This document shows positions 1 through 64,000 of a stretch of 64,000 nucleotides of DNA, piece by piece (positions within the stretch are counted from its first letter, which is position 1; the number at the start of each line of letters is the position of its first letter). The translations under genes and the position numbers were made by a program. Source of the DNA: an uncultured Acidobacteriota bacterium (GTDB lineage: Bacteria; Acidobacteriota; UBA6911); assembly GCA_963747985.1 (NCBI GenBank), contig CAVVHG010000001.1, positions 329,963 through 393,962 on the forward strand, in the 5' to 3' direction. The notes beneath the pieces were generated by a model. It saw nothing but the letters and a program-made list of their open reading frames with translations. It did not search any database and had not been told where the DNA came from.

Positions 1-1367
1 CAGCATTTCTCGATTCCTCCGACGGCCGCTACGCTGACCGTGTCGATCACAACTCTCACCGCGAGGACAACGTCGGCGTCACGGGCTACCTGGTGAACGA
101 GTCGTCGACCAAGCCGTCCGCGACCGCTGGCGCATGGTCCGCTTCGAAGCCGGCGAGCTATACGTTCGCCTCGGAGGGGTCCAAGACGCTCTACGCATGG
201 GCCAAGGATGCGGCGGGCAACGTCTCGAGCTCGCTGAGTGCTTCGACGACGATCACGCTCCCGCCCACCGCCGATACGACAGCACCGACGATCACTGCAT
301 TCTCAATTCCCTCCGCGGCTACATCGCTGACGGTGTCGATCACAACTCTCACCGCGACGGACAACGTCGGCGTCACGGGCTATCTGGTGAACGAGTCGTC
401 GACCAAGCCGTCCGCGACCGCTGGTGCATGGTCCGCTTCGAAGCCGGCCAGCTATACGTTCGCCTCGGAGGGGTCCAAGACGCTTTACGCGTGGGCCAAG
501 GATGCAGCGGGGAACGTCTCGAACTCGAAGAGCGCATCGACGACGATTACGGTTCCCCCTGCCACAGACACGATCCCACCGACGATTACGAGCTTCGCCC
601 TCCCGCCCACGTCCACATCGCTTACCGTGGCGATCACCTCGTTCTCAGCTTCCGACAATGCGGCCGTAGCAGGATACCTGGTCACAGAATCCTCGACCAA
701 ACCCGGTGCCGATGGCGCCGGTTGGAAGAGCTCGGCGCCTGCCAGTTACACCTTCGGGACCGCCGGTGCGAAGGTGCTGTATGGCTGGGCCAAGGACGCA
801 GCCGGTAACGTTTCTAATGCCAAGAGCGCTCAGACCACGATAACGTCGTCCGACGATTCGACCCTGGACATGTCCGTATGGGCAGGGGTCTGGTTCAGGG
901 TAAGGATCAATCGTGACGCAGGAAAAGAAGACTGGAAAGAGGGTGACGACGACTCCGACGAACATGCCGCAGGAGAAGACAGGTCCGGGGAGATCGCCTA
1001 TGTGAAGATCCATTCCTGGAACGCAGATACCGAGGTTCTGCAGGCCAGCATCTATTATCAGAACGGCAAGAACGGACCCTGGACATCTGCCGACCTGCCC
1101 TTCCATTACACCTCCGGCGATCCAAGCCGTTTCCTCTTCTGGTTCGAGTTTGCCGGGGAGTTCCAATTTGCCGCGGGCATGATCGCCAAGATAGACGGCA
1201 ATGAGATAGTCAGGGCGAAATTCAACGCGGCGGGCATTTATCTCTACAAGACGGAGGAGGAGATGGGTGCCGATGTCAACCTGGCGCTGACCATATCGTC
1301 AGGCATGGTCGCCGAATCAAAGGTGCCCCTGGAAGCTCTGGCACTTGCTTCGGCGCAAACCAACTAG
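1..1367 (+). CDS. Secreted/cell-surface repeat protein, 3' part (5' end outside window): at least three tandem ~99-aa Ig-like (SbsA/Big_3-like) repeats followed by a ~190-aa C-terminal domain of unknown function
   Basis: ORF 93..1367 stays open in-frame back to nt 3. Three ~297-nt tandem units (about 67-363, 364-660, 661-850); the first two are near-identical at DNA level. Repeat peptide ...TAPTITAFSIPSAATSLTVSITTLTATDNVGVTGYLVNESSTKPSATAGAWSASKPASYTF... Nt 1-66 match the repeat only in a different frame (1-nt deletion near nt 64: gcgaggac versus gcgacggac in copy 2). Confidence 0.6.
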   Translation, partial: AFLDSSDGRYADRVDHNSHREDNVGVTGYLVNESSTKPSATAGAWSASKPASYTFASEGSKTLYAWAKDAAGNVSSSLSASTTITLPPTADTTAPTITAFSIPSAATSLTVSITTLTATDNVGVTGYLVNESSTKPSATAGAWSASKPASYTFASEGSKTLYAWAKDAAGNVSNSKSASTTITVPPATDTIPPTITSFALPPTSTSLTVAITSFSASDNAAVAGYLVTESSTKPGADGAGWKSSAPASYTFGTAGAKVLYGWAKDAAGNVSNAKSAQTTITSSDDSTLDMSVWAGVWFRVRINRDAGKEDWKEGDDDSDEHAAGEDRSGEIAYVKIHSWNADTEVLQASIYYQNGKNGPWTSADLPFHYTSGDPSRFLFWFEFAGEFQFAAGMIAKIDGNEIVRAKFNAAGIYLYKTEEEMGADVNLALTISSGMVAESKVPLEALALASAQTN

Positions 1368-1639
1368 TCCAAACGTCAGTACAAGAGGGGGCTATAGAAC
1401 GGCGCGAGCCGGTATATGGCCCCCTGCCAGTTCCTCTCACCGCTGCCTGTCGCCCGCAAGGCCGATCCTCCACACCCACCGCGGTCCGGATTCACTCCGG
1501 ATGTCTTCCGTGCGTATCCGGGAGATACAACAGGGAGCCTGACCTGCCCGGTTGTCTCCGTCCCTCAATACCCCTTCAATCTGCAGTCGGGAGATCCTGC
1601 CAGACCGATTCGGTGTCGGGAATGCGTTAAAGGCAGTCA

Positions 1640-1653
1640 TTAATATCAGTCAA
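1640..1653. promoter_or_regulatory. Candidate FNR/DNR/NnrR-type box (TTAATatcaGTCAA versus consensus TTGAT-N4-ATCAA) about 90 nt upstream of the norC start
   Basis: 8/10 half-site matches; sits in the AT-rich stretch 1640-1735 preceding norC; nor promoters are classically DNR/NNR-dependent. Confidence 0.3.
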
Positions 1654-1740
1654 CGAGCGAAAAGATTTTCTTCCATTCTCGACGGTAGTTTCTTATATTA
1701 AGGATCAAATAGTCATAAATTGATCGAAGGGAGAAGAACT

Positions 1741-2262
1741 ATGAGTGAACGAGCCGCGAAGCTGATCTTCTGGATCGGCACCCTCTCATCCCTGGCACTA
1801 TTCCTCGCGCTGACCATCGACACAACCCGCCAGTTTGCGTCGCTCACGCACGCCGACAGGCTGGACGAGCAGGTGGTCGCCGGGAAGCGTGCCTTCGAGC
1901 ATTACAACTGCAACGACTGCCACACGATCCTGGGATTCGGCGGATATTACGCCCCGGACCTCACGCGTGCCTACCTGCGGCTGGGCGAGAGTGCCGTCGC
2001 GCGCCGCTTGAAAAGCCCTGACGTAGCGTTTGCCGACTCCTATCGCAAGATGCCCCAGCAGAACCTTTCGGAGAAGGAGATTGCGGATATCACCGCCTAC
2101 CTGCGCTGGGTTTCAGGTATAGAAAACCACGACTGGCCGCCGCAGGATTCGAAGAACCGTTGGAAACGTTCCGACCGACAGGATGCTTGCAGCGGCAGCT
2201 TTGTCGCCGGCTGCGGCGCTTATCGAACAGGAGAGCTGTCTGACCTGCCACACGCTCGGTGA
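1741..2262 (+). CDS. norC: Nitric-oxide reductase cytochrome c subunit NorC (cNOR small subunit); the 3' tail is probably out of frame
   Basis: ATG 1741 with RBS gaagggagaag upstream (MSERAAKLIFWIGTL...); N-terminal membrane anchor, heme motif CNDCH, conserved C-terminal ...YLRWVSGIENHDWPPQD matching the NorC family end (LKWSSKIDTNQWPP). The last ~30 aa (RWKRSDRQDACSGSF...) look like frame-shifted sequence. Confidence 0.8.
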   Translation: MSERAAKLIFWIGTLSSLALFLALTIDTTRQFASLTHADRLDEQVVAGKRAFEHYNCNDCHTILGFGGYYAPDLTRAYLRLGESAVARRLKSPDVAFADSYRKMPQQNLSEKEIADITAYLRWVSGIENHDWPPQDSKNRWKRSDRQDACSGSFVAGCGAYRTGELSDLPHAR

Positions 2263-2464
2263 CCGGGGCGAAGGCAGGGGGCCGAGGTTGGAGTGGATCG
2301 CCACCCGCCGCGACGCAGGTTGGATCGCCTCATACCTCGCCGACCCGCAGAAGTATGCGCCGGGAAGCGAAATGCCCTCATACGATACGCTGGCCGAGGG
2401 GCAGCGTCACATGATAGGTGACTTCATCGTTGCGCTGGCGTCGCAGAAGGGAGGTGCCCAATGA
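2183..2464 (+). CDS. Mono-heme class I c-type cytochrome ORF overlapping the norC 3' end in the +1 frame; probably a C-terminal cytochrome c domain of NorC separated by an indel
   Basis: MLAAAALSPAAALIEQESCLTCHTLGDRG...PGSEMPSYD (CxxCH plus downstream Met ligand region); weak signal peptide; the Ala/Pro-rich start looks like an interdomain linker; stop TGA overlaps the norB ATG (ATGA at 2461-2464). Confidence 0.6.
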   Translation: MLAAAALSPAAALIEQESCLTCHTLGDRGEGRGPRLEWIATRRDAGWIASYLADPQKYAPGSEMPSYDTLAEGQRHMIGDFIVALASQKGGAQ

Positions 2465-3795
2465 CACACAGAACGCAGAAAGTCGCCTACCCGTATTTTG
2501 TGGTCGCCCTTCTCCTGTTTGTCCTTCAGGTAGTACTTGGACTGTGGCTCGCGACGCAGTACTTCGTCACGGTGCCGCAGGAAATCGTCAATGTATTCCC
2601 GTTTTCGACCGCGCGCGCGATGCACACCAACCTGCTGGTTCTGTGGCTGCTCCTCGGCTTCATGGGCGCGACGTACTATCTCGTTCCCGAAGAGACGGGG
2701 TCCGAGATCGCCTGGCCGAAGGTGGCGATCGCTCAGCTCGTGCTGCTTTCACTGACGGGAGTCGCGGCGCTTGTCGGGTTCCTTTTCGGGTGGACGCAGG
2801 GCAAGCCGCTCCTCGAGATCCCGACCCCGCTCGATTTCCTTGTAGTAGCCGGGGCCCTGATGTTCCTGGCTAACGTGGGCATCACGATGATCCGCGCGAA
2901 GCGCTGGACGGCCGTGCAGGGTTCCCTGCTGGGCGGACTCGTCTTTCTCGCCGTGATGTACCTGTTCGGGATGCCCTTCTACAGAAACCTGGCTGAAGAC
3001 TGGTACTACTGGTGGTGGGTCATCCACCTCTGGGTGGAGGGCGCGTGGGAACTGATCGCCGCGGCACTGACCGCCTTTATCCTGATCAAGCTCACGGGCG
3101 TGAATCGCAAGGTCGTGGAGAAGTGGCTCTACGTTGAGCTGGGCCTCTTCCTGTTCACCGGTATTGCCGGCACAGGGCACCATTACTACTGGCTTGGTGC
3201 GCCCAAGTACTGGCTATGGGTGGGAGGAGCCTTCTCGGCGCTCGAGCCGCTGCCCATCCTTCTGATGGTCGTGGATACCTGGCGCGACGTGCGTTCACGC
3301 ACGGAGCCCATGCTGCCCCGGCTGACCTGGGTCTATCTCATCGGTATGGTGGTGCTGCACTTTGCAGGCGCCGGACTCTTCGGCTTTGCTCACACGCTGC
3401 CGCAGATCAACTACTTCACTCATGGAAGCCAGGTCACAGTCTCGCACGGACACCTTGCTTTCTTTGGAGCTTACGCTCTCCTGAACCTGACCTTCTTCTA
3501 TCTGGCCATTCCGCGACTCAAGAATTTCGAGGCTGGCCGTTACGACGAGAGGTCGGGACATTTCGGTTTCTGGACCACCAGCCTGGGAATCCTCGGGATG
3601 AGCCTGGCGTTCGGCGTGGCCGGCGTGCTGCAAGCCTACCTCGAAAGGATGCAGGGCCAGCCCTACATAGTCGCGCAGGAGCCAATCCGATTCTGGATGG
3701 CAATTGTGGCTGCGCACGGCCTGATTGTACTCGTGGGTGTCGTGGTTATTGTGAAGCATCTGCTGACACTCAAACCGGCGCCTTCGGCCGCCTGA
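2461..3795 (+). CDS. norB: Nitric-oxide reductase large subunit NorB (cNOR, heme-copper oxidase superfamily, 12 TM)
   Basis: 444 aa. Strong family signatures: MHTNLLVLWLLLGFMGATYYLVPEE, FYWWWVIHLWVEGAWELI, TGHHYYW, THGSQVTVSHGHLAFFGAY. Translationally coupled to the upstream cytochrome ORF. Confidence 0.92.
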   Translation: MTHRTQKVAYPYFVVALLLFVLQVVLGLWLATQYFVTVPQEIVNVFPFSTARAMHTNLLVLWLLLGFMGATYYLVPEETGSEIAWPKVAIAQLVLLSLTGVAALVGFLFGWTQGKPLLEIPTPLDFLVVAGALMFLANVGITMIRAKRWTAVQGSLLGGLVFLAVMYLFGMPFYRNLAEDWYYWWWVIHLWVEGAWELIAAALTAFILIKLTGVNRKVVEKWLYVELGLFLFTGIAGTGHHYYWLGAPKYWLWVGGAFSALEPLPILLMVVDTWRDVRSRTEPMLPRLTWVYLIGMVVLHFAGAGLFGFAHTLPQINYFTHGSQVTVSHGHLAFFGAYALLNLTFFYLAIPRLKNFEAGRYDERSGHFGFWTTSLGILGMSLAFGVAGVLQAYLERMQGQPYIVAQEPIRFWMAIVAAHGLIVLVGVVVIVKHLLTLKPAPSAA

Positions 3796-3941
3796 TCAAT
3801 CCGTTCTCCCGCCGGGTGCGCGCTCGGGGCGAGCCCGGCGGGTAACTTCCTGCTTTGGCGACCGGCCGGTCGCGTTCAGCTGAAGATGCTCAGGCACCGG
3901 GAAGTTGAGCATGTAACGACCTATGGGTAGGGGGGTCGAGC

Positions 3942-4097
3942 ATGAAGACGTTCTGTCTGCTGTCAGCAGGCCTCCTGGGCCTGTCTATGGCGTGTTCAAC
4001 AACGCAGTCGGAAATGCGGACACATCTGAAGAGCGAAGCGAGGGCGGCTCAGACCGTTGACGGTCCGCCGCCTTCGATGGACAAGCTAACCTCCTGA
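3942..4097 (+). CDS. Small (51 aa) putative lipoprotein/secreted peptide downstream of norB
   Basis: ATG 3942 preceded by a G-rich RBS (taggggggtcgagc); MKTFCLLSAGLLGLSMAC... signal peptide with a lipobox-like SMAC; below the ORF-track size cut-off. Confidence 0.25.
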   Translation: MKTFCLLSAGLLGLSMACSTTQSEMRTHLKSEARAAQTVDGPPPSMDKLTS

Positions 4098-4285
4098 CAC
4101 GAAACTCGCAGGGGAGCTGAGCCGGAGAATCGGCATGGAAAGCTGTATCAAGTGCCACAGGGTTCACATGCCGGCGGCGCTTGCGCACGCGAGATGGACC
4201 AGGGGTGAGGGAGCGGGTTCGCCAGATCGTCAGCTCAGCCCACAGAAGTCCAGGCAAGCATGCAAGTGCATCTCACCGCTTTGAC

Positions 4286-5525
4286 TCAATGTGCACCAAG
4301 CAAGTCGAGCGCGGTCAGGAGCTGCGTGTCCTTGCTGTCATGAAGCTGGGCAGCAGTCATATCTCTTTCTTCTTGCGGAAATACCTGGGATGTCTCCGGA
4401 GGCAACTCCACCGCGATCTCCGGTGTGATTCCCTTGTGCCAGATGACATGCCCGGCGGGAGTCAACCATTCCTCCACCGCCAGCAGCAGGGCGGAGCCGT
4501 CAGACATCGGGAATTCGTTGAGTACGGTGCCCGTGCCGATCGTCCTGAGCCCGACCAGCTTGGCGCGGTTCGCATCCCTGAGCGCACCCGCCACAATCTC
4601 GGCGGCGCTGGCGGTACCGCCGTTGACCACGACAACCAACGGAATTGTCGTAGCCGCCCCGCCGGGCTTGACGGGGATCGGCTTGATGTTGCCATGTGCA
4701 TCCTTTACCAGCAGCACATTGCCGCCAGTCAGAAACTGGCTGGCAGCGCCAACCGCCTCCTCCAGCAATCCGCCGGGATTGTTCCGCAGATCCAGGACGA
4801 TTCCCTTCAACCCGCTGCGGCCGATCTCCGACAAAGCAGCGCGCAGGTCAGCGGTCATGCCCCGCCCGAAGCTGGCAATGCGCAGATGTGCCACCCCGGT
4901 ACCCGGCGACTGCTGCCAGGTGACATCGTGGACAGTAATTGAGGCGCGCACGAGAGTAACCTCGCGCGACCGGCCCGATGACGGGGTCAGAATTGTGAGA
5001 GTCACCGATGTTCCAGGGTGTCCGGATATTCGCGCCACGACCTGATCGAGCGGCAGGCCGGCGACATCGTGCCCGTCGACTCTGAGAATGATATCGCCGG
5101 CGCGCAGGCCCGCTCGCTTTGCGCGGAGAATCGTCCAGGGGGGCGACGACCACCACGTGCCCGGCCCTGATCTGGATCTCAGCGCCGACTCCCTCGAGCT
5201 TGTTCTGCTGAAGGTTCCTGAGTGCCTTGACCATCTCGGGGTTCAGGAAACGGCTGTGCCCCGTGTCACCCAGAGCGTCCACCATCCCGCTTATGGCGCC
5301 ATAGCTCATGGCCTGAGGTTGGACCACGGCGCGATCCACGTAGACATCCTGGATGATCTTCCATGCCTCAGGGATCAGGCGAAAATCGGCACCCGTCTCG
5401 AGCGATCCGAATCCCTCTGCCGCCACGCGATCCAGTGCGATGCCGGCGACAAAACCCAGCACCAGAACGAACATCAGCAGAAAGACCGGCGTTTTCATTT
5501 CCCTGAAGATACTGGGTGCTCTCAT
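4286..5525 (-). pseudogene. ctpA: C-terminal processing protease (peptidase S41, CtpA/Prc-like), frame disrupted by a 1-nt indel near 5118-5126 (or sequencing error)
   Basis: N-terminal part (ORF 4848..5525: signal anchor, ...AISGMVDALGDTGHSRFL..., [23 protein letters not shown]) and C-terminal part (ORF 4286..5038: PDZ ...[15 protein letters not shown]..., GIVLDLRNNPGGLL, VVVNGGTASAAEIVAGAL) lie in different frames. Removing one c in tctccgcgcaaag restores ...[18 protein letters not shown]... Confidence 0.7.
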
Positions 5526-5595
5526 TCGTCGGTTCCTCCGACAGACAAGTATGCGCCGGTTTACTGCGCTCCGCTTGAATCTTCCGGTGCTGGAC

Positions 5596-6008
5596 TTCGG
5601 GTGCTAGTTGGGGCGCGGATTCCGCGCGGCATCCTGGTGGCTTCCTCTGTGCTCGCGGCGCTCAAACTGGCGTTCTCGCTCGGCGTCTTCCTCTATGGGC
5701 ACTACTCGCTCAGGCTCGATATGCGATCCTTGCAGACGCTGACCTTTGCGACTCTGATCCTCAGTTCGCAGGCCGGGGTCTACCTACTGCGCGAGCGAGG
5801 ACACTTCTGGCAGTCGCGTCCGGGTCGCTACCTCGTGGGTAGCTCCGTGTTGGGCCTGGGCGTCACCGTGCTGCTTGCGCTTGGCGGCATCCTCATGCCG
5901 GCGGTCGGCGTGTCGGTCCTGCTGGGAGTGGCGGCCGCAGGCGCAGTCTGCTTCGCCGCCCTCGATTGGGTGAAGGTTTGGCTGTTTGCGCGGCTGGCCC
6001 TGCGTTGA
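5596..6008 (+). pseudogene. Membrane-protein C-terminal fragment (two to three TM helices) loosely resembling the C-terminal end of a P-type ATPase; likely a gene remnant or small membrane ORF
   Basis: Only the 3' ~135 codons of ORF 5088..6008 look protein-like (...TLTFATLILSSQAGVYLLRERGHFWQSRPGRYLVGSSVLGLGVTVLLALGGILMPAVGVSVLLGV...); the 5' part of that ORF is antisense to ctpA; no N-terminal domains present. Confidence 0.3.
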
Positions 6009-6432
6009 CTCCTGGAGAACGGAACGACAGTTTTTCCCTCGGTTTCCATCGTCTCACCTCTCGGCATTCCATGCCGAGGTTCCGGCTCGTGGACGCAGTT
6101 TCAAATCGTCGCCGACCATAACACCCGCTGTCCGTGCTCTGATTTAATCCCATCCGGAGCAGCAATAACCATAGGCAAAGATCCCTATTTCCCTGTTGGT
6201 AGAACTACGCAGGCTGCCGGGGTGAACCCTGAAATCGCAGTGTTCCCCCATGGCCCTGGTGGGCCGTTCCATCAATTTCTTCGGATCCACGATGGAGACG
6301 CCCGGCGCCCCCTGATGCGCAGCAGGTCCAGGCAGGCATCCCCGGATGTCAGACGGCTGACTCTCAGAGGCCCCCCTTATTTCTTGAAGACGTCGTGGAG
6401 ATCCCTTAACATTTCCGGCGCTGAGCACTCAC

Positions 6433-6864
6433 ATGAAACGTGTATTCAGGAAGTCAGGCGCGCGATTCTGCGGCCACGCGATGATCATCCTCGCCGGGAT
6501 TGCACTGCTGTTCCCCGGCTCGGCTTCTGTGCTCTGCATCGCACCCGGGGGCCATGTGGCTGTTGAAGACATCAACGCCGCGTGTTGCGCACGCTCCGCA
6601 ATCGGTATCCGGGCTGGAAACCAGCCAGGCAATGGGTTCGCCACAGCAGGGGGTTGCCAGAACTGCACGGACGTCTTCATTGCCCAGAGCGCACGGGGAA
6701 CGATCACAGAATCGCGCGATACTGTTACTTCGAATTCACTCGCAGACGCATACCTGCAGGGTAACTTCCCCGCGGACACTCGCTATTCATCACGCCGATC
6801 AGCCCCTGTCGCAGGGACAGGTCCGCCTGCGGCTGCCGCTTCATCGGTCCCGCTTCGCTGCTAG
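6433..6864 (+). CDS. Hypothetical Cys/His-containing secreted protein immediately upstream of czcCBA (possible metal-binding accessory protein)
   Basis: 143 aa, N-terminal hydrophobic signal (MIILAGIALLFPGSASVLC), motifs CIAPGGH, AACCARS, GGCQNC; no recognisable family; weak RBS. Confidence 0.3.
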   Translation: MKRVFRKSGARFCGHAMIILAGIALLFPGSASVLCIAPGGHVAVEDINAACCARSAIGIRAGNQPGNGFATAGGCQNCTDVFIAQSARGTITESRDTVTSNSLADAYLQGNFPADTRYSSRRSAPVAGTGPPAAAASSVPLRC

Positions 6865-7035
6865 GCCTCCTGCATTTTCGTCCTGGAATCGAACGCCTCA
6901 GGGCAGAGATGCTGCAATTCTGCCGGCGTTGGTCCGCAGGGGATCTCTCGTACGAAGTTCAGGCTGCCGGTTTCTGGAGAAGTGCGGCAGTCCCGAGATC
7001 TCCGGCATGTCCAGTAGCCCTTCCGATCAGAGAGC

Positions 7036-8331
7036 ATGTCTATGTCAGTCAACGGATCGAGCATCCGGGTCTTACTCTTCCTGGCGGTTGTCGTGAGCAC
7101 GCCTCGCATCGAGGCGCGGGAATCGGATATCCCGTCGCGCCTGACTCTCGAGGCTGCCATCCGTCTGGCGATCGGCCGGAACCCTGCTCTCCAGGCAGCA
7201 AAGAACGAGGTCCAGGCGTTCGAGGGAGACAGAATCGCGGCAAACAAGCGGCCCAATCCCGCATTCAGCCTGGAGGCGGAAGACTATCCCATCAGCACGA
7301 ACCCGGGGCCTTTCTTCGAGACCCAGGAGATAACCCTCCGATTCGACTACGAAATAGAGCGAGGCGGTCGCAGACGGTTGCGGACCGAGGCGGCCCGGCA
7401 GGCGTTGGAGTCTCAGCGGCTCGCCTACCAGGACCGGGTCCGCCTGCTGACGCTCGAGGTCGAGCGCGCCTTTTCCCGGGCGATCCTGGCGAAGTCCAAC
7501 CTGGAGACCTCGCAGTCGCTTCTGGAGGAGACGGAACGGATGATTTTGCTGAACCGGGTGCGATTCGAGCAGGGTGAGATATCGGCCCTGGAACTGAATC
7601 GAATCGAGGTGGAGAAGCTCAAATTCCAGGACGACGTATTCCAGGCTGACCTCATGATGCGCAACGCAAAGAGCTCGCTGCTGGCTTTGCTGAACGCACC
7701 CGACCTCTCACAGGATGTGGATATTACCGGCACACTCCAGGTGACCGCGCAGGCCTCAGAACCGGGACTGCCGCCGCAAGCTCCCCTCACTGAACTGCTG
7801 CGAATCGCCTACGAACGAAGACCTGATATGGCTTCCCGCCTGGAGGAGAAACGACGAGCCGATACGGAAGCCCTGCTGCAACGGGCGACCAGGTCTCCAA
7901 ACATCACGGTCGGCGGTGGATACAAAAGGAACCTTGCCGACAATGCGGTTGTCTACGGTGTGACGATTCCACTGAAGATCTTGAATCGGAACGAGGGGGA
8001 AATCGTTCGCGCGGAAGCCGAACAGATGCGCGCCATGAATCTGGCGGCTGCGGTTCGAAAAGAAATCGAACTGAACGTCCAGCAGGCATTCAACGCGGTT
8101 GAAGTGAACCGCCAGCGCGTCGGGTACATCGGGACGCAGTACATGAAGAAGGCCGAGGAAGCCAGCCGGGTCACTCTCGAATCCTACAATCTCGGCGGTG
8201 CGACCCTGCTCGACTATCTCGATGCGCAAAGGGCCTATCGCGACACGCTGCGCATATACAACCAGGCCCTATTCGACGAGCGCATCAGCCTGTACGAACT
8301 GGCAAGCTCAATAGGGTCAGGAGTCGAATGA
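7036..8331 (+). CDS. czcC: Outer-membrane efflux protein (TolC/CzcC family) of an HME-RND system
   Basis: 431 aa, signal peptide, OEP repeats (LTLEAAIRLAIGRNPALQAAKNEVQA...); stop overlaps czcB start (ATGA). Confidence 0.8.
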   Translation: MSMSVNGSSIRVLLFLAVVVSTPRIEARESDIPSRLTLEAAIRLAIGRNPALQAAKNEVQAFEGDRIAANKRPNPAFSLEAEDYPISTNPGPFFETQEITLRFDYEIERGGRRRLRTEAARQALESQRLAYQDRVRLLTLEVERAFSRAILAKSNLETSQSLLEETERMILLNRVRFEQGEISALELNRIEVEKLKFQDDVFQADLMMRNAKSSLLALLNAPDLSQDVDITGTLQVTAQASEPGLPPQAPLTELLRIAYERRPDMASRLEEKRRADTEALLQRATRSPNITVGGGYKRNLADNAVVYGVTIPLKILNRNEGEIVRAEAEQMRAMNLAAAVRKEIELNVQQAFNAVEVNRQRVGYIGTQYMKKAEEASRVTLESYNLGGATLLDYLDAQRAYRDTLRIYNQALFDERISLYELASSIGSGVE

Positions 8332-9617
8332 TGGAAATGGATCACAAAAACCGGAACGGTCTCGTAGCCGGCATCGTGCGTTTTCTAGTCCCGCTGGCGC
8401 TGGGCCTTATTCTGGGAGCCTTCCTCTATTCCAGGTTCGCCGGTACCGATACGCGGCAGGGTCCTCCCGCAATCGAATCTCACCCGGATGCGGCCGCCGG
8501 TCCCCCGGCGGAACCGGACACGGTGCGGATAAGCCCCGAGTCGCAGAAGGATGTCGGGATTGCCGTGGAGGCCGCGGCCAATCGCAGTCTGCAGGAAGTC
8601 TTCACCGCAACCGGAATCGTCAGCGAGGACCCCGGCAGGGTTGCCCACATTCGGCCGCTGGCCCGAGGCCTCATCGAGAAGGCCTTTGCGCGCTTGGGGG
8701 ATCGCGTCTCCGCGGGCGATCCTCTGGTCGAATACGACAACATCGAACTGGGCGTTGCCATCGGGGAATTCCTCAGCGCGAAGGCAGCGCAGCAACAAAG
8801 CCTGACAGACCTCGAAGTGAAGAGGAAGATCCTCGACCGAAGCAGGGAGATGCTCCGGGCGGGAGCGCTTGCGCGGACTACATATGACCTCCGCGAGGCC
8901 GAGTACAAGGACGCGGAAGCGAAAGCGGTCGCTGCGCAGGCCACGGCAGAGCAAATCGAAGAACAGATCCACCGGTACGGGTGGACCGATCAGGATTTGG
9001 ATAAACTCCCGGCGAAGCAGGGCCACAGCATAACGCATAGCATTTTGAAGGCGCCCTTCTCAGGCGTGATCACGAGTTTCCATGTTGTTGAGGGCGAAGT
9101 TGTGGAGCCATCGACTGAGCTGCTCGCGATCACCGATATGTCGTCGCTTTGGGTCCTGGCGGACGTGTTCGAGAAGGACCTCGCCCACATCCGGCCGGGC
9201 AAGGCGGTTCAGGTACGGGTGGGGTCCTATCCGGGAAAGGTGTTCCAGGGAAGAATCACCTACGTGACGGACGCTATTGACCCGAAGACACGTACCGCCA
9301 AGGCGCGATGCCACGTCCAGAACATCGGCGGACTGCTCAAGCTGGAGATGTTCGCGACAGTTGAAATGCCGGTGGAACGAACAGCCCCGGTGTTGGCGGT
9401 GCCGGACTCCTCCATTCAACAGATCGATGGTAAGCCGACAGTCTTCGTCCGCGTCTCTGAAACCGAGTTCCAGAAGAGGGGGGTTCAGGCAGGAATCGCC
9501 GGCGGGGGATTTACCGAAATACGGTCCGGACTCAAAGCGGGAGAGTCGGTGGTCACCAGCGGCAGCTTCATCGTTAAGACCGAGTTTCTGAAGAACCTCA
9601 TCGGTGAGAAAGAATAA
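8328..9617 (+). CDS. czcB: RND efflux membrane-fusion (periplasmic adaptor) protein, CzcB/CusB family
   Basis: 429 aa; HlyD/biotinyl-lipoyl-like ...LKAPFSGVITSFHVVEGEVVEPSTELLAITDMSSLWVLADVFEKDL..., beta-barrel and C-terminal domain. Confidence 0.8.
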   Translation: MMEMDHKNRNGLVAGIVRFLVPLALGLILGAFLYSRFAGTDTRQGPPAIESHPDAAAGPPAEPDTVRISPESQKDVGIAVEAAANRSLQEVFTATGIVSEDPGRVAHIRPLARGLIEKAFARLGDRVSAGDPLVEYDNIELGVAIGEFLSAKAAQQQSLTDLEVKRKILDRSREMLRAGALARTTYDLREAEYKDAEAKAVAAQATAEQIEEQIHRYGWTDQDLDKLPAKQGHSITHSILKAPFSGVITSFHVVEGEVVEPSTELLAITDMSSLWVLADVFEKDLAHIRPGKAVQVRVGSYPGKVFQGRITYVTDAIDPKTRTAKARCHVQNIGGLLKLEMFATVEMPVERTAPVLAVPDSSIQQIDGKPTVFVRVSETEFQKRGVQAGIAGGGFTEIRSGLKAGESVVTSGSFIVKTEFLKNLIGEKE

Positions 9618-9670
9618 GGACATGCGACGGCTTTGCTGCGCCTGTCAATGATTGGGATCGAGGATGAGAG

Positions 9671-12600
9671 ATGCTTGAGGCAGTCATTGCGCAGACACTG
9701 AAATACAGGAATTTCGTGATCCTGGGCGTGCTGGTCCTGGTGGCTGTGGGCGTATATTCATATCTGAAGCTGCCTATAGACGCCTTCCCGGATGTGACCA
9801 ACGTGCAGGTCGAAATCCTGAGCACGGCGCCCGGACTTTCGGCGCTGGAAATAGAGCGGTTCGTCACCTACCCGATCGAAAACGCCATGAGAGGGCTTCC
9901 CGATGTGACGCAGATGCGCTCCATCACGAAGTTCGGTCTCTCCGTGGTAACCATCGTCTTCAAAGACAGGGTCGATATCTATTTCGCGAGGCAATTGGTT
10001 TTTCAGCGCCTCGATGAGGCGAAGGCGAACGTACCTGACACCGTGAATGTGAGCATGGGGCCGATCGCGACTGCGATGGGCGAAATCTACCAGTACACAC
10101 TCCAGGGGGCGGCCCCCAAGGATCCTGAGAGACAGATCAGGTACCTGACCGACCTTCGCACACTGCAGGAGTGGGTGGTGACACCGTTGCTCAAGAACGT
10201 GGAGGGCGTCAGCGAGATCAACTCCTTCGGAGGGTATTTCAAGCAGTACCAGGTGGTGGTGAATCCCGTCAGGCTGATTGCCTATGGCCTGACTCTCGAG
10301 GACGTCTATCGAGCGATCGAAAGGAACAACGAAAACGCGGGAGGCAACGTCCTCGACCGCTTCGATGAACAGTACATTGTGCGGGGGGTCGGGCTGCTGA
10401 AGTCGGAGGAGGACCTGAGAAACATCGTCCTGACGGCTCGTGCGGGCACCCCCGTCTTCGTTCGCGACGTTGCGGATATTCAGATCGGCGAAGCGGTCCG
10501 GCAGGGAGCCGCGCTTCTGAACGGTGAAGGAGAGGCCGTCGGCGGCATCGTGATGATGCTGCGCGGCGCGAACAGCCGGGAAGTGGTCGAGCGGGTCAGG
10601 GCAAAGGTTCGGGAGATCAACGACAACGACATTTTGCCCTCGGGGATCAAGATCGTTCCTTACTACGACCGCTCCGGCATCGTATCGAGCAGCGTCGGGA
10701 CCGTTACAAAGGCGCTCCTGGAGGGATCCGTCCTCGTCCTGATCATCCTCTATCTCATGCTGCGCAGCCTGCGCGGCGCCGCTGTCGTGGTTCTCGCGCT
10801 GCCACTCTCGCTTTTTCTCACGTTCATCGTGATGAAGCAGGTGGGGCTCGATGCGAATCTCATGTCGCTGGGTGGCCTGGCGATCTCGATCGGCATGATT
10901 ATCGACGCGACTATCATCCAGGTTGAGAACGTCCAGCGGCACTTGAGCAAGGATGAAAGTCCCGGGCACAAGATCCCGACGGTCCTGAAAGCGGTGCTCG
11001 AAGTCCGCAAGCCCAGCATCTTCGGCGAACTGATCATCGCGACGACCTTTCTTCCCATCCTTTCCCTGGAGGGGCTGGAAGGGAAAATGTTCGGTCCGCT
11101 GGCGCTCACCGTGGCGATCGCTCTTCTGGCGTCGCTCGTGGTATCGATCTTCGTGATCCCGGTGTTGTGCGCGCTGGTATTGCGCCCGGGTCCGGAAAAG
11201 GAAAGCCCCATCATGAGGGGAGCGAGGGCATTGTACGAGCCACTCCTCGCGTGGGCTCTGAGGAAGAGATACCTGGTCATTGCCGGCGCAATGGCGGCGT
11301 TGATCGCGGCGATATTCATGGTGACGAGGCTCGGAACGGAATTCATTCCCATCATGGATGAGGGTGCGTTCGATATGGACGTACAACTCCTGCCCGGCAT
11401 TTCCCTCGCCAAGGCGCTCGACATCACGAATGTCGTGGAGAAGAAGCTCCGTCAATTCCCGGAACTGACGACTGTCATTTCGCGGACCGGGCAGACGGGG
11501 ATCGCGCTCGAAGCGAGGGGCGTGGAAAAGACCGGGTTCACCGGGATATTCAAACCTCGATCGGAGTGGAAAACGGCGGCGGATCGGGATGACATGACCG
11601 AGAAGATGAGGAGCGCCCTCGCCGGGATTCCGGGGATGGCGTTCAGCTTCAGCCAGCCCATACAGTGCCGTATCGACGAACTTGTGGCAGGAACACGCGC
11701 TCAGCTGATCGTCAAACTCTTCGGGGAGGACATGGATGTCCTCAGGGACAAAGCCGATCAGATCGGCACCGTGCTGCGCGGCATGCGCGGAACGGCGGAT
11801 CTGGTGGTGGAGAGGATCGATGGGCAGCCGTACCTTTCGATCAACATAGACAGGATCAAGATGGCGCGCCACGGCGTAAACGCAAGCGACGTGCTGCGCA
11901 TCGTCGAGATGTCCGTCGGCGGGAAAGCGGCGACAAAACTGTATGAGGAGAACCGCGCCTTCGAGGTCGTGGTCCGATATCCGGGCGAGTTCCGGAACTC
12001 GGTCCAGACGATCGGCAACACGCTCGTCCCCACCGGCGAAGGATACAACGTGCCGCTGAACCAGCTGGCCAATATCCAGGTCATTCAGGGACCGGTGCAA
12101 ATCAGCCGGGAGAACGGACTGCGTCGGATCGGCGTCGAGATCAACATTCATGACAGGGATATCGGCACCTATGTCGCCGAGGCAAAGGAAGCCATAAGGA
12201 GTCGAGTCCCGCTGCCACCGGGCTATTTCACCACGTGGGGCGGCCAGTTCGAGAATCAGCAGCGCGCGATGGCCAAACTGTCGATCGTGGGCCCGACCGC
12301 GGTGGGGCTGATACTGCTGCTCCTGTTCGTGACATTTCGGTCGATCCGGCTGGCCATGCTGGTCGTACTCAACCTGCCTTTCGCCCTCATAGGCGGCGTG
12401 TTCGCGCTGAATCTGTCCCGCCTCTACCTGTCCGTTCCGGCTTCGGTTGGCTTCATCGTGCTCTTCGGAGTTGCGGTGCTGAACGGCGTGGTGCTGGTGT
12501 CCCACATCGCGCAGCTCAGGCAGGAAGGCGTTTCTGTGGAGGAGGCGGTCGTGAGGGGAAGCCAGGACAGGCTCAGGCCCGTGCTGATGACGGCTTGCAT

Positions 12601-12775
12601 AGCAATTTTCAGCTTGATTCCGATGCTATATGCCAGCGGCCCGGGGTCCGAGGTGCAGCGCCCGCTTGCCACTGTTGTGGTCGGCGGACTGCTGACTTCG
12701 ACAATCCTCACCCTCCTGGTGCTGCCGACGCTCTATCGATGGTTCGAGCCAAAGGAGACACAGGCAGAACTATAG
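9671..12775 (+). CDS. czcA: Heavy-metal efflux RND transporter (CzcA/CusA family, HME-RND)
   Basis: 1034 aa, 12 TM; N-terminus MLEAVIAQTLKYRNFVILGVLVLVAVGVYSYLKLPIDAFPDVTNVQVEI... typical of CzcA/CusA. Confidence 0.9.
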   Translation: MLEAVIAQTLKYRNFVILGVLVLVAVGVYSYLKLPIDAFPDVTNVQVEILSTAPGLSALEIERFVTYPIENAMRGLPDVTQMRSITKFGLSVVTIVFKDRVDIYFARQLVFQRLDEAKANVPDTVNVSMGPIATAMGEIYQYTLQGAAPKDPERQIRYLTDLRTLQEWVVTPLLKNVEGVSEINSFGGYFKQYQVVVNPVRLIAYGLTLEDVYRAIERNNENAGGNVLDRFDEQYIVRGVGLLKSEEDLRNIVLTARAGTPVFVRDVADIQIGEAVRQGAALLNGEGEAVGGIVMMLRGANSREVVERVRAKVREINDNDILPSGIKIVPYYDRSGIVSSSVGTVTKALLEGSVLVLIILYLMLRSLRGAAVVVLALPLSLFLTFIVMKQVGLDANLMSLGGLAISIGMIIDATIIQVENVQRHLSKDESPGHKIPTVLKAVLEVRKPSIFGELIIATTFLPILSLEGLEGKMFGPLALTVAIALLASLVVSIFVIPVLCALVLRPGPEKESPIMRGARALYEPLLAWALRKRYLVIAGAMAALIAAIFMVTRLGTEFIPIMDEGAFDMDVQLLPGISLAKALDITNVVEKKLRQFPELTTVISRTGQTGIALEARGVEKTGFTGIFKPRSEWKTAADRDDMTEKMRSALAGIPGMAFSFSQPIQCRIDELVAGTRAQLIVKLFGEDMDVLRDKADQIGTVLRGMRGTADLVVERIDGQPYLSINIDRIKMARHGVNASDVLRIVEMSVGGKAATKLYEENRAFEVVVRYPGEFRNSVQTIGNTLVPTGEGYNVPLNQLANIQVIQGPVQISRENGLRRIGVEINIHDRDIGTYVAEAKEAIRSRVPLPPGYFTTWGGQFENQQRAMAKLSIVGPTAVGLILLLLFVTFRSIRLAMLVVLNLPFALIGGVFALNLSRLYLSVPASVGFIVLFGVAVLNGVVLVSHIAQLRQEGVSVEEAVVRGSQDRLRPVLMTACIAIFSLIPMLYASGPGSEVQRPLATVVVGGLLTSTILTLLVLPTLYRWFEPKETQAEL

Positions 12776-12917
12776 GCGGGGGTAACGACAGGGCCCGGGA
12801 TGTGTACTTGCCTGCCGCGTTTTGATCTATACTCCGGAAATATCCTTTGCGTGGAGCGCCGTTTTCCCTCGGTCCGGGTCCCCGCCATCAGATTCGGAGA
12901 GCCGGCCTGACACGGAG

Positions 12918-13403
12918 ATGTCAATGCAACGAACGGTTTCATTCACCCTCAATGGCAAGCCGACGAGCGTGACGGTTGACCAGGAGCGCATGCTGCTCTG
13001 GGTGTTGCGCTATGACCTCGGCCTCACAGGCACGAAGTTCGGCTGCGGTGCCTCACTGTGCGGTGCCTGCACGGTCCTGGTGGACAAGGAAGCCGTCAGG
13101 TCCTGCTCGACCCCCATTAAAGAGGTCGCCGGGAAACAGGTTCTGACTATCGAAGGGCTCAGCAGGGACGGACGGCTTCATCCGCTGCAGGAGGCGTTTC
13201 TGAAACACAAGGCGTTTCAGTGCGGCTTCTGCACCTCGGGGATGATCCTCAACGCCTACGCCCTGCTCCTCAGGAAGCCGCGGCCGACGCGCGCGGAAAT
13301 CATTCGGGAGATGGACGACAACCTCTGCCGGTGCGGTTCGCATACGCGGATCCTGGATGCGATCCAGGAGGCATCCGGCGCGATGAAAGGGGGTACGCGA
13401 TGA
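12918..13403 (+). CDS. (2Fe-2S)-binding small subunit of a molybdenum hydroxylase (IorA/CoxS-like)
   Basis: Two [2Fe-2S] motifs (CGASLCGACTV; CGFCTSGM...CRCGSH); ATG 12918/12924 with GGAG RBS; stop overlaps next gene (ATGA at 13400). Confidence 0.8.
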   Translation: MSMQRTVSFTLNGKPTSVTVDQERMLLWVLRYDLGLTGTKFGCGASLCGACTVLVDKEAVRSCSTPIKEVAGKQVLTIEGLSRDGRLHPLQEAFLKHKAFQCGFCTSGMILNAYALLLRKPRPTRAEIIREMDDNLCRCGSHTRILDAIQEASGAMKGGTR

Positions 13404-15553
13404 AGAGCGACGACACGAATGTGAATGTCGGCCCCGCACAGGGGGTTCCAGCAGATTTGAGCCGTCGCGGTTTCTTTGCGATCACCGGGTCAGGCCTGTT
13501 CGTGTTCTTCCGGGTCGGGAATCTGGACGGGTTCCAGGAACCCGCGCGGCTGCCGGCAAGACAAGGATATCCGGCCGATTTCAACGCTTACCTGCGCATC
13601 GGAGCCGATGGCCGGACGACGTGCTTCGTGGGCAAGGTTGAGCTGGGCCAGGGGTCGAAAACCACACTCGCGCAACTCCTCGCCGAGGAACTCGACGTCG
13701 CATTTGATTCGGTGGACATGGTGATGGGGGACACGGACCTCTGCCCTTGGGACATGGGCACGTTCGGGTCGCTGAGCGTGAGGCAGTTCGGCCCGGTGCT
13801 GCGCGGCGCCGGCGCCGAGGCGAGGGCGGTCCTGCTCCGGATGGCCGGCGAACGGCTCCAGGCCCCCGCGGACGGGCTGCAGGTGAAGGACGGTGTCGTC
13901 ACGGACCCGTCGGGCCCGGGCAAACGCGTAACCTATGCGCAACTGGTGGCAGGGAAACGGATCGAGCGGCATCTCGAGAAAGTACCGGTAAAGCCGGTCA
14001 CCGCTTACACCGTGGTCGGTCAATCGGCGCCCCGGAAGGATGCGCTCGAGAAGGTCACGGGCAACGCGAAATATGCCGGTGATCTGGTGCCTCCAGGAAC
14101 GCTGCATGCCCGGATCGTGAGGCCGCCGGCGCATGGTGCGACGCTGAAGGACGTCGACACGACCGAGGCGGGAAGGGTCGAGGGAGTCCGTGTCGTAAGA
14201 GACGGTGATCTTATCGCCGTGCTCCACGAACGGCCTGACGTGGCCGATCGGGCGCTCTCTCTCATCAAAACGAAGTTCGACCGCACTCAGACAGGACTGG
14301 ACGACAGGACCATCTTCGAACACCTGGTCAAGGCCGTCCCTGAAGGCCGCGTGGTAAGCGAGGGCGGCAGCCTCGCGGAAGGCGAAAAGCTCGCCGCGAC
14401 CTTCATCGAACGCACCTATCTGAACAGCTATGTCGCGCACGCGGCCATGGAGACTCACTCCGCCGTCGCGACGGTCGAGGGAGGCAAAGCCACGGTCTGG
14501 GCAGGAACTCAAACACCCTTCCCGGTCAAGCAGCAGGTAGCCCAGGCGCTCGGTTTCGCTCCCGAGAACGTGCGCGTCATCGTTCCCTATGTGGGCGGCG
14601 GCTTCGGAGGCAAGAGCGCATCCAGGCAGGCCGTCGAAGCGGCCCGGCTTTCGAAAGCGGTGGGAAAGCCGGTCCAGGTTGTGTTTGATCGCGCGGAGGA
14701 GTTCTTCTACGACACCTTCAGGCCGGCGGCCGTCGTCAAGATCCGATCGGGCCTCACAGGCGACGGCAAGATGATCCTTTGGGACTACAACGTCTACTGC
14801 GCGGGCGACCGCGAGGCGAAGCAGTTCTACGACATCCCCAACCAGCGTACCGTTTCGGCAGGAGGCTGGGGCGGGGAGAGCACCCCCGGCCTGCACCCCT
14901 TCGGGATCGGACCGTGGCGCGCACCGTCGGTCAATACGAACACCTTTGCGCGCGAGTCGCACATCGACATCATGGCCTCCCAGCTCGGCGTCGACCCTCT
15001 CGAGTTCCGCCTGCGCCACCTGAGCGACCGGCGTGTCAGGGGCGTTTTGGAGGCAGCCGCGAAACAGTTCGGCTGGAAGCCGGTGCGGATGCCGAGTGGC
15101 CGCGGAGTAGGGATTTCGTGCGCCATCTACCTTGGCACGTACGTGGCCCTCATGGCGGAGGTGGCTGTGGACAAGGCCACAGGCCAGGTCCAGGTCAAGC
15201 GCGTCGTTTGTGCCCAGGACGAAGGGGTAATAGTCAATCCGGACGGTTCCCGACAGCAGATGGAGGGGAGCATCACGATGGGCCTCGGGTATGCGCTCAG
15301 CGAAGAGGTTCGTTTCAAAGACGGCGAGATTCTCGACCGCAATTTCGACACGTATGGGATTCCGCGCTTCTCGTGGCTGCCGAAGATCGAGACGGTGCTG
15401 GTGGAAAACCGCGAGGTTCCGGCGTCGGGATGCGGTGAGCCGCCGATTGTCAACATGGGGGCGGTGATAGCCAACGCCATCTACGATGCTTCGGGCGCCA
15501 GGCTGCTGCAGCTGCCGATGACGCCGGCCCGCGTCAAGGAGGCGCTGGCCTAG
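13400..15553 (+). CDS. Molybdopterin-binding large subunit of an aldehyde/isoquinoline oxidoreductase-type enzyme (IorB-like), TAT-exported
   Basis: 717 aa; twin-arginine signal SRRGFFAITGSGL; MoCo-binding family motifs (VGKVELGQGSKTTLAQL, GGGFGGKS); a longer N-terminal extension in the ORF track is overlap artefact. Confidence 0.8.
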   Translation: MKSDDTNVNVGPAQGVPADLSRRGFFAITGSGLFVFFRVGNLDGFQEPARLPARQGYPADFNAYLRIGADGRTTCFVGKVELGQGSKTTLAQLLAEELDVAFDSVDMVMGDTDLCPWDMGTFGSLSVRQFGPVLRGAGAEARAVLLRMAGERLQAPADGLQVKDGVVTDPSGPGKRVTYAQLVAGKRIERHLEKVPVKPVTAYTVVGQSAPRKDALEKVTGNAKYAGDLVPPGTLHARIVRPPAHGATLKDVDTTEAGRVEGVRVVRDGDLIAVLHERPDVADRALSLIKTKFDRTQTGLDDRTIFEHLVKAVPEGRVVSEGGSLAEGEKLAATFIERTYLNSYVAHAAMETHSAVATVEGGKATVWAGTQTPFPVKQQVAQALGFAPENVRVIVPYVGGGFGGKSASRQAVEAARLSKAVGKPVQVVFDRAEEFFYDTFRPAAVVKIRSGLTGDGKMILWDYNVYCAGDREAKQFYDIPNQRTVSAGGWGGESTPGLHPFGIGPWRAPSVNTNTFARESHIDIMASQLGVDPLEFRLRHLSDRRVRGVLEAAAKQFGWKPVRMPSGRGVGISCAIYLGTYVALMAEVAVDKATGQVQVKRVVCAQDEGVIVNPDGSRQQMEGSITMGLGYALSEEVRFKDGEILDRNFDTYGIPRFSWLPKIETVLVENREVPASGCGEPPIVNMGAVIANAIYDASGARLLQLPMTPARVKEALA

Positions 15554-15620
15554 ATCACAACCCGGTCCAAGGGGCAGGGCCGGGGCCCTGCTCCGATCAC
15601 TCGATACAGGAAGGAGTCCT

Positions 15621-16460
15621 ATGTCCGATTTCTCAAGACGTGCATTCCTGCGCACGACCACAGCAGGGGCCGCCGCACTCATGGCGGGGAATGTGCCCGG
15701 AGTTGTCGCAGCGCGGAAGAACATCCCTATCGGAGTTCAGCTCTATTCCGTGCGGAATTATATACCTAACGACGTGCCCGGCACCCTCGCGGCCATAAAG
15801 AAGATGGGCTACGACGGGGTTGAATTTGCCGGCTACTACGGAAAGGATGCCGGAACGCTGCGCCAGTGGCTGGATGACAACGGCCTGAAATGCTGCGGCT
15901 CGCATGTCGGCCTGCAGACCGTCACCGGCGATCAACTCTCTGCGACCATCGAGTTCAACCAGGCACTGGGCAATGAGTTCCTGATCGTCCCGTCGGCGAG
16001 GGGCGTCAGCACCATCGATGCCTGGACCAAGCTTGCCGAGACGCTGAGCGGCATCGCCGGGAAGCTGAAGCCGCTCGGGATGTATGTCGGATTTCACAAC
16101 CACTCCGTCGAGTTCCAGCCTATTGACGGGCAGCTACCCATGGATGTCCTCTTCGGGAAGGCGGCCAGGGAAGTGGTCATGCAGCTCGACGTCGGCCACT
16201 GCGTGCAGGCGGGAGCTGATCCCGCTGTATATCTGAACCGGTACCCCGGTCGGGCGCTTACCGTGCACCTGAAGGAGTGGTCATCCACCAGGAAGGATGC
16301 CGTTGTGGGCGAGGGCGACGTGAAGTGGCCCCCGGTTTTTGAGGCATGCGAGGCGGTCGGGGGTACCCGGTGGTATATCCTCGAGGAGGAAACCGGAGCA
16401 TTCAGCGGCCTCGATGGTATAGAAAAGAGTATCCAGAGCCTGAAGAAGTTGCTCGCCTGA
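15621..16460 (+). CDS. Sugar-phosphate isomerase/epimerase (xylose-isomerase-like TIM barrel) with TAT signal
   Basis: MSDFSRRAFLRTTTAGAAALMAG TAT motif; AP-endonuclease-2/XylA-like TIM-barrel pattern (GYDGVEF..., FHNHSVEF). Confidence 0.65.
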   Translation: MSDFSRRAFLRTTTAGAAALMAGNVPGVVAARKNIPIGVQLYSVRNYIPNDVPGTLAAIKKMGYDGVEFAGYYGKDAGTLRQWLDDNGLKCCGSHVGLQTVTGDQLSATIEFNQALGNEFLIVPSARGVSTIDAWTKLAETLSGIAGKLKPLGMYVGFHNHSVEFQPIDGQLPMDVLFGKAAREVVMQLDVGHCVQAGADPAVYLNRYPGRALTVHLKEWSSTRKDAVVGEGDVKWPPVFEACEAVGGTRWYILEEETGAFSGLDGIEKSIQSLKKLLA

Positions 16461-16486
16461 AGTGGGTCCGACAGGCCCGGTGTGAC

Positions 16487-16747
16487 GAGGCTGTCTCAGA
16501 ACTCTATGGAGCGGGCCTTCAGCCCTCGAAGGCATTGTCGATTCCATACCTGGCGCATTGCGCCAGGCTGGTATGAGTCGGGCCTCCGGCCCTCCCGGAA
16601 CGGGGCCAAGAGCAAGTCCTAGTGTCCAAAATCGAATAGAAGCGCCGAAGGCGCGGGCCATACCAGCCTGGGGCGAAGCCCCAGGAATTGTACCCATAAA
16701 CGAAAGAGGGCTGAAAGCCCGAATCATAGTTGGTTCGAGACAGCCTC
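16487..16747. repeat. Approximately 260-nt nested inverted-repeat element (candidate MITE or highly structured ncRNA) in the 316-nt gap between convergent genes
   Basis: Outer arms 16487-16527 versus 16706-16747 (about 34/41 complementary, gaggctgtctc...gagacagcctc); inner perfect 13-bp pair ccaggctggtatg (16563-75) / cataccagcctgg (16659-71); several internal GC palindromes (ggcgcattgcgcc, ggcctccggcc, gcgccgaaggcgc, ggggcgaagcccc). Confidence 0.55.
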
Positions 16748-16776
16748 AACAGACTGGACCTGCTTGCAGGCATTCT

Positions 16777-18132
16777 TCAGGCCGGATCACGATTCATCCT
16801 TTGCAGCGACAGCAGATTCAGCATGAGCTGCCGGGGAGGATGGTAATTGTCCTGCCGGCTCACGTGAGGCTGTTGGATCATCTGCCGGTCCGCAAACAGC
16901 ATGTAACCGGGTTGGCCGAACCTTTTTCGCGAGAACTTCCCGTCGATCACGTCCTGTGCCATCCCGTAGAAACGCTCCGCCCATTCCGCGCCCGTGCGCG
17001 CGAATATCTTCAGACAGGCAACCATGATCTCGTTGAGTGACCACAGCGTTTTCATGTAGTGGTACTCACCGCGGAAGCGGAACTCGAGGTCTGTTCCGAC
17101 GGGCCGCTCCACCGGCCAGATGTAGTCTCCCCGGTCGACATTGACCCACTGCGAGAGGCCGCCGTAAACCCAGTCCCAGCCGACTTCGATGTGCCGCCGG
17201 ATGCGCTCGGCGCACAGATTCCACATGTCGAGGTCGCTCCTGCGCTGCGCCTCTTCCATTACCATCCAGAGGGTCTCGATCGAGTGGCCGGGAAGAGACT
17301 TGTGCTCCTCTCCGGCCGGCCTCGTGAAGTCGAAGTTGAGGTTCTCGTTGTTGAGGCCGATGTCGGGGTTGAAGTGCCTGTTGATCACTGCATCCACGGC
17401 CTGCTGCGCGAGCGCATCGATTTCCGGCTCCTTCCACCTGCTCAGCATCTGTGTGGCGATGTTGAGGTTGACCATCCACAGGCCCTGCGGCCGGATCCCG
17501 GCGCCGGGTGTTCCGGGGATCGCAACGCGGGGCTCCTCTATGTGCCGATGGAGCTTCTTCAACAGGCCGAGGGCCATCTGAAAGGACTCCTCGTGTCCCG
17601 CCGCCCAGGCGTATTCCTGCAGCCCCTCCGCAACAAAGTACATGCCGTAGAGATCGCCCTGGAATCCCCGTAATATCCTCCCGTCACGCGCGAGCAATTC
17701 CGCCCACCAACCGTCCGGTTGCGGGGCGTGCCGGAGCACGAACTCGCGCGTCTGTGCTGCGATCTGCAGGTGGCGCGGATCCCTTCCGAAGTTGTTATAG
17801 AGGAAGCTGTAGACCCAGATTGCGCGGCCCTGAAACCAGAGCAGCTTGTCTGAATGAGCCAGCGTTCCGTCGTAGTCCAGGCCGTGCATGACGCCGCCAA
17901 ATTCGTGGTCGACGCCGTATCTGTCCCAGAAAGGCAGCACTGCGTTAAAGAGATCATCGCGGCAGCGCCCTTGAAGTTCACCGGGTGTCATCCCGGCCAA
18001 CCTGACTTGCGGGTTCGCCGAGGACGGTGTAGAAGACTTCTCCCTGCAGGCCGACAGCAGCCCTGCTCCTGCGGATCCGACAAAGGTGCGACGTTTCATT
18101 TTATGGATGCTCCGGTCGGTTGATATTAGCAC
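16777..18132 (-). CDS. N-acylglucosamine 2-epimerase (AGE) superfamily protein (cellobiose/mannose/sulfoquinovose-isomerase-like (alpha/alpha)6 barrel), exported
   Basis: 451 aa; AGE-family pattern; probable true start at MKRRTFVGSAGAGLLSAC (18099; TAT/lipobox-like). Confidence 0.6.
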   Translation of the reverse strand: MLISTDRSIHKMKRRTFVGSAGAGLLSACREKSSTPSSANPQVRLAGMTPGELQGRCRDDLFNAVLPFWDRYGVDHEFGGVMHGLDYDGTLAHSDKLLWFQGRAIWVYSFLYNNFGRDPRHLQIAAQTREFVLRHAPQPDGWWAELLARDGRILRGFQGDLYGMYFVAEGLQEYAWAAGHEESFQMALGLLKKLHRHIEEPRVAIPGTPGAGIRPQGLWMVNLNIATQMLSRWKEPEIDALAQQAVDAVINRHFNPDIGLNNENLNFDFTRPAGEEHKSLPGHSIETLWMVMEEAQRRSDLDMWNLCAERIRRHIEVGWDWVYGGLSQWVNVDRGDYIWPVERPVGTDLEFRFRGEYHYMKTLWSLNEIMVACLKIFARTGAEWAERFYGMAQDVIDGKFSRKRFGQPGYMLFADRQMIQQPHVSRQDNYHPPRQLMLNLLSLQRMNRDPA

Positions 18133-18198
18133 TGGTTATGATGCATTCTTCCTCATCATGTGAAGGCATGTCGTGATCCGCCCGGATGGAGGTGGCAG

Positions 18199-18681
18199 AT
18201 GAAATCGGGTCTCTCAACGCTCGCGCCTGCGGCAGTCGTGCTTCTTTTCCCGCTTTTTTCGGCTGGCGGCCAGGCGGCAGAGGAGATTACAAAGGAGAAG
18301 ATCCTCGCCGCAGGCCAGGACTGGCAGCAGAAGTATGACCAGTGCCAGCCCGCTCCGGACATGTTGGAGGCGGTGAAGTCTAAGCTCGGAGCCGACCTCA
18401 GGGTCGATGTCTATCTGGGGCTGTGGTGTCCCGACTCCCTCAATAATGTGCCTCCTTTCATCAAGATTGTCGACGGCCTCGGGACTGGAGTGACCGTCCG
18501 GTACTTCGCCCTGCCCAGGAAGGCCGACAAGGCGATCCAGTACTTTGTCGAAAAACAGAAGGTGGAGCGAGTGCCGACCTTCATTTTCTACCGGGGCGGC
18601 AAAGAGATCGGTCGCATCGCCGAGAATCCGAAAGCAGGCATGCTCGAGGATTTCATGGACATCGTTTTCATGGGAGAGTGA
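18199..18681 (+). CDS. Thioredoxin-fold protein (WCPDS active-site-like motif), secreted
   Basis: ATG 18199 with GGAGGTGG RBS; signal peptide; WCPDS motif; TlpA/thioredoxin-like. Confidence 0.55.
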   Translation: MKSGLSTLAPAAVVLLFPLFSAGGQAAEEITKEKILAAGQDWQQKYDQCQPAPDMLEAVKSKLGADLRVDVYLGLWCPDSLNNVPPFIKIVDGLGTGVTVRYFALPRKADKAIQYFVEKQKVERVPTFIFYRGGKEIGRIAENPKAGMLEDFMDIVFMGE

Positions 18682-18891
18682 CGAGTCTGCAACACGGCGG
18701 CGCGATCGTCGATCATGGCGCCATCTCCATGCGTCCTTGTGCAGCCTTATTTTCAGCCATCAGGGCACTACTGATCGCTGACGGCTGATAGCACCTCCGT
18801 CACCTGCTACATAAGGTGCCCGGGTCAACTCGCGATTTCGAAGTCGATTGCGGACGGAGGTCGGAGCTGCGAGAATGGGTACAGGTGCCTT

Positions 18892-19881
18892 ATGCGCGCA
18901 ACGTCAATGCCGGTCGCTCTTCTCACCTGTTCCTTCTGCATGGCCCAGCCGCGGGTCACGGTTGATGTGAACCGGGTGCAGTCGCCCATCCGGGTGGATG
19001 TAAACCTGGTCAATGTCGCGTTCACCGTGCGCGGCCACGGCGGGGAGCTGGTCAACGACCTGACGAAGGAAGATTTTGAGGTGTTCGAGGATGCGGTTCC
19101 GCAGAGCATTGCATTTTTCGCGCGCAGCGCGGATGTTCCTCTCACACTCGGACTGGTTGTGGACTTCAGCGGCAGCCAGGAACATTTCCTGAAACAGCAC
19201 CACAAGGACCTTCAGACCTTCCTCGCGGAGGTGCTCGGGCCAAGGGACCGGGCTTTTCTCGTCTGTTTCGGCAACTACCTGCGGTTGGTAAGCGAATTCG
19301 CTCCGGCCGGCGACAGCCTGGTGGATGCGCTGCGGCGATATGAGCAGGGAAAGAGAAACTTTCCCGAGATCGGTCCGTCCGAGGATCGGGAACTGGGAAC
19401 CGCCTTCTACGACGCCATTTACTACTCGATCACCGAGAAGCTGGCGCAGGCCGGGACCGACCGGCGGGCGGTGCTGGTGTTCAGCGACGGGGAAGACAAT
19501 TCCAGTTCGCACAATATGATGGAAGCCATAGAGGCTGCCCAGGCGGCGGACGTCATGGTCTTCGCGCTCCGCTACACCGAGTACGGGAACAAGGGCGAGA
19601 CGGCGCGAAACCGATACGGTACCGGTGTCATGGCCCGCGTCGCACGCGAGACCGGCGGCGTTCACTATGACGCCGAGAGGACGGACCTTTCCACCACATT
19701 CCGGCAGATCGGGGAGGAGTTGCGGTCATCCTACGAGCTTGCCTACCATGCCTCGAACCCGGCGAAGGATGGGACATTTCGAAAGATCGCGGTGCGGGCA
19801 AAGCGCGCGGGGCTGTCCGTTCGGTCCAAGACCGGCTACTTCGCCCGCGCAGCAGATGCAGGCGGGGCCGGACCACGCTGA
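18892..19881 (+). CDS. von Willebrand factor type A (VWA) domain protein, secreted
   Basis: 329 aa; signal peptide; VWA MIDAS-like DxSxS (LVVDFSGSQ), ...VLVFSDGEDNSS... Confidence 0.65.
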   Translation: MRATSMPVALLTCSFCMAQPRVTVDVNRVQSPIRVDVNLVNVAFTVRGHGGELVNDLTKEDFEVFEDAVPQSIAFFARSADVPLTLGLVVDFSGSQEHFLKQHHKDLQTFLAEVLGPRDRAFLVCFGNYLRLVSEFAPAGDSLVDALRRYEQGKRNFPEIGPSEDRELGTAFYDAIYYSITEKLAQAGTDRRAVLVFSDGEDNSSSHNMMEAIEAAQAADVMVFALRYTEYGNKGETARNRYGTGVMARVARETGGVHYDAERTDLSTTFRQIGEELRSSYELAYHASNPAKDGTFRKIAVRAKRAGLSVRSKTGYFARAADAGGAGPR

Positions 19882-19897
19882 TTCACAGGGGGAAACC

Positions 19898-20419
19898 ATG
19901 GGGTCAGATGATCAGGGCAGAATGGCGAACCAGGGGACGCTGATCCGCTCTCTGGAACCCGGCGACCGGTCCCGGATTGCGGAAATGGTTGCCTCCACCG
20001 GAAAATTCAACGACGAAGAGGTCGCAACGGCGCTCGAGCTCGTCGATCACGCGCTCAGAGATGGTGAGGAGAGTGGGTACGTCTTCGCGTTGATCGAGGA
20101 GCCCCCCGGCGACGCTGTTATCAAGGGATATGCCTGCTATGGTCCGACACCCCTGACGCAGGGCGTATACGACCTGTACTGGATTGTCGTTGATCCGTCT
20201 GCGCAGGGGAAAGGACTTGGCCGCCTGCTTACGCGGCATGTGGAGAAGGATGTGGTCGGCCGCGGCGGACGCATGCTTCTCATCGAAACCTCCTCCCAGG
20301 AATCCTACGTGCCGACGGTCCGGTTCTATGAGAGCACCGGTTATCAGTTGGCCGCCCGCATCAAGAACTTCTACCGGATCGGTGATGACAAGCTCATTTT
20401 CTCGAAGGATCTTGTCTGA
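19898..20419 (+). CDS. GNAT-family N-acetyltransferase
   Basis: ATG 19898 after agggggaaacc RBS; acetyl-CoA binding motif (VVDPSAQGKGLGRLL); 173 aa; the longer 19625 ORF start is antisense/overlap artefact. Confidence 0.7.
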   Translation: MGSDDQGRMANQGTLIRSLEPGDRSRIAEMVASTGKFNDEEVATALELVDHALRDGEESGYVFALIEEPPGDAVIKGYACYGPTPLTQGVYDLYWIVVDPSAQGKGLGRLLTRHVEKDVVGRGGRMLLIETSSQESYVPTVRFYESTGYQLAARIKNFYRIGDDKLIFSKDLV

Positions 20420-20431
20420 TAGCGGAAAGCC

Positions 20432-21508
20432 ATGCTGCCACGCGGTACTGAAGCAAAGCCCCATCCCGTAACCGCGCCGGAACCGGATCCGCCTGGTGTC
20501 GCGGGTCTTCAGGGTCCTCCCTCGGTCCTGATTCTGACGAGCGACGCGCTTTTCCCTCATTTCTTTTCCGATGCTACCCTGGAACGCCTGACGGCCGTCG
20601 CGCGGTGGCGGCAATCGGCTGAGCGCGATGACACACCGGAACTGCGTCAGATGATCGTTGGCGCCGATGCTCTCATCACAACCTGGCATTCCCCTTTCAT
20701 TACCATTCCGATGCTGGGCAGCACGCCGCGGGTGCGTCTGATATCGCACTGCGGAGGCGAAGTGAAGTCGCGGATGGAAGATAGGGTGATCGATCTCGTG
20801 ACGGTGACGAACGCGCCCGACGCCATGGCTGCGCCCGTAGCCGAGATGGCCCTTGCCATGATGTTGTCGCTGGTGCGCCGGCTTCCCGATTATGACCGGC
20901 GGATGAGAGCGGGCGAGATGGTCGACAACCGGCGGGCGGCCGAGGGGGAGACACTCTCCTGCCGTAAGGTGGGGATCGTAGGGTTTGGTCGCATCGGGCG
21001 CGCCCTGGCACGATTGCTCGAGCCGCTCAATGTTGAGCTGCTGGTGGCTGATCCGTACTGCAGTGCCCAGGATGCGGCCGGATCGCGTTTGAGGCGGGCG
21101 GGTCTGGAGGAGCTTCTCCGCTCCTGCTCTGTCGTGGTCCTGGCCGCCGGACTGACAGAGGGAACCCGGCGACTGCTTGATGCGCGGCACCTTGCGCTGA
21201 TGCCTGATGGCGCATACCTCGTTAACGTCGCTCGCGGAGGGCTGGTCGACATGGAAGCCCTGATGGCCGAACTGCGCTCGGGTCGCATCAGTGCGGCACT
21301 CGATGTCACGGACCCGCTCGAGCCTTTGCCCGATAATCACGAGCTGCGCCATCTTCCCAATGTCATCCTGACCCCGCACGTGGCGGCGGGCGGCATAGAG
21401 GTCCGGCGCGCGATGGGAGCGGCCGCGGTCGAATCGGTGGCAGTCTTCTTCTCGGGAAACATCCCGGCAAACATCGTAACGCGCGCGATGCTTTCCAGGA
21501 TGACATGA
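20432..21508 (+). CDS. D-isomer-specific 2-hydroxyacid dehydrogenase family, NAD-binding
   Basis: GIVGFGRIGRALARLL Rossmann motif, catalytic ...TPHVAAG...; the N-terminal ~30 aa of the ORF are probably not translated. Confidence 0.7.
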   Translation: MLPRGTEAKPHPVTAPEPDPPGVAGLQGPPSVLILTSDALFPHFFSDATLERLTAVARWRQSAERDDTPELRQMIVGADALITTWHSPFITIPMLGSTPRVRLISHCGGEVKSRMEDRVIDLVTVTNAPDAMAAPVAEMALAMMLSLVRRLPDYDRRMRAGEMVDNRRAAEGETLSCRKVGIVGFGRIGRALARLLEPLNVELLVADPYCSAQDAAGSRLRRAGLEELLRSCSVVVLAAGLTEGTRRLLDARHLALMPDGAYLVNVARGGLVDMEALMAELRSGRISAALDVTDPLEPLPDNHELRHLPNVILTPHVAAGGIEVRRAMGAAAVESVAVFFSGNIPANIVTRAMLSRMT

Positions 21509-21541
21509 AACAGAATGGCCGGGCGCGAAAGGAGCACGCGG

Positions 21542-22537
21542 ATGCAAAGGCCGCTGAGAGCTGTTCAGATCGGGGCTGGGCGGTTTGCATGCGACTACCA
21601 CGCCCCGACGCTTTACAGGATCGCCAGGATGCCGTCGCCTGCCATATCGCTCGAGGCAATCTGCGACCTGAATCTCGAACGTGCGGAGCTGTTCTGCCGG
21701 AGTTTCGGTTATGCCAGGGCTTACTCTGATTTTCGCCCGATGATCGATGAAGCCCGGCCTGACCTGGTCTACGTCATGGTCCACCCGACGGCCACGGCCG
21801 GAGTGCTGGAAGCGGTTCTGCCGCTGGGCATACCGACATTCACCGAGAAGCCGCCCGGTATCACCATCGCCGAAGCGGAGCGGCTGGCAGACCTGGCGGC
21901 GAAGCGAGGGACCCTGAACTACGTCGGTTTCAACCGCCGCCGCATGCCCGGGCTGGAGCGCCTCAAGCTTTGGGCGGAAGCGAGCCGGCCCGTTCGATAT
22001 GTCCGGGCCGAGATGCTGCGCAACCGACGCCTGGAGGCAGATTTCGCGATCGGAACGGCGATTCATGCGCTTGATTTCCTGAGATACCTGTGCGGCGGGG
22101 TGGCCCGCGTGTCGACCACCACCCTGCCCCATCCGCAGGCCGCGGCCAGGGACTATCTTGTCCGACTTGAGTTCGAAAGCGGGGCGATCGCCGACCTGTG
22201 CGTACTGGTTAATTGCGGACTCAGGCGCGAACGCTACCTGGCACAGACAGCGAACTCATCCATGGAGATAACCGTGGGAGCCGGCTACTCAAGTGCATTC
22301 TGTAACGCGGGCGTGAACGAGTACCGGGACGATCAAATCGTGTTCGAAGCCGCCCCGGGCGACGATCCCCTCATCGCCGGCGGCTTTTTGGGTGAGCATG
22401 AGTCCTTCCTTGACGCTGTGTCGCGCGGATGCCTGCCGGATTGCTGCCTCCAGGACGCCCATCACTCGCTGCGCCTGGCGGTCGCCGTCCAGGCCTCTTA
22501 CTCTGGGCCCATCCGGGATTTCGCCGGCACCCCGTAG
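21542..22537 (+). CDS. Gfo/Idh/MocA-family NAD(P)-dependent oxidoreductase
   Basis: ATG 21542 with AAGGAG RBS 8 nt upstream; MQRPLRAVQIGAGRFACDYHAP...; EKPPG motif (TFTEKPPGITIAEAE). Confidence 0.7.
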   Translation: MQRPLRAVQIGAGRFACDYHAPTLYRIARMPSPAISLEAICDLNLERAELFCRSFGYARAYSDFRPMIDEARPDLVYVMVHPTATAGVLEAVLPLGIPTFTEKPPGITIAEAERLADLAAKRGTLNYVGFNRRRMPGLERLKLWAEASRPVRYVRAEMLRNRRLEADFAIGTAIHALDFLRYLCGGVARVSTTTLPHPQAAARDYLVRLEFESGAIADLCVLVNCGLRRERYLAQTANSSMEITVGAGYSSAFCNAGVNEYRDDQIVFEAAPGDDPLIAGGFLGEHESFLDAVSRGCLPDCCLQDAHHSLRLAVAVQASYSGPIRDFAGTP

Positions 22538-22563
22538 AGCTCTTGAGCAAAGGGAGTGGGAAA

Positions 22564-24252
22564 TTGAAAGCTGCCAACACCACGGATTTCGCAGTAATCG
22601 CCCTGTACATGATCCTGAACCTGGGCATCGGCGTCTATTTCATGCGCTTCAACCGGGGCGCATCGGACTACTTCCGCGGCAGCAACCGCATCCCCTGGCT
22701 GGTCGCCGGGCTCAGTTCCTTCATGAGCGGCTTCAGCGCCTGGACATTCACCGGGGCTGCCGGGGTCGCATACCAGCAGGGGATTGCCGCCGTGCTGCTC
22801 TATGTGGGCAACGCCTGTTCTTTCCTCCTCGGGTATTTCGTCTTTGGCTCGACCTGGCGGCGTGCGCGCGTTTCAACCACCATGGAATACCTCGCGGACA
22901 GGTTCAATCAGCCGACGAGGCAGATCTTTTCCTGGACGACGATCTTATTCCAGATCTTCATGGCCGGCAGCATGCTCTATGGGCTCGGGCTTTTCGTGGC
23001 TTCCGCTTCAGGCGCATCTATTGAATGGACGATCTTTGTGTCCGGCACGGTCATCATCTTCTATTGCGTCGTCGGCGGCCTGTGGGCTGTTGTCATCACG
23101 GATTTCCTCCAGGCGGTCGTACTGCTCCCTTTCACTCTTGTACTGGCTGGAGCCGCGCTGTGGAAGGTCGGCGGCCTGACAGGCCTTCTGGGGGCTCTGC
23201 CGCCCGAGATGCTCTCTTTGAAGCTGCCCATGCAGTTTGGCTGGGGATACGTGGCCGCGTGGACGGTCATGGTCAGCTTCGGCTACAACACGTCGGCGAT
23301 GGCGCAGCGCTACTTCAGTGTCGACGACGAGCGCTCGGCAAGAAAGGTGGCGCTGCTCTGTTTTGTCCTTTTCCTGTCGGGTGCGTGCGTCTGGTTCATC
23401 CCGCCGATGGCGATGCGGGTTCTTTATCCGGACCTCCGATCGATCTGGCCCGGCGTCGCCAACGCGCATGAAGCGGCGTATGCAGTCGCAAGCCTGACGC
23501 TGCTGCCCAACGGTCTCGTCGGCATCATGCTGGCATCGATGTTCAGCGCGACCATGTCGTCGCTCTCAGGACTTTACAATGTGTACGCGGCAATCATCTC
23601 CAAGGACATCTACCAGACCCTTTTCGAAAGGAATGCCGGGGAAAAGCGCCTCCTCGTCGTCGGGTGGATCGCGACGCTCGGAGTCGGGATCGCCGTGACG
23701 GCAACCGCAATTGTAATGGCTGCAACGGGGCAGAGCATCTTTCAGATGATGCTCACCTTCAACACCATCATGTCACTTGCGTACGGCCCGCCCGCGCTGC
23801 TGGGCCTTGTCGTGCGCCGCACTCCAAGCTGGTCCGGGCTCGCATCGTTCTCGGTCTCCCTTGTCGTCGGTTGCCTGGGGGCCTTTGTCTACAACTGGGG
23901 GCTCATCACAAATGTGGTCGTGATTGTCCCGGTGAGCGTGATGATCTTCTTGCTGAGCAGGCTGGTGCCGGAACGTGATGATGATTTCGTTGCACGCAGA
24001 GAGCTCCTCCTCCGGCGTCTCGATACTGCCGTCGACGTTTCTATCGAATTGAGAGGCTCGGCGGATATGACGACCCCGGTCTTCCGATTCCTGAGCGCGG
24101 CGACCGCCGGCATAGGCCTCTTGAGCCTTTGCCTGCTTTTCACTACGCCGGCGGCGGAACGCGGGACAGTACTCGCCTACGCAACTGTCACCTTGGTGAT
24201 CGCGGCCCTGCTCAGACTGGTGCGGGGGAGAAGGGGCGTCGAACCGGCATAG
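22564..24252 (+). CDS. Sodium:solute symporter (SSF) family transporter
   Basis: About 560 aa, 13-14 TM; the SSF N-terminal pattern ...DFAVIALYMILNLGIGVYF sits ~12 codons after the proposed start. TTG 22564 preceded by agggagtggg is the likely start (alternatives ATG 22609, TTG 22543). Confidence 0.7.
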   Translation: MKAANTTDFAVIALYMILNLGIGVYFMRFNRGASDYFRGSNRIPWLVAGLSSFMSGFSAWTFTGAAGVAYQQGIAAVLLYVGNACSFLLGYFVFGSTWRRARVSTTMEYLADRFNQPTRQIFSWTTILFQIFMAGSMLYGLGLFVASASGASIEWTIFVSGTVIIFYCVVGGLWAVVITDFLQAVVLLPFTLVLAGAALWKVGGLTGLLGALPPEMLSLKLPMQFGWGYVAAWTVMVSFGYNTSAMAQRYFSVDDERSARKVALLCFVLFLSGACVWFIPPMAMRVLYPDLRSIWPGVANAHEAAYAVASLTLLPNGLVGIMLASMFSATMSSLSGLYNVYAAIISKDIYQTLFERNAGEKRLLVVGWIATLGVGIAVTATAIVMAATGQSIFQMMLTFNTIMSLAYGPPALLGLVVRRTPSWSGLASFSVSLVVGCLGAFVYNWGLITNVVVIVPVSVMIFLLSRLVPERDDDFVARRELLLRRLDTAVDVSIELRGSADMTTPVFRFLSAATAGIGLLSLCLLFTTPAAERGTVLAYATVTLVIAALLRLVRGRRGVEPA

Positions 24253-24303
24253 AAACGTGCGCCGGCACGAGCCGGGTTCGGTCCCGCTACTGCCGAGGCT
24301 TCG

Positions 24304-25630
24304 CTACTGCCGAGGCTTTTCCTGGGCGGCCACGGGGGGGCCTACAACCTTTTCCAATTCCGCCAGGCGGGCCTGTACCTGCCCGGCATTGGTGGACTGC
24401 GGGGCGTATTTCAGGTAAGACCGCAGTTGCTCAGCCTCACCCGAAAGGTCCTGCTTCTGTCGGAGGATGCTCGCGAGTATGAGGTGGCCCAGCGGAAACC
24501 TGTGGACCGAATCCAGGCGCTGTGCCTTGCGCGCACTTGTCTCTGCCGCGTCGAAGTTCTTCAGGTTGTAGTTGGCGAGAGAATTCAGGAAGAAGCCGTC
24601 AGGTATGTCCAGGGGATTGAGCGCGATGGCGCGATTCGTGAGGTCTGCCGCCTGCTGCCAATTCTTCTCCATTGCCGCTAACCGCGCGAGTTCCACGTAG
24701 GGGAACACGAAGTTGGGATCGGCCTCTTGTGCCCTGGAGAATGCAAGGCGCGCGTCCTGAGTCCGGTTCTGCGCCTCGTAAATCCGTCCCAGCGCAAACC
24801 AGGCGGAGGCGTAACCCGGATAGATGGATACCGCATCGCGAAAACTGGTCTCGGCCTCGCCGATCTTCGCCTTCCGCAGCGCTTTGTCTCCGCGTTCCAT
24901 CGCCTTTCTTCGCATCCTTGGGAGCTTGCAGGCTGCTCATGCTTATGGTGGTGCCCTGAATCTTGGCGATCGGATGGAGCACGATAGTTCCGACGTCCAC
25001 CACACGCCCCATGAGCTGGCTTCCGGTAAGAATCACCGAGCTCGAACGATAGCCCGGGAGGTCGGCTCTCAGCTCGCAACCCATCAGTGTTGTAGTGGAA
25101 CCCAGGCCCAACGGAGAAGACGCGCCTGTCATCTGCTGGGATGACGACCCGGGCACGCCGAACCCCCCCCAGCCGCTGTCGCTCGCGTCCATCATCATGC
25201 CGGTGTTAGCGCCGACCTGGAATGAAAACTGCCCGCCGGAGCTGACGTGGCTCTCCTTTATCTTGTTGCCGCTGCAGATGCGCTCGATGACCACACCCAT
25301 CGGCAGAGGCGAGCCATCCTCCATGACAACCATCCCGCTGATGAACGGCATCTGTTGCGGCTGCCGTCCCGCATTGGGATTGACGCCGGGCTGTGTCTGG
25401 TTAGTGTTCTGCGGAGTCCGCGAGGTCGGGGCAGGGGTGCCGGTGTTACCGCCGGAGCCTTGCGTGCCGCCGCCGGCACCGCCGCCGGCACCGCCGCTCG
25501 TGCCACCGGTGCTCCCCCCGCCACCGCCCCCTCCTCCCTGCTGCCCGCCCTGTTGGGCGGGGATGGAAGCTGCGAAAAGGAGCAATGCGGAAAAGAGGAA
25601 GGTACGGCGGAGCAGACGAATGGCAACCAT
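24304..25630 (-). pseudogene. Secreted CarboxypepD_reg-like domain + TPR-repeat protein, interrupted by a +1 indel near 24905-24915 (or sequencing error)
   Basis: ATG 25630 with GGAGG RBS: MVAIRLLRRTFLFSALLLFAASIPAQ + Gly-rich low-complexity + CarboxypepD_reg-like beta-sandwich (MPFISGMVVMEDGSPLPMGVVIERICSG...), continuing ...TTISMSSLQAPKDAKK. The TPR ORF 24304..24915 (MERGDKALRKAKIGEAETSFRDAVSIYPGYASAWFALG...) starts exactly there in the +1 frame; beyond the junction the upstream frame turns into Arg-rich junk. Removing one g from aagaaaggcg joins them. Confidence 0.6.
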
Positions 25631-26172
25631 TTCGGACCTCCTATGCGGGGTTCCCGCGCGAAGGATGCGGTGTCCAGGAACAGATGAAGCGGCGTCTGCG
25701 GCCGTCGCCCCCATCGTAGAACCTGCCACGGCGCCCGACACCCGGGAGTTCAACCTCGCTTGAAAGCATTTTGCTCCCGGTGAGGCGCCAAGGCAAGCAT
25801 TAGGTATCTGTCGACCAGCTGCGTGCGCGTGCTGCTCGCGGCGATGCGAGCTTGGACCGGATAATTCAGGAAGTATCCGGGAGAAGGGGATTGGGGACGC
25901 GGCTGAACGCCGATCGAAAATGGTGATTCGATCCGTGTGCGGAGCTTTTGCCGCCATCGGTGCGGCAAGAGCTCGGCCGGCGTTTCCCCGTGTCCACAAA
26001 TGCTTCCTTCCCGCTGATTCATGAGTAATCCCCGTTAGTGCATCTCCGCCAGGGGACGCCTCGAGCTGGTGGAGACCCTCCTCAACTACGGCGCAGCCCG
26101 AAGGAATCCATGGCCGGAAATCGGGTTTTGAGGTATGTTTCGAAGTGACTTCAACTTGCAGAGGACTGCCGA

Positions 26173-27312
26173 ATGAGGAAGGAAAACGTGAACCGCCGTC
26201 GATGGATTCTCGCTTTTTTGCTGCCGATCTCCCTGTGGGCACCCGTGAACGGGAACGCGCTTGTCGATCCGCCAATGCTCGCGATCGGCTCTCCTGCCCC
26301 GGATTTCAATCTCCCCGGCGTAGACGGGAGGAACCACAAGCTGTCCGATTTTGCGGACGCAAAGGTCCTGGTGGTTGTATTCACGTGCAATCACTGTCCA
26401 ACGGCCCAGGCCTACGAGGAGCGGATCAAGTCACTCGCGCAGGACTACCGCGGGAAGGGAGTGGCGCTGGTCGCGATATCGCCTAACGATCCCAAGGCGG
26501 TTCGCCTCGATGAACTGGGCTACACCGATCTCAGCGATTCGTTCGAGGAGATGAAGATCCGGGCGCAGGATCAGAAGTTCAACTTTCCCTACCTGTATGA
26601 CGGGGAAGACGAAAGAGTCTCCCGCGCCTACGGTCCGACCTCCACCCCCCACCTGTTCATTTTCGACAGCAATCGCAAACTGCGCTACGCCGGCCGGGTC
26701 GATGATTCCGAGAAGCCGGGCAAAATCAAGTCCAGCGATGCGCGAAATGCCATCGAAGCGCTGCTTGCCGGCCGACCGGTGCCTGTTGAAAAGACGAAGA
26801 CCTTCGGTTGTTCGATCAAGTGGTCGGACAAGAGGGCATCTGTCAACTCGGCCTTCAAACAGTGGGCTGGCGAACCTGTATCACTCCAGGTGGTCGACGA
26901 GGCGGGAATCCGGGCAGTGGTCCGGAATGACTCGAAAAAACTCCGCCTTATCAATATCTGGGCGACCTGGTGCGGGCCGTGCGTGGTCGAATTTCCGGAG
27001 CTCGTGACGATCAACCGGATGTATCGTGGCAGGGAATTCGAGTTCGTGACGATCAGCGCCGACGCGCCGGAGAACAAGGATCAGGCACTGGCTTTCCTCA
27101 AGAAGCAGCAGGCATCATCGAGCAACCACATCTTCAGCATCGACGACAAGTACAAACTGGTCGAGGCGGTGGACAAGGAATGGGCCGGCGCGTTGCCGTA
27201 CACGATTCTAGTCGAGCCCGGCGGGAAGATCATCTACCGCGTCCAGGGAGAGTTGTCGCCGTTGGAGCTGAAAAAGGCGATCGTCGCCCGTCTCGGCCGG
27301 TATTACCCCTAG
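26173..27312 (+). CDS. Secreted tandem redoxin/thioredoxin-like (AhpC-TSA/TlpA-like) protein
   Basis: 379 aa; signal peptide; two thioredoxin-fold domains (VVVFTCNHCP and WATWCGPCVVEFPEL). Confidence 0.7.
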   Translation: MRKENVNRRRWILAFLLPISLWAPVNGNALVDPPMLAIGSPAPDFNLPGVDGRNHKLSDFADAKVLVVVFTCNHCPTAQAYEERIKSLAQDYRGKGVALVAISPNDPKAVRLDELGYTDLSDSFEEMKIRAQDQKFNFPYLYDGEDERVSRAYGPTSTPHLFIFDSNRKLRYAGRVDDSEKPGKIKSSDARNAIEALLAGRPVPVEKTKTFGCSIKWSDKRASVNSAFKQWAGEPVSLQVVDEAGIRAVVRNDSKKLRLINIWATWCGPCVVEFPELVTINRMYRGREFEFVTISADAPENKDQALAFLKKQQASSSNHIFSIDDKYKLVEAVDKEWAGALPYTILVEPGGKIIYRVQGELSPLELKKAIVARLGRYYP

Positions 27313-27396
27313 ATCTGTCCGAGTGTGCCCGCTCTTCCGGAGCGGACCCGGAGATTTCGCCCCTGGCAGCAGGGGGTCCGGTCTGTCAGACCGGAA

Positions 27397-29289
27397 CTAC
27401 TTATTCTGAATGATCGGGAATGCCGTGAATTCCTGGCCTGGGGGAATCTCGTAGTAAGGCATGTATTCGTACGCCTTCGGGGACCATGCCTCGTCCTCCC
27501 GCAGCGCCCAGTATCCCCGCTCAATTGCGATCTGGTAGTGCAAAGGCTTTCCGGCGACCGGCATCAACCAGGCCGAAGGCTGGGCAGGGTCATTCAGGAT
27601 GCGGATCGTTTGCTGGAAATTGAACTTGCCCGCCAGTCCGAGCAGCAGGGGGCCATACTCGAGAGAGTATCGCGGGAAGCCGGCGATCTGATCGTAGCCC
27701 TCGTAACGCCTCATCCGGAAATCCATCGGCAGGCTGAATGAAATCTCGTCGCCGGGCAACCATCGCCGCTCGAGGTGGCAATAGCTCCCGGGGATCCCCG
27801 CCCTGAACGTCTTGCCGTTCAGCCGGATCTCCACGGAGTGCGCCGCCCAGGAGGGGATGCGCAGGCTCAGTGTAAAGGCGACAGGCTGCTCGCCTCCGAC
27901 CTTCAGAGTCACATCACCGGTTTGAGGGAATGTGGTGGCCGCAACGAGCTTCACATCGACATTCCCCTGCTTCCACGAGATTTCGGATGGGGCGTAGATG
28001 TTCACGTAGATTCCGCCGGGGGATTGGGAGTAGAGGTACTCGGGGAGTGAGCCGAAGAGACGGGTCCCCTGTCCCTCGCAGCATGTTCCCTCCGGAGGAG
28101 TGACCGGCACCTCCTTCTTGGCGTCGAGGACCGTGTGATATCCGATGCCGGAATCCCCGATTTGATTCCCGATGCCGGCGTTGTAGATCGACTTCTCGAT
28201 CTCGTTCACGAAGACCTCGCTGTCCGGGAAGAGGAGATGCAGGCGCTGGTTGAGCTTTACCCAGAACACGGCGCAGCAGAGTTCCCCCGCCCGGCTGGAT
28301 AGCCCAAGCTGGTACGATTTCGGCGGGTAGCGGCGGCGCTCGCACAAAGCCCACGACCCGCCCGGCATCTGCCACTTATCGCGCAACATTTCCCATGCAT
28401 TCAGAACCGCCTGGAGGTACTTCATGTCGCCAGTGATGCGGTACAGGTCCAGGTAAGCTTCAAACGCCGTAATCTCGTAGCAGTGCGATTCAGGCCGGTC
28501 GTAGATGGCCCTGTCGTCGTTGGCAAGCAACTGGGAGAGCCACCAGTCTTCCTGGTAGCGATCAAGGATCAGGTTCAAGTCATCCGGCCGGCCGAGCGGG
28601 GAGAGGTACATACGGGTCGATGAGATCATCCCCTGGTACGGGATCCAGTGGTCGGGAATGTAGCCCCGGCTCTTGTCTACGACCTGTCCCAGGTACTCAC
28701 AGTGGTTGAACCAGTCCAGGTGGCCGCGGATCAGCGCCAGGGCCTCGGGATTGCCGGCGGCGGCCGCGTCGATGAGGCCATGCGTAATCCAGGCGCGGAC
28801 GTAGTTGGCATTCTCGCGCAGCCCGGTGTCCTTTTCCGGGTAGCCCATGATGAACCCGTTCGGCTGCCTGCAGGCCGCTATCCCGGAGACAACAGCGTTC
28901 ATCCTGTCCCGGAGCTTCGGGTTTTCCTCCCAGCGCAGGGCGTTGCCGCTTCCCATCAGGAAGAGGCCCGCAACCGAACCTGTGACGCGCGGGCCGCCGT
29001 TGTCCCATGGGAAGGGTTTCCCCGGGGGATCCGGCTTTCCGGCGCGCTCACGGAAAACGTGGAGCAGGTCATTCTCAGAGAAGTTCTTGAGCAGGTACTT
29101 GACGTTGTTGTCGTATGCTTGCTTCAGTACTCCGCCGGTCAGTTTGACACCGCCGACAGGCGTCTGAAGCTGAAAAGGTATTGCCACTGGATTCCGTGGC
29201 GTCTCGGAGGCGCGGCTGGAACGTGCGGCCACCGTCCCGGCCGCAAGGAACAGCGTGATTGACATTGTTGCGAGACTGCGTTTTTTCAT
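27397..29289 (-). CDS. Glycoside hydrolase family 127 (DUF1680, beta-L-arabinofuranosidase HypBA1-like), secreted
   Basis: 630 aa; signal peptide; DUF1680/GH127 pattern including Cys-rich region (GTCCEGQGTRLF); paralogous to 39842..41725. Confidence 0.7.
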   Translation of the reverse strand: MKKRSLATMSITLFLAAGTVAARSSRASETPRNPVAIPFQLQTPVGGVKLTGGVLKQAYDNNVKYLLKNFSENDLLHVFRERAGKPDPPGKPFPWDNGGPRVTGSVAGLFLMGSGNALRWEENPKLRDRMNAVVSGIAACRQPNGFIMGYPEKDTGLRENANYVRAWITHGLIDAAAAGNPEALALIRGHLDWFNHCEYLGQVVDKSRGYIPDHWIPYQGMISSTRMYLSPLGRPDDLNLILDRYQEDWWLSQLLANDDRAIYDRPESHCYEITAFEAYLDLYRITGDMKYLQAVLNAWEMLRDKWQMPGGSWALCERRRYPPKSYQLGLSSRAGELCCAVFWVKLNQRLHLLFPDSEVFVNEIEKSIYNAGIGNQIGDSGIGYHTVLDAKKEVPVTPPEGTCCEGQGTRLFGSLPEYLYSQSPGGIYVNIYAPSEISWKQGNVDVKLVAATTFPQTGDVTLKVGGEQPVAFTLSLRIPSWAAHSVEIRLNGKTFRAGIPGSYCHLERRWLPGDEISFSLPMDFRMRRYEGYDQIAGFPRYSLEYGPLLLGLAGKFNFQQTIRILNDPAQPSAWLMPVAGKPLHYQIAIERGYWALREDEAWSPKAYEYMPYYEIPPGQEFTAFPIIQNK

Positions 29290-29441
29290 GACCGGTAACT
29301 CCTCGCGTCAGAGCGACGCGTGAGACATATTGGCACTCACAAGCGAGTAAACGGAAGCAGATTCGCGTCGTGCGTCTCCGCAGCATCTTATCGATGTTAT
29401 GCTGCGGGATCCTGCTATAATGCCCGACCCGAGAGGCCACC

Positions 29442-30566
29442 ATGAGCGATCCGACTCCTGCAACCACTGTCCCTCCCACCCCCCAACGCCTGCTGTCACT
29501 CGACGCCCTGCGCGGCTTCGACATGTTCTGGATCGTCGGGGCGGAGGATATCGTCCACGCGTTGGGCAAGATCAGCCAGCGCGGCCCGATCAAGTTCCTT
29601 TCCAGCCAGTTGGAGCATAAGGCCTGGGAAGGAGTAGCCTTCTACGACCTGATCTTCCCGCTCTTCGTTTACATCGTCGGTGTCAGCATAGTGTTCTCGC
29701 TCAGCCGCTCGTTGCGGACCGCGGGGAGGGCAGTAACGCTGCGCCGCGTTCTCAAGCGTACTGTTCTTCTGTTACTGATAGGCATCTTCTATTACGGGGG
29801 AGTAAGTGCGGGCCTTGACCAGGTGCGCCTGCTGGGCGTGCTGCAACGCATCGCGCTGTGCTACCTGTTCGCTTCCCTGATTTTCTCGGTGGCGAAGCCC
29901 AGGGCCATGGTCGCGGTGTGCATGACCCTGCTGGTCGGGTATTGGGCCCTGATGACCTTCGTCCCTGTGCCGGGCCACGGGGCCGGCAACTTCGCGGAAG
30001 GCGCGAACCTTGCCAACTACATCGACAGCCGCTACCTGCCCTTCCGAAAGTGGGATGGGGACCACGATCCGGAGGGATTGCTGAGCACGCTGCCTGCGAT
30101 TGCCACCTGCCTGATCGGGGTGTTCAGCGGATTGCTGCTCAGCAACGCGCGCCTGCCGGACAGGAAGAAGGTGCTCTATCTGCTCGTGGGCGGCGTCGCC
30201 GGAGTCATTCTCGGATTCCTCTGGGGCCTGCAATTCCCGGTGATCAAGAAGATCTGGACGTCGTCCTATGTCCTCGTCGCCGGAGGGTACAGTTGCATCT
30301 TCATGGCTGTCTTTTACCAGATCATAGATATCTGGAAGGTTCAGCGTTGGACGACGCCCTTCGTGTGGATCGGGATGAACCCGATCACGATCTACCTGGC
30401 CGTCAATATCGTCGATTTCCGCGCGCTTGCAGAACGCATCGCCGGCGGTCCGGTGAAGGCGCTCTTCGGTAACTACGGGGAACTGCTCATTACGTGTCTG
30501 GTTCTGGGCATGAGCTTCCTCCTGGTTCGCTTCCTCTACAAACGCAAGATCTTCCTGCGGCTCTAG
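29442..30566 (+). CDS. Membrane acyltransferase of the heparan-alpha-glucosaminide N-acetyltransferase-like (DUF5009/DUF1624) family
   Basis: 374 aa, about 10 TM; N-terminal family motif RLLSLDALRGFDMFWIVG. Confidence 0.6.
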   Translation: MSDPTPATTVPPTPQRLLSLDALRGFDMFWIVGAEDIVHALGKISQRGPIKFLSSQLEHKAWEGVAFYDLIFPLFVYIVGVSIVFSLSRSLRTAGRAVTLRRVLKRTVLLLLIGIFYYGGVSAGLDQVRLLGVLQRIALCYLFASLIFSVAKPRAMVAVCMTLLVGYWALMTFVPVPGHGAGNFAEGANLANYIDSRYLPFRKWDGDHDPEGLLSTLPAIATCLIGVFSGLLLSNARLPDRKKVLYLLVGGVAGVILGFLWGLQFPVIKKIWTSSYVLVAGGYSCIFMAVFYQIIDIWKVQRWTTPFVWIGMNPITIYLAVNIVDFRALAERIAGGPVKALFGNYGELLITCLVLGMSFLLVRFLYKRKIFLRL

Positions 30567-30656
30567 CGGAGCCGCACGGCAACATTCGGATCGAGCTGCC
30601 ACCGCCGGTACAGCCACGGTGTAGTCCGCGGTCTGAAAATGCAGGGTGTGCACGCC

Positions 30657-31925
30657 ATGACGACGCCGGCAACAGATCGCATGACCCGCATTCGCTGGGT
30701 GGTCGTGGGGCTGCTGTTTTTTGCGACCGTCATCAACTACGTCGACCGCGCGGTACTGGGCATCCTCAAGCCCGTCCTCGAAAAGGAGCTGGGATGGGAC
30801 CAGGTGGCTTACGGCTGGATCGTGACCGCGTTCCAGATCACCTACGCGGCGGGGTATGCGCTGGGAGGGCGGCTGTTTGACCGGATTGGTGTGCGTCTCG
30901 GCTATGTTCTTGCGGTAGCCGTGTGGAGCGTCGCCGAGGTCGCACATGCGTTTGTCCGCTCAGTGACAGGTTTCAGCCTGGCCCGCGCGGGCTTGGGGAT
31001 CGCGGAAGGCGGCAATTTTCCTGCCGCGATCAAGACCGTCACCGAGTGGTTCCCGAAACAGAAACGCGCCTTTGCCACGGGCCTGTTCAACGCCGGTAGC
31101 AACGTCGGCGCGGTGATTTGTCCACTCGTGGTCCCATGGTTGGCCTGCCGCTGGGGGTGGCAGTCGGCCTTCCTGGCCACCGGAGCTCTCGGCTTTGTCT
31201 GGGTCGTGATGTGGCTGACGGTCTACCGTGCTCCGGACAAACATCCGCGTGTTTCGCCCGCCGAGCTGGCATACATTCGCAGCGATCCGCCTGATCCGGT
31301 AGTCAGGATCTCCTGGCCCGAGTTGCTGCGCCACCGACAGACGTGGGCGTACGTGGTCGGCATGGTAGCTTCCTCCCCGATCTGGTGGTTCTACATCTAC
31401 TGGATCCCTGATTTCCTGAACAAGCAGTACCGCCTCCAGTTGACTCAATCCAGCGGACCGCTGGTTGCTATCTTTCTGGTGGCGGACGTCGGGGGCATCG
31501 CCGGCGGCTGGCTATCGTCGATGTTGATAGGACGAGGCTGGAGCGTCAACGCCAGCCGCAAGCTCGCGCTGCTGGTCTGCGCGGTGTGCGTTGTGCCTGT
31601 ATTCTTCACGCCGCTGGTGAGCCGCTTGTGGGTCTCGGTAGCCCTGGTGGCGCTCGCTGCCTCGGCTCACTGCGGGTTCGCAGCCAACCTCTTCACGCTG
31701 GTCAGCGACACCGTGCCGCGGCAGGCGGTAAGCTCGGTTGTGGGCATCGGCGGCATGGCTGGCTCCGTCGGCGGGATCTTCTTTGCGCAGGCCGTTTCGC
31801 GTATCCTCCAGGCGACGCACAATAACTACATGATCCCGTTCGCGATCGCTTCACTGATCTACCTGATGGCTCTGGCGGTGATGCACCTGCTCCTGCCGCG
31901 ATTGGAACCGATGAAGCTGCGGTGA
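30657..31925 (+). CDS. MFS transporter, anion:cation symporter (hexuronate/ExuT-like) subfamily
   Basis: 12 TM; ...VVGLLFFATVINYVDRAVLGILKPVLEKELGW... typical of ACS-family MFS; ATG 30657 (an earlier ATG at 30639 is also possible). Confidence 0.7.
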   Translation: MTTPATDRMTRIRWVVVGLLFFATVINYVDRAVLGILKPVLEKELGWDQVAYGWIVTAFQITYAAGYALGGRLFDRIGVRLGYVLAVAVWSVAEVAHAFVRSVTGFSLARAGLGIAEGGNFPAAIKTVTEWFPKQKRAFATGLFNAGSNVGAVICPLVVPWLACRWGWQSAFLATGALGFVWVVMWLTVYRAPDKHPRVSPAELAYIRSDPPDPVVRISWPELLRHRQTWAYVVGMVASSPIWWFYIYWIPDFLNKQYRLQLTQSSGPLVAIFLVADVGGIAGGWLSSMLIGRGWSVNASRKLALLVCAVCVVPVFFTPLVSRLWVSVALVALAASAHCGFAANLFTLVSDTVPRQAVSSVVGIGGMAGSVGGIFFAQAVSRILQATHNNYMIPFAIASLIYLMALAVMHLLLPRLEPMKLR

Positions 31926-31982
31926 GAGATCTCTCTCGGCACCATCGCTTTTTCCCATTTTCGGGGTCAGACCCCGATCTTC

Positions 31983-32909
31983 CTAGATAATTTCGAGGGT
32001 GAGTCGCCTGTTCCCGAAACTGCGGCAGAGGCCTTCCAGATGTTCTCGGCTGGGAGGAATGGTGTCCGGCATTTTGTACCTGCGGCCGAGGCCTGAGTAC
32101 TTGGCCGCGCCGTAGCCGTGGTAGGGCAGCAGATGCAATTCAGAAATGCCCAGGGAGCGAGCGAATTCTCCTATCGCGGCGATCTGATGCGGCTGGTCGT
32201 TAAATCCCGGGATGACCGGCACGCGGACGATCATTTTCACCCCTAACCGCGCCGCTACACGGGCGTTGCCGATAACCAGCGCGTCGTCTTCGCCCACGAT
32301 AGACCTGTGAGATTCGGAATCGATCTGCTTGATATCGAATAGAATCAGGTCCGTCCGGGCCAAAACCAGCTCGACCGTTTCGGATCCTGCCAAGCCTGCG
32401 GTCTCAACAGACGAATGGAACCCACGCTCTCGTGCCCCTTCAAGCAGTGCCAACGCGAATTCGGGCTGCGCGAGCGGCTCGCCTCCGGAAAGGGTCATTC
32501 CGCCACCGGAGTGCTCGTAGAAGATGCGATCCCTCTCAACCTCAGCCAGCACATCTGCCGCCGTCACCCGGCGCCCCACAAGGCGAAGGGCGCCGGAAGG
32601 GCATACTCTCGTGCACTCATCGCACGGGATGCACCTGGCACGATCGATCGCCACGGCATCCGCCTCAAGGCTCAGTGCCCGTTGGGGGCAGACGGAGACA
32701 CAGCTGCCGCACCCCAGGCAGCGGGAACGTGTGTAGAACAACTGCGGCAACGCACACTGAGACTCCGGGTTACTGCACCAGGGACAGCGTGCCGGGCAAC
32801 CCTTGAGGAACACGGTGGTCCGGATCCCGGGGCCGTCGTGGATGCTGAACCGCTGCACGTCGAAAACATTCCCGGAGACCGCTGAAGGATCCATTCCCCT
32901 AGCCGCCAT
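31983..32909 (-). CDS. Glycyl-radical-enzyme activating protein (radical SAM, PFL-activase family with an extra ferredoxin-like 2x[4Fe-4S] insert)
   Basis: Radical-SAM CxxxCxxC in GCPARCPWCSNPE; two CxxCxxCxxxCP clusters (CLGCGSCVSVCP; CIPCDECTRVCP); start overlaps or abuts the stop of the upstream GRE (ATG 32909 or 32894). Confidence 0.85.
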   Translation of the reverse strand: MAARGMDPSAVSGNVFDVQRFSIHDGPGIRTTVFLKGCPARCPWCSNPESQCALPQLFYTRSRCLGCGSCVSVCPQRALSLEADAVAIDRARCIPCDECTRVCPSGALRLVGRRVTAADVLAEVERDRIFYEHSGGGMTLSGGEPLAQPEFALALLEGARERGFHSSVETAGLAGSETVELVLARTDLILFDIKQIDSESHRSIVGEDDALVIGNARVAARLGVKMIVRVPVIPGFNDQPHQIAAIGEFARSLGISELHLLPYHGYGAAKYSGLGRRYKMPDTIPPSREHLEGLCRSFGNRRLTLEII

Positions 32910-35337
32910 GCTCCGTCCGTTCAATGATCTCATCCTGAATCTCTTTGCTGAGTTCCACGAAATAGGCACTGTAACCGGCGACGCGCACTACCAGGCTTCG
33001 AAACTGCTCGGGATTCTCCTGGGCGCGGCGCAGCGTGTCCGCCGATACCACATTGAACTGAACGTGACCGATGCGGAGATCCACAAACCCGCGCAGAAAC
33101 GCTGTGAACCATCCGATCGAACCCGAGTACTTGAAAAAGGAGGGCAGGAACTTGAGATTCAACAGAACGCCGTTCGAAGCCAGTTCCTGGTCAATCCTGG
33201 ACACGGAGCGCAGCACCGCAGTCGGGCCCTTGAGATCGCGTCCCGCAACCGGCGAAAGGCCGCCGTCGGCAAGCGGCGTACAGGCAAGGCGACCATCGGG
33301 GGTCGCGCCCACATTTTGCCCCAGTGGCACATGTGCCGAGACCGTGTAGAATCCCGGCTGGAACGTTCCGCCGCGCGGCGTAGGATAGCGCCCCACCTCC
33401 TCGCAGTAGAATCTGGCCCACCGGTTGCCTATCTCATCCACATAGGAGTCATCGTTGCCGTACTTCGGCGCCCCGGTGAGCAATCGCTGGCGCAGCACTT
33501 CGTCTCCCTCGAAATTACGTGACAATGCTTCCATCAACCGGCGCGAGTCGATTTCGTTCCGCTCGAACACGAGCAGCCTGAGAGCGGCCAGTGAATCCGC
33601 CAGGTTCGCAACCTGGACACCTTGCGGACCGGAGAAGTTGTAGCGCGCACCGCCGTCCGTAACGTCCTGGCCCTTTTTGATGCAGTCCGCGACGACCGTG
33701 GAGAGGAACGGCGTCTGGCAGACTCTGGCGTGCACACGGTCCACGATATTGGCGCCCTTAACCATCAACCGGATGTAGTGACGGAGCTGCGTTGCCAGAG
33801 CTGCTTCCAGCTCGTCGAAATCCTTCAATTCTTCAAGCGGAGGTGTCTGCGGACCGATCCGCTTGCCCGTTTCGGGCACCCTGCCGCCGTGAAGCGTCAG
33901 CTCCAGTACCCGAACCAGGTTGAGCATGGCTGAGTCGCTCCATCCGAGCGCCTTGCCGGGAATCGAGAGTTCGACGCAACCGACGGCTGCGTAGTCGAGT
34001 GCGTCGGCATGAGTCACCCCCCTGCGCTGCTGCCCGGGCACGATGACCTCGTCGTTGAAAACCTGCGGCATTCCTGTGCCGAGGCTGATCACACGTGAGA
34101 CAGCCGCGAGAAAATCGTCCGGCGTGTCCTTGTGGAGCCTGGCCGAGAGGTTCGGTTGCGGGAGCCGGACATCGGCTTGCGCCTGCAGACAAAGGTATGA
34201 GAGGAGGTTCGTCGCATCCTGCCCGCCGGCGAGCTGCCCGCCGGTCATCACGTTGAACCCGATCGGGAATCCGGCGAAGTAGCGCGCGCCTTTTGCGCTG
34301 CGCAGCAATACGATTTCATTGAACTTGATCCACAGGCATTCCAGCAACTCCTGTGCCTGAGGCAAGTCGAGAATTCCCCCAGCCAGATCGCGGCGCAGGA
34401 ACGGCATTATGTATTGATCAAACCGACCCGGCGAAAAGGAGCTGGCGTTGGATTCGATCTGGAGCAGAACGAAGAGGAAGGCGACCGATTGCAGCGCCTG
34501 CCGGTACGTTTCGGGCGGATGCGTCCCGAGATGCCTGCAGTCTCGCTCAATATCCCGCAACTCTCCGGCCCGCCGTTCGGACGTCACGGTGCGCCCCAGC
34601 TGAGAAGCCAGATCCGCATACCGCAACATGAAGTCGGAGGCGGCGGCCAGGCATATCGCCGCTGCATGGTAGAAATCGGCTTTACCCTGGCTCAACTCCC
34701 CATTCTCCTGCAGGTGCCTGCACGCTTCGCTAACTCTCGACCCGAGTCCGCGAGGCCCTTCGCGCAGCCATGTCTCGACGTCGGGGAGAATGTGCCCCTG
34801 CGCGTGGTCCGTTTGATTCAGCTGGAAAGCCCTGGCATCGATCGCTTCCTTGACATCCGGCGGGATGGAAGCCGCTACCTGGTCTTCCAGGGTTTCTCCG
34901 CGCCAATACGGGAATAGGCGGTCCCGTAGCTCAAGCACATCCTGCGCCTCGACGTCGAATGGGTCCTGAGGTCGCTCCGGTAGAGTATCCAGCTCCCGAT
35001 CGACCCAGGATACCGCGGCCGACGGCGTGACGACCCCCATCCTGGGCAGCGGAGACCGGTTCCCGACAATCAGCTCATCGGGATGAATCCGGATTTCGAT
35101 GCCCCGCGCGATATCCCGGAACGCCTTGGCTCTGCGGACAATCGCGGACTCGCCTTCGGTTCGCTTGTAGCTCTCCGTTTCGATCCGCGCCGGTTGGATG
35201 AAGAGCTTGCGCCGGGTGGAGAGGATGCATTCCTTCAAGCGCAGGATCCGTGCGCCGGGGACACCCGGCTCTCCCCGATAAACGGGGAGATTCTCGATCC
35301 TCGCTCGATCCTCCGTCCCGGTCTGGCTCGGTACCAT
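32899..35337 (-). CDS. Glycyl radical enzyme, dehydratase/lyase (PFL2) clade (glycerol dehydratase / HypD / CutC / IslA-like), substrate unknown
   Basis: 812 aa; C-terminal glycyl-radical motif VVRVAGYSAYFVEL...IIERTEHGG; Cys-loop AAVGCVELSIPGK (thiyl Cys + Glu); family-wide blocks GRFDQYIMPF, LPQPNLSARLHKDTPDDFL, GGARYNFSGPQGVQVANLADSL, TPRGGTFQPGFY, ATPDGR. These blocks correspond to B12-independent glycerol dehydratase-type GREs rather than PflB. Confidence 0.85.
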   Translation of the reverse strand: MVPSQTGTEDRARIENLPVYRGEPGVPGARILRLKECILSTRRKLFIQPARIETESYKRTEGESAIVRRAKAFRDIARGIEIRIHPDELIVGNRSPLPRMGVVTPSAAVSWVDRELDTLPERPQDPFDVEAQDVLELRDRLFPYWRGETLEDQVAASIPPDVKEAIDARAFQLNQTDHAQGHILPDVETWLREGPRGLGSRVSEACRHLQENGELSQGKADFYHAAAICLAAASDFMLRYADLASQLGRTVTSERRAGELRDIERDCRHLGTHPPETYRQALQSVAFLFVLLQIESNASSFSPGRFDQYIMPFLRRDLAGGILDLPQAQELLECLWIKFNEIVLLRSAKGARYFAGFPIGFNVMTGGQLAGGQDATNLLSYLCLQAQADVRLPQPNLSARLHKDTPDDFLAAVSRVISLGTGMPQVFNDEVIVPGQQRRGVTHADALDYAAVGCVELSIPGKALGWSDSAMLNLVRVLELTLHGGRVPETGKRIGPQTPPLEELKDFDELEAALATQLRHYIRLMVKGANIVDRVHARVCQTPFLSTVVADCIKKGQDVTDGGARYNFSGPQGVQVANLADSLAALRLLVFERNEIDSRRLMEALSRNFEGDEVLRQRLLTGAPKYGNDDSYVDEIGNRWARFYCEEVGRYPTPRGGTFQPGFYTVSAHVPLGQNVGATPDGRLACTPLADGGLSPVAGRDLKGPTAVLRSVSRIDQELASNGVLLNLKFLPSFFKYSGSIGWFTAFLRGFVDLRIGHVQFNVVSADTLRRAQENPEQFRSLVVRVAGYSAYFVELSKEIQDEIIERTEHGG

Positions 35338-35342
35338 GGCGG

Positions 35343-36380
35343 CTATGCCTCCCTGGGGTGCTCCACGATCACCTTCATCGTCTCGCCCGCCCGCATTGCG
35401 GCCAGCGCGGCCGTGACATCTGCAACCGGCATGCGGTGCGTGATCAGGATCGAAGGCCGGATGACGCCTGATTCCAGCAGCCGCACGGTCTGTGGAAAGG
35501 GATTGATTCCGACAAAGGCGCCGTACAGCGTCAACTCATGGCGCGTAATCATGTACTGGCTCACAGCGGGCCTTGCGTGCATCTGCAGTCCGAACAGGAC
35601 AACGCGTCCCCCGCGGCGCGCCAATTTGACGGCCTGAGGCAGCAGGTTTCCTACCGCATCGACAACAATGTCGGCGTAGGGATCCGCAAGCCTTCCGACA
35701 ACTTCCTCCACGTCCTCCTGCTGCGCGTTTATGGCAACATCCACGCCGCACCGGGATGAGAAGTCCAGGCGAAACGGCGAGATGTCCGTCACGATGATTT
35801 TGCCCGCTCCACCGGCCCGATAGAGCAGCGCGTAGAGGAGACCCACCGGGCCGGCGCCGAGAATCACTACTGTGTCGCCGGGGTTTGCCGGAACACGCAT
35901 CGTCGATGAGAACACACAGGACAGGACCTCGGCGAAGGCTGCGTCCTCTACCGGCACTGCCGGATCGATGCGGAACAGCGCCCTCTCCGGGGCGACGCAA
36001 TACGGAGCCAGGCCGCCGTCGATGTGAATGCCGAGAGTCTGATAGCTCTCGCATTGGTTTGCGGTGCCGCGGCGGCAATAGCGGCACAGGCCGCAGTTCA
36101 AGCGCGGGGCCACCACCACGCGATCACCGGCCTTGAGTCCCGCAACCCGCGGACCCGTCCGGCGCACAGTGCCGACGAACTCGTGGCCGAGAACCGTACC
36201 TGGGGCGGCCTTGTGAGCCGGGGGAACCGCAAGAATGTTCAGATCCGTTCCGCACAGTCCGCACGCCTCCACGGCCACCAGAACGTCATCGCCGTTCCGG
36301 ATGTCCGGCACGGGACGATCCTGGAACTCCAGTCGCCCATCGCCCATAAACACGGGGACTCTCATCAACTTGTCCGGCAT
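35343..36380 (-). CDS. Zinc-dependent medium-chain alcohol dehydrogenase (threonine/sorbitol-DH-like MDR)
   Basis: 345 aa; catalytic Zn site VEACGLCGTDL...GHEFVGTV, structural Zn site CGLCRYCRRG, NAD-binding ILGAGPVGLL; ATG 36380 with GGAG RBS; 5-nt gap to the GRE start. Confidence 0.8.
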   Translation of the reverse strand: MPDKLMRVPVFMGDGRLEFQDRPVPDIRNGDDVLVAVEACGLCGTDLNILAVPPAHKAAPGTVLGHEFVGTVRRTGPRVAGLKAGDRVVVAPRLNCGLCRYCRRGTANQCESYQTLGIHIDGGLAPYCVAPERALFRIDPAVPVEDAAFAEVLSCVFSSTMRVPANPGDTVVILGAGPVGLLYALLYRAGGAGKIIVTDISPFRLDFSSRCGVDVAINAQQEDVEEVVGRLADPYADIVVDAVGNLLPQAVKLARRGGRVVLFGLQMHARPAVSQYMITRHELTLYGAFVGINPFPQTVRLLESGVIRPSILITHRMPVADVTAALAAMRAGETMKVIVEHPREA

Positions 36381-36666
36381 AGTTCGCTCCGTTGCAGGTG
36401 TTTTGTCGTGATGCCGCGGAACCCTGCGGCCGCGCTTTCAATTTCTTCAAGTATTACCGGCCCTGAAACCTTAGTTTGCAGTACTCCTGCACGTCAAGCC
36501 AAGCCCGACTTCAGCAGGCGTCGGCAATCGGGTGTCTTTTCGGATTTGACGGTAGTAAGCTTGCCGGTGCTGAAGGCTGGTTGCGGCGCTTGAAGGAGGG
36601 ACTTCAGGGCCCCGACGGGAGAGCCGATTTCCGGTTTGTATGCGCAGCGGTTTTCGGTGTTGAGGC

Positions 36667-37476
36667 ATGGTCACGATCTTCTCGATCTTCGTTGTGGGGC
36701 TTGCTGTCGGAATGCTGGGCAGCATGCTGGGGATCGGAGGTGGAGTGCTTCTGATACCGCTCCTCACCGGACTCTTCGGAATCGATATCAAGACGGCAAT
36801 CGGGGCAAGCATCATCAGCGTCATTGCCACTTCCGCCGCCGCGGGTGCTGTGTATGTCGGCCGCGGACAGACACACAGCCGGCTGGCAATGGTCCTGGAG
36901 ATTGCCACGACACTCGGTGCCCTGGCTGGAGGCTTCACAGCGGTGCTGGTAAGTCCCAACCTTTTGGCCGGGCTTTTCGCCGTTGTGCTGCTCTATGTCG
37001 CGTTCAGTATGCGCAAAATCCGGAAAGAAGAGCCGGAGGCGGCGCCCACCGGCCTGCTCGACACGAGCTATCACGATCCGATGACGGGTAAATGGGTCAG
37101 CTACGGTGTCAGGCACCTGCCCCTGGGAATGGGAGCCAGTTTTTTTGCAGGGAATGTCTCGGGTCTGCTCGGCATCGGCGGCGGAATCATCAAGGTGCCT
37201 ATCATGAGCCTTGTCATGGGAATCCCATTGAGGGCCTCGATTGCGACGAGCAACTTCATGATAGGGATAACCGCAGCGACCAGCGCGATTATCTACTACC
37301 AGCACGGATACATCAATCCGAGCATCGCCATCCCTACTGCTCTGGGCGTACTGTTCGGCGCCCGGCAGGGAACGAAACTCGGCGGACGCGTGCGAAGCAA
37401 CCGGCTCAAGCAGATCTTCCAGTTCGTTCTGCTTGTCTTTGCCGTGCAGATGTTCGTCAAGTCGGTGAGGGGGTGA
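36667..37476 (+). CDS. TSUP (TauE/SafE, DUF81) family sulfite/anion exporter-type permease
   Basis: 269 aa, 7-8 TM; duplicated G-rich motifs (MLGSMLGIGGGVLLIPLL and GLLGIGGGIIKVP) typical of DUF81/TauE. Confidence 0.75.
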   Translation: MVTIFSIFVVGLAVGMLGSMLGIGGGVLLIPLLTGLFGIDIKTAIGASIISVIATSAAAGAVYVGRGQTHSRLAMVLEIATTLGALAGGFTAVLVSPNLLAGLFAVVLLYVAFSMRKIRKEEPEAAPTGLLDTSYHDPMTGKWVSYGVRHLPLGMGASFFAGNVSGLLGIGGGIIKVPIMSLVMGIPLRASIATSNFMIGITAATSAIIYYQHGYINPSIAIPTALGVLFGARQGTKLGGRVRSNRLKQIFQFVLLVFAVQMFVKSVRG

Positions 37477-37479
37477 GAC

Positions 37480-38115
37480 GTGAAGGATGGTAGCTCCGGT
37501 GATCCGCATGCCGCCGCCCCCGGGACTGTAGACGGGGTGACAACTGAGGCGGATGTGACGGAACCGGTTGCGGAAGAAGGCACCGGCCCGCAACTGCTCG
37601 AGGAGGAGGCGGCGGTCGTAATGACCGAGGCATCGGCTGCCAGCCGACCGATCGTAACGGAGGCAAGCCGCTCTTCCGTCGCGGCGGCTGACGAGGCAGC
37701 CGGGGTCCACGTCGCGCCGAATCTGCTGGATCTTGTCCTGGCCCCGCCACCCACGCCCGAAGAGAAGCTCGAGCTTGAGCACACCCGTGATCTGAATGAC
37801 GTGATTCACAGAGTGCTCGTGATCGGCCTCTTCGCCAGTACCGTGGCGATGCTGGCGGGTGTGGTGCTGGCCGTGGTCCGTCATCGTGCGCTGGCCACAG
37901 CCGCGCCTGATATCAGGGGTGTGTGGGAACGCATCGAGGCCCTGCGGCCGTCCGGCTTTCTTGCTCTCGGCATCCTCATGCTCATCGCCACTCCGATTCT
38001 CCGGGTACTGGGATCCTTCGTAGTCTTCTTGTATGAACGGGACTGGCGCTACGCGGGCATAACTCTGATTGTGTTGCTGGTTCTGGTTTCGAGTCTCCTG
38101 CTCGGCAGGGGCTAG
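37480..38115 (+). CDS. DUF1634-type membrane protein (usual partner of TauE/DUF81) with an acidic, low-complexity N-terminal region
   Basis: 211 aa; C-terminal three TM helices (...VLVIGLFASTVAMLAGVVLAVV...LALGILMLIATPILRVLGSFVVFLYERDWRYAGITLIVLLVL); starts 4 nt after the TauE stop. Confidence 0.55.
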   Translation: MKDGSSGDPHAAAPGTVDGVTTEADVTEPVAEEGTGPQLLEEEAAVVMTEASAASRPIVTEASRSSVAAADEAAGVHVAPNLLDLVLAPPPTPEEKLELEHTRDLNDVIHRVLVIGLFASTVAMLAGVVLAVVRHRALATAAPDIRGVWERIEALRPSGFLALGILMLIATPILRVLGSFVVFLYERDWRYAGITLIVLLVLVSSLLLGRG

Positions 38116-38129
38116 GCTCCGGGAGGAAC

Positions 38130-39191
38130 GTGATGGACAGCAAGACGTGGCTGCAACGCGAGGTGGCGGCCTTGTATGAGATCACCCGTGCCATGAATGC
38201 CAGCAAGAGCCGGAAGGAGGTGCTCGCTGTGATGCTGGAGCGAATCGTAACGGAACTGGGCTACAAGGCGGCAACTCTCAGGCTCCTGGATGAGGAGAAA
38301 GGGACGCTCAACCTTCAGTCTGCGTATGGGCTGAGCGAGGAATACCTTGCCAAAGGGGCTGTCAGTGTGAGCAAGAGCGGGATAGATCAGACTGTGCTGA
38401 CCGGCGAGCCTGTCGCGCTGGCCGACGTGAGGAATGACAGCGCCTTCCAATACGCAGAGGCGGCGAAGCGCGAAGGCCTCTGCAGCGTGCTCGCGGTACC
38501 CATGACCCTGCATGACCGCGCGATCGGGGTGCTGCGGGTTTACACGGACCGCCCGCACGAGTTCACACCGGAGGAGGAGGATTTCATCGCAGCCATTGCC
38601 AACCTGGGGGCACAGGCCGTCTGCCGTACTCACTTCTTCCATGCCTTTCGGCTCATTGCCCGCAACCTCAATTCGACTCTCGATCTGAAGAGCGTCCTGC
38701 GGACACTTCTGCTCGAGACGGTCAGGGAACTCAACGTGAAGGCCGGATCCGTCCGTCTGTTGGACATCAACCGGGAGACCCTCCATCTCGCCACCGCCTT
38801 CGGGCTCAGCGAGACATATTTGCAGAAGGGCGAAGTCCGGGTCGGGCAAAGTCCTATCGATCAGCAGGTACTCCGCGATGGCCGGCCGGTTGCCATAACC
38901 GACCTGATGAACGAGGCTGCTTTCCAGTACCCCGAGGAAGCGCGACGCGAAGGGATACGATCCGTTCTTGCTCTCCCGCTGCGACTGAAAGAGACCGTCG
39001 TCGGGGTGATGCGGCTTTACTCGGCGCAGGTGCGCAAGCTCAGCGAGGAAGAGATCGGCTTCGCAGTCGCGATCGCCGACCTCGGGGCAGTGGCGGTAGA
39101 GAACGCAAGGTTGCACCAGGCACTCAAACGCAGGCTCGAGGAACTCAAGCAGGACGCCGACGGCTGGTATCGTTTCCTCGCGCTGGGCTAG
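38130..39191 (+). CDS. Tandem GAF-GAF domain protein without output domain (sensor/regulatory)
   Basis: 353 aa; two ~160-aa GAF-like units with parallel motifs (LRLLDEEKGTLNLQSAYGLSEEYL... and VRLLDINRETLHLATAFGLSETYL...). Confidence 0.7.
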   Translation: MMDSKTWLQREVAALYEITRAMNASKSRKEVLAVMLERIVTELGYKAATLRLLDEEKGTLNLQSAYGLSEEYLAKGAVSVSKSGIDQTVLTGEPVALADVRNDSAFQYAEAAKREGLCSVLAVPMTLHDRAIGVLRVYTDRPHEFTPEEEDFIAAIANLGAQAVCRTHFFHAFRLIARNLNSTLDLKSVLRTLLLETVRELNVKAGSVRLLDINRETLHLATAFGLSETYLQKGEVRVGQSPIDQQVLRDGRPVAITDLMNEAAFQYPEEARREGIRSVLALPLRLKETVVGVMRLYSAQVRKLSEEEIGFAVAIADLGAVAVENARLHQALKRRLEELKQDADGWYRFLALG

Positions 39192-39196
39192 TTTTG

Positions 39197-39298
39197 AGTT
39201 TTGGGAACAGGCTGCTCAACGTCGAAGTTACTGGTTGAGCCTGCCGTTGCGCCAGGGGCTCGGAATTTCGAGGTTGAGCAGCCTGTCGCCAAAACTTA
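39197..39298. other. Long imperfect hairpin (23-bp arms gttttgggaacaggctgctcaac / gttgagcagcctgtcgccaaaac flanking ~56 nt) between the GAF gene and the next gene; terminator-like or regulatory
   Basis: Arms at 39197-39219 and 39276-39298 complementary at 21/23 positions; ggttgagc recurs inside the loop. Confidence 0.45.
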
Positions 39299-39311
39299 AG
39301 GGAGGTGTCAG

Positions 39312-39782
39312 ATGTCATTTCTGGATCGTGTGACGAAAGCAGTAGGCGACGCGGTGGATCGAGGGAAGAAAGAAGTAGACCAGTTTGTGCATATTCAGAA
39401 AATCAACAGTCAGATCTCCGACATCGAAGGGACAATCGGCGAGTGCAAGGCCAAAATCCAGGAGCACACGCAGAAGATTGGCCAGATGGCCGTTGAGATG
39501 CTGCGCGCAGGCAAAATAACGTCGCCGGAAATGCAGGGCCTGCTGGACCAGATAATCCAGATCGAGCAGGGGATCGCGAAGGCCGAAGGCGAAATTGCCG
39601 GGAAGAAGGCCGAGATCGAGAAGATCAAGGCCGAGAGCGAAGCGGAGAAGGGCCCCGAGGCCTCCGGTGCTGAGTCTCAGCCGGTGACTCCGCCGCCGAA
39701 ACCGCGCTTCTGTCCGCAGTGCGGAGCGGCGGTCGGGGCGAGCGGCGCGTTCTGCAGCGAATGCGGGGCGAAACTGGCATAG
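39312..39782 (+). CDS. Coiled-coil protein with C-terminal zinc-ribbon (CPQCG...CSECG)
   Basis: 156 aa; long heptad-like EK-rich helix, then CxxC-N12-CxxC; ATG 39312 after aagggaggtgtcag RBS; locally lower GC. Confidence 0.6.
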   Translation: MSFLDRVTKAVGDAVDRGKKEVDQFVHIQKINSQISDIEGTIGECKAKIQEHTQKIGQMAVEMLRAGKITSPEMQGLLDQIIQIEQGIAKAEGEIAGKKAEIEKIKAESEAEKGPEASGAESQPVTPPPKPRFCPQCGAAVGASGAFCSECGAKLA

Positions 39783-39841
39783 TCGGAGCCGGTCACCGAT
39801 CACACGGTCTGAACTGCAGGCCCGTCTATGTGCTTGGGCGC

Positions 39842-41725
39842 CTACCTGGTCATTTTCCAGTACACGGTGTAGCGGCGGCCGAAGAGCCTGTAAAAGGGCA
39901 CAAGAGTGACGTCGTTTGGTCTGCCCGCCCCTGCTGTACGGAAGGTCAGGGGTTTACCCTGGACCGGCTTGATCCAGGAATCCAGATGCGAGCGATCCCC
40001 TGTGAGTTGAGGCGCCGATACAGGGTCCCCTGACGGCCCCATCGGCCCGTAGACGGTGGCAGCGGAAAGTCCCTCGGAGCCCAGTTCTCCGGCAAGAACA
40101 AGCGGCCCGTACATGATGGCCACGGTGTCGGGATCATCGGGCAATCGGTCCAGACGCAGCTTCATGGGCAGGTCAACCGTCAGTGTGTCTCCGTCGTTCC
40201 AGGTTCGCGTCACGGACAAATAGCTTGAAGGGCTCGAGAAAGCGTCCAGCTTCTTGCCGTTCACCGTTGCCTGTGCGCCGGGCCCGATCCAGGCCGGGAT
40301 GCGGACTCGCAGCGTGAGGTCTGCGGGCTTCGTCGACCTGACGACCAGTGTGGTCTTTGCCTCTTCAGGGAATCGGGTCTCCTGCCGGATGCGAATTCCC
40401 CTCTCGCCCCACTCCAGTTCCGAAGCGATGAACAGGTTCACGAAGAGCCCGCCGTCGTCATGGAAATAGATACTGTCACCGTACTTCGCGTGATTCTCCA
40501 TGCCCGTGCCGGTGCAGCACCAGAACGAATCTTCCGGCGTCATGAAGGTCTTGTAGAAGCCGGATGCCATGGGTACGTAATACATCATCATGCCGTTGCC
40601 CGGATCCTGGGTTGCCAGGATGCCGTTGAAAAGAGCCCGCTCATAGTAATCGGCATATGCAGGATCAGGCTGCCACGTGAAGAGATGACGCGTGAGCTTG
40701 AGCATGTTGTAGGTGCAGCAGGTTTCGTGGCTCTCTTTGCCGAGCTCCGAAGCCAGTTGATAGGGCTCCGTGCGCCAATGCTCGTCGTTGCTCGTGCCGC
40801 CGGTGGTGTAGCAGCGTGCCCCGGTAACCTCCTTCCAGAAGTAGGTCGCCACGTCGTAGAAGTACGGCTCACCCGTCAACTCGTAGCCGCGGGCCGCTCC
40901 AATGACTTTCGGAATCTGGGTATTGACGTGCAGTCCCTTCAGCCTGTCCTCGTGGTGAGCCAGGGGATCGAGCACCGCCTTGTGGTCGAAGCGGCGGGCC
41001 AGAGCGAGCAGATCCGCCTCACCGGTGATGGCGTACAGGTTGCGGAGCGCATCATTCATCCCGCCGAACTCCACATCGAGCATCTTCTGCATCTGACCCT
41101 CATCGAGTCGCGCCGTCCGCTGCCTGGCCCAGTGAGCCATGCCCACAGCGACCTTGAGCGCCTGGTCGCTGTCGCAGAAGAGGTACATGTCTATCAGGCC
41201 GGCATAGATCTTGTGCAGCGTGTACCAGGGAGCCCAGACCTTTGCCCCCGTCTCCACCCGGTCGAAAAACTCTTCGGGAAAGGCGCTGAGATACCCGCCG
41301 CGTCCCAGCGCGGCCTGACATTTGGCCAGTTCTGCGACGACCCTGTTTGCCTGAGCTTTGAGGGCCTGGTCGCCCGTGCTCGCGTGCATCAGCGCACAAG
41401 CCGACAGGTAATGGCCCATGGAGTGCCCGCGCAATTCCACGTCGGGCTTCTCCCACCCTCCATATGGCTGCGCCGGGGAAGGGAGCCCCGCGGTCACCCG
41501 GAACATGTGGAGGAGGCGTCCCGTGTCGATGCTGTGGAGGTACTTCCGATCCCGCTCCATCGCTTCCCTGAACGGCCCGTCGAGCAGCCGGACCTGTCTC
41601 AAAGCGAAGGGCCGGGCACGGATGGTGATCGCAGGCTGGACCTTTTCCGCAGGCTGCATTGAAGCAGCGGGAAGAATCACGAGTCCAAACACCAGGATTG
41701 CCTTTATGTCACAATGTCCAGTCAT
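39842..41725 (-). CDS. Glycoside hydrolase family 127 (DUF1680, beta-L-arabinofuranosidase-like), secreted; paralog of 27397..29289
   Basis: 627 aa; HSMGHYLSA, CCTYNMLKL, WCCTGTGMENHAKY GH127 hallmark blocks; signal peptide. Confidence 0.75.
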   Translation of the reverse strand: MTGHCDIKAILVFGLVILPAASMQPAEKVQPAITIRARPFALRQVRLLDGPFREAMERDRKYLHSIDTGRLLHMFRVTAGLPSPAQPYGGWEKPDVELRGHSMGHYLSACALMHASTGDQALKAQANRVVAELAKCQAALGRGGYLSAFPEEFFDRVETGAKVWAPWYTLHKIYAGLIDMYLFCDSDQALKVAVGMAHWARQRTARLDEGQMQKMLDVEFGGMNDALRNLYAITGEADLLALARRFDHKAVLDPLAHHEDRLKGLHVNTQIPKVIGAARGYELTGEPYFYDVATYFWKEVTGARCYTTGGTSNDEHWRTEPYQLASELGKESHETCCTYNMLKLTRHLFTWQPDPAYADYYERALFNGILATQDPGNGMMMYYVPMASGFYKTFMTPEDSFWCCTGTGMENHAKYGDSIYFHDDGGLFVNLFIASELEWGERGIRIRQETRFPEEAKTTLVVRSTKPADLTLRVRIPAWIGPGAQATVNGKKLDAFSSPSSYLSVTRTWNDGDTLTVDLPMKLRLDRLPDDPDTVAIMYGPLVLAGELGSEGLSAATVYGPMGPSGDPVSAPQLTGDRSHLDSWIKPVQGKPLTFRTAGAGRPNDVTLVPFYRLFGRRYTVYWKMTR

Positions 41726-41924
41726 GCAGTCCTCCTTCGAGATTCGACAACTGGCGCGATCAGGGCATCACAGAATCTAAAACTTCTACATCGGACAAGT
41801 CTATAGAAGGATCAGTATCAATGTATGACATCCGCCTCCAAGGGTGATATTTTAGCCAAACCGATCAGATGAAAGTGACGCCACGCATCAACCAGGGCGG
41901 CAATCGTTCGTCGGAGAAGCGGGT

Positions 41925-44132
41925 ATGCGGTTGAGCCGCCGGGAGTTCATCGAGAATACAGGATGGCTGGCAGCCAGCCTCGGGTCTTGGCCGTTTGCGC
42001 CGCCTGCCCGTCCCCAATCCTATGCGCAGGAATACCCCGACATGCTGCTTGCCTCCCTCGCGCAGCAACTGAATGCGCTCGCCGCCAGGTGGGACGCAGA
42101 GCGCGCCGCCATCCGAACGCACGCCGACATCGAGGCCCGCAACCGGTTTGTGCGGGCGAAGATCCTCGAGATGATCCACGGCCTCCCGCCGCGCACCCCG
42201 CTCAAGCCGAAGGTTGTGCGCGCCAGGGAACTGAACGGCTACCGCGTCGAAAACGTGCTATTCGAAAGCCGGCCTGATTTTCCGGTCACAGGCAACCTGT
42301 ATGTTCCTGCGGGCAGCGGCCCCTTCCCCGGGATCATCTCGCCCTGCGGGCACTACCAACTCGCGCGCATGCAGCCCGACTACCAGGCCGTGTACGTGAA
42401 CCTGGTCAGGAACGGCTTTGTCGTGCTCGCCTACGACCCGATCGGGCAAGGCGAGCGCCGGCAGTATTTTAGCCCGGGCGGCGCGCCAGCCGAGATTTCC
42501 GATCCCGTCTATGAGCATTCGATGCCGGGCCAGGTTCTGCTCCTGATGGGGCAGGACCTGACCCACTACCGCATCTGGGACGGCATGCGTGCGATCGATT
42601 ACCTGCTTACGAGGCCGGAGGTCGATGGGAGCAGGATCGGGTGCGCCGGCCACTCCGGCGGCGGCACGATGACGATGTTCATTAGTGCGCTGGACGACCG
42701 CGTCCGGTGCGCCGTGATCAACGAGGGCGGGACCGGCCACCGTTGGCCGGTCGCGATCCGGCCGGGGGATCGGGTCGGACCGTCCGACGTCGAGCAAAAC
42801 CTGTTCCCCGCCGCGGTGTACGGCATTGATATCTGCGACCTGCACGTCGCGATCGCGCCGCGGCCGCTACTGGCGATGATCGAGGAGTACTCCCCGCATT
42901 TTGACGCCGCGGCCGGACACATCAGGCAGCGCTATGAGCAACTGGGCGCACCGGACCGTTTCTCGACCGTGGAGGCCAACGACCCGCACGCCTACACCGT
43001 CAAGTTGCGGCTGGCCACCACAGACTGGTTCAGCCGGTGGTTCTATGGACGTCCGGGGCCCGCGATCGAACCTGAATCTGAACTGCAGGCGCCGGCCGCG
43101 CTCTATGCAACCCCGCGCGGTTCCATCCTGGAGGCCCGGCAGGGTCAGACGATCTTCTCACTGATCGAGAAGCAGGCGGCCGCGCTCCCCCCGGCGCGCC
43201 AGGTGCCGGGCAGCTCCACCGAGCTGGCATCGTTCCGCTCTCAGGTCACTAACCAGGTCAGGGCTTTCCTGAGGATTGGAGAGCAAGAGCCGGGACAGTC
43301 CCTCGCGGTGCGGCAGCTCGGGATTACATCACGCAAAGGGTACAGTATCGAGAAGATTGAATTCCTTTCCGAACCTGGGATCTATATCCCCGCCTGGGTG
43401 TTTCTGCCGGGGCGGCGAGCCTCGGATCGAGTCATCCTGTTCGCTTCCGAAACGGGCAAGGAAGAGGACGGGATGGAGTTCGGCAGCCTGGAGGGCCTTG
43501 CGCGCGCCGGCCGCGTGGTGCTGGCGGTCGACGTCCGCGGTGTCGGCGGGACCGCGCCGCCACATTGCCAGGACCTGGACGGGGGCAGGTTCTCCCACCT
43601 CTTCAGCGTCGAGACTGCGTCGGCCTATATGGCCTGGTACATGGACCGGTGCCTCCTGGGGATGAGGGTGTTCGACGTCATGCGGAGCACCGACTATGCT
43701 TTGAGCAGGATGGACGTGGACCGGTCGGGCATCGATGTAATCGGCAAAGGCGCGGGCGCCCTCTGGGTTCTCTACGCGGCTGCGCTCGACGGACGAATGC
43801 GTGCCGTTGTGGCCGAGCGCGGGTTGATCTCCTACGCGAGCCTCACCCGGGTGGACCGCTACCTGCACAGTGCCGGCGTTTTCGTTCGTGACGTTCTCAC
43901 TTCGTTCGACCTGCCCCATGTGGCGGCGGCGTCGGCAGATCGGCCCCTGGCGCTGCTTTCCCCGGTCGGCCCGATGAAGGAAGTGAGCGTCCCGCAGGCG
44001 CGGCGTGAGTACGAGTTCACGCGGCAGGTATACGATCGCGCGGGAGTTGCAGATCGATTCGTGGTTGCCGGCACGGAGGGTGAGTCTGCCACGGCGGACG
44101 AGTATATCCGCATGCTTGGGGGAAGAAGATGA
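41925..44132 (+). CDS. TAT-exported alpha/beta-hydrolase, acetyl-xylan-esterase-like (AXE1-like), with a degenerate second hydrolase-like domain
   Basis: MRLSRREFIENTGWLAASLGS TAT motif; nucleophile elbow CAGHSGGG in domain 1; domain 2 has GKGAGAL (Ser lost). Confidence 0.6.
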   Translation: MRLSRREFIENTGWLAASLGSWPFAPPARPQSYAQEYPDMLLASLAQQLNALAARWDAERAAIRTHADIEARNRFVRAKILEMIHGLPPRTPLKPKVVRARELNGYRVENVLFESRPDFPVTGNLYVPAGSGPFPGIISPCGHYQLARMQPDYQAVYVNLVRNGFVVLAYDPIGQGERRQYFSPGGAPAEISDPVYEHSMPGQVLLLMGQDLTHYRIWDGMRAIDYLLTRPEVDGSRIGCAGHSGGGTMTMFISALDDRVRCAVINEGGTGHRWPVAIRPGDRVGPSDVEQNLFPAAVYGIDICDLHVAIAPRPLLAMIEEYSPHFDAAAGHIRQRYEQLGAPDRFSTVEANDPHAYTVKLRLATTDWFSRWFYGRPGPAIEPESELQAPAALYATPRGSILEARQGQTIFSLIEKQAAALPPARQVPGSSTELASFRSQVTNQVRAFLRIGEQEPGQSLAVRQLGITSRKGYSIEKIEFLSEPGIYIPAWVFLPGRRASDRVILFASETGKEEDGMEFGSLEGLARAGRVVLAVDVRGVGGTAPPHCQDLDGGRFSHLFSVETASAYMAWYMDRCLLGMRVFDVMRSTDYALSRMDVDRSGIDVIGKGAGALWVLYAAALDGRMRAVVAERGLISYASLTRVDRYLHSAGVFVRDVLTSFDLPHVAAASADRPLALLSPVGPMKEVSVPQARREYEFTRQVYDRAGVADRFVVAGTEGESATADEYIRMLGGRR

Positions 44133-46177
44133 AGATACATACGCTGATCCTGTTGGCTGCCGTAGCGGCCGGCGCGAGTGCGCAGGATGTCCCGCGGGCG
44201 AAGTGGATCGAAGACGGTCTCATCGATGCCGGCGGTACGCACGAACCGACGATATTCGTCATCCGGCGCGGCGGCGAACGGCTCGATGCACGCGAGCAGA
44301 ACGATCTCGCCGAGAGCGAAGATACGCTGCGCCGGCTGAAGGAGCAGGGCATCGAGGTCTTCCACACACATTTGTACAAGGGCTTCGGCATGGCGGCCGA
44401 GATGCCCGGGATGGAACAGACCAAACGCACGGCGGAGTTCGCCCACCGGCTCGGCCTCAAGGTCGACACCTACATCCAGTGGAACAGCATGATGTACGAG
44501 ACCTTCTTCGCCGAGGAACCGCGCGCCCGCGACTGGATCCAGCGGGATGCGAACGGCCTGCCCATTCTGCTCACCTACGGGTATCAGCAGTCCTACCGCT
44601 ACCGCCCGTGTTTCGCAAACCAGGAGTATCTCGACTATCTCAAAAAGATCGTGCGGTACGCGGTCGAAGAGGTCAAAACCGACTTCATTCACTTCGACAA
44701 TTTCGACCTCAACCCTGAGCCGGATTCATGCCACGACCAGGTGTGCACACGCGGATTCCGGGCCTATCTGAAACAGAAGTACACGCCGGCTCAGCGCAAG
44801 GAACGATTCGGGTTCGAGAACGTCGACTACGTCAACCCGCCTCAGTGGAATGAGCCGAACCCGCCTTCGCGGATGCAGATTATCTTCGATCCCGCCATAC
44901 AGGAATGGATCGATTACCGTTGCCAGATAATGTCCGACGCGCTCCGTCAGATGGCGTCATTCGCCAAGTCGCTGAATCCCGAAGTGGTGATCGAGATCAA
45001 CCCCCACGGCATCACCGGCGGCAATCGGGCATGGGAAGCGGCGATTGATCATTCGCGCCTGCTCAAATGGACCCAGGCCTTCTGGACGGAGGAATCGATC
45101 GATCCCGGGTTCACCGCGGATGGCCGCCTGCTCTCGCACATACGCAGCTACAAGCTGGCGCGAACATACGGGAACGTGCTGATGACCTACATCTCGGAAA
45201 ACCGGGTCGCGATGGCGGAGGGGCTGGCGTTCAATCAGACCATCGGCTTTGCGGGCAGCGATCCGCTGCGGCCCGACATGCTGCGCTACGTTGAGTTCTA
45301 CAGGAATAACCGGGAGCTCTTCGCCGGTACGCAGGACGTGGCGAACGTCGCTGTGCTGCGCTCCTATCCGTCGATAACTTACAACCAGCGGAGCGTGCAG
45401 CTCGCCACCATCCTGGTCGAGCAGGCCCTGATCCAGGGACGGGTTCCTTTCGACCTGATCTTCGATGAACACCTCGAGAATCTCTCCAAGTACAGGGTGC
45501 TGGTGCTGCCCGAGACGGAATGCCTCAGTGAAAGGCAGCTCGCATCGATCCGGAAATTCGTCGCGAGCGGCGGCGGGCTGGTTGCCACGGGGCAGGCGGG
45601 CCGCTACGACCAGTGGCGCAGGCTGCGCGTCATCCCGGGCCTGAAGGGATTGATCGACGAGCAGCCCCCGGCGCGAGATTACGAGGAAGAGGTGGCGACG
45701 GTCGAGGTCGGTGGCGCGCCGGTGCGCAAGGATTACGAGAAGGGCCGAGTCGTGTATATCCCGGCGGTGCGCTTCGACGGCCAGCTCCCGGAGTTCGGAA
45801 AGTACTTCCAGGTTGATCCGCGCTTTTGGAGGTTGCCGAAGAATGCGCAGGACATCACCGACAGCGTGCGCTGGGCGGCCCGGGATGCTATCCCGGTCGA
45901 CGTAAGCGGACCGGGCTATCTGGTCGCAAATACAGTCGAGCAGGCACAAAAACGACGAATGATGGTGCACCTCGTAAACTACAATACGGGGACAATGCCC
46001 GCGTTGGATCCTGTTGAAGTCACATGCAGTGTTCCGGCAGGGCAGAGTGTCAGGGGAATCCGCGTGGTCTCGCCGGATGCAGCCGGGCTCCGGGCGATTG
46101 ACATGAAGACCGAAGGAGCTCGGGTCAGCTTCCGCGTTCCTTTGAAAACCTATTCTGTCGCGGTGATCGAGTGGTGA
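44129..46177 (+). CDS. Secreted GH42-like beta-galactosidase-family glycoside hydrolase (TIM barrel + trimerisation-like domain)
   Basis: 682 aa; signal peptide; domain-2 pattern KYRVLVLPETECLSERQLASIRKFVASGGGLVATGQAGRYDQW typical of the GH42 A4-beta-gal middle domain. Confidence 0.5.
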   Translation: MKIHTLILLAAVAAGASAQDVPRAKWIEDGLIDAGGTHEPTIFVIRRGGERLDAREQNDLAESEDTLRRLKEQGIEVFHTHLYKGFGMAAEMPGMEQTKRTAEFAHRLGLKVDTYIQWNSMMYETFFAEEPRARDWIQRDANGLPILLTYGYQQSYRYRPCFANQEYLDYLKKIVRYAVEEVKTDFIHFDNFDLNPEPDSCHDQVCTRGFRAYLKQKYTPAQRKERFGFENVDYVNPPQWNEPNPPSRMQIIFDPAIQEWIDYRCQIMSDALRQMASFAKSLNPEVVIEINPHGITGGNRAWEAAIDHSRLLKWTQAFWTEESIDPGFTADGRLLSHIRSYKLARTYGNVLMTYISENRVAMAEGLAFNQTIGFAGSDPLRPDMLRYVEFYRNNRELFAGTQDVANVAVLRSYPSITYNQRSVQLATILVEQALIQGRVPFDLIFDEHLENLSKYRVLVLPETECLSERQLASIRKFVASGGGLVATGQAGRYDQWRRLRVIPGLKGLIDEQPPARDYEEEVATVEVGGAPVRKDYEKGRVVYIPAVRFDGQLPEFGKYFQVDPRFWRLPKNAQDITDSVRWAARDAIPVDVSGPGYLVANTVEQAQKRRMMVHLVNYNTGTMPALDPVEVTCSVPAGQSVRGIRVVSPDAAGLRAIDMKTEGARVSFRVPLKTYSVAVIEW

Positions 46178-47442
46178 ACCGGGTATCGCGTTTGATCATG
46201 ATCCTGATGCTGCCTGCGGTCTCAGGGATGCCGGCGTCGCAGACCGTCCGGGTGGATCACCGGGTGTTTCCCGGGCTGCACGAGATGGACGGTAACTGGG
46301 CGGCGCTCTACGCTGCGAGCGACGGGAAGGTCTACGCCGGACTTGCCTACCACGGCGGCGACGGCCACCTGGTCTACTACGACTCGAAGACTGACAGCGT
46401 GCACGACGTCGGGAACCTGACCGAGTTGTGCGGCGAATCACTGCTGAAGCGTGGCCCGCAGTCGAAGATCCACGCGAAGTTCGGCGAGGGGAAGGACGGC
46501 CGAATCTATTTCGGCACCCATGCCGGTTTCTGGTGGAACTACGCGCGGTTCGCCACAAAAGAAGGGTACCCGGGTGCGCACTGGATGGCGTTCGATCCGA
46601 AGTCAGGTCGTGTCGAGGATTTCGGATTGGGTGTCAGGAACGAGGGAATCAACACTGGGGCGTACGATCCTCTTTTCAACCGTATCTACGGCCTTACTCA
46701 CCCGCGCGGGCACTTCGTGTATTTCGACGTAGCCACGCGGCGGGCCGTAGATAAGGGTCGCGTGAACAATTTCGAGTCGATCTGCCGCACGCTCGGAATC
46801 GACGACGAAGGAAACGTGTACGGCAGTTTCGGCCAGGGAGAGCTGTTCCGCTACAATCCCCGCACGGACGATATCGAGGAGCTCCCGGTGCGGCTCCCGA
46901 TCCGGGCAAAAGGGATTTCCCTCGGGCGGGACTATTTGAAATCCGAGACCGCATGGCGCACCGTTGTGTGGGACCGGCAAACACGGCAGTTTTACGGAGT
47001 CGAGGAGAGTGCCACGACACTTTTCTCGTTCAACCCCCGCACCAGCGAGGTGCGCCGCCTCGGCCAGCTGTCGATCCCTTCGTTCGACGAGAGCCGCGAC
47101 ATTCCTTACGCTACGTTGAGCCTCGCGCTCGGCCGCGACCGGAAGCTCTACTACGGTGCCGCCGGCAAGGAGTTCGACTACGGCGGCAGCGCGGGCGCAG
47201 CGACCTCACACCTGATCACGTGGGACTTGGGCTCCGGTCGCAGGGAGGACCTGGGTGAAATGCTGCTGTCGGATGGCCGCCGGGTGCTCGGCACCAACGC
47301 AGCCGACACCGGCCCGGACGGGACGGTCTATCTTGTCGGCGCCATCGAGGTACGGCCCGAGGCGGGGAAACCGCCGGAGGCCGCCGGCAAGGTCGGCGAC
47401 GTCTATTACCGCCTCGCGCTGCTCATTTATCGAACCAGGTGA
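46171..47442 (+). CDS. Secreted beta-propeller protein (NHL/YVTN-like repeats), function unknown; paralog 1
   Basis: 423 aa; recurring hydrophobic-Gly-x-DG motifs (DGKVYAG, DGRIYFG, NRIYGLT, GNVYGS, RKLYYGA, GTVYLVG) at propeller-blade spacing. Confidence 0.5.
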   Translation: MVNRVSRLIMILMLPAVSGMPASQTVRVDHRVFPGLHEMDGNWAALYAASDGKVYAGLAYHGGDGHLVYYDSKTDSVHDVGNLTELCGESLLKRGPQSKIHAKFGEGKDGRIYFGTHAGFWWNYARFATKEGYPGAHWMAFDPKSGRVEDFGLGVRNEGINTGAYDPLFNRIYGLTHPRGHFVYFDVATRRAVDKGRVNNFESICRTLGIDDEGNVYGSFGQGELFRYNPRTDDIEELPVRLPIRAKGISLGRDYLKSETAWRTVVWDRQTRQFYGVEESATTLFSFNPRTSEVRRLGQLSIPSFDESRDIPYATLSLALGRDRKLYYGAAGKEFDYGGSAGAATSHLITWDLGSGRREDLGEMLLSDGRRVLGTNAADTGPDGTVYLVGAIEVRPEAGKPPEAAGKVGDVYYRLALLIYRTR

Positions 47443-47446
47443 ATCA

Positions 47447-48628
47447 ATGCTGAAGCGGCAGATGAACTACTGGTCGCTGGGACTTCTTCTCATCCTGTGC
47501 CCCGGGCCGGCCTCCGCGCAGAGGGAGCCTGGATACGACCGCTCGGTAGTGACACAGGTGCGGATCGATTTGCGCGACCTGGGCTACCCTCCGCTGGATG
47601 TGATCCCCGCAGATGAATGCGCGATCCGGGCCCTGGCGGTGGCGCCCGACGGCAGGCTGTACGGGGCCACCAGCGGGAAACGCAGCCATCTGTTCATGCT
47701 CGACCCGGTGCACGGGTATGTTCTTCCTCTGGGATTCCTCGAGGGTGTTTCGGCCGTGGAAGGGTCACTCGTGATTGCGCGTGCCGGCGATGTCTATGTC
47801 GGGACCGTACCTGGCGGGCATCTGTTGAAGTATGCTCAGAAGAGCCCGACGTCTGAAAGCGTGCCGCAGGTGCGGAAGCCCGTGCCTGTTGTCGACCTGG
47901 GGGCACCTGTCGATGGCGAGGCTATCTCGGCGCTCGCTATCGATCGCGCTCGGGACCGGATCTACGGGTTGACCAGGCCCGGCGGCCGTTTCTTCAGCTA
48001 CGGGATAGAGAGCGGACGCTTCATGGTGCACGGGGAAGTCGCCGAACACGATATGCCGGGCGAGAAGTTCGAAAAGCAGAAAAACATCGGCCGGGCAGTC
48101 GCGATCGGTAGCGACGGAAACGCCTACACGTCGGGCGAAGGCGGTTACCTGTATCAGTTTTCTCCTTCCACCGGGGTATTGCGACGGCTGGACATCACGG
48201 TGCCCTCCCTGCCGGGCCGGGAATCCTGGAACCGCGTCGATGCATGGGCGTCGGAGACTGACGGGGCGACCCTCTATGGTGGTACTTCCGACGGCTACCT
48301 GTTCCAGTTTGATGCCTCGAAATTGCGGGTCAGGAATCTGGGCAAGCCGCTCAACCGCTACCGTATTCGTGCGCTGGTGCTGGCACGGAACTCGAAGCTG
48401 TACGGCATCGGCGGCGATGACGACGAAATGGCACAATTATTCAGTTATGACCCGTCGGCTGGCACCTATGAGCTATTGGGCATGATCGATGTGAATCGTC
48501 GACCGTACTATTCCTGGCAGGCATACGTCATCGATTGCGCCGCGCTCGGCAACGACGGGACGGTGTACCTGGGACAAAGCGAGCGCAAATCGAAGTTGTA
48601 TATTTACTACCCTGAACAAGAGAGGTGA
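47447..48628 (+). CDS. Secreted beta-propeller protein, paralog 2 of the upstream gene
   Basis: ATG 47447; signal peptide MLKRQMNYWSLGLLLILCPGPASAQ; the same blade motifs (DGRLYGAT, DVYVGTV, DRIYGLT, GNAYTSG, ATLYGGT, SKLYGIG, GTVYLGQ). Confidence 0.55.
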   Translation: MLKRQMNYWSLGLLLILCPGPASAQREPGYDRSVVTQVRIDLRDLGYPPLDVIPADECAIRALAVAPDGRLYGATSGKRSHLFMLDPVHGYVLPLGFLEGVSAVEGSLVIARAGDVYVGTVPGGHLLKYAQKSPTSESVPQVRKPVPVVDLGAPVDGEAISALAIDRARDRIYGLTRPGGRFFSYGIESGRFMVHGEVAEHDMPGEKFEKQKNIGRAVAIGSDGNAYTSGEGGYLYQFSPSTGVLRRLDITVPSLPGRESWNRVDAWASETDGATLYGGTSDGYLFQFDASKLRVRNLGKPLNRYRIRALVLARNSKLYGIGGDDDEMAQLFSYDPSAGTYELLGMIDVNRRPYYSWQAYVIDCAALGNDGTVYLGQSERKSKLYIYYPEQER

Positions 48629-48631
48629 GAA

Positions 48632-49957
48632 ATGAGTAGTGACCGCGGTGTCAATCGCAGGGATTTCGTGAAGGCTGCCGTCGGCACCGGAATCGCGATG
48701 AGCGCAATCTCTGGCGCGCGCCCGGCGCGTGCTCGCACTCCGGGGGCGAACGACCGGATCAACCTGGGAGTTATCGGTGTCGGGGGGCGCGGCTATTATC
48801 TGGCAGGTGTCTTCTCCGGTCTGGCCGAAAAATCAAACGTACAAGTAGGAGTTGTATGTGACGTCTACCGGAAACGCACGAGCGCGGCGGCAGAGCGATA
48901 CAAGTGCAAGGGGATTGCCGACTATCGCGAGATCATAGCTGACAAGAGCATCGACGCCGTGGTCATTGCCACGCCGGACCATTGGCACGCGACGATGGCC
49001 ATCGAGGCGATGAACGCCGGAAAGGACGTCTACCTGGAAAAGCCGATGACGCACACGGTCAAGGAGGCCAGGCAGGTCTACGAGTGCTCCGTGAGAACCA
49101 AGAGAGTCCTCCAGATTGGCTCGCAGACGACCTCCGCCGACCAATGGTGGAAGGCGCGCAAGGCCATACAGGACGGCATGATCGGCAAGATGATCATGAG
49201 TCAGGGGTCATACCATCGCAACTGGAACGGGAGGAGGCAGCCGCCCGGCGAGTGGAACTACACCATCGACGCGGACGCCGGTCCGTTGGGTAAAGGCGAC
49301 AACTTCATCGACTGGAAAATGTGGCTCGGCAGCGCCCCCGCGCGCCCCTGGAATGCGGACCGCTTCTTCCGATTCCGGAAGTACTGGGACTACTCGGGCG
49401 GAATCGCCACGGATCTCTTCTACCATGTCATGGCGCCCCTCAACCTCGTGTGGGGCGGCGGTGAGTTTCCGCACCGTGTAGGAGGAACCGGCGGGATTTA
49501 CGTGTTCAAGGACGAGCGGGAGGTGCCTGACACCTTCATGCTCGTCGCCGACTACCCGAGCGGACACAGCGTCGTGCTCAGTTCCTCAATGGCCAACAGC
49601 CGTCATATTCCTGGCCTGATCCGCGGCTACGAAGGAACCATCGTGATGGTCGATCACGGGCAGTTCGAAGAGGATACCGACCACATCACTGTCACGTCCG
49701 AAAGACACAACCGCGAGGACTTCATAAAGAAATACGGCGCTGCCGAAGTGCAGATCAAGGTCGAACCGCGCCAGTCCCACTGGGAAAACTTCCTCCAGTG
49801 CATGCGAACGCGCGAAGAGCCGGTTCTCGGAGGCCTGCCGGCCTACAAAGCCATGGTGCCGATTGCCATGTCGGTTGAGTCGTACCGCTCCGGGCAAATG
49901 CTCTACTTCGATGAGCAAAAGCAGAAGGTCGTTGCCAAGCCTCTGAAAAAAGCCTGA
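48632..49957 (+). CDS. TAT-exported Gfo/Idh/MocA-family oxidoreductase (GH109-like NAD-dependent glycosidase candidate)
   Basis: Twin-arginine signal [19 protein letters not shown]; Rossmann [14 protein letters not shown]; EKP motif (VYLEKPMTH). Confidence 0.6.
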
Positions 49958-49999
49958 GACATCGCCCTCGCGAATCAACACTTGCCTGGAGAGACCATC

Positions 50000-52051
50000 A
50001 TGCGAAATAGGGACATTCTGGCCGCATTCCTTGTCGTTGTGTTTTCTGCCGTCGCATTCAGCTCGAATTCCGCGGTAACTGTCGGGACGCGGGGCGTGCG
50101 GCTTGAATTCGACGGTGCACTCCACAGTCGCGTCCTCGCCGCTTTCGACGGGAGCCCGGCTGCCTTCACCGAGTGGAGCGCGTCGGAGTATGTGGCTGTC
50201 GGAGGCGTCGAATTGAAGGACTTTGTCCTGAAAAAACAGGACGCCGGTGACGTCCGCGACGGCCTTGGCAAAGGCCGCCGCCAGGTGCTCACCGGCGAAG
50301 CAGCTTCTCTCAGGAAGGAGGTGCGGGCAACGGCCTACGACGACTATCCCGCCGCTATTGTTGTCGAAGTCCGCTACACCAACATCGGGCACGCTCCGAT
50401 GAAGATCGAGCGCTGGACCAACAACCACTACAGCGTCGCCGCACGCGGGCAGTTCACTGAGCCCTTCTGGTCCTTCCAAAGCGGCTCATACGAAAACCGC
50501 CCCAGCTGGGTCCTGCCACTGAAGGAGGGTTTCAAGCAGGACAATTTCCAGGGGATGAACGCGACAGACTACGGCGGCGGCACGCCTGTCGCCGACGTCT
50601 GGCGCCGGGACGGCGGGATCGCGGTCGGACACCTGGAACTCGTCCCGAAGCTGGTTTCCCTGCCGGTCGCGATGCCGAGCGCCTCATCTGCGGAGCTTTC
50701 GGTCACCTACGCCTGCGACAAGACCCTGGCGCCCGGTGAATCGCTCGACACGTTCCGGACCTTTGTGGCCGTCCATAAGGGTGACTATTTCGCAGCCCTC
50801 AGGGAGTATCGAAGCATGATGGTCGGGCAGGGCGTGAGCTTCAGTAAAGCTCCGCCCGACGCCTTCGAGCCGATCTGGTGCGCATGGGGCTACCGGCGGA
50901 CCTTCCAGCCGCCGCAGATTTATGGCGCCCTTCCCATCGTGAAGAAGCTCGGGTTCCGCTGGGTGACGCTCGACGACGGCTGGCAGACCGCTGAGGGGGA
51001 CTGGTTCCCCGAGCCCAAGAAGTTCCCGCAGGGTGACCAGGACATGAAAGCGATGGTCGACCGCATTCACGCGGACGGCTTCAAGGCACAGCTCTGGTGG
51101 GCTCCCATGTCTGTTGATCCGGGCACGCAGAAGATCGAGAAGCACCCGGACTGGCTGCTTCTCGACCGCGACGGCAGCAAGCACAAGATCACCTACTGGG
51201 ACGCCTTCTATCTGTGCCCCGCCGTTCCGGAAGTCCGTGCCGATGCGGCTGCGCTTGTGACGAAAGCGATCAAGGAATGGGGCTATGACGGTTTGAAGCT
51301 CGACGGCCAGTACATGAATGCCGCACCACCGTGCTTTAATCCTGCGCATCATCACAAGGACCCGTCAGAGTCGGCTGAAGCCGTTCCGCTCTTCTTCAAG
51401 GCAATATTCGATGCGGCCCGCGCGGCGAAAGCCGATGCCGTCGTCGAATTCTGCCCGTGCGGGACCTCTTTTTCGTTTTTCACTCTCCCCTATGCCAATA
51501 TGACCGTTGCCTCGGACCCGCACAGATCGTGGCAGGTTCGCACAAAGGGGAAGAGCCTGAAAGCGCTCACCGGCGACGGAATCGCCTACTTCGGCGACCA
51601 TGTCGAACTGAGCGACGACGGCCGCGATTTCGCCTCGACCGTCGGGATCGGCGGCGTTGTCGGCACGGAATTCACCTGGCCGGTCGGTTCAGGACCGTTG
51701 AACCGCCGCACCGGGAAGAACACGAGCGACCTTACCCCGGAGCGCGAGGAACATTGGGCAAAGTGGCTGGGGATCTACAAGGACAAGATGCTCTCGAAGG
51801 GGGAGTACCTTGGCGCTCTGTACGACATCGGTTTCGACCGGCCGGAGGCGCACGCGATCCGCAAGGACGGGAGGATGTACTACGGCTACTTTGCGGCCGA
51901 CTTTCAGGGAAAAGTCGAACTGCGGGGCATGGAGCCGCGCCAGTATCAGGTCGTCGACTATGAGAACGGCAAGGACTACGGCCGGGTTCAGGGTCCAACG
52001 GCCGAGCTTGATGTGTCCTTCAAGCACCACCTGTTGCTCGAAGCTCGCTAG
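50000..52051 (+). CDS. Secreted alpha-galactosidase-like glycoside hydrolase (GH36/GH27 clan D-like)
   Basis: ATG 50000 with GGAGAG RBS; signal peptide; TIM-barrel blocks [22 protein letters not shown] characteristic of melibiase/GH36-type enzymes. Confidence 0.6.
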
Positions 52052-52066
52052 CAGGGGGGAGGGATC

Positions 52067-53368
52067 ATGGAAGAGACGCTGGCATTCGTGATGGCGGGTG
52101 GCCAGGGAGAGCGTCTCCGGCCGCTCACAGATGTGCGCGCCAAGCCTGCAGTCCCCTTCGGGGGAATCTTCCGGATCATTGACGTTACACTCTCCAACTG
52201 TGTCAACTCCGGGGTCAGGCGGATCTACATCCTCACGCAGTACAAGTCGTACTCCCTGTCGAACCATCTGAAAACGGGATGGAACATGTTCAGTCGGCGG
52301 TTCGACCAGTTCATCGACGAGGTGCCGGCCCAGCAGCAGCTTGGCGACACCTGGTACCAGGGGACGGCAGACGCGATTCGCCAGAACATGAACTTCGTGG
52401 AGCAGAAGGAACCGCGGCTCGTGCTGATCCTGTCCGGTGACCACATTTACAAGATGGACTACAGACTGCTCCGGAGCTACCACTACGACAAGAAGGCGAG
52501 CCTGACGGTGTGCTGCGCGCGGGTTCCGGTGCACGAAGCGAAAGAGAATCTCGGGGTGATGGAGGTGGATGCCGGCGGGCACATCATCGGATTCGAGGAG
52601 AAGCCGGCGGAGCCCAAGACCATCCCCGGTTCGGATGAGTGCCTGGCGTCGATGGGCATTTACCTGTTTGACGCCGATTTCCTGCGGGAGTCCCTGGCGA
52701 ACGAACTGCTCGATTTCGGCAAGCACATAATCCCCCTCCTCATCCAGGAGGGGAGGGCGGTGTACGCCTACGATTTCACCAGCCGCAACAAGTTTCCGGA
52801 GTGGGAGTACATCACGCGCGAGGGCATGAGGAGGAAGGAACTGGTGCCCGTTGCCAGCGATTGCGACTATTGGCGCGATGTCGGGACACTGGAGCAGTAC
52901 TGGCAGGCCAATCTCGACCTGGTGCAGCCCGCGCCGAAATTCAATGTCTACGGTGAGCGCTTCGCTCTCTTCTCCGTGCCGCACCACTTTCCCCCGGCGA
53001 AGTTCGTCCACGAGATCCCCGGCCGAACGGGGACGGCAATCAACTCCATCGTCGCCGACGGTGTGATTGTGAGCGGGGCCACCGCGCGCAACTCGGTGCT
53101 CGGTTGCGGGGTATACCTCCACAGCCACACGCTCGTGGAGAATTCGGTGCTTTTCGGCGGATCTTTGCGTGGCGGCATCATCACCGAGACCGATATCGGC
53201 CGCAACTGCCACATCCGCAATGCGATCATCGACAAGAACGTGCGCATTTCGGAGAACACGTGGATCGGCTACGACCGCGTCGAGGACGAGCGCCGGGGAT
53301 TCAAAGTAGTGTCCATCGCCGGCGGGTGGGATCACATCGTGGTGGTCCCGAAGAATTTTGCGATGTAG
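52067..53368 (+). CDS. glgC: Glucose-1-phosphate adenylyltransferase
   Basis: 433 aa; [29 protein letters not shown]-terminal NTP-transferase motif, left-handed beta-helix C-terminus. Confidence 0.85.
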
Positions 53369-53433
53369 CCCATGCCCTGGCTGCCGGGGGCTCAAGGGTT
53401 CGAACCGCTCGAAGAGCATACTATAATTACCGG

Positions 53434-55209
53434 ATGAAACGTTTGCGTCGCGGCCTGCTCGTCCCTCTAATCGCCTTGTCTGCCTCGATCCTGACAGTGA
53501 TGCCATTTGCCCCCCTCGTGCAGTCGACGGCATCATCCACCCCGCGCAATGTGCTGGCTAGTGAAGCATCCGCGGTGACATTTGTCGATATCGCACAGGG
53601 AAGCCGGGTTGAAGTGCTCCGAATGTCTGGGGGGGAATCAACAAGAAGAAATACATCGTGGAAGCGAAGGGCAGCGGCGTCGCTTTTTTCGATTACGACA
53701 ACGACGGCTGGATCGACATCTACCTCTCAAACGGCATCCGCTTCGAAGAGACCTACACGGCCGACAACGCGCCCATCCAGCATCTTTACCGCAATAACGG
53801 CAACGGCACGTTCACGGACGTTACGGCGCGGGCCGGTCTGACACGTACGGGCTGGGGGACCGGCGTTTCCGTCGGCGACTATGACAATGACGGCTGGGAT
53901 GACCTGTTCTGCAGCTACTGGGGCCACAATATCCTGTGGCATAGCAACGGTGATGGTACGTTCACAGACGTCACCAAGAAAGCCGGTCTGTGGGAAGATC
54001 GGGTGCGCTGGGGCACCGGAAACACCTTTCTCGACTACGACCACGACGGGTTTCTCGACCTGTTCGTCGCGAATTACATCGAGCTCGACATCAAGAAAGT
54101 GCCACTGCCCGGCCAGGCTGGAACCTGCCAGTGGAAGGGGATCCCCGTGTTGTGCGGCCCCCACGGCCTGCCCGGCGGGATGAACATCCTTTACCACAAC
54201 AACGGGGATGGGACCTTCACGGATGTCTCGGATAAGGCAGGCATCCTGAAGCCCGGCCCGCGCTACTCCATCACCTCGGTCTCTTACGACTTTGATAACG
54301 ACGGCTGGCCAGACATCTATGTCGCCGTGGATTCCGAGCCGAGCATCCTTTTTCACAACAATCACGACGGAACCTTTACTGACATAGCCGCCGTGGCCGG
54401 ATGCGCCTACAGCGAAGAGGGGCAGGAGCAGGCCGGGATGGGCGTGGGCGTGGGGGACTACGACTGTGACGGCTGGCTCGACATTTTCAAGACCAATTTC
54501 TGCGACGACACGCCCAACCTTTACCGCAACAACGGCGACGGCACGTTCACGGATGTGACCTTTTTTTCAGGCCTGGGCATCAGTACCCGGTACGTCCGCT
54601 GGGGTGCGGGCTTCATGGACTATGACAACGACGGCTGGACAGACATCTTTCACGTCACCGGGCACGTCTATCCCGAGGTTGAATCCTATCACCTGGATTC
54701 TCATTTTCTCTCGCCACGCCTCGTCTACCGCAACTTCGGAAATGGAAAGTTCAAAGACGTCTCGAAAGACATGGGGCCGGGCGTAAATGCGCTCTACTCG
54801 AGCCGCGGCTGCGCCTTCGGGGATTTCGACAACGACGGCGACGTCGATGTCCTGATCCTGAACATGAACGACTATCCCTCTCTTCTGCGCAACGATGGCG
54901 GCAATCAGCACAACTGGATCAACATCAAGTTGCTGGGAACGAAGTGCAACCGTACGGCGATCGGTGCGCGGGTGCGTGTCGTGACCGGGAAACACGCGCA
55001 GACGGATGAAGTGCACTCCGGGGACTAGTGTCATGTCGCAGAGCGATCTGCGCCTGCAGTTCGGCCTGGGACAGGTCAAGCAGATCGACCTGATCGAGGT
55101 GAAGTGGCCCACCACGCAGAATGTCGAGAAATTCACCAACATCGAAGCCAACCGGTTTTTGACTATCAAGGAAGGCTCCGGGATCACCAAATCCGAAAAG
55201 AAACCTTGA
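53434..55209 (+). pseudogene. ASPIC/UnbV (CRTAC1-like, FG-GAP/VCBS repeat) secreted protein with two homopolymer-G frameshifts (or sequencing errors)
   Basis: ATG 53434 (MKRLRRGLLVPLIALSAS signal). Frame change at the G7 run 53629-53635 (8 G would give ...VLRMSGGGINKKKYIVEAKGSGVAFFDYDNDGW...). Second change at ccgggg 55018-55023 (one G fewer gives ...DEVHSGTSVMSQSDLRLQFGLGQVKQIDLIEVKWP, the UnbV_ASPIC C-terminal domain). Total about 592 aa, normal for the family. Confidence 0.7.
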
Positions 55210-55334
55210 CGTCAGGATACGCATCCGTACGGATCAAAGCAGATCTGTGCAGGTCGATGCGGATCCGGATCTTGATCTTTGGCAGCGAAGGGGAAATTGG
55301 GTGCCCGTTGCACTTCTTCATGATCTACAATTAA

Positions 55335-56753
55335 TTGATGTGGTCCAAGCACCTGATCGTCATCCTGGCGCTGGCTTTCGGTACCCCTGCTCTTCGGGCT
55401 CAGAACGTTCCGCCTGAACTCCCCCAATTGGACTTGAAGGAATTCGATCCATTAGTCCGCGAGCAAGTCCAGGAGGCTTACGATGCCGCCCGGGCAAATC
55501 CTCATGATGCCGCTGCCAGCGGGAAAGTCGGCATGCTGTTGGATGTATGCGAGCGTCGCGAGTTGGCTGCTGCATGGTACGAGCGAGCTCACCAGTCGGA
55601 TCCCAAGGGTTTCCGGTGGCTCTACTATCTCGGATCGTTGCAGATCGTTCAGGGGAAGCGCGCCGAGGCGACCGTCACGCTCCGTGCAGCGCTCAGCCTG
55701 GATCCCGGCTACCTGCCGGCCAGACTGAAGCTCGCCGACAATCTTCTCGCAGCCGGAGAATGGGAAGAGGCCGGACAAATCTATGAGGGAATTGTCAAGG
55801 ATCATCCGGACGCGGCCGAAGCCTATTACGGGATCGGCCGGATACGCGCTGCCCATCGCGACTTGACCGGCGCGGTGGAATCCTATCGGAGGGCCTGCGA
55901 ACTGTTTCCCCCCTACGGAGCGGCCCATTACGGGCTTGCCCAGGCCTACCGGAAACTCGGCGACACCGCGGCCTCAGAAGAACATCTGAAGTTGCGGGAC
56001 GCCAGCCCGAACCTTGTGCCGCCGGTTCCCGATCCCCTGCGCGACGAAATGCGCGCTTTCGACCGGGGAGCCTCGTCTCACCTTCGACGAGGGTTGGGCT
56101 TCGAGGAAGCGGGGCGAATCGAGGATGCGATCGCGGAGCACGAGAAAGCCCTGGAACTGGATCCCGACCTGTCCCTGGCACACGCTAACCTGATCATCCT
56201 TTACGGCAGGACAAATCAGCCGCAGAAGGCCGAGGAGCACTTCCGGGCCGCCATTCGGATCGATCCCAACCACGCCGACAGCTACTACAACTACGGTGTG
56301 CTGCTTTTCAAGGAGCGCAAGTATGCCGACGCGGAAGAAATGTTCCGGAAAGCAGTGGAAATCAATCCCTATCATGCGCAGGCATTGCACAATCTCGGTT
56401 TCGCACTGCAACAGCAGGGCCGCCTGGACGAGGCCCTGCAGTTCTACATGAAAGCTGTCGAGCGGCAGCCGGATTTTCCGCTCGCGCATTTCAATATCGG
56501 AAGAATCCTGGCGAATCAGAGGAAATACGACGAGGCGATAAAGCATTTCCTCTTGTCGCTCAGCCCCGAGAGCGACGCTACCCCTACCTATCTTTACGCA
56601 CTGGCGGCCGCGTATGCTCGCGCAGGAAAGCGGGAGGAAGCTCTGAAATATGGCCGCCAGGCACGCGAGCAGGCGACGGCTCGCGGCCAAACGGAACTGC
56701 TTCGCAGCATCGACAGAGACCTGAAGGCTCTGGAAGCAGCGACACCCCGCTGA
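55335..56753 (+). CDS. Secreted TPR-repeat protein (usual partner of ASPIC/UnbV genes)
   Basis: 472 aa, signal peptide, at least 8 TPR units. Confidence 0.7.
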
Positions 56754-57191
56754 TTTCACTCCCGCAACATGCCCTTGTTAGATATCAGGCTGGTCGTCAG
56801 TCCAAAATCCGAACGATTTCGCGCAGCTAAAGTTTGGAGGGCACAAAGATTTTCCGCTCGGCAGTGGCTGTATTTTCTCAACCGCTCTAAGTCACTGAAA
56901 AAAGATGAATACGGGTGTGGAAACGACCACCCCTGGCAGGGGCGCTCTCGCAGACAAATCTGCTTGACAATCAGGACTCGTCCGGTGCCCAATGGGTGGC
57001 ATCCCTGGTGTAATGAAGTCGCCGGGTTCGATGTGCTTGCTGTTCCAGTCTTTTGCCATGGGCAGTGAGACCTGATGCGAGATCGGCTGGTGAGCAGAAG
57101 GAGCCTGACAGACCGTTTAGTCTGTGAGGAGCCTCACCTTTGCTGATCCATCCCGGCAAGGCTAGCAGTTTCTGACAATTGGAGGTAAGCC

Positions 57192-60100
57192 TTGTTGCTA
57201 AGACTGAAGTACCCACTCGCAATTCTGCCCGTGGTTGCGTTCTTGATTATCGCATCCATGTGTGTTCAGCCCGCGCAAGCTCAGGTCCTGTATGGATCAG
57301 TAGTGGGAACGGTAACGGATCAGAGCGGCGCGGTCATTCCGGGGGCCACGGTCACGATTACTAACACCCAGACCGGGCAAATCCGTGAAGGCACGTCGGA
57401 CACCAGCGGTACGTACTCGATATTGAATGTGCTGGAAGGCACGTACGACCTGAGCATCCAGATGACCGGGTTCCGCAATTACGTGGAGAAGGGAATAGTA
57501 GTCTCCATTAACAGGGTCACGCGTGTCAACGTCGTCCTGCAGGTCGGGCAAGTCACCGAAACGGTCACGGTCGAGGCCAGTGCGGCGGTCCTCCAGACGA
57601 CGAAGTCGGATGTCAGTACGAGCATGGAAGCGCGCGCGGTGGAGAACCTGCCGCTTTCCAACTACCGTAACTTCCAGACCCTCATTAACCTGGTTCCGGG
57701 TGCCACACCGGGGCGGTTTCAAAACGCCGAGGCGGATACTCCCGAACGCGCCTTGAGTACCAACGTCAACGGCCAGCAGCGTGGCGCCAACAACACGCGT
57801 GTGGACGGCTCGGCCGACATCCTGGTCACCCTGCCTCACCATGCGGCGTACATCCCGCCGGTGGAAAGCATTGAAGAGGTCAACGTCTCAACCGACAACT
57901 TCGATGCTGACCAGGGGATGACGGGCGGTGCTGCTGTTACCGTGGCAACGAAGTCGGGGACCAACGAATTCCACGGCAGCCTCTTTGGCTTCCACAACAA
58001 TAGCGCCACCCGGGCGTTCACGTGGGATGAGAATCACGCCGGAGTAACGAAGAAGCCCACGACCATCCAGAACATCGACGGGGGCAGCATCGGGGGACCC
58101 ATCAAGAAAGACAAGTTGTTCTTTTTCGCCGACTATGAAGGTCTCTTCGAGCGGGCGGCCCGTTCCAGGCTCCAATCCGTCATACCAAAGAAGTATTTCA
58201 ATGGAGACTTGTCGAGTTTCCTGGGCGACCCGATTCTGGATGCCTCAGGTCATTCTATCCTGGTGCCCACCACCGAAGGTGGCTCCGTGCCCCTTCAGCA
58301 AGGGATGATCTTTGATCCCTACACAGGGAATCCCGATGGCACGGGCCGTTCCGTGATTTCCTCCGGCGGGAGCGGTCAACGTCATCCCCGCCGCGCGCCT
58401 GAACGGCCCTATGATGGAGTTGTTGAATCTGCTTCCTGACCCCAATTTGGAGGGGGATTTCGACAACTACTTCATCTCCGGCACCCAAAGACTGAACCGC
58501 AACAATGTCGACGCCAAGGTCAACTGGAACCGCACGAAAAAGCACCAGCTCTTTTTCAAGTACAGCACCATGGTTGCGAAGTTCACCAGCGCCGGGTTCT
58601 CCCTGGGCGCTGCGGGCGGCGAGGACATCGGTGACGGCGGCCTGGGCGGGTGCCACACGCGGACGCAGATCGGGGGCATGGGGTCAACCTACACCGTCTC
58701 GTCCAACTTCCTGATTGACGCCACGCTCGGCTGGACGAGGTTTGGCCAGGCCTGCCAACCCCCTGACCAGCTAAGCGGCGTCAACTTCGGCTCGGACGTG
58801 TTGGGGATTCCGGGAACCAACGGCCCCGACCCGCGGGAAGCGGGCATGCCCGCGTTTTACTCCAATTGGTCAGATATGGGCAATCCGGAGAGCTGGAATC
58901 CCGCCTTCCGCAACGACCAGTCCTACACCTTCAACGCCAACGCAAGCTGGATCAAGCGCACTCACGAAATCCGTTTCGGGTTCGACTTTCTCCACCACCT
59001 CATGAACCACTTCCAGCCGGAACTGGGCCAGGGACCGCGCGGTGGGTTCACTTTCGGGTCTGGCCCCCTGGCCTTGAACCCTTCAGCTCTTGAAGAAACT
59101 GTGGGGTTCCAAGGAGACACTCCGGACTTCGAGACCGACCAGGCCAGCATGGCAGCCTTTATGATGGGTATACCCGCTTCCTCGGGGAAGAGCACCCAGT
59201 ACATCAAGATGGACAGCCTGGAGAACCAGTGGGCTTTCTACATCCGCGACCGCTGGCGCGTCACTCCCAAACTGACCCTCAATCTGGGGTTACGATGGGA
59301 GCTTTATCCCAACCGCCGTCGCTCTGCCGGCATGGGGATCGAATCGTATGACCCCGACACCAACAAGGCCTTGGTCGGCGGGCGAGGCGGCATCCCTCAA
59401 GACAACGGTGTCAAATGGAGCAAGAAGCTCTTTGCTCCCCGTGTCGGATTCGCCTGGCAAGTGGCAAATAACACGGTGATCCGAAGCGGCTATGGCATCA
59501 CTTACCACGCGCATCCCTGGGGCGCTCAAGCCTTGCGTGGTTGGTTCCCACTGACGGTTGTCGGGAGTTTCGAGGGTGTCAACGGCTATCAGCCGGTCAC
59601 CACCGACCCCACCTACGTAGCGGATGGCATGCCGAACGCGCCGCTGGGCGGCAATGTCGGCATTCCATCGATCCTGAACTTCGACATCAACGAGCCGGGT
59701 GGGGTCTCATTACCGAATGCGGCCGAGACGGGCTATCCCGCTGCCAATCAGCTGTTGCGCCGCGGCTACATCCAATCGTGGAACTTCATCCTCGAGCACA
59801 AATTCCCGGGCGAGCTGGTCACGTCGATTGGATACGTAGGGAGCAGATCCGTCAGAGACTTCGCGTTCCGTAACATCAACGCCGGGCAAATAATCGGTGG
59901 CGGCCTTGATGGGCAGCTCCTCTACACTCGATTCGGACGCACCGCATCAACCCGGCAGTATGATGGCATGCTGGGAAGCACTTACAACTCGCTGCAAGTC
60001 AGCGTCAACCGGCGCATGACGGCCGGCCTGCTTCTCAAGGCGGCTTACACTTACTCGAAGGCGATCGATATGGCCGATTACTCTGACTGGACCGAAACCA

Positions 60101-60715
60101 TCTGGCCCTCGGATGTGGCGTGGGGTCGCAACCGAGCCAACGCGGACTTACAACATACCCCAAAACTTGCAGGTTGGCTTCGCGTACGAACTCCCCTTCG
60201 GAAGTGGGAAGAAGTTCGCCACAAGTGGTGCCAGCAGCGCAATCCTGGGGGGCTGGCAGTTGAACGGCATCTTCAGCGCCTTCAAGGGACGTTATTTTAC
60301 GTTGGGTGCTTCCGATGCCTCGTTAGACATGCCGGGCAACGCGCAGACTCCTGACCAGGTCGGCGCGATTGTGTATACGGGCTGTATTGGTTCAGCGATC
60401 CCGGCTGTACGTTCTTCGACACCTCAGCTTTTAAGCCCGTCACCGAAGTCCGGTTCGGCAACGTGGGTCGGAACACCATGCGCGGACCCGGGGTGGTGAA
60501 TATGGACCTCAGCCTGTTCCGCAGCTTTAAGCTCACGGAGAAGTTCGACCTGCAGTTCCGGGCGGAGGGGTTCAACTTGAGCAACACTCCGCACTTCGGC
60601 AACCCGAGCGGAAACGCCAATAGCTCGCGCTTCGGCCAGGTTACCTCCACGGACACTGGTTGGGCGTTACGGTCGGTCACGGGAGTTCCGCTTTGGCCTC
60701 CGTCTGGGCTTCTAG
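57192..60715 (+). pseudogene. TonB-dependent receptor with N-terminal carboxypeptidase-regulatory-like domain, disrupted by four indels
   Basis: TTG 57192 after ttggaggtaagcc; MLLRLKYPLAILPVVAFLIIASMCVQPAQAQVLYGSVVGTVTDQSGAVIPGATVTITN.... Four ORF fragments (57192-58439, 58411-60354, 60113-60499, 60463-60978) are collinear with the intact convergent paralog at 61223-64000. Indels: extra G near 58374; extra T near 60148; 1-nt loss near 60396; 4-nt tandem duplication ggtc at 60672-60679. Removing them restores the family C-terminus ...REFRFGLRLGF*. Confidence 0.7.
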
Positions 60716-61172
60716 TCTCGTTCGATCAATCATCCGGGCGCAGGCAGCAATGCCTGCGCCCTTTTTTTCTCTTCGGGGTTGCACCACGACAACCTGTTCG
60801 CGCTGCTTGCCTCCTTCGACGGCGTCAGCAGCATCTCCGTGTATTGCATCGGCAACAGCAGCGCGAAACGGCCGTTCTGGCAGATGATAGTGACCGAGTC
60901 GGTGGAGGCAAGCTGGTTGCGCAGTCGCGGGGCTGGGTTCGCCGGTTCAGGTTCGACCGTTTGATCCTCCGCAGGTAGAACCTCCACGGCCTTTCGAAAC
61001 ATCCCCTCCGCCTCAAGATATCTGCTCTGCTCGAAAAGCACCACGCCATATGGCTTGCAGGAGCGCTTCCTGCCCCTGTGTCACCTTCGTGTCGATCCCG
61101 AGATTTCTGAACATACCCCACAAATCGCAGCACGTCGCGGCGAGTCCTCCTTCCTCTGTGGCGCGTCTCTGG

Positions 61173-61206
61173 AAACGGGCGCAGGAGTAGCTTCCTGCGC
61201 CCGTTT
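61173..61206. terminator. Bidirectional hairpin terminator between convergent TonB-dependent receptor genes
   Basis: Perfect 14-bp stem aaacgggcgcagga / tcctgcgcccgttt with 6-nt loop gtagct, T-rich on the + side (gtttgatt); 17 nt downstream of the minus-strand stop. Confidence 0.5.
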
Positions 61207-61222
61207 GATTGGCTAAAGAAGG

Positions 61223-64000
61223 CTAGAATTCAAAGCGTAACCCCAGCCTGAAGTTTCTGGCGTCCTCCGCAGCGTAGGTTATTCTCCCGAAGTCCGAGCT
61301 GTTGGCGTCGCTATCCGGGGAACCGAAGTGTGGAGTGTTGGTGAAATTGAACATCTCCGCCCGGAACTGCATATTGAGCCTCTCGGTTATTTTGAAGGTG
61401 CGGAAGAAGCTGAAGTCCATGTTCACCATACCGGGCGCGCGCATGGTGTGCCGGCCCACGGTGCCGAACCGGACCTCCGTGACGCGCGCAAACGCGCCGG
61501 TATCGAAAAAGGTGCCGGTGCTGCCGACGTTGCCGAGTTTTTCCACTGTGGGTTTGACCTGGTCCGCGGTCTGCATGTTTCCCGGCATGTTTAACGAAGT
61601 GTCGGAAGCATAGACCGTATAGGGCCGGCCCTGGACGGCACTGAAGATGCCGTTGATCTGCCAGCCCTCCAGGATCGCCTTGGCGGCACCGCTCGTGGCC
61701 CACTTGTGGCCGGTGCCTAAGGGGATATCGTACACGTAGGCAAGCTGGAACATGTGGGGGATATTGTACTCCGCAGGGGCTCGGTTGCGACTGAACGCGA
61801 ATGATGCGTTATAGTCGAAGCTTGTCCAGTCAGAGTAGTCGGCCGTGTTGATGGCCTTCGAATAGGTATAAGCGCCTTTGACAAACAAGCCGGATGTCAG
61901 GCGCCGGTTGATGGTAGCTTGCAGGGCATGATAGATGCCCTGGGTGCGGCCATCCCACACCTGGGTATCTGCGGTTCGTCCCCAGGCGGCGAAGAGCGGC
62001 CGCCCGTCGTCGCCGGAGCCGGGGGTTTGTGAAGCATTGATCTGCAGGAATCCGAAGCCATTTATGGATGCAGTCCCCACATATCCGATTGTCGTTACAA
62101 ACTCGGCCGGCAGTTTCTGCTCGACGATGAGGTTCCACGACTGGATGTAACCCCTCTTGAGCTGCTGGTTGAACACCGGGTAGCCCATGAGAGCAGCCAA
62201 CGGAAGCTGCTGCCTGCCCTGGCTCATGTCGGGGCAGCAGATCGGGAGGATCCCGACATCACCGCCCAACGGTTGGTTCGGGATACCCGCCGCCACGTAA
62301 TTGGGCCCCGTGGTTATGGGCTGGTAACCGTTGACGCCGGAGAAAGTCGCGGCGATGGTCAGCGGGTAGTAGCCGCGCAGCGCCTGCGCGCCCCAGGGAT
62401 GGGATTGGTAGGTGATGCCGTAGCCGCCTCGGATCACGGTGTTGGTGAAAGCCTGATACGCGAATCCGAAACGGGGAGCGAAGAGTTTCTTGCTGTAGCC
62501 CACACCGTTCTCCCTGGGAACACCCGGCCACCCTCCGACCAGGACGTCGTTGGTAGTGGGATCGTAGGATTCGATGCCCATGCCGGCGGACCGGGTTCGA
62601 GTGGGGTAGAGTTCCCAGCGCAACCCCAGGTTCAGCGTTAGCTTCGGAGTGGCTCGCCAGCGGTCTCGGATGTAGAGACCCCACACGTCCTCGTGGCTGG
62701 TCATCTTGATGAACTGGCTGCTCTTCCCGGTGTAATCGGAAACGCCGAGCAGGAAGCCTGCAAGGCCGTTCCAGCCGTTCTCGAACGACGGGGTGCCTTC
62801 CTGGAATCCCACGGAGGCACCGATAGCATCGGGATTGAGGGCCGTTATGCCGGAACCGAAGCCGAACGCCCCGCGGGGGCCCTCCCCCAATTCCGGCTGC
62901 CAGTGATTCATTAGGTGGTGCATCCAGTCGAGGCCGAAACGGATGTCGTGAGCGCCCTTCACCCAGTTGAAGTTGACGTTCACCGTGAAGGACTGGTCGT
63001 TGCGATAGAGCGGGTTCCACCCTTCCGGGTTCCCCAATGCGGAATAGTCGGAGATGTAGAAAGCCGGCATGCCGCTTTCACGCGGGTCGGGCCCGTTGGT
63101 TCCGGGTATCCCGAGCACATCCAATCCGTAGTTGGTGCCGAGGTCAGGGGGCGTGACCTGCTGGCCGAAACGGGTCCAGCCGAACGTCCCGTCAATCAGG
63201 AAGTTGGGCGATACGGTGTACGTCTGTCCGATGGTTGCCAACTGCACGAGTGTATCGCCGTCACCGAGGCCACCGGAGCACAGGCACTCGCCGCCGGCCT
63301 GACCCAGGCTGAAATCGCCGTGAACCAGCGCCTTCATCATGCTGTACTTGAACCAGAGCAGGTGCTTTTCGTTCCGGTTCCAGTTGATCTTGGCATCGAT
63401 GTTGTTGCGGTTCATCTTCTGGGTGCCGGAGCTATAGTAGTTGTTGAGATCCCCGTCGAGGTTGGCGTGAGGGACCACGTCAAGCAGCTGCATCATGGGG
63501 CCGTTGAAGCGAGCCTGAGGAATAACGTTGACCCGGCCTCCGTTCGAGAAAACCTTACGATCCGTGCCATCCTGGCTGCCGGTGTAGGGGTCGAAGATCA
63601 TCCCTTCCTGCAACGGCACGGAGCCGCCCTCCGTGGTGGGGATCAGGATGGTATTACCGCTCGCGTCCAGGATCTGACCACCAAGCATCCTGCTAAAGTC
63701 CCCGGCGCGAAAGTCATCCGTCGGGACGGAAGATAGCAGGCCATAGCCCAGCCGCTGGAAGGTTCCTTCATAGTCGGCGAAGAAGAACAGTTTATTCTTC
63801 ACGATCGGTCCGCTGAAGCTGGCCCCATCGATGTTCATGTTTCCTGCCGGTTTCTTCGTCTGCTGGCTGAACTTCTCGTTCCATTGGAAAGCCCGCAAGG
63901 CGCTGTTGCTGTTCATGCCGTAGACGACACCATGGTATTCATTTGTCCCGGACTTCGTCGCCACGGTAATGGCGGCGCCCCCGGTGATGCCCTGCTCAGC
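61223..64000 (-). CDS. TonB-dependent receptor (CarboxypepD_reg-type), intact over 913 aa, N-terminus beyond window end
   Basis: ORF open to nt 64000; C-terminal ...FNFTNTPHFGSPDSDANSSDFGRITYAAEDARNFRLGLRFEF*; roughly 55-60% identical to the conceptual translation of the plus-strand pseudogene. Confidence 0.8.
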   Translation of the reverse strand, partial: AEQGITGGAAITVATKSGTNEYHGVVYGMNSNSALRAFQWNEKFSQQTKKPAGNMNIDGASFSGPIVKNKLFFFADYEGTFQRLGYGLLSSVPTDDFRAGDFSRMLGGQILDASGNTILIPTTEGGSVPLQEGMIFDPYTGSQDGTDRKVFSNGGRVNVIPQARFNGPMMQLLDVVPHANLDGDLNNYYSSGTQKMNRNNIDAKINWNRNEKHLLWFKYSMMKALVHGDFSLGQAGGECLCSGGLGDGDTLVQLATIGQTYTVSPNFLIDGTFGWTRFGQQVTPPDLGTNYGLDVLGIPGTNGPDPRESGMPAFYISDYSALGNPEGWNPLYRNDQSFTVNVNFNWVKGAHDIRFGLDWMHHLMNHWQPELGEGPRGAFGFGSGITALNPDAIGASVGFQEGTPSFENGWNGLAGFLLGVSDYTGKSSQFIKMTSHEDVWGLYIRDRWRATPKLTLNLGLRWELYPTRTRSAGMGIESYDPTTNDVLVGGWPGVPRENGVGYSKKLFAPRFGFAYQAFTNTVIRGGYGITYQSHPWGAQALRGYYPLTIAATFSGVNGYQPITTGPNYVAAGIPNQPLGGDVGILPICCPDMSQGRQQLPLAALMGYPVFNQQLKRGYIQSWNLIVEQKLPAEFVTTIGYVGTASINGFGFLQINASQTPGSGDDGRPLFAAWGRTADTQVWDGRTQGIYHALQATINRRLTSGLFVKGAYTYSKAINTADYSDWTSFDYNASFAFSRNRAPAEYNIPHMFQLAYVYDIPLGTGHKWATSGAAKAILEGWQINGIFSAVQGRPYTVYASDTSLNMPGNMQTADQVKPTVEKLGNVGSTGTFFDTGAFARVTEVRFGTVGRHTMRAPGMVNMDFSFFRTFKITERLNMQFRAEMFNFTNTPHFGSPDSDANSSDFGRITYAAEDARNFRLGLRFEF

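Follow-up and report, generated by a model that had tools for sequence, protein, structure and literature searches.

A palindrome between two convergent Acidobacteriota genes is probably an inserted doublet of Acido-Lenti-1 repeats, a family that adjoins Y1 HUH transposase genes

What is the long palindrome that fills the space between two convergent genes in an uncultured Acidobacteriota bacterium? The window, by which we mean the whole 64-kb stretch of DNA that was analysed, contains a + strand gene for a xylose isomerase-like TIM barrel protein (15621-16460; Pfam PF01261, E = 6e-17, matched to residue 276 of 279) and, facing it on the - strand, a gene for an AGE-family (N-acylglucosamine 2-epimerase-like) protein (16777-18132; Pfam PF07221, E = 1e-14; stop codon at 16777-16779). 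The closest relatives of the AGE-family protein, P0001 and P0005, were 88% and 83% identical to it and its named homologues come from Acidobacteria and Bryobacteraceae MAGs. From stop to stop the two reading frames are separated by a gap of 316 nt (16461-16776).

A preliminary description, made from the letters of the DNA, had held that this gap is not ordinary spacer, and the measurements bore this out. The 11-nt sequences GAGGCTGTCTC at 16487-16497 and GAGACAGCCTC at 16737-16747 are exact inverted partners, and the outer arms continue as the pair I2 (16472-16497 / 16737-16762), which is 81% complementary; a second pair, I3 (16504-16527 / 16706-16729), is 83% complementary. Outer arms of about 41 nt and about 83% complementarity had been described, and with these values they are present. 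The inner pair CCAGGCTGGTATG (13 nt; 16563-16575 on the + strand and 16659-16671 on the - strand) has no mismatches, as had been claimed, and all four of the GC-rich palindromic hairpins that had been named were located (16552-16564, 16581-16591, 16642-16654 and 16670-16682). Folded as RNA, the gap reached -162.4 kcal/mol on the + strand (z = -7.60) and -165 kcal/mol on the - strand (z = -7.43), with no shuffled sequence as stable in either case, and positions 16472-16762 folded as single-stranded DNA reached -76.5 kcal/mol (z = -7.56). The nested palindrome has in other words a z of about -7.5, on either strand and as RNA or DNA.

The core of the gap matches an Rfam family, RF01687, the Acido-Lenti-1 RNA motif of Weinberg et al. 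2010 (PMC2864571), which Rfam files as a small-RNA gene and for which the sole noted association is with group II introns. Two matches at or above the gathering score of 37 bits were obtained, each covering the full model (positions 1-46): one at 16549-16593 on the + strand with 37.1 bits, only 0.1 bit over the cut-off, and one at 16641-16685 on the - strand with 41.1 bits. Both contain the 8-bp hairpin, the conserved linker of about 12 nt and the 5-bp hairpin of the family, and the taxon fits as well, because the named relatives of the flanking gene are Acidobacteria. This family is absent from the preliminary description. Weak Rfam matches in the gap to snaR-A, ar45, MS2 and archaeal SRP were rejected, since they lay far under their gathering scores and reflect the palindrome.

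Each match forms half of a longer, three-hairpin unit of about 90 nt, as placed by nhmmer. Unit A (16505-16593, + strand) comprises TATGnnnCG with the hairpin 2a module (stem 16513-16516 / 16522-16525), a 22-nt spacer, hairpin 1 (16549-16567), the linker CTGGTATGAGTC (16568-16579) and hairpin 2b (16580-16584 / 16588-16592), and unit B (16641-16728, - strand) comprises hairpin 2b (16642-16654), hairpin 1 (16667-16685) and hairpin 2a (16708-16720). Unit B shares 72% identity with unit A, and over 122 nt it shares 88% with a unit at an unrelated locus, L125/L126; unit A scored 89.6 bits with model R1, of whose training set it is itself a member. The two units stand tail-to-tail around a non-conserved central spacer of 47 nt (16594-16640), which is 18 nt longer than the spacer of the copies in the MAG CAVRAD01 and unrelated to it in sequence. 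It is only because the two units stand in opposite orientation that the gap forms a long stem, and the one large structured RNA that had been offered as a possible reading is for that reason unlikely.

A search of the 64-kb window with two motifs allowing mismatches, with Rfam at E <= 10 and with our own covariance model without filters gave no copy beyond the gap locus. Genomes were scanned with a pattern of 20 exact bases taken from the unit, at which positions conservation is by construction, and at least 114 genome stretches were found to carry the unit, often several per genome; the window's own genome was absent from the hits. The carriers belonged to Verrucomicrobiota, Acidobacteriota, Planctomycetes, Nitrospirales and other phyla, with Terriglobus albidus DSM 26559, Luteolibacter marinus and Brevifollis gellanilyticus among those in cultivation, and several loci per MAG were found in related genomes, e.g. 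CAVRAD01, JAUICH01, JBAXSN01 and JAUIHU01. The dispersed copies that the preliminary description had proposed to look for are therefore many in other genomes and confined to one locus within the 64 kb, and its notion of a REP/BIME-like mosaic held, as the gap contains units of a dispersed repeat family.

Nearly all of these stretches share one architecture, namely hairpin 2a, a spacer of about 21 nt, hairpin 1, CTGGTATGnnnCG and hairpin 2b, and the three hairpins of the unit were common to 92 aligned units. In total nhmmer placed 207 units in 108 sources; 63 stood alone, and the remaining arrangements included 45 head-to-head pairs, 17 tail-to-tail pairs and 21 tandem junctions. Only 20% of the units lay inside ORFs of at least 200 aa, compared with 77% of all bases. 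Tail-to-tail doublets with GAGGCTGTCTC ends and unrelated flanks were found at seven loci in one Acidobacteriota MAG and at one in another, and the dispersed copies with the window's unit order and these ends were L008, L039, L045, L055, L065, L083, L093 and L101.

The secondary structure is conserved with the architecture. Across 17 base pairs, 96.9% of the cells were paired and 9 pairs showed double changes, giving a covariation score of 0.211 as against 0.055 in shuffles and at most 0.085 with slid partners. Among the 92 relatives helix 2 was paired in 97.1% and helix 3 in 96.1% of the cells, with 3 and 4 pairs, respectively, changed on both sides. The covariation analysis across homologous loci that had been suggested was thus positive, compensatory changes having maintained all three hairpins. 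At the hairpin foot no GT[AG]G tag was found; the conserved GGCTGGTATG, three variable bases and CG stand before hairpin 2b, hairpin 2a is preceded only by (T/A)ATG, and since GTAT differs from GT[AG]G the unit does not carry the tag that marks REP sequences.

Among the ORF clusters that recurred over the 114 loci only one was a mobile-element gene, the others being housekeeping enzymes (esterase, sulfatase, oxidoreductase, SDR and ABC proteins). This gene encodes a 150-aa IS200-like Y1 HUH transposase matching PF01797 (E about 1e-23) and NF033573, and it was adjoined by units in all 12 loci examined. Eight of the loci had been found via the DNA pattern, and in each the gene was abutted by units; all six that were examined in full had inverted units to either side of it, the downstream one of L003 being a variant. 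When loci were picked via the protein alone, 4/4 distinct loci were flanked by inverted units. Wherever flanks were read or modelled (the downstream units of L105 included), the units abutted the gene ends, on the - strand upstream and on the + strand downstream. A single Y1 gene was surrounded by 23 unit copies, and in the fetched loci units far outnumbered Y1 genes (207 versus 8). The genes came from Verrucomicrobiota, Acidobacteriota and Hydrogenedentota. A Y1 gene with its flanks measures about 700 bp, and most contigs carrying it were shorter than 2 kb, which indicates that the repeats break metagenome assemblies of Verrucomicrobiota and Acidobacteriota. No Y1 gene was found in the 64-kb window by tblastn.

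Among 12 aligned Y1 proteins the motifs D54 H55 V56 H57, W95 Q96, Q119, H122 and H123 were invariant, Y115 was present in 11, the tyrosine motif reading Y-x3-Q-x2-HH, and a C-terminal tail of about 30 aa was conserved. The only PDB sequence matches were to IS200/IS605 proteins (2F4F, 2XM3 and 2A6M/2VJV; E 0.03-0.35), and E. coli TnpA-REP (4ER8) was not among the matches at E <= 1.

Two related contigs present the locus without the palindrome. In L115, where both flanking genes are shared at 85% nucleotide identity, the gap is 103 nt long and holds no unit, and in L116, where the epimerase side is shared at 78%, a gap of 80 nt likewise holds none. Both keep an uninterrupted GGTCCGGTCTG/CAGACCGGACC hairpin, 25 nt long, the two arms of which are split in the window by about 265 nt. 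The left arm, CAGGCCCGGTGTG (16472-16484, + strand), matches an arm of the L115 hairpin CAGGTCCGGTCTG-N-CAGACCGGACCTG at 11/13 positions, and the right arm, CAGACTGGACCTG (16750-16762, + strand), has one mismatch to CAGGTCCGGTCTG on the - strand; the L115 hairpin folds at -23 kcal/mol (z = -6.1). The filled and empty junctions were read by hand, the automatic three-way alignment having paired the window arm with the first L115 hairpin and placed the rest into gaps, and as the L115 gap holds two similar hairpins the pre-insertion state was read as ambiguous. On grounds of parsimony the epimerase identities (window-L115 88%, L115-L116 85%, window-L116 83%) favour a single insertion over two deletions, so that loss of the long palindrome from L115 and L116 would be the less likely course.

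The segment missing from L115 and L116 is 16485-16749, about 265 nt, which carries no gene. Its left terminal repeat, GAGGCTGTCTC at 16487-16497 on the + strand, also stands at both ends of the CAVRAD01 copies; its right terminal repeat is GAGGCTGTCTC on the - strand (16737-16747) followed by AA, and the junction GAGACAGCCTC-AA-CAGACC is identical in L125. Target-site duplications, which the preliminary description had proposed to look for, did not materialise: none that was convincing was seen at the filled and empty junctions or in eight aligned copies. An AT beside the CAVRAD01 copies could equally belong to the palindrome.

From these observations we consider it likely that 16485-16749 is a non-autonomous, REPIN/BIME-like tail-to-tail doublet of Acido-Lenti-1 that landed in a small hairpin and may have been mobilised in trans by a Y1 enzyme. 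The element would consist of two three-hairpin units of about 90 nt, inverted with respect to each other and bounded by GAGGCTGTCTC terminal repeats, and would have landed inside the small GGTCCGGTCTG/CAGACCGGACC hairpin between the convergent genes. From the adjacency of gene and repeats we infer that a Y1 enzyme encoded elsewhere in the genome would recognise the hairpins on single-stranded DNA and would cut and rejoin them, whereby units and doublets would be copied or moved in trans. Such action of Y1 enzymes on hairpins in single-stranded DNA has been established with IS608, ISDra2 and E. coli TnpA-REP (PMC6006769, PMC3479197). At the window locus the insertion probably had a neutral effect, and would at most add length to the hairpin that both convergent transcripts carry at their 3' ends; the interrupted hairpin may have been their original terminator.

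With moderate confidence we extend this reading to the family, and propose that Acido-Lenti-1 would not be an RNA gene but the DNA repeat partner, equivalent to REP, of IS200-like Y1 HUH proteins of the Y---Q--HH type (subclass 1.2), a three-hairpin unit of about 90 nt without a GTAG tag that occurs in at least six phyla and in this lineage may favour, as insertion sites, the loops of small extragenic hairpins belonging to a second family.

The filing of RF01687 in Rfam (type 'Gene; sRNA') implies a different origin, in which the gap would encode a large structured RNA, or else one or two small RNAs acting in trans, and the hairpins would be RNA structure. In its favour stand the scores of both units, at or above the RF01687 gathering score, the compensatory changes by which pairing is maintained, and the verdict of Weinberg et al., who judged the motif 'probably RNA' from its covariation (PMC2864571, supplementary file 2). 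Hairpins recognised on single-stranded DNA would, however, covary equally, and on the Rfam strand the G-T wobble pairs (10) did not exceed the A-C cells (28). Within one locus units can point either way, in head-to-head, tail-to-tail and tandem arrays and in 23 copies round one Y1 gene, they flank a transposase gene, and the Rfam seed itself has arrays with periods of 74-200 nt and alternating strands. The site is moreover filled in the window and empty in related contigs with a shared neighbourhood, and no promoter-like site was found within 15500-18300. We therefore regard an RNA gene as unlikely.

A second alternative is that the palindrome evolved in place as a bidirectional terminator, or as a 3' mRNA-stabilising structure, for the convergent genes. 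Its position directly after both stop codons and its very strong fold energy on both strands agree with such a role, and two terminator-like sites, each a hairpin with a T-rich stretch, lie inside the element on the - strand (16654-16642 and 16720-16708). The region held three terminator-like sites, as compared with 1.6 +/- 1.1 in shuffles. The related contigs, however, manage with a 25-nt hairpin at the equivalent place, and the insert has homologues among repeats scattered through other phyla and hence did not evolve in place, so that this origin appears quite improbable; the insert may still have been co-opted secondarily for termination or mRNA stability, which would agree with the repeat-element reading.

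The preliminary description had named a MITE as a candidate, and two features of that proposal stood, the terminal repeats, which are exact over 11 nt, and the dispersal of an element with discrete ends in related genomes. A classical MITE would be the deletion derivative of an insertion sequence with a DDE transposase, moved by cut-and-paste via its terminal inverted repeats. The observations spoke against such an origin: no target-site duplication was seen at the window junctions or in the eight aligned copies, no DDE transposase recurred near units in the ORF clusters over the 114 loci, the interior consists of units that are also found solo and in other arrangements, and the only gene flanked by units was that for the Y1 HUH transposase. 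A classical MITE is accordingly very unlikely.

That one of the overlapping ORFs (16346..16576 +, 16519..16773 -, 16281..16727 - or 16558..17040 +) is a real small protein gene can practically be dismissed, since beyond their existence as reading frames none of the four had a Pfam match, the DNA is missing from related contigs with a shared neighbourhood, and non-coding repeat units present in both orientations account for the sequence. They are shadows of the structure, as had been suspected, and in the annotation of the window two false ORFs are removed and an odd intergenic palindrome is explained as the insertion of a mobile repeat.

The repeat reading places the locus beside the REP, BIME and REPIN sequences, which together with RAYT (TnpA-REP) genes form REPtrons (PMC3116915, PMC3337134, PMC3479197, PMC6006769). 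As in those systems, extragenic palindromic units are found singly, in clusters and as inverted doublets, each such doublet folding into a long hairpin (16505-16593 on the + strand and 16641-16728 on the - strand in the window), a Y1 HUH gene lies between its own inverted repeats, and insertion leaves no target duplication. The unit differs from REP in having no GT[AG]G tag at the hairpin foot and in being three hairpins and about 90 nt long, whereas REP sequences measure 20-40 nt, and the 12 aligned proteins differ from RAYT proteins (class 2, PMC6006769) in having the IS200-like motif Y---Q--HH where RAYT proteins have Y---NP. With IS200/IS605 the Y1 protein shares its fold family, these elements being its only PDB sequence matches, and the repeats here would likewise be hairpins readable on single-stranded DNA, again without target duplication; the flanking structures here are inverted rather than direct, however, repeats far outnumber genes and the window element is without a gene. 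The element is a further example of a known family. The upstream hairpin and the TCYTTCGTTTA spacer flanks are also found in the Lentisphaera sequences of the paper that described RF01687 (PMC2864571). The present data differ in that the RF01687 motif makes up half of a unit that behaves like a DNA repeat, dispersed and linked to a Y1 transposase gene, and that its range is much wider than two phyla.

What is modestly new is that a family classed as 'sRNA' appears to supply the repeats of a Y1 subclass reported to lack them. Subclass 1.2 of TnpA-Y1 (Quentin et al. 2018, PMC6006769, Table 1) has a median length of 148 aa, the HuH motif DH[IV]H, the W motif WQ and the Y consensus YIKNQKEHH, and is listed there as 'REP: no', with typical terminal structures lacking and members chiefly from Cyanobacteria and Bacteroidetes. 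The 150-aa protein resembles it in length, in DHVH, WQ and Y-x3-Q-x2-HH and in its short conserved C-terminal tail, membership being judged at the level of motifs; in contrast to the published description, the genes here are flanked by abundant repeats and their hosts are Verrucomicrobiota, Acidobacteriota and Hydrogenedentota. An assignment to class 3 was rejected, as its motifs (NHVH, W[TA], YV..EQ) and its CnGA foot fit neither the protein nor the repeat (PMC6006769). By description, the TIRtrons or TIRYTs of Di Nocera et al. 2013 (PMC3733652) and the class 3 Y1 proteins with atypical structures (PMC6006769) are similar, in that Y1 genes of Acidobacteria and Planctomycetes stand between inverted repeats of a non-GTAG kind, of which some are 'double palindromic' and some make up moderately abundant families occurring in dimers or clusters. 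The Y---Q--HH subclass of Y1 HUH proteins would gain a candidate DNA substrate, so that its function becomes testable in vitro. RF01687 should probably be re-typed from small RNA to repeat element, and annotations of 'Acido-Lenti-1 sRNA' likely mark repeat copies.

The small hairpin may be a preferred target. Insertion sequences that target REP loops are known, among them IS1397 and ISKpn1, which are autonomous and have their own transposase. ISPpu9 is described as another insertion sequence targeting REP loops (PMC8450116). Here too a mobile element lands inside an existing small extragenic hairpin of a repeated family, but the insert is a non-coding doublet and not autonomous. At the unrelated locus L125/L126 the end junction GGTCCGGTCTG-TT-GAGGCTGTCTC is the same as in the window, and the right arm of the window hairpin abuts the element end there as well; a metagenome scan with a lineage-specific end pattern returned two contigs, both of that one locus. 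Only two independent junctions, with two similar flanks, suggest a preference for small hairpins as targets. Head-to-head doublets did not lie inside hairpins, with 3.3 complementary bases in their flanks versus 3.4 in controls, and because these flanks are without complementarity insertion into hairpin loops is not general for the family; in tail-to-tail doublets the terminal repeats of the element itself confound the measure. The exact pattern of the second hairpin family occurred twice in L115 and not in the window, where a copy at 27373-27399 differs from it by one mismatch.

The gap at 16461-16776 separates the stop codons of two convergent genes, a xylose-isomerase-like TIM-barrel gene (15621..16460, +) ending at its left border and an AGE-family epimerase gene (16777..18132, -) ending at its right border. 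The inverted repeats reported for this gap in the preliminary description were recovered: an exact outer 11-nt pair GAGGCTGTCTC/GAGACAGCCTC (16487-16497 and 16737-16747), long arms of 24-26 nt each with 81-83% complementarity, an exact inner 13-nt pair (CCAGGCTGGTATG) and all four GC-rich hairpins. Two overlapping ORFs had been regarded as shadows of this structure, and in agreement with this none of the four ORFs overlapping the gap had a Pfam match. The fold was far stronger than that of shuffled sequences on either strand, with z-scores of -7.60 and -7.43 for RNA folding of the gap on the two strands and -7.56 for DNA folding of 16472-16762.

By Rfam's own criterion (gathering score 37) the element belongs to RF01687 (Acido-Lenti-1), with two full-length matches in opposite orientation, at 16549-16593 (+, 37.1 bits) and 16641-16685 (-, 41.1 bits). 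No further Acido-Lenti-1 copies were found in the 64-kb window, either with Rfam at E <= 10 or with our own model run without filters. The motif was described from 89 sequences, mainly from Lentisphaera araneosa and Koribacter versatilis, and graded "probably RNA", the sole recorded association being occasional proximity to group II introns (Weinberg et al. 2010, PMC2864571). The coordinates published in that study already show repeat behaviour, with runs repeating every 74, 110-115 or 192-200 nt and strands alternating inside a few hundred bases. At a fixed distance upstream of each match in the window there is a second module (TATGnnnCG, a small hairpin and T), which indicated that the true unit is longer than the Rfam match, about 90 nt, with the order hairpin 2a, a spacer of about 21 nt, hairpin 1, CTGGTATGnnnCG and hairpin 2b. 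The extended units A (16505-16593, +) and B (16641-16728, -) are 72% identical, and the Lentisphaera sequences published in 2010 show the same flanks (PMC2864571).

The closest relatives of the epimerase, P0001 and P0005, are 88% and 83% identical to it. The contig encoding P0001 (L115) shares 85% nucleotide identity with the window in both flanking genes, which are separated by 103 nt, and in a second related contig (L116) the epimerase side is 78% identical and the gap is 80 nt; neither contig contains an Acido-Lenti-1 unit. The gap of L115 contains a hairpin, CAGGTCCGGTCTG-A-CAGACCGGACCTG (-23 kcal/mol), where the matching strand of the window reads CAGGTCCAGTCTG-TT-(GAGGCTGTCTC ... GAGACAGCCTC)-GT-CACACCGGGCCTG. 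This comparison indicated that about 265 nt (16485-16749) sit between the arms (16472-16484 and 16750-16762) of a pre-existing hairpin. Given that the identities of 88%, 85% and 83% place L116 outside the pair formed by the window and L115, one insertion is more parsimonious than two deletions. Target-site duplications, which the preliminary description had connected with a transposable element, did not materialize, and no bases are duplicated at the window insert relative to the empty site of L115. The gap of L115 holds two similar hairpins, and their spacing from the stop codons would allow the arms in the window to correspond to the outer arms of these two, so that insertion into one loop and replacement of about 50 nt between two hairpins are both possible. 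The TIM-barrel gene itself is variably present, since it intervenes in the window and L115 and is missing from L116, where the gene directly after the epimerase (5407-6039) matches window 15014-15546, within an ORF (13220..15553) with Pfam molybdopterin cofactor-binding domains (MoCoBD).

The junction order of stop codon, GGTCCGGTCTG, TT and GAGGCTGTCTC recurs at an unrelated locus on two metagenome contigs (L125/L126), whose unit is 88% identical to unit B. The interrupted hairpin family has an intact member elsewhere in the window: the region 27329-27399 between the convergent ORFs 26173..27312 (+) and 27397..29289 (-) holds two small hairpins, GCCCGCTCTTCCGGAGCGGAC and GGTCCGGTCTG-T-CAGACCGGAAC; the second of these (27373-27399) is uninterrupted, and the L115 gap hairpins (5342-5362 and 5391-5411) are of the same family. 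They appear to constitute a second extragenic hairpin family of low copy number, whose members could be terminators. The recurrent junction and the intact family member suggest that the doublet prefers such hairpins or that an arm sometimes travels with it. The doublets of L007 and L038 are adjoined by similar GTCCGGTYT flanks. Complementarity of the flanks was not seen in the head-to-head doublets of other phyla, and hairpin targeting is therefore not a rule of the whole family.

A 20-base pattern covering hairpin 1 and the linker matched at least 114 genome stretches, often at multiple loci per genome. The listed matches, all from genomes other than the window's own, include Verrucomicrobiota, Acidobacteriota, Planctomycetia, Nitrospirales, Rhodanobacteraceae, Fibrobacterota and Hydrogenedentota. 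Conservation of the 20 positions is by construction, and the pattern-free remainder of the unit was conserved in nearly all 118 hits. A profile search gave 207 units from 108 sources, arranged as 45 head-to-head pairs, 17 tail-to-tail pairs (that of the window counted), 21 tandem junctions (exclusively in L105) and 63 solo units. ORFs of 200 aa or longer contain only 20% of units, compared with 77% of all bases. Tail-to-tail doublets with window-like GAGGCTGTCTC(A/G)AAC ends were found at seven loci of an Acidobacteriota MAG (CAVRAD01) and in a second MAG; they have sharp ends and unrelated flanks, and share about 70% identity with the window element across about 240 nt. The nearest single units among the matches listed are those of another Acidobacteria MAG (L007, L017, L038). 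At the doublet ends in L039, L045, L055, L065, L083, L093, L101 and L008 the adjoining hexamer is CTTCAG or CTGAAG, varying independently at the two ends so that the palindrome is perfect there in only some copies, and three of these eight copies are preceded, at about 40 nt, by a solo hairpin, GTGGGTCGGGGC-TTCA-GCCCCGAC. In L125 (1-70) and L126 (385-440 and 605-655) degenerate units lie next to a further palindrome that is long and perfect, CCCAGGGTTGAAACGCGCG...CGCGCGTTTCAACCCTGGG, making the region a mosaic of two or more repeat families.

The ORFs of the 114 loci were clustered, down to a length of 100 aa. The biggest cluster, present at eight loci, is a 150-aa protein directly adjoining units, with matches to Pfam Y1_Tnp (E ~1e-23) and the NCBIfam IS200/IS605 transposase; the remaining recurrent clusters are ordinary enzymes kilobases from units. 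Fully read Y1 loci have inverted units on both sides with the hairpin-2a ends facing the gene, the downstream unit in L003 being a variant. In an independent test starting from the protein rather than the DNA pattern, at least 7,966 relatives were found at E <= 1e-10, chiefly on contigs below 2 kb, and JGI labels some of them "REP element-mobilizing transposase RayT". Of the distinct loci on long contigs, all four with DNA sequence showed a - unit abutting the start and a + unit abutting the stop, with a tail-to-tail partner downstream in three. This is the arrangement of the REPtron, a Y1 gene bracketed by REP sequences (PMC6006769; PMC3116915). The relatives P0121-P0240 are mostly on contigs of 0.5-2 kb, which suggests that metagenome assembly fails at the repeats flanking the gene. 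On L105, a contig of an Acidobacteriota MAG, 11 tandem units directly follow the Y1 gene (5134-5583) at 5566-7513 and 12 more lie about 3 kb upstream of it (36-2171); all are + with a period of 182 nt, and a lone inverted unit abuts the gene start.

Among 12 aligned Y1 proteins DHVH and WQ are invariant and Y-x3-Q-x2-HH is shared, with the tyrosine in 11. By motifs only, this matches TnpA-Y1 subclass 1.2 (median 148 aa, DH[IV]H, WQ, YIKNQKEHH), which was tabulated as mostly cyanobacterial and Bacteroidetes and, unlike the proteins found here, without associated repeats (PMC6006769). The signatures of RAYT proper (Y---NP) and of class 3 (NHVH, W[TA], YV..EQ) do not fit. PDB matches were weak and to IS200/IS605 transposases only; E. 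coli TnpA-REP was absent among them.

Covariation across homologous units gave the compensatory signal looked for: in 92 aligned units the three hairpins were paired in 96.9% of cells, 9/17 pairs had both-sided changes, and the covariation score was 0.211, with shuffles scoring 0.055 and slid partners no higher than 0.085. This indicated selection for hairpin formation, which from an alignment is equally compatible with RNA or single-stranded DNA. On the Rfam strand G-T (10 cells) was not commoner than A-C (28), counts that are not phylogenetically independent, and the wobble signature of an RNA from that strand is thus absent; any wobble tolerance would, on these same non-independent counts, lie on the complement.

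The Acido-Lenti-1 units form a family of dispersed, structured, extragenic repeats that make up doublets and adjoin a Y1 HUH gene, and the filled and empty sites differ without a duplication. The Y1 enzyme would, by analogy with IS608, ISDra2 and E. coli TnpA-REP, read the unit hairpins on single-stranded DNA and cut and rejoin them, so that units and doublets spread in trans. Candidate cleavage sites, judged by conservation, are the GGCTGGTATG that precedes hairpin 2b and the element ends with GAGGCTGTCTC. Of the identities proposed in the preliminary description, that of a MITE is rejected in its DDE-type form, and that of a REP/BIME-like mosaic holds in behaviour, the element working like a REPIN/BIME. 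The GTAG tag and the Y---NP motif, which both define canonical REP-RAYT systems, are missing here, and the element was therefore not filed under them. It is an ordinary kind of object from a known family. As a side result, a family that Rfam classes as "sRNA" appears to supply the partner repeats of a Y1 subclass previously listed without any. At the window locus the insert is probably without dedicated function; it lengthens the 3'-end hairpin of both convergent transcripts and contains two terminator-like sites, and could thereby affect termination or mRNA stability as a side effect. Elsewhere in the window, a weak Rfam tpke11 match (20 bits, E 8-10) has identical coordinates on both strands (61173-61206), indicating a short palindrome.

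Follow-up and report, generated by a model that had tools for sequence, protein, structure and literature searches.

Glycyl radical enzymes related to the locus

The radical breakdown of anhydro-sugars ("anhydroglycolysis") was reportedly described only in 2024, for gut bacteria. Its glycyl radical enzyme (GRE) "isomerase" belongs to PflD/PflC of Escherichia coli and Streptococcus dysgalactiae, a 1,5-anhydromannitol-6-phosphate (AM6P) C-O lyase (Ma et al., JACS 2024, as summarised in PMC13450708; 8YJO, 8ID0); 8ID0 is the S. dysgalactiae PflD structure solved with AM6P. In the E. coli cluster gldA-fsaB-ptsA lies next to frwCB-pflDC (PMC13450708). YbiW/YbiY of E. coli is a 1,5-anhydroglucitol-6-phosphate (AG6P) C-O lyase that yields 1-deoxyfructose-6-P, as PflD does from AM6P (8ID7, 8YJN; PMC13450708), and its locus also has an FSA aldolase.

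Two further groups of GRE eliminases carry the CXE motif. The glycerol (1R8W) and propanediol dehydratases (5I2A, 9RCO) are often paired with an alcohol dehydrogenase. The C-S lyases IslA/IseG (7KQ3, 5YMR) and HpsG/HpfG (6LON) anchor the sulfonate with an Arg/Gln/Arg triad (R189, Q193 and R678 in IslA), placed at Cys-279, Cys-275 and Cys+210 in all three enzymes (PMC13450708).

We compared these systems with a GRE locus in a 64-kb window (the whole stretch of DNA that was analyzed). The window comes from a soil member of the Terriglobia with a haem-copper oxidase, whereas the PflD host is a gut facultative anaerobe. The comparison draws directly on gene content, family placement, motif conservation and neighborhood statistics. 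It indicates that the minus-strand operon probably encodes a PflD-type glycyl-radical sugar system, built around a sugar-phosphate radical C-O lyase.

Gene content of the locus

Re-derivation of open reading frames and domains placed all six genes where an earlier sequence-only reading had found them, and the 286-nt spacer proved exact (Table 1). The tight ADH-GRE-activase operon described in that reading is also real, with gaps of 5 nt (GGCGG) between ADH and GRE and of 4 nt (TCCC) between GRE and activase.

Table 1. Features of the GRE locus and its surroundings (positions in the window).
Feature	Position	Strand	Description
MFS gene	30639-31925		convergent with the activase
Activase	31983-32894	-	303 aa from ATG at 32894; TIGR02494, Pfam Radical_SAM and Fer4 families
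Activase two-cluster ferredoxin insert C59-P99	32598-32720	-	motifs in translation
GRE	32899-35337	-	812 aa; PFL-like and Gly_radical domains, TIGR01774
Glycyl radical site G788, in RVAGYS	32974-32976	-	translation
Cys loop core C454-V-E456	33970-33978	-	thiyl-radical Cys and general-base Glu, CXE motif; translation
Zn-ADH	35343-36380	-	345 aa; first gene of the operon; ADH_N and ADH_zinc_N
ADH-GRE/TauE intergenic region	36381-36666		exactly 286 nt
ADH-proximal upstream region	36381-36516	-	~135 nt; probable operon promoter or leader
TauE/TSUP permease	36667-37476	+	Pfam
DUF1634 protein	37480-38115	+	Pfam
GAF-GAF protein	38130-39191	+	Pfam
Zinc-ribbon protein	39312-39782		after the GAF-GAF gene

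The GRE has an adjacent cognate radical-SAM activase, which scores 344.9 bits with TIGR02494 (cutoff 174) and carries the radical-SAM motif CPARCPWC (CX3CX2C; C33, C37 and C40). The extra ferredoxin insert noted earlier is present as two CX2CX2CX3CP motifs. Only the 5' end of this gene differs from the earlier gene description. Although the reading frame extends upstream without a stop as far as a GTG at 32969, the ATG at 32894 is most likely the start, because the activases of the relatives begin 3–4 nt past the GRE stop.

The MFS gene was considered as a further member of the system and not assigned to it, given that a weak match (29% over 122 aa) was found ~9 kb from the GRE in L001 and L003 only and at none of the other GRE loci.

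Family placement of the glycyl radical enzyme

Membership of the GRE superfamily is clear from PF02901 (677 bits), PF01228 (96 bits) and the RVxG motif, present as RVAGYS with G788. The enzyme scores 850.8 bits with TIGR01774 (PFL2-3; cutoff 678.2) and its Cys loop reads VGCVEL (C454, E456), as in the CXE eliminase/isomerase group. The assignment to the B12-independent dehydratase/C-X lyase group rather than to pyruvate formate-lyase, made from the sequence alone, is thus upheld. The PflD equivalog model (NF007437/PRK09983) gives 847.1 bits, which is below its cutoff of 1109, yet it is the top-scoring equivalog model. The other NCBIfam equivalogs follow with 571.6 (HpfG), 550.2 (HpsG), 537 (HypD) and 510 bits (CutC); the cutoffs for HpsG and HpfG are 1000 bits each.

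In a sequence search of the PDB, E. coli PflD (8yjo) came first with 745 bits and 48% identity, followed by S. dysgalactiae PflD (8id0, 669 bits), glycerol dehydratase (631 bits), GRM3 propanediol dehydratase (622 bits) and YbiW (491 bits). Identity to the glycerol and propanediol dehydratases is 42–43% (42% for glycerol dehydratase). IslA, IseG and HpsG stand near the far end of the eliminase matches (409–418 bits, 28–30% identity; 418 bits for IslA 7kq3). An AF2 model (pTM 0.86), used for the fold search only, has pLDDT below 50 in the active-site loops 176–181, 347–357, 453–468, 671–680 and 692–702. With this model Foldseek ranked 8yjo first and 1r8w second, in a search that separates PflD poorly from the diol dehydratases.

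In a neighbor-joining tree with 200 bootstraps and YbiW as outgroup, the window GRE groups with all 85 related loci in a single clade (200/200). This clade is sister to PflD and 8id0 (191/200), leaving the glycerol and propanediol dehydratases outside. PflD is therefore the closest characterized relative, and the sister clade is large and, as far as the literature searched shows, uncharacterized. YbiW shares with the window GRE the predicted reaction class, the CXE motif and an adjacent activase, but is only 38% identical and has different motifs (GCIETAVGG, SSISANVPFG).

In species-representative genomes, 483 relatives were counted, spread over Chloroflexota, Acidobacteriota and other phyla. 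The best 80 of these 483 were examined, and nine of the 80 loci belong to Acidobacteriota (Terriglobia, Terriglobales, Acidobacteriaceae, Terracidiphilus). The earlier remark that GREs are atypical for Acidobacteriota was thus overstated for this family.

Active-site motifs

The Cys loop GCVELSIPG is identical to that of E. coli PflD, and the two enzymes also have YTVSAHVPLG, LADGGLSP, GGARYNFSG, ESNASS and ARYFAGFP in common. At the known pocket positions H281, Y339, Y336, N645, P641, Y157 and Y159 of glycerol dehydratase, the window GRE shows the PflD state (S299, G360, F357, H669, T665, Q175 and D177, respectively), and R94 and R565 are likewise shared with PflD. The basic residues R43, R94, H178, H669 and R565 are kept in the window GRE and are found in PflD-like enzymes, not in diol dehydratases; they may serve in phosphate binding.

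These substitutions bear on whether the operon could encode a B12-independent diol dehydratase of the glycerol or 1,2-propanediol type, with the ADH reducing the aldehyde as in 1,3-propanediol fermentation. The pairing of a GRE dehydratase with an ADH is classical, the bit scores of both dehydratases are not far under those of PflD, and 1r8w is second in the fold search. The small-diol pocket retains H164, S282, D447 and Y640, but the changes at H281, Y339 and Y336 alter it, and those at H281, Y339, Y157 and Y159 would open it. The Cys loop reads VELSIPG instead of VEPQKPG, the beta-strand motifs differ as well, and the tree leaves both dehydratases outside the PflD-like clade. There are also no microcompartment or Fe-ADH genes in the context of the GRE, where sugar kinases and transporters are found instead. 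Taken together, a diol dehydratase is very unlikely.

About 10 probable pocket positions differ from PflD overall, including H178 for K, I359/F361/N362 for T/Y/T and W466/S467 for L/H. The substrate may therefore be another sugar phosphate. The pocket segments are near-identical between the ADH-linked clade and its sister subclades with ROK and FSA genes at their loci.

Genomic context and the zinc alcohol dehydrogenase

A ROK sugar kinase is present in 50 of the 82 related GRE loci, and in seven (Acidobacteriaceae) it is fused to the activase. An FsaA/B-like aldolase adjoins the GRE in three of the 82 (L023, L040 and L041). Many loci also have sugar ABC transporters, and regulators of the SorC, LacI or AraC type are frequent. 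The kinase and aldolase of the relatives parallel the PTS and FsaB of E. coli, and PflD and the window GRE both have a ferredoxin-type activase next to them. The 64-kb window itself contains no ROK, PTS or FSA homolog, so that a PflD-type cluster with phosphorylation and a 1-deoxyfructose-6-P aldolase is not seen there. Unlike the E. coli cluster it also lacks GldA, and has instead a translationally coupled Zn-dependent medium-chain dehydrogenase.

This Zn-ADH is an NAD-type zinc medium-chain dehydrogenase of the polyol/threonine dehydrogenase subfamily. The zinc ligands are C40/H66/E67 and C96/C99/C102/C110, and GAGPVG...VTD suggests NAD as cofactor. The best curated models all score below cutoff, with 200.7 bits for IolM, 185.9 for RspB-like (PRK10083) and 185.8 for Tdh (PRK05396). 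In six relatives (L001, L003, L004 and L085–L087) an ortholog with 84–89% identity precedes the GRE by 5 nt. More distant orthologs occur in other phyla. Those with 54–59% identity belong to GRE operons in Vecturithrix, Moduliflexus and Chloroflexota, and those with 66–71% identity are part of operons with RPE-like, GFO, ROK, ADH and transporter genes, one of them divergent from GRE-activase genes. The FSA-bearing GRE loci do not have the ADH, and no GRE lies within 9 kb of the ADH operon of L153. From these neighborhoods the Zn-ADH is a conserved partner of the GRE.

The small size of the operon could also mean that the same radical C-O chemistry acts on another, possibly unphosphorylated substrate such as an anhydro-sugar, a deoxy-sugar or a cyclic polyol. 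With the Zn-ADH directly reducing the ketone formed by the GRE, the two enzymes would make up a fermentative module that is complete in itself. Zn-ADHs of the polyol type do reduce C2 ketones, and the operon has no kinase, transporter or aldolase of its own. The pocket differences, the separate clade and the score below the PflD equivalog cutoff would all fit as well. Against this stand the near-identity of the pocket to that of the ROK- and FSA-linked sister clades, the retained PflD-like basic residues, and the ADH orthologs of 66–71% identity directly beside a ROK kinase, and we regard such a module as rather unlikely.

The neighboring TauE-DUF1634-GAF genes

The sequence-only reading had proposed an isethionate- or DHPS-type C-S lyase, with TauE/DUF1634 exporting the released sulfite and the ADH reducing the aldehyde. 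The TauE-DUF1634-GAF genes do lie 286 nt away on the divergent strand, and this adjacency is kept in the closest relatives (L089, L091–L093 and probably L087). In the wider family it is absent. TauE, DUF1634 and GAF were found at none of the 82 related GRE loci, nor at L085, L086 and the Terriglobales locus L154, and the loci without TauE include relatives with 78–86% GRE identity. L087 was rejected as a relative without TauE, since the first 156 nt there correspond to the TauE-proximal part of the window's spacer and the contig goes no further.

Conversely, TauE relatives with 71–78% identity keep DUF1634, and most of them GAF, with no GRE or ADH ortholog upstream. Of 64 metagenome TauE loci, 36 had a detected DUF1634 gene, 16 a GAF-GAF gene and four the gene of the zinc-ribbon protein. 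An ADH or GRE upstream of TauE was seen only where TauE is at least 89% identical, i.e., in the closest relatives listed above. We therefore judge TauE-DUF1634-GAF to be an independent module outside the GRE system, which appears to neighbor the operon only in a narrow lineage.

The spacer varies from 286 nt to ~1.5 kb across relatives, with a middle part of 0 to ~1.2 kb and an extra open reading frame in L089. The ADH-proximal ~135 nt contain TTCGGGCTTGGCTTGACG followed by the palindrome TGCAG-N5-CTGCA, and are conserved alongside the ADH in L087, L092 and L093. As each promoter-proximal end is conserved with its own gene while the middle is variable, a shared divergent regulatory region was rejected. 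The ADH-proximal part probably serves the operon as promoter or leader. Scans of 31.8–39.4 kb for promoters, terminators and Rfam families gave no sigma-70-like site in the 286-nt spacer, no RNA family and nothing else informative.

The enzyme itself also argues against sulfonate cleavage. The IslA, IseG and HpsG matches are distant, the HpsG and HpfG scores are far from their cutoffs, and by approximate mapping from Cys offsets, not by alignment, no Arg is present at either Arg position of the sulfonate triad, in residues 175–185 (QTDHAQGHILP) or 658–670 (FQPGFYTVSAHVP). The pocket motifs, which the sequence-only reading had suggested inspecting, match PflD at most positions and not the glycerol/propanediol dehydratases, and the phylogeny that it had likewise proposed places the enzyme beside PflD, far from IslA/IseG/HpsG/HpfG. 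It had also named a TSUP pair without a GRE as an observation that would speak against its model. Such pairs occur, and all 82 related loci have the GRE without TauE. Of the suggested co-occurrence of this GRE clade with TauE and Zn-ADH, only the Zn-ADH is found as a conserved partner, and no sulfite export or reduction link is conserved. With sequence, phylogeny, fold and pocket motifs all placing the enzyme beside PflD, the model of a sulfonate lyase that releases sulfite for export by TauE is largely refuted and highly improbable.

Proposed reaction sequence

As already stated in the sequence-only reading, the exact substrate of the GRE is not readable from the sequence. For the PflD-type sugar system that we favor, we infer the substrate, its need for a phosphate group and the reaction of the ADH as follows. 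The activase, with S-adenosylmethionine and its [4Fe-4S] clusters, would generate a radical on G788, which would move to C454. The substrate would be an anhydro-sugar that carries a phosphate, our best guess being a 1,5-anhydrohexitol-6-phosphate such as 1,5-anhydromannitol-6-P. From its carbinol carbon adjoining the ring oxygen, C454 would then take a hydrogen. E456 would deprotonate the hydroxyl of this carbinol and the ring C-O bond would break. The predicted product is a 1-deoxy-2-ketose-6-phosphate, and the reaction would overall be an isomerisation with no net elimination.

In this scheme the Zn-ADH would act in the same pathway, as a dedicated oxidoreductase for the C2 alcohol/ketone. 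It could supply the correct anhydro-hexitol, e.g., via reduction of 1,5-anhydrofructose, or it could reduce the methyl ketone that the GRE forms or the hydroxyacetone released on cleavage of that ketone, the role of GldA in E. coli. Phosphorylation (by a ROK kinase in relatives) and C-C cleavage (by an FSA aldolase in some relatives) would be encoded outside the window.

It is also possible, though we hold it only tentatively, that the clade acts on a sugar phosphate other than AM6P/AG6P and, in bacteria of soil and sediment, forms a separate radical route of sugar catabolism. Besides the GRE, such a route might include the conserved Zn-ADH, a ROK kinase that is in some cases fused to the activase, an RPE-like epimerase and an oxidoreductase of the GFO/IDH/MocA type. 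In Acidobacteriota an E1/E2/E3 set resembling acetoin dehydrogenase might join them. The 1-deoxy-ketose-6-P might then be converted to acetyl-CoA and erythrose-4-P instead of undergoing aldol cleavage.

Implications

The analysis removes a false lead, as there is no evidence for a new sulfonate lyase at this locus. It suggests instead a sister enzyme family of PflD with more than 80 relatives, widespread in Acidobacteriota and Chloroflexota of soil, peat and sediment. The partners differ from those of the gut system. A ROK kinase takes the place of the PTS, there is a dedicated Zn-ADH, and in some cases kinase and activase are fused. If confirmed, the finding would provide a defined three-gene unit for testing the substrate range, and would extend the anhydro-sugar pathway to environmental carbon turnover, e.g., of 1,5-anhydrofructose-derived sugars from glucan lyases.

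Gene organization of the operon

ORF, domain and motif checks confirmed the six-gene layout proposed in the sequence-only reading, with a zinc dehydrogenase (ADH), a glycyl radical enzyme (GRE) and its activase running opposite to TauE, DUF1634 and a GAF-GAF protein. The minus-strand genes are separated by 5 nt (GGCGG) and 4 nt (TCCC), and the spacer between ADH and TauE is exactly 286 nt. The activase reading frame extends upstream to a GTG at 32969. As the activases of relatives begin 3–4 nt past the GRE stop codon, translation likely begins at the ATG at 32894.

Features of the window and of the related locus L023
Feature	Position	Strand	Remarks
COX1-family haem-copper oxidase subunit I	2461-3795	plus	
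GH127-like (beta-L-arabinofuranosidase family)	27397-29289	minus	flanks region
HGSNAT-like acyltransferase	29442-30566		near GH127-like genes
ACS-family MFS transporter	30639-31925		convergent with activase
GRE activase	31983-32894	minus	CPARCPWC and two CX2CX2CX3CP motifs
GRE, 812 aa	32899-35337	minus	Cys loop VGCVEL (C454, E456), glycine loop RVAGYS (G788), from translation
Zinc MDR dehydrogenase (ADH), 345 aa	35343-36380	minus	
ADH-proximal spacer end	36381-36516		conserved with ADH in relatives
TauE-proximal spacer end	36506-36666		conserved with TauE in relatives
TauE	36667-37476	plus	
DUF1634	37480-38115	plus	
GAF-GAF protein	38130-39191	plus	
GH127-like	39842-41725	minus	flanks region
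ROK-activase fusion	L023:7986-9923		also in L026, L033, L040, L041, L045, L049

The GRE belongs near PflD

A PDB sequence search with the window GRE gave E. coli PflD (8YJO, 745 bits), Streptococcus dysgalactiae PflD solved with 1,5-anhydromannitol-6-P (8ID0, 669 bits), glycerol dehydratase (1R8W, 631 bits), GRM3 1,2-propanediol dehydratase (9RCO, 622 bits; PMC12756279) and YbiW (8ID7, 491 bits). Identities are 48% to PflD, 45% to 8ID0, 42–43% to the diol dehydratases and 38% to YbiW. The NCBIfam PflD equivalog model scored 847 bits, under its cutoff of 1109, and the models for HpfG, HpsG, HypD and CutC scored 572, 550, 537 and 510 bits. Foldseek with an AF2 model (pTM 0.86, active-site loops poorly modelled) also placed 8YJO at the top, with the sulfonate lyases at ranks 40–44. 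Both E. coli enzymes act by breaking a ring C-O bond, PflD in 1,5-anhydromannitol-6-P and YbiW in 1,5-anhydroglucitol-6-P, and FSA aldolases then split the resulting 1-deoxyfructose-6-P (PMC13450708).

In an NJ tree (200 bootstraps, YbiW as outgroup) of the window GRE, 85 related GREs, E. coli PflD and YbiW, 8ID0, 1R8W and 9RCO, the window GRE and all related loci formed one clade (200/200), with PflD and 8ID0 as its sister (191/200). The window GRE is a member of a large PflD sister clade, for which no characterization was found in the literature searched.

The proposed pocket comparison pointed the same way. At known glycerol dehydratase pocket positions (its numbering first) the window GRE has the PflD state: H281→S299, Y339→G360, Y336→F357 and N645→H669, and further P641→T665, Y157→Q175 and Y159→D177. 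Both enzymes share the motifs GCVELSIPG, ESNASS, ARYFAGFP, GGARYNFSG, YTVSAHVPLG and LADGGLSP. Since small or polar residues stand where the diol-type pocket has bulky aromatics, the substitutions fit a larger, polar substrate. A diol dehydratase, despite the bit scores of 1R8W and 9RCO, is improbable given this pocket and the position of the diol dehydratases outside the grouping of window GRE and PflD. Other probable pocket residues differ from PflD, namely H178 (K in PflD), I359/F361/N362 (T/Y/T) and W466/S467 (L/H), and therefore the sugar may not be exactly 1,5-anhydromannitol-6-P. A related but different sugar substrate is the main alternative, with a minor but real chance of being correct.

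The TauE-DUF1634-GAF module is independent

The sequence-only reading had suggested a sulfonate C-S lyase with TauE as sulfite exporter. Among 82 related GRE loci (the best 80 of 483 relatives from a species-representative genome scan, and 2 from metagenomes) none had a TauE, DUF1634 or GAF-GAF homolog within about 10 kb. A metagenome scan for TauE gave 65 loci, 64 of which retained the match on re-search; DUF1634 was detected in 36 of them, GAF-GAF in 16 and the zinc-ribbon gene in 4, with many contigs being short. An ADH or GRE ortholog was found upstream only where TauE was at least 89% identical (L089, L091, L092, L093). L087 is of the same lineage, its contig terminating within the TauE-proximal spacer. 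Neither ortholog was present upstream of those 71–78% identical TauE genes whose contigs reach over 1.5 kb further upstream (L098, L101, L105, L109-L112). TauE, DUF1634, the GAF-GAF protein, which lacks an output domain, and a 156-aa coiled-coil/zinc-ribbon protein (window 36667-39782) recur as a unit in metagenomic loci L088, L090, L091 and L149. The module is thus an independent one.

In relatives whose GREs are 78–86% identical, other neighbors stand upstream of the operon: an AraC-type regulator in L001 and L003, other genes in L004, a TonB-dependent receptor in L085 and an outer-membrane barrel protein of the TonB-receptor type in L086. Across the lineage the spacer is between 286 nt and about 1.5 kb long and only its two gene-proximal ends are conserved; the middle is enlarged by 340–1200 nt in L092, L093 and L089, and a small secreted-protein ORF lies within it in L089 and L087. 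The ADH-proximal end has TTCGGGCTTGGCTTGACG and then a palindrome, TGCAG-N5-CTGCA, as a candidate operator. Because adjacency is lineage-limited, upstream neighbors differ and the spacer middle is variable, the GRE and TauE loci and spacers compared give no evidence of shared regulation or function. The sequence-only reading had itself named a TSUP pair lacking a GRE in related genomes as grounds against its sulfonate idea, and such pairs were observed.

In C-S lyases the sulfonate is anchored by an Arg/Gln/Arg set that keeps constant distances to the catalytic Cys, whereas the matching stretches of the window GRE, mapped by residue offsets only, hold no Arg. IslA, IseG and HpsG (7KQ3, 5YMR, 6LON) scored 409–418 bits against 745 for PflD. 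With the TauE module also independent of the GRE, a sulfonate lyase is very improbable indeed.

Sugar kinases, and in a few loci aldolases, accompany the GRE family

By neighbor clustering and Pfam, 50 of the 82 loci contain a ROK sugar kinase; other neighbors in the family are CUT1-type sugar ABC transporters, SorC and LacI regulators, GFO/IDH/MocA and GMC oxidoreductases, an RPE-like epimerase, and Dabb and HbpS-like proteins. In seven loci, mostly Acidobacteriaceae, a single 645-aa ORF immediately upstream of the PflD-like GRE fuses ROK (residues 10–316) to a radical-SAM GRE activase (373–574). To our knowledge, no kinase-activase fusion has been described before. Three of these (L023, L040, L041) also have an FsaA/B-like aldolase (39–42% identity) adjoining the GRE. 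The E. coli cluster gldA-fsaB-ptsA / frwCB-pflDC follows the same logic, with a PTS there instead of a kinase. In one uncultured Anaerolineales locus (L058), a GRE of the PflD-like clade with its activase occurs twice inside 10 kb (<AE <GRE <GFO ... GRE> AE> ROK>), possibly paralogous specificities within one organism.

The zinc dehydrogenase is a partner of the GRE

ADH-GRE(-activase) is kept with the same spacing in the closest sequenced relatives (L001, L003, L004, L085, L086, L087; GRE 78–88% identical). ADH orthologs of 54–59% identity lie within GRE operons of Vecturithrix and Moduliflexus (ROK-GRE-ADH-Dabb-AE) and Chloroflexota (SorC-ADH-RPE-GFO...ROK-GRE-AE), and orthologs of 66–71% in LysR | RPE-like-GFO-ROK-ADH-transporter operons, one of which (L154) is divergent from GRE-AE. 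The ADH is thus a real partner of the GRE, and of the suggested co-occurrence with Zn-ADH and TauE only the Zn-ADH part held.

The ADH is assigned by its sequence to the polyol/threonine dehydrogenase subfamily and probably uses NAD, as VTD stands after the GAGPVG motif. It could reduce 1,5-anhydrofructose to the anhydro-hexitol used by the GRE, interconvert C2 epimers, or reduce the methyl-ketone product or hydroxyacetone, as in the GldA role. ADH beside kinase and transporter, and FSA-bearing loci without ADH, lean slightly toward an upstream role; by analogy, the classical pairing of GREs with ADHs and the example of E. coli would favor a downstream one.

Each 66–71% ADH operon is flanked by an acetoin- or 2-oxoacid-dehydrogenase-like set (L153:1-4257, L154:1-672, L155:11215-14591) of a fused E1 (688–819 aa) and E2, with E3 in L153. 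Hypothetically, it could carry out TPP-dependent acyloin cleavage of 1-deoxy-ketose-6-P to acetyl-CoA and erythrose-4-P instead of aldol cleavage.

Surroundings, host and proposed function

The window is a polysaccharide-utilization neighborhood with two GH127-like genes, AXE1-like and melibiase-like genes, GFO, MFS and SSF transporters and TonB-dependent receptors. The MFS transporter has only a weak match in relatives, in L001/L003 at a distance of ~9 kb to the GRE. A 441-aa GFO/IDH/MocA protein (48632-49957, plus strand) is 90% identical to L085:27-1352. In L085 its gene sits 4.5 kb upstream of ADH-GRE, but in the window the two are 12 kb apart and are separated by the TauE module, GH127 and AXE1-like genes, suggesting local rearrangement or insertion. 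As a haem-copper oxidase subunit shares the window with the oxygen-sensitive GRE, the host is probably facultative or microaerobic, not a strict anaerobe.

With moderate confidence, we read the operon as a putative PflD-type system in which a radical C-O lyase would open the ring of a phosphorylated anhydro-sugar and the ADH would serve as its dedicated Zn-dependent C2 oxidoreductase. Such a system would be of a known kind, and what is new here are the GRE clade, its partner genes and its environmental hosts.
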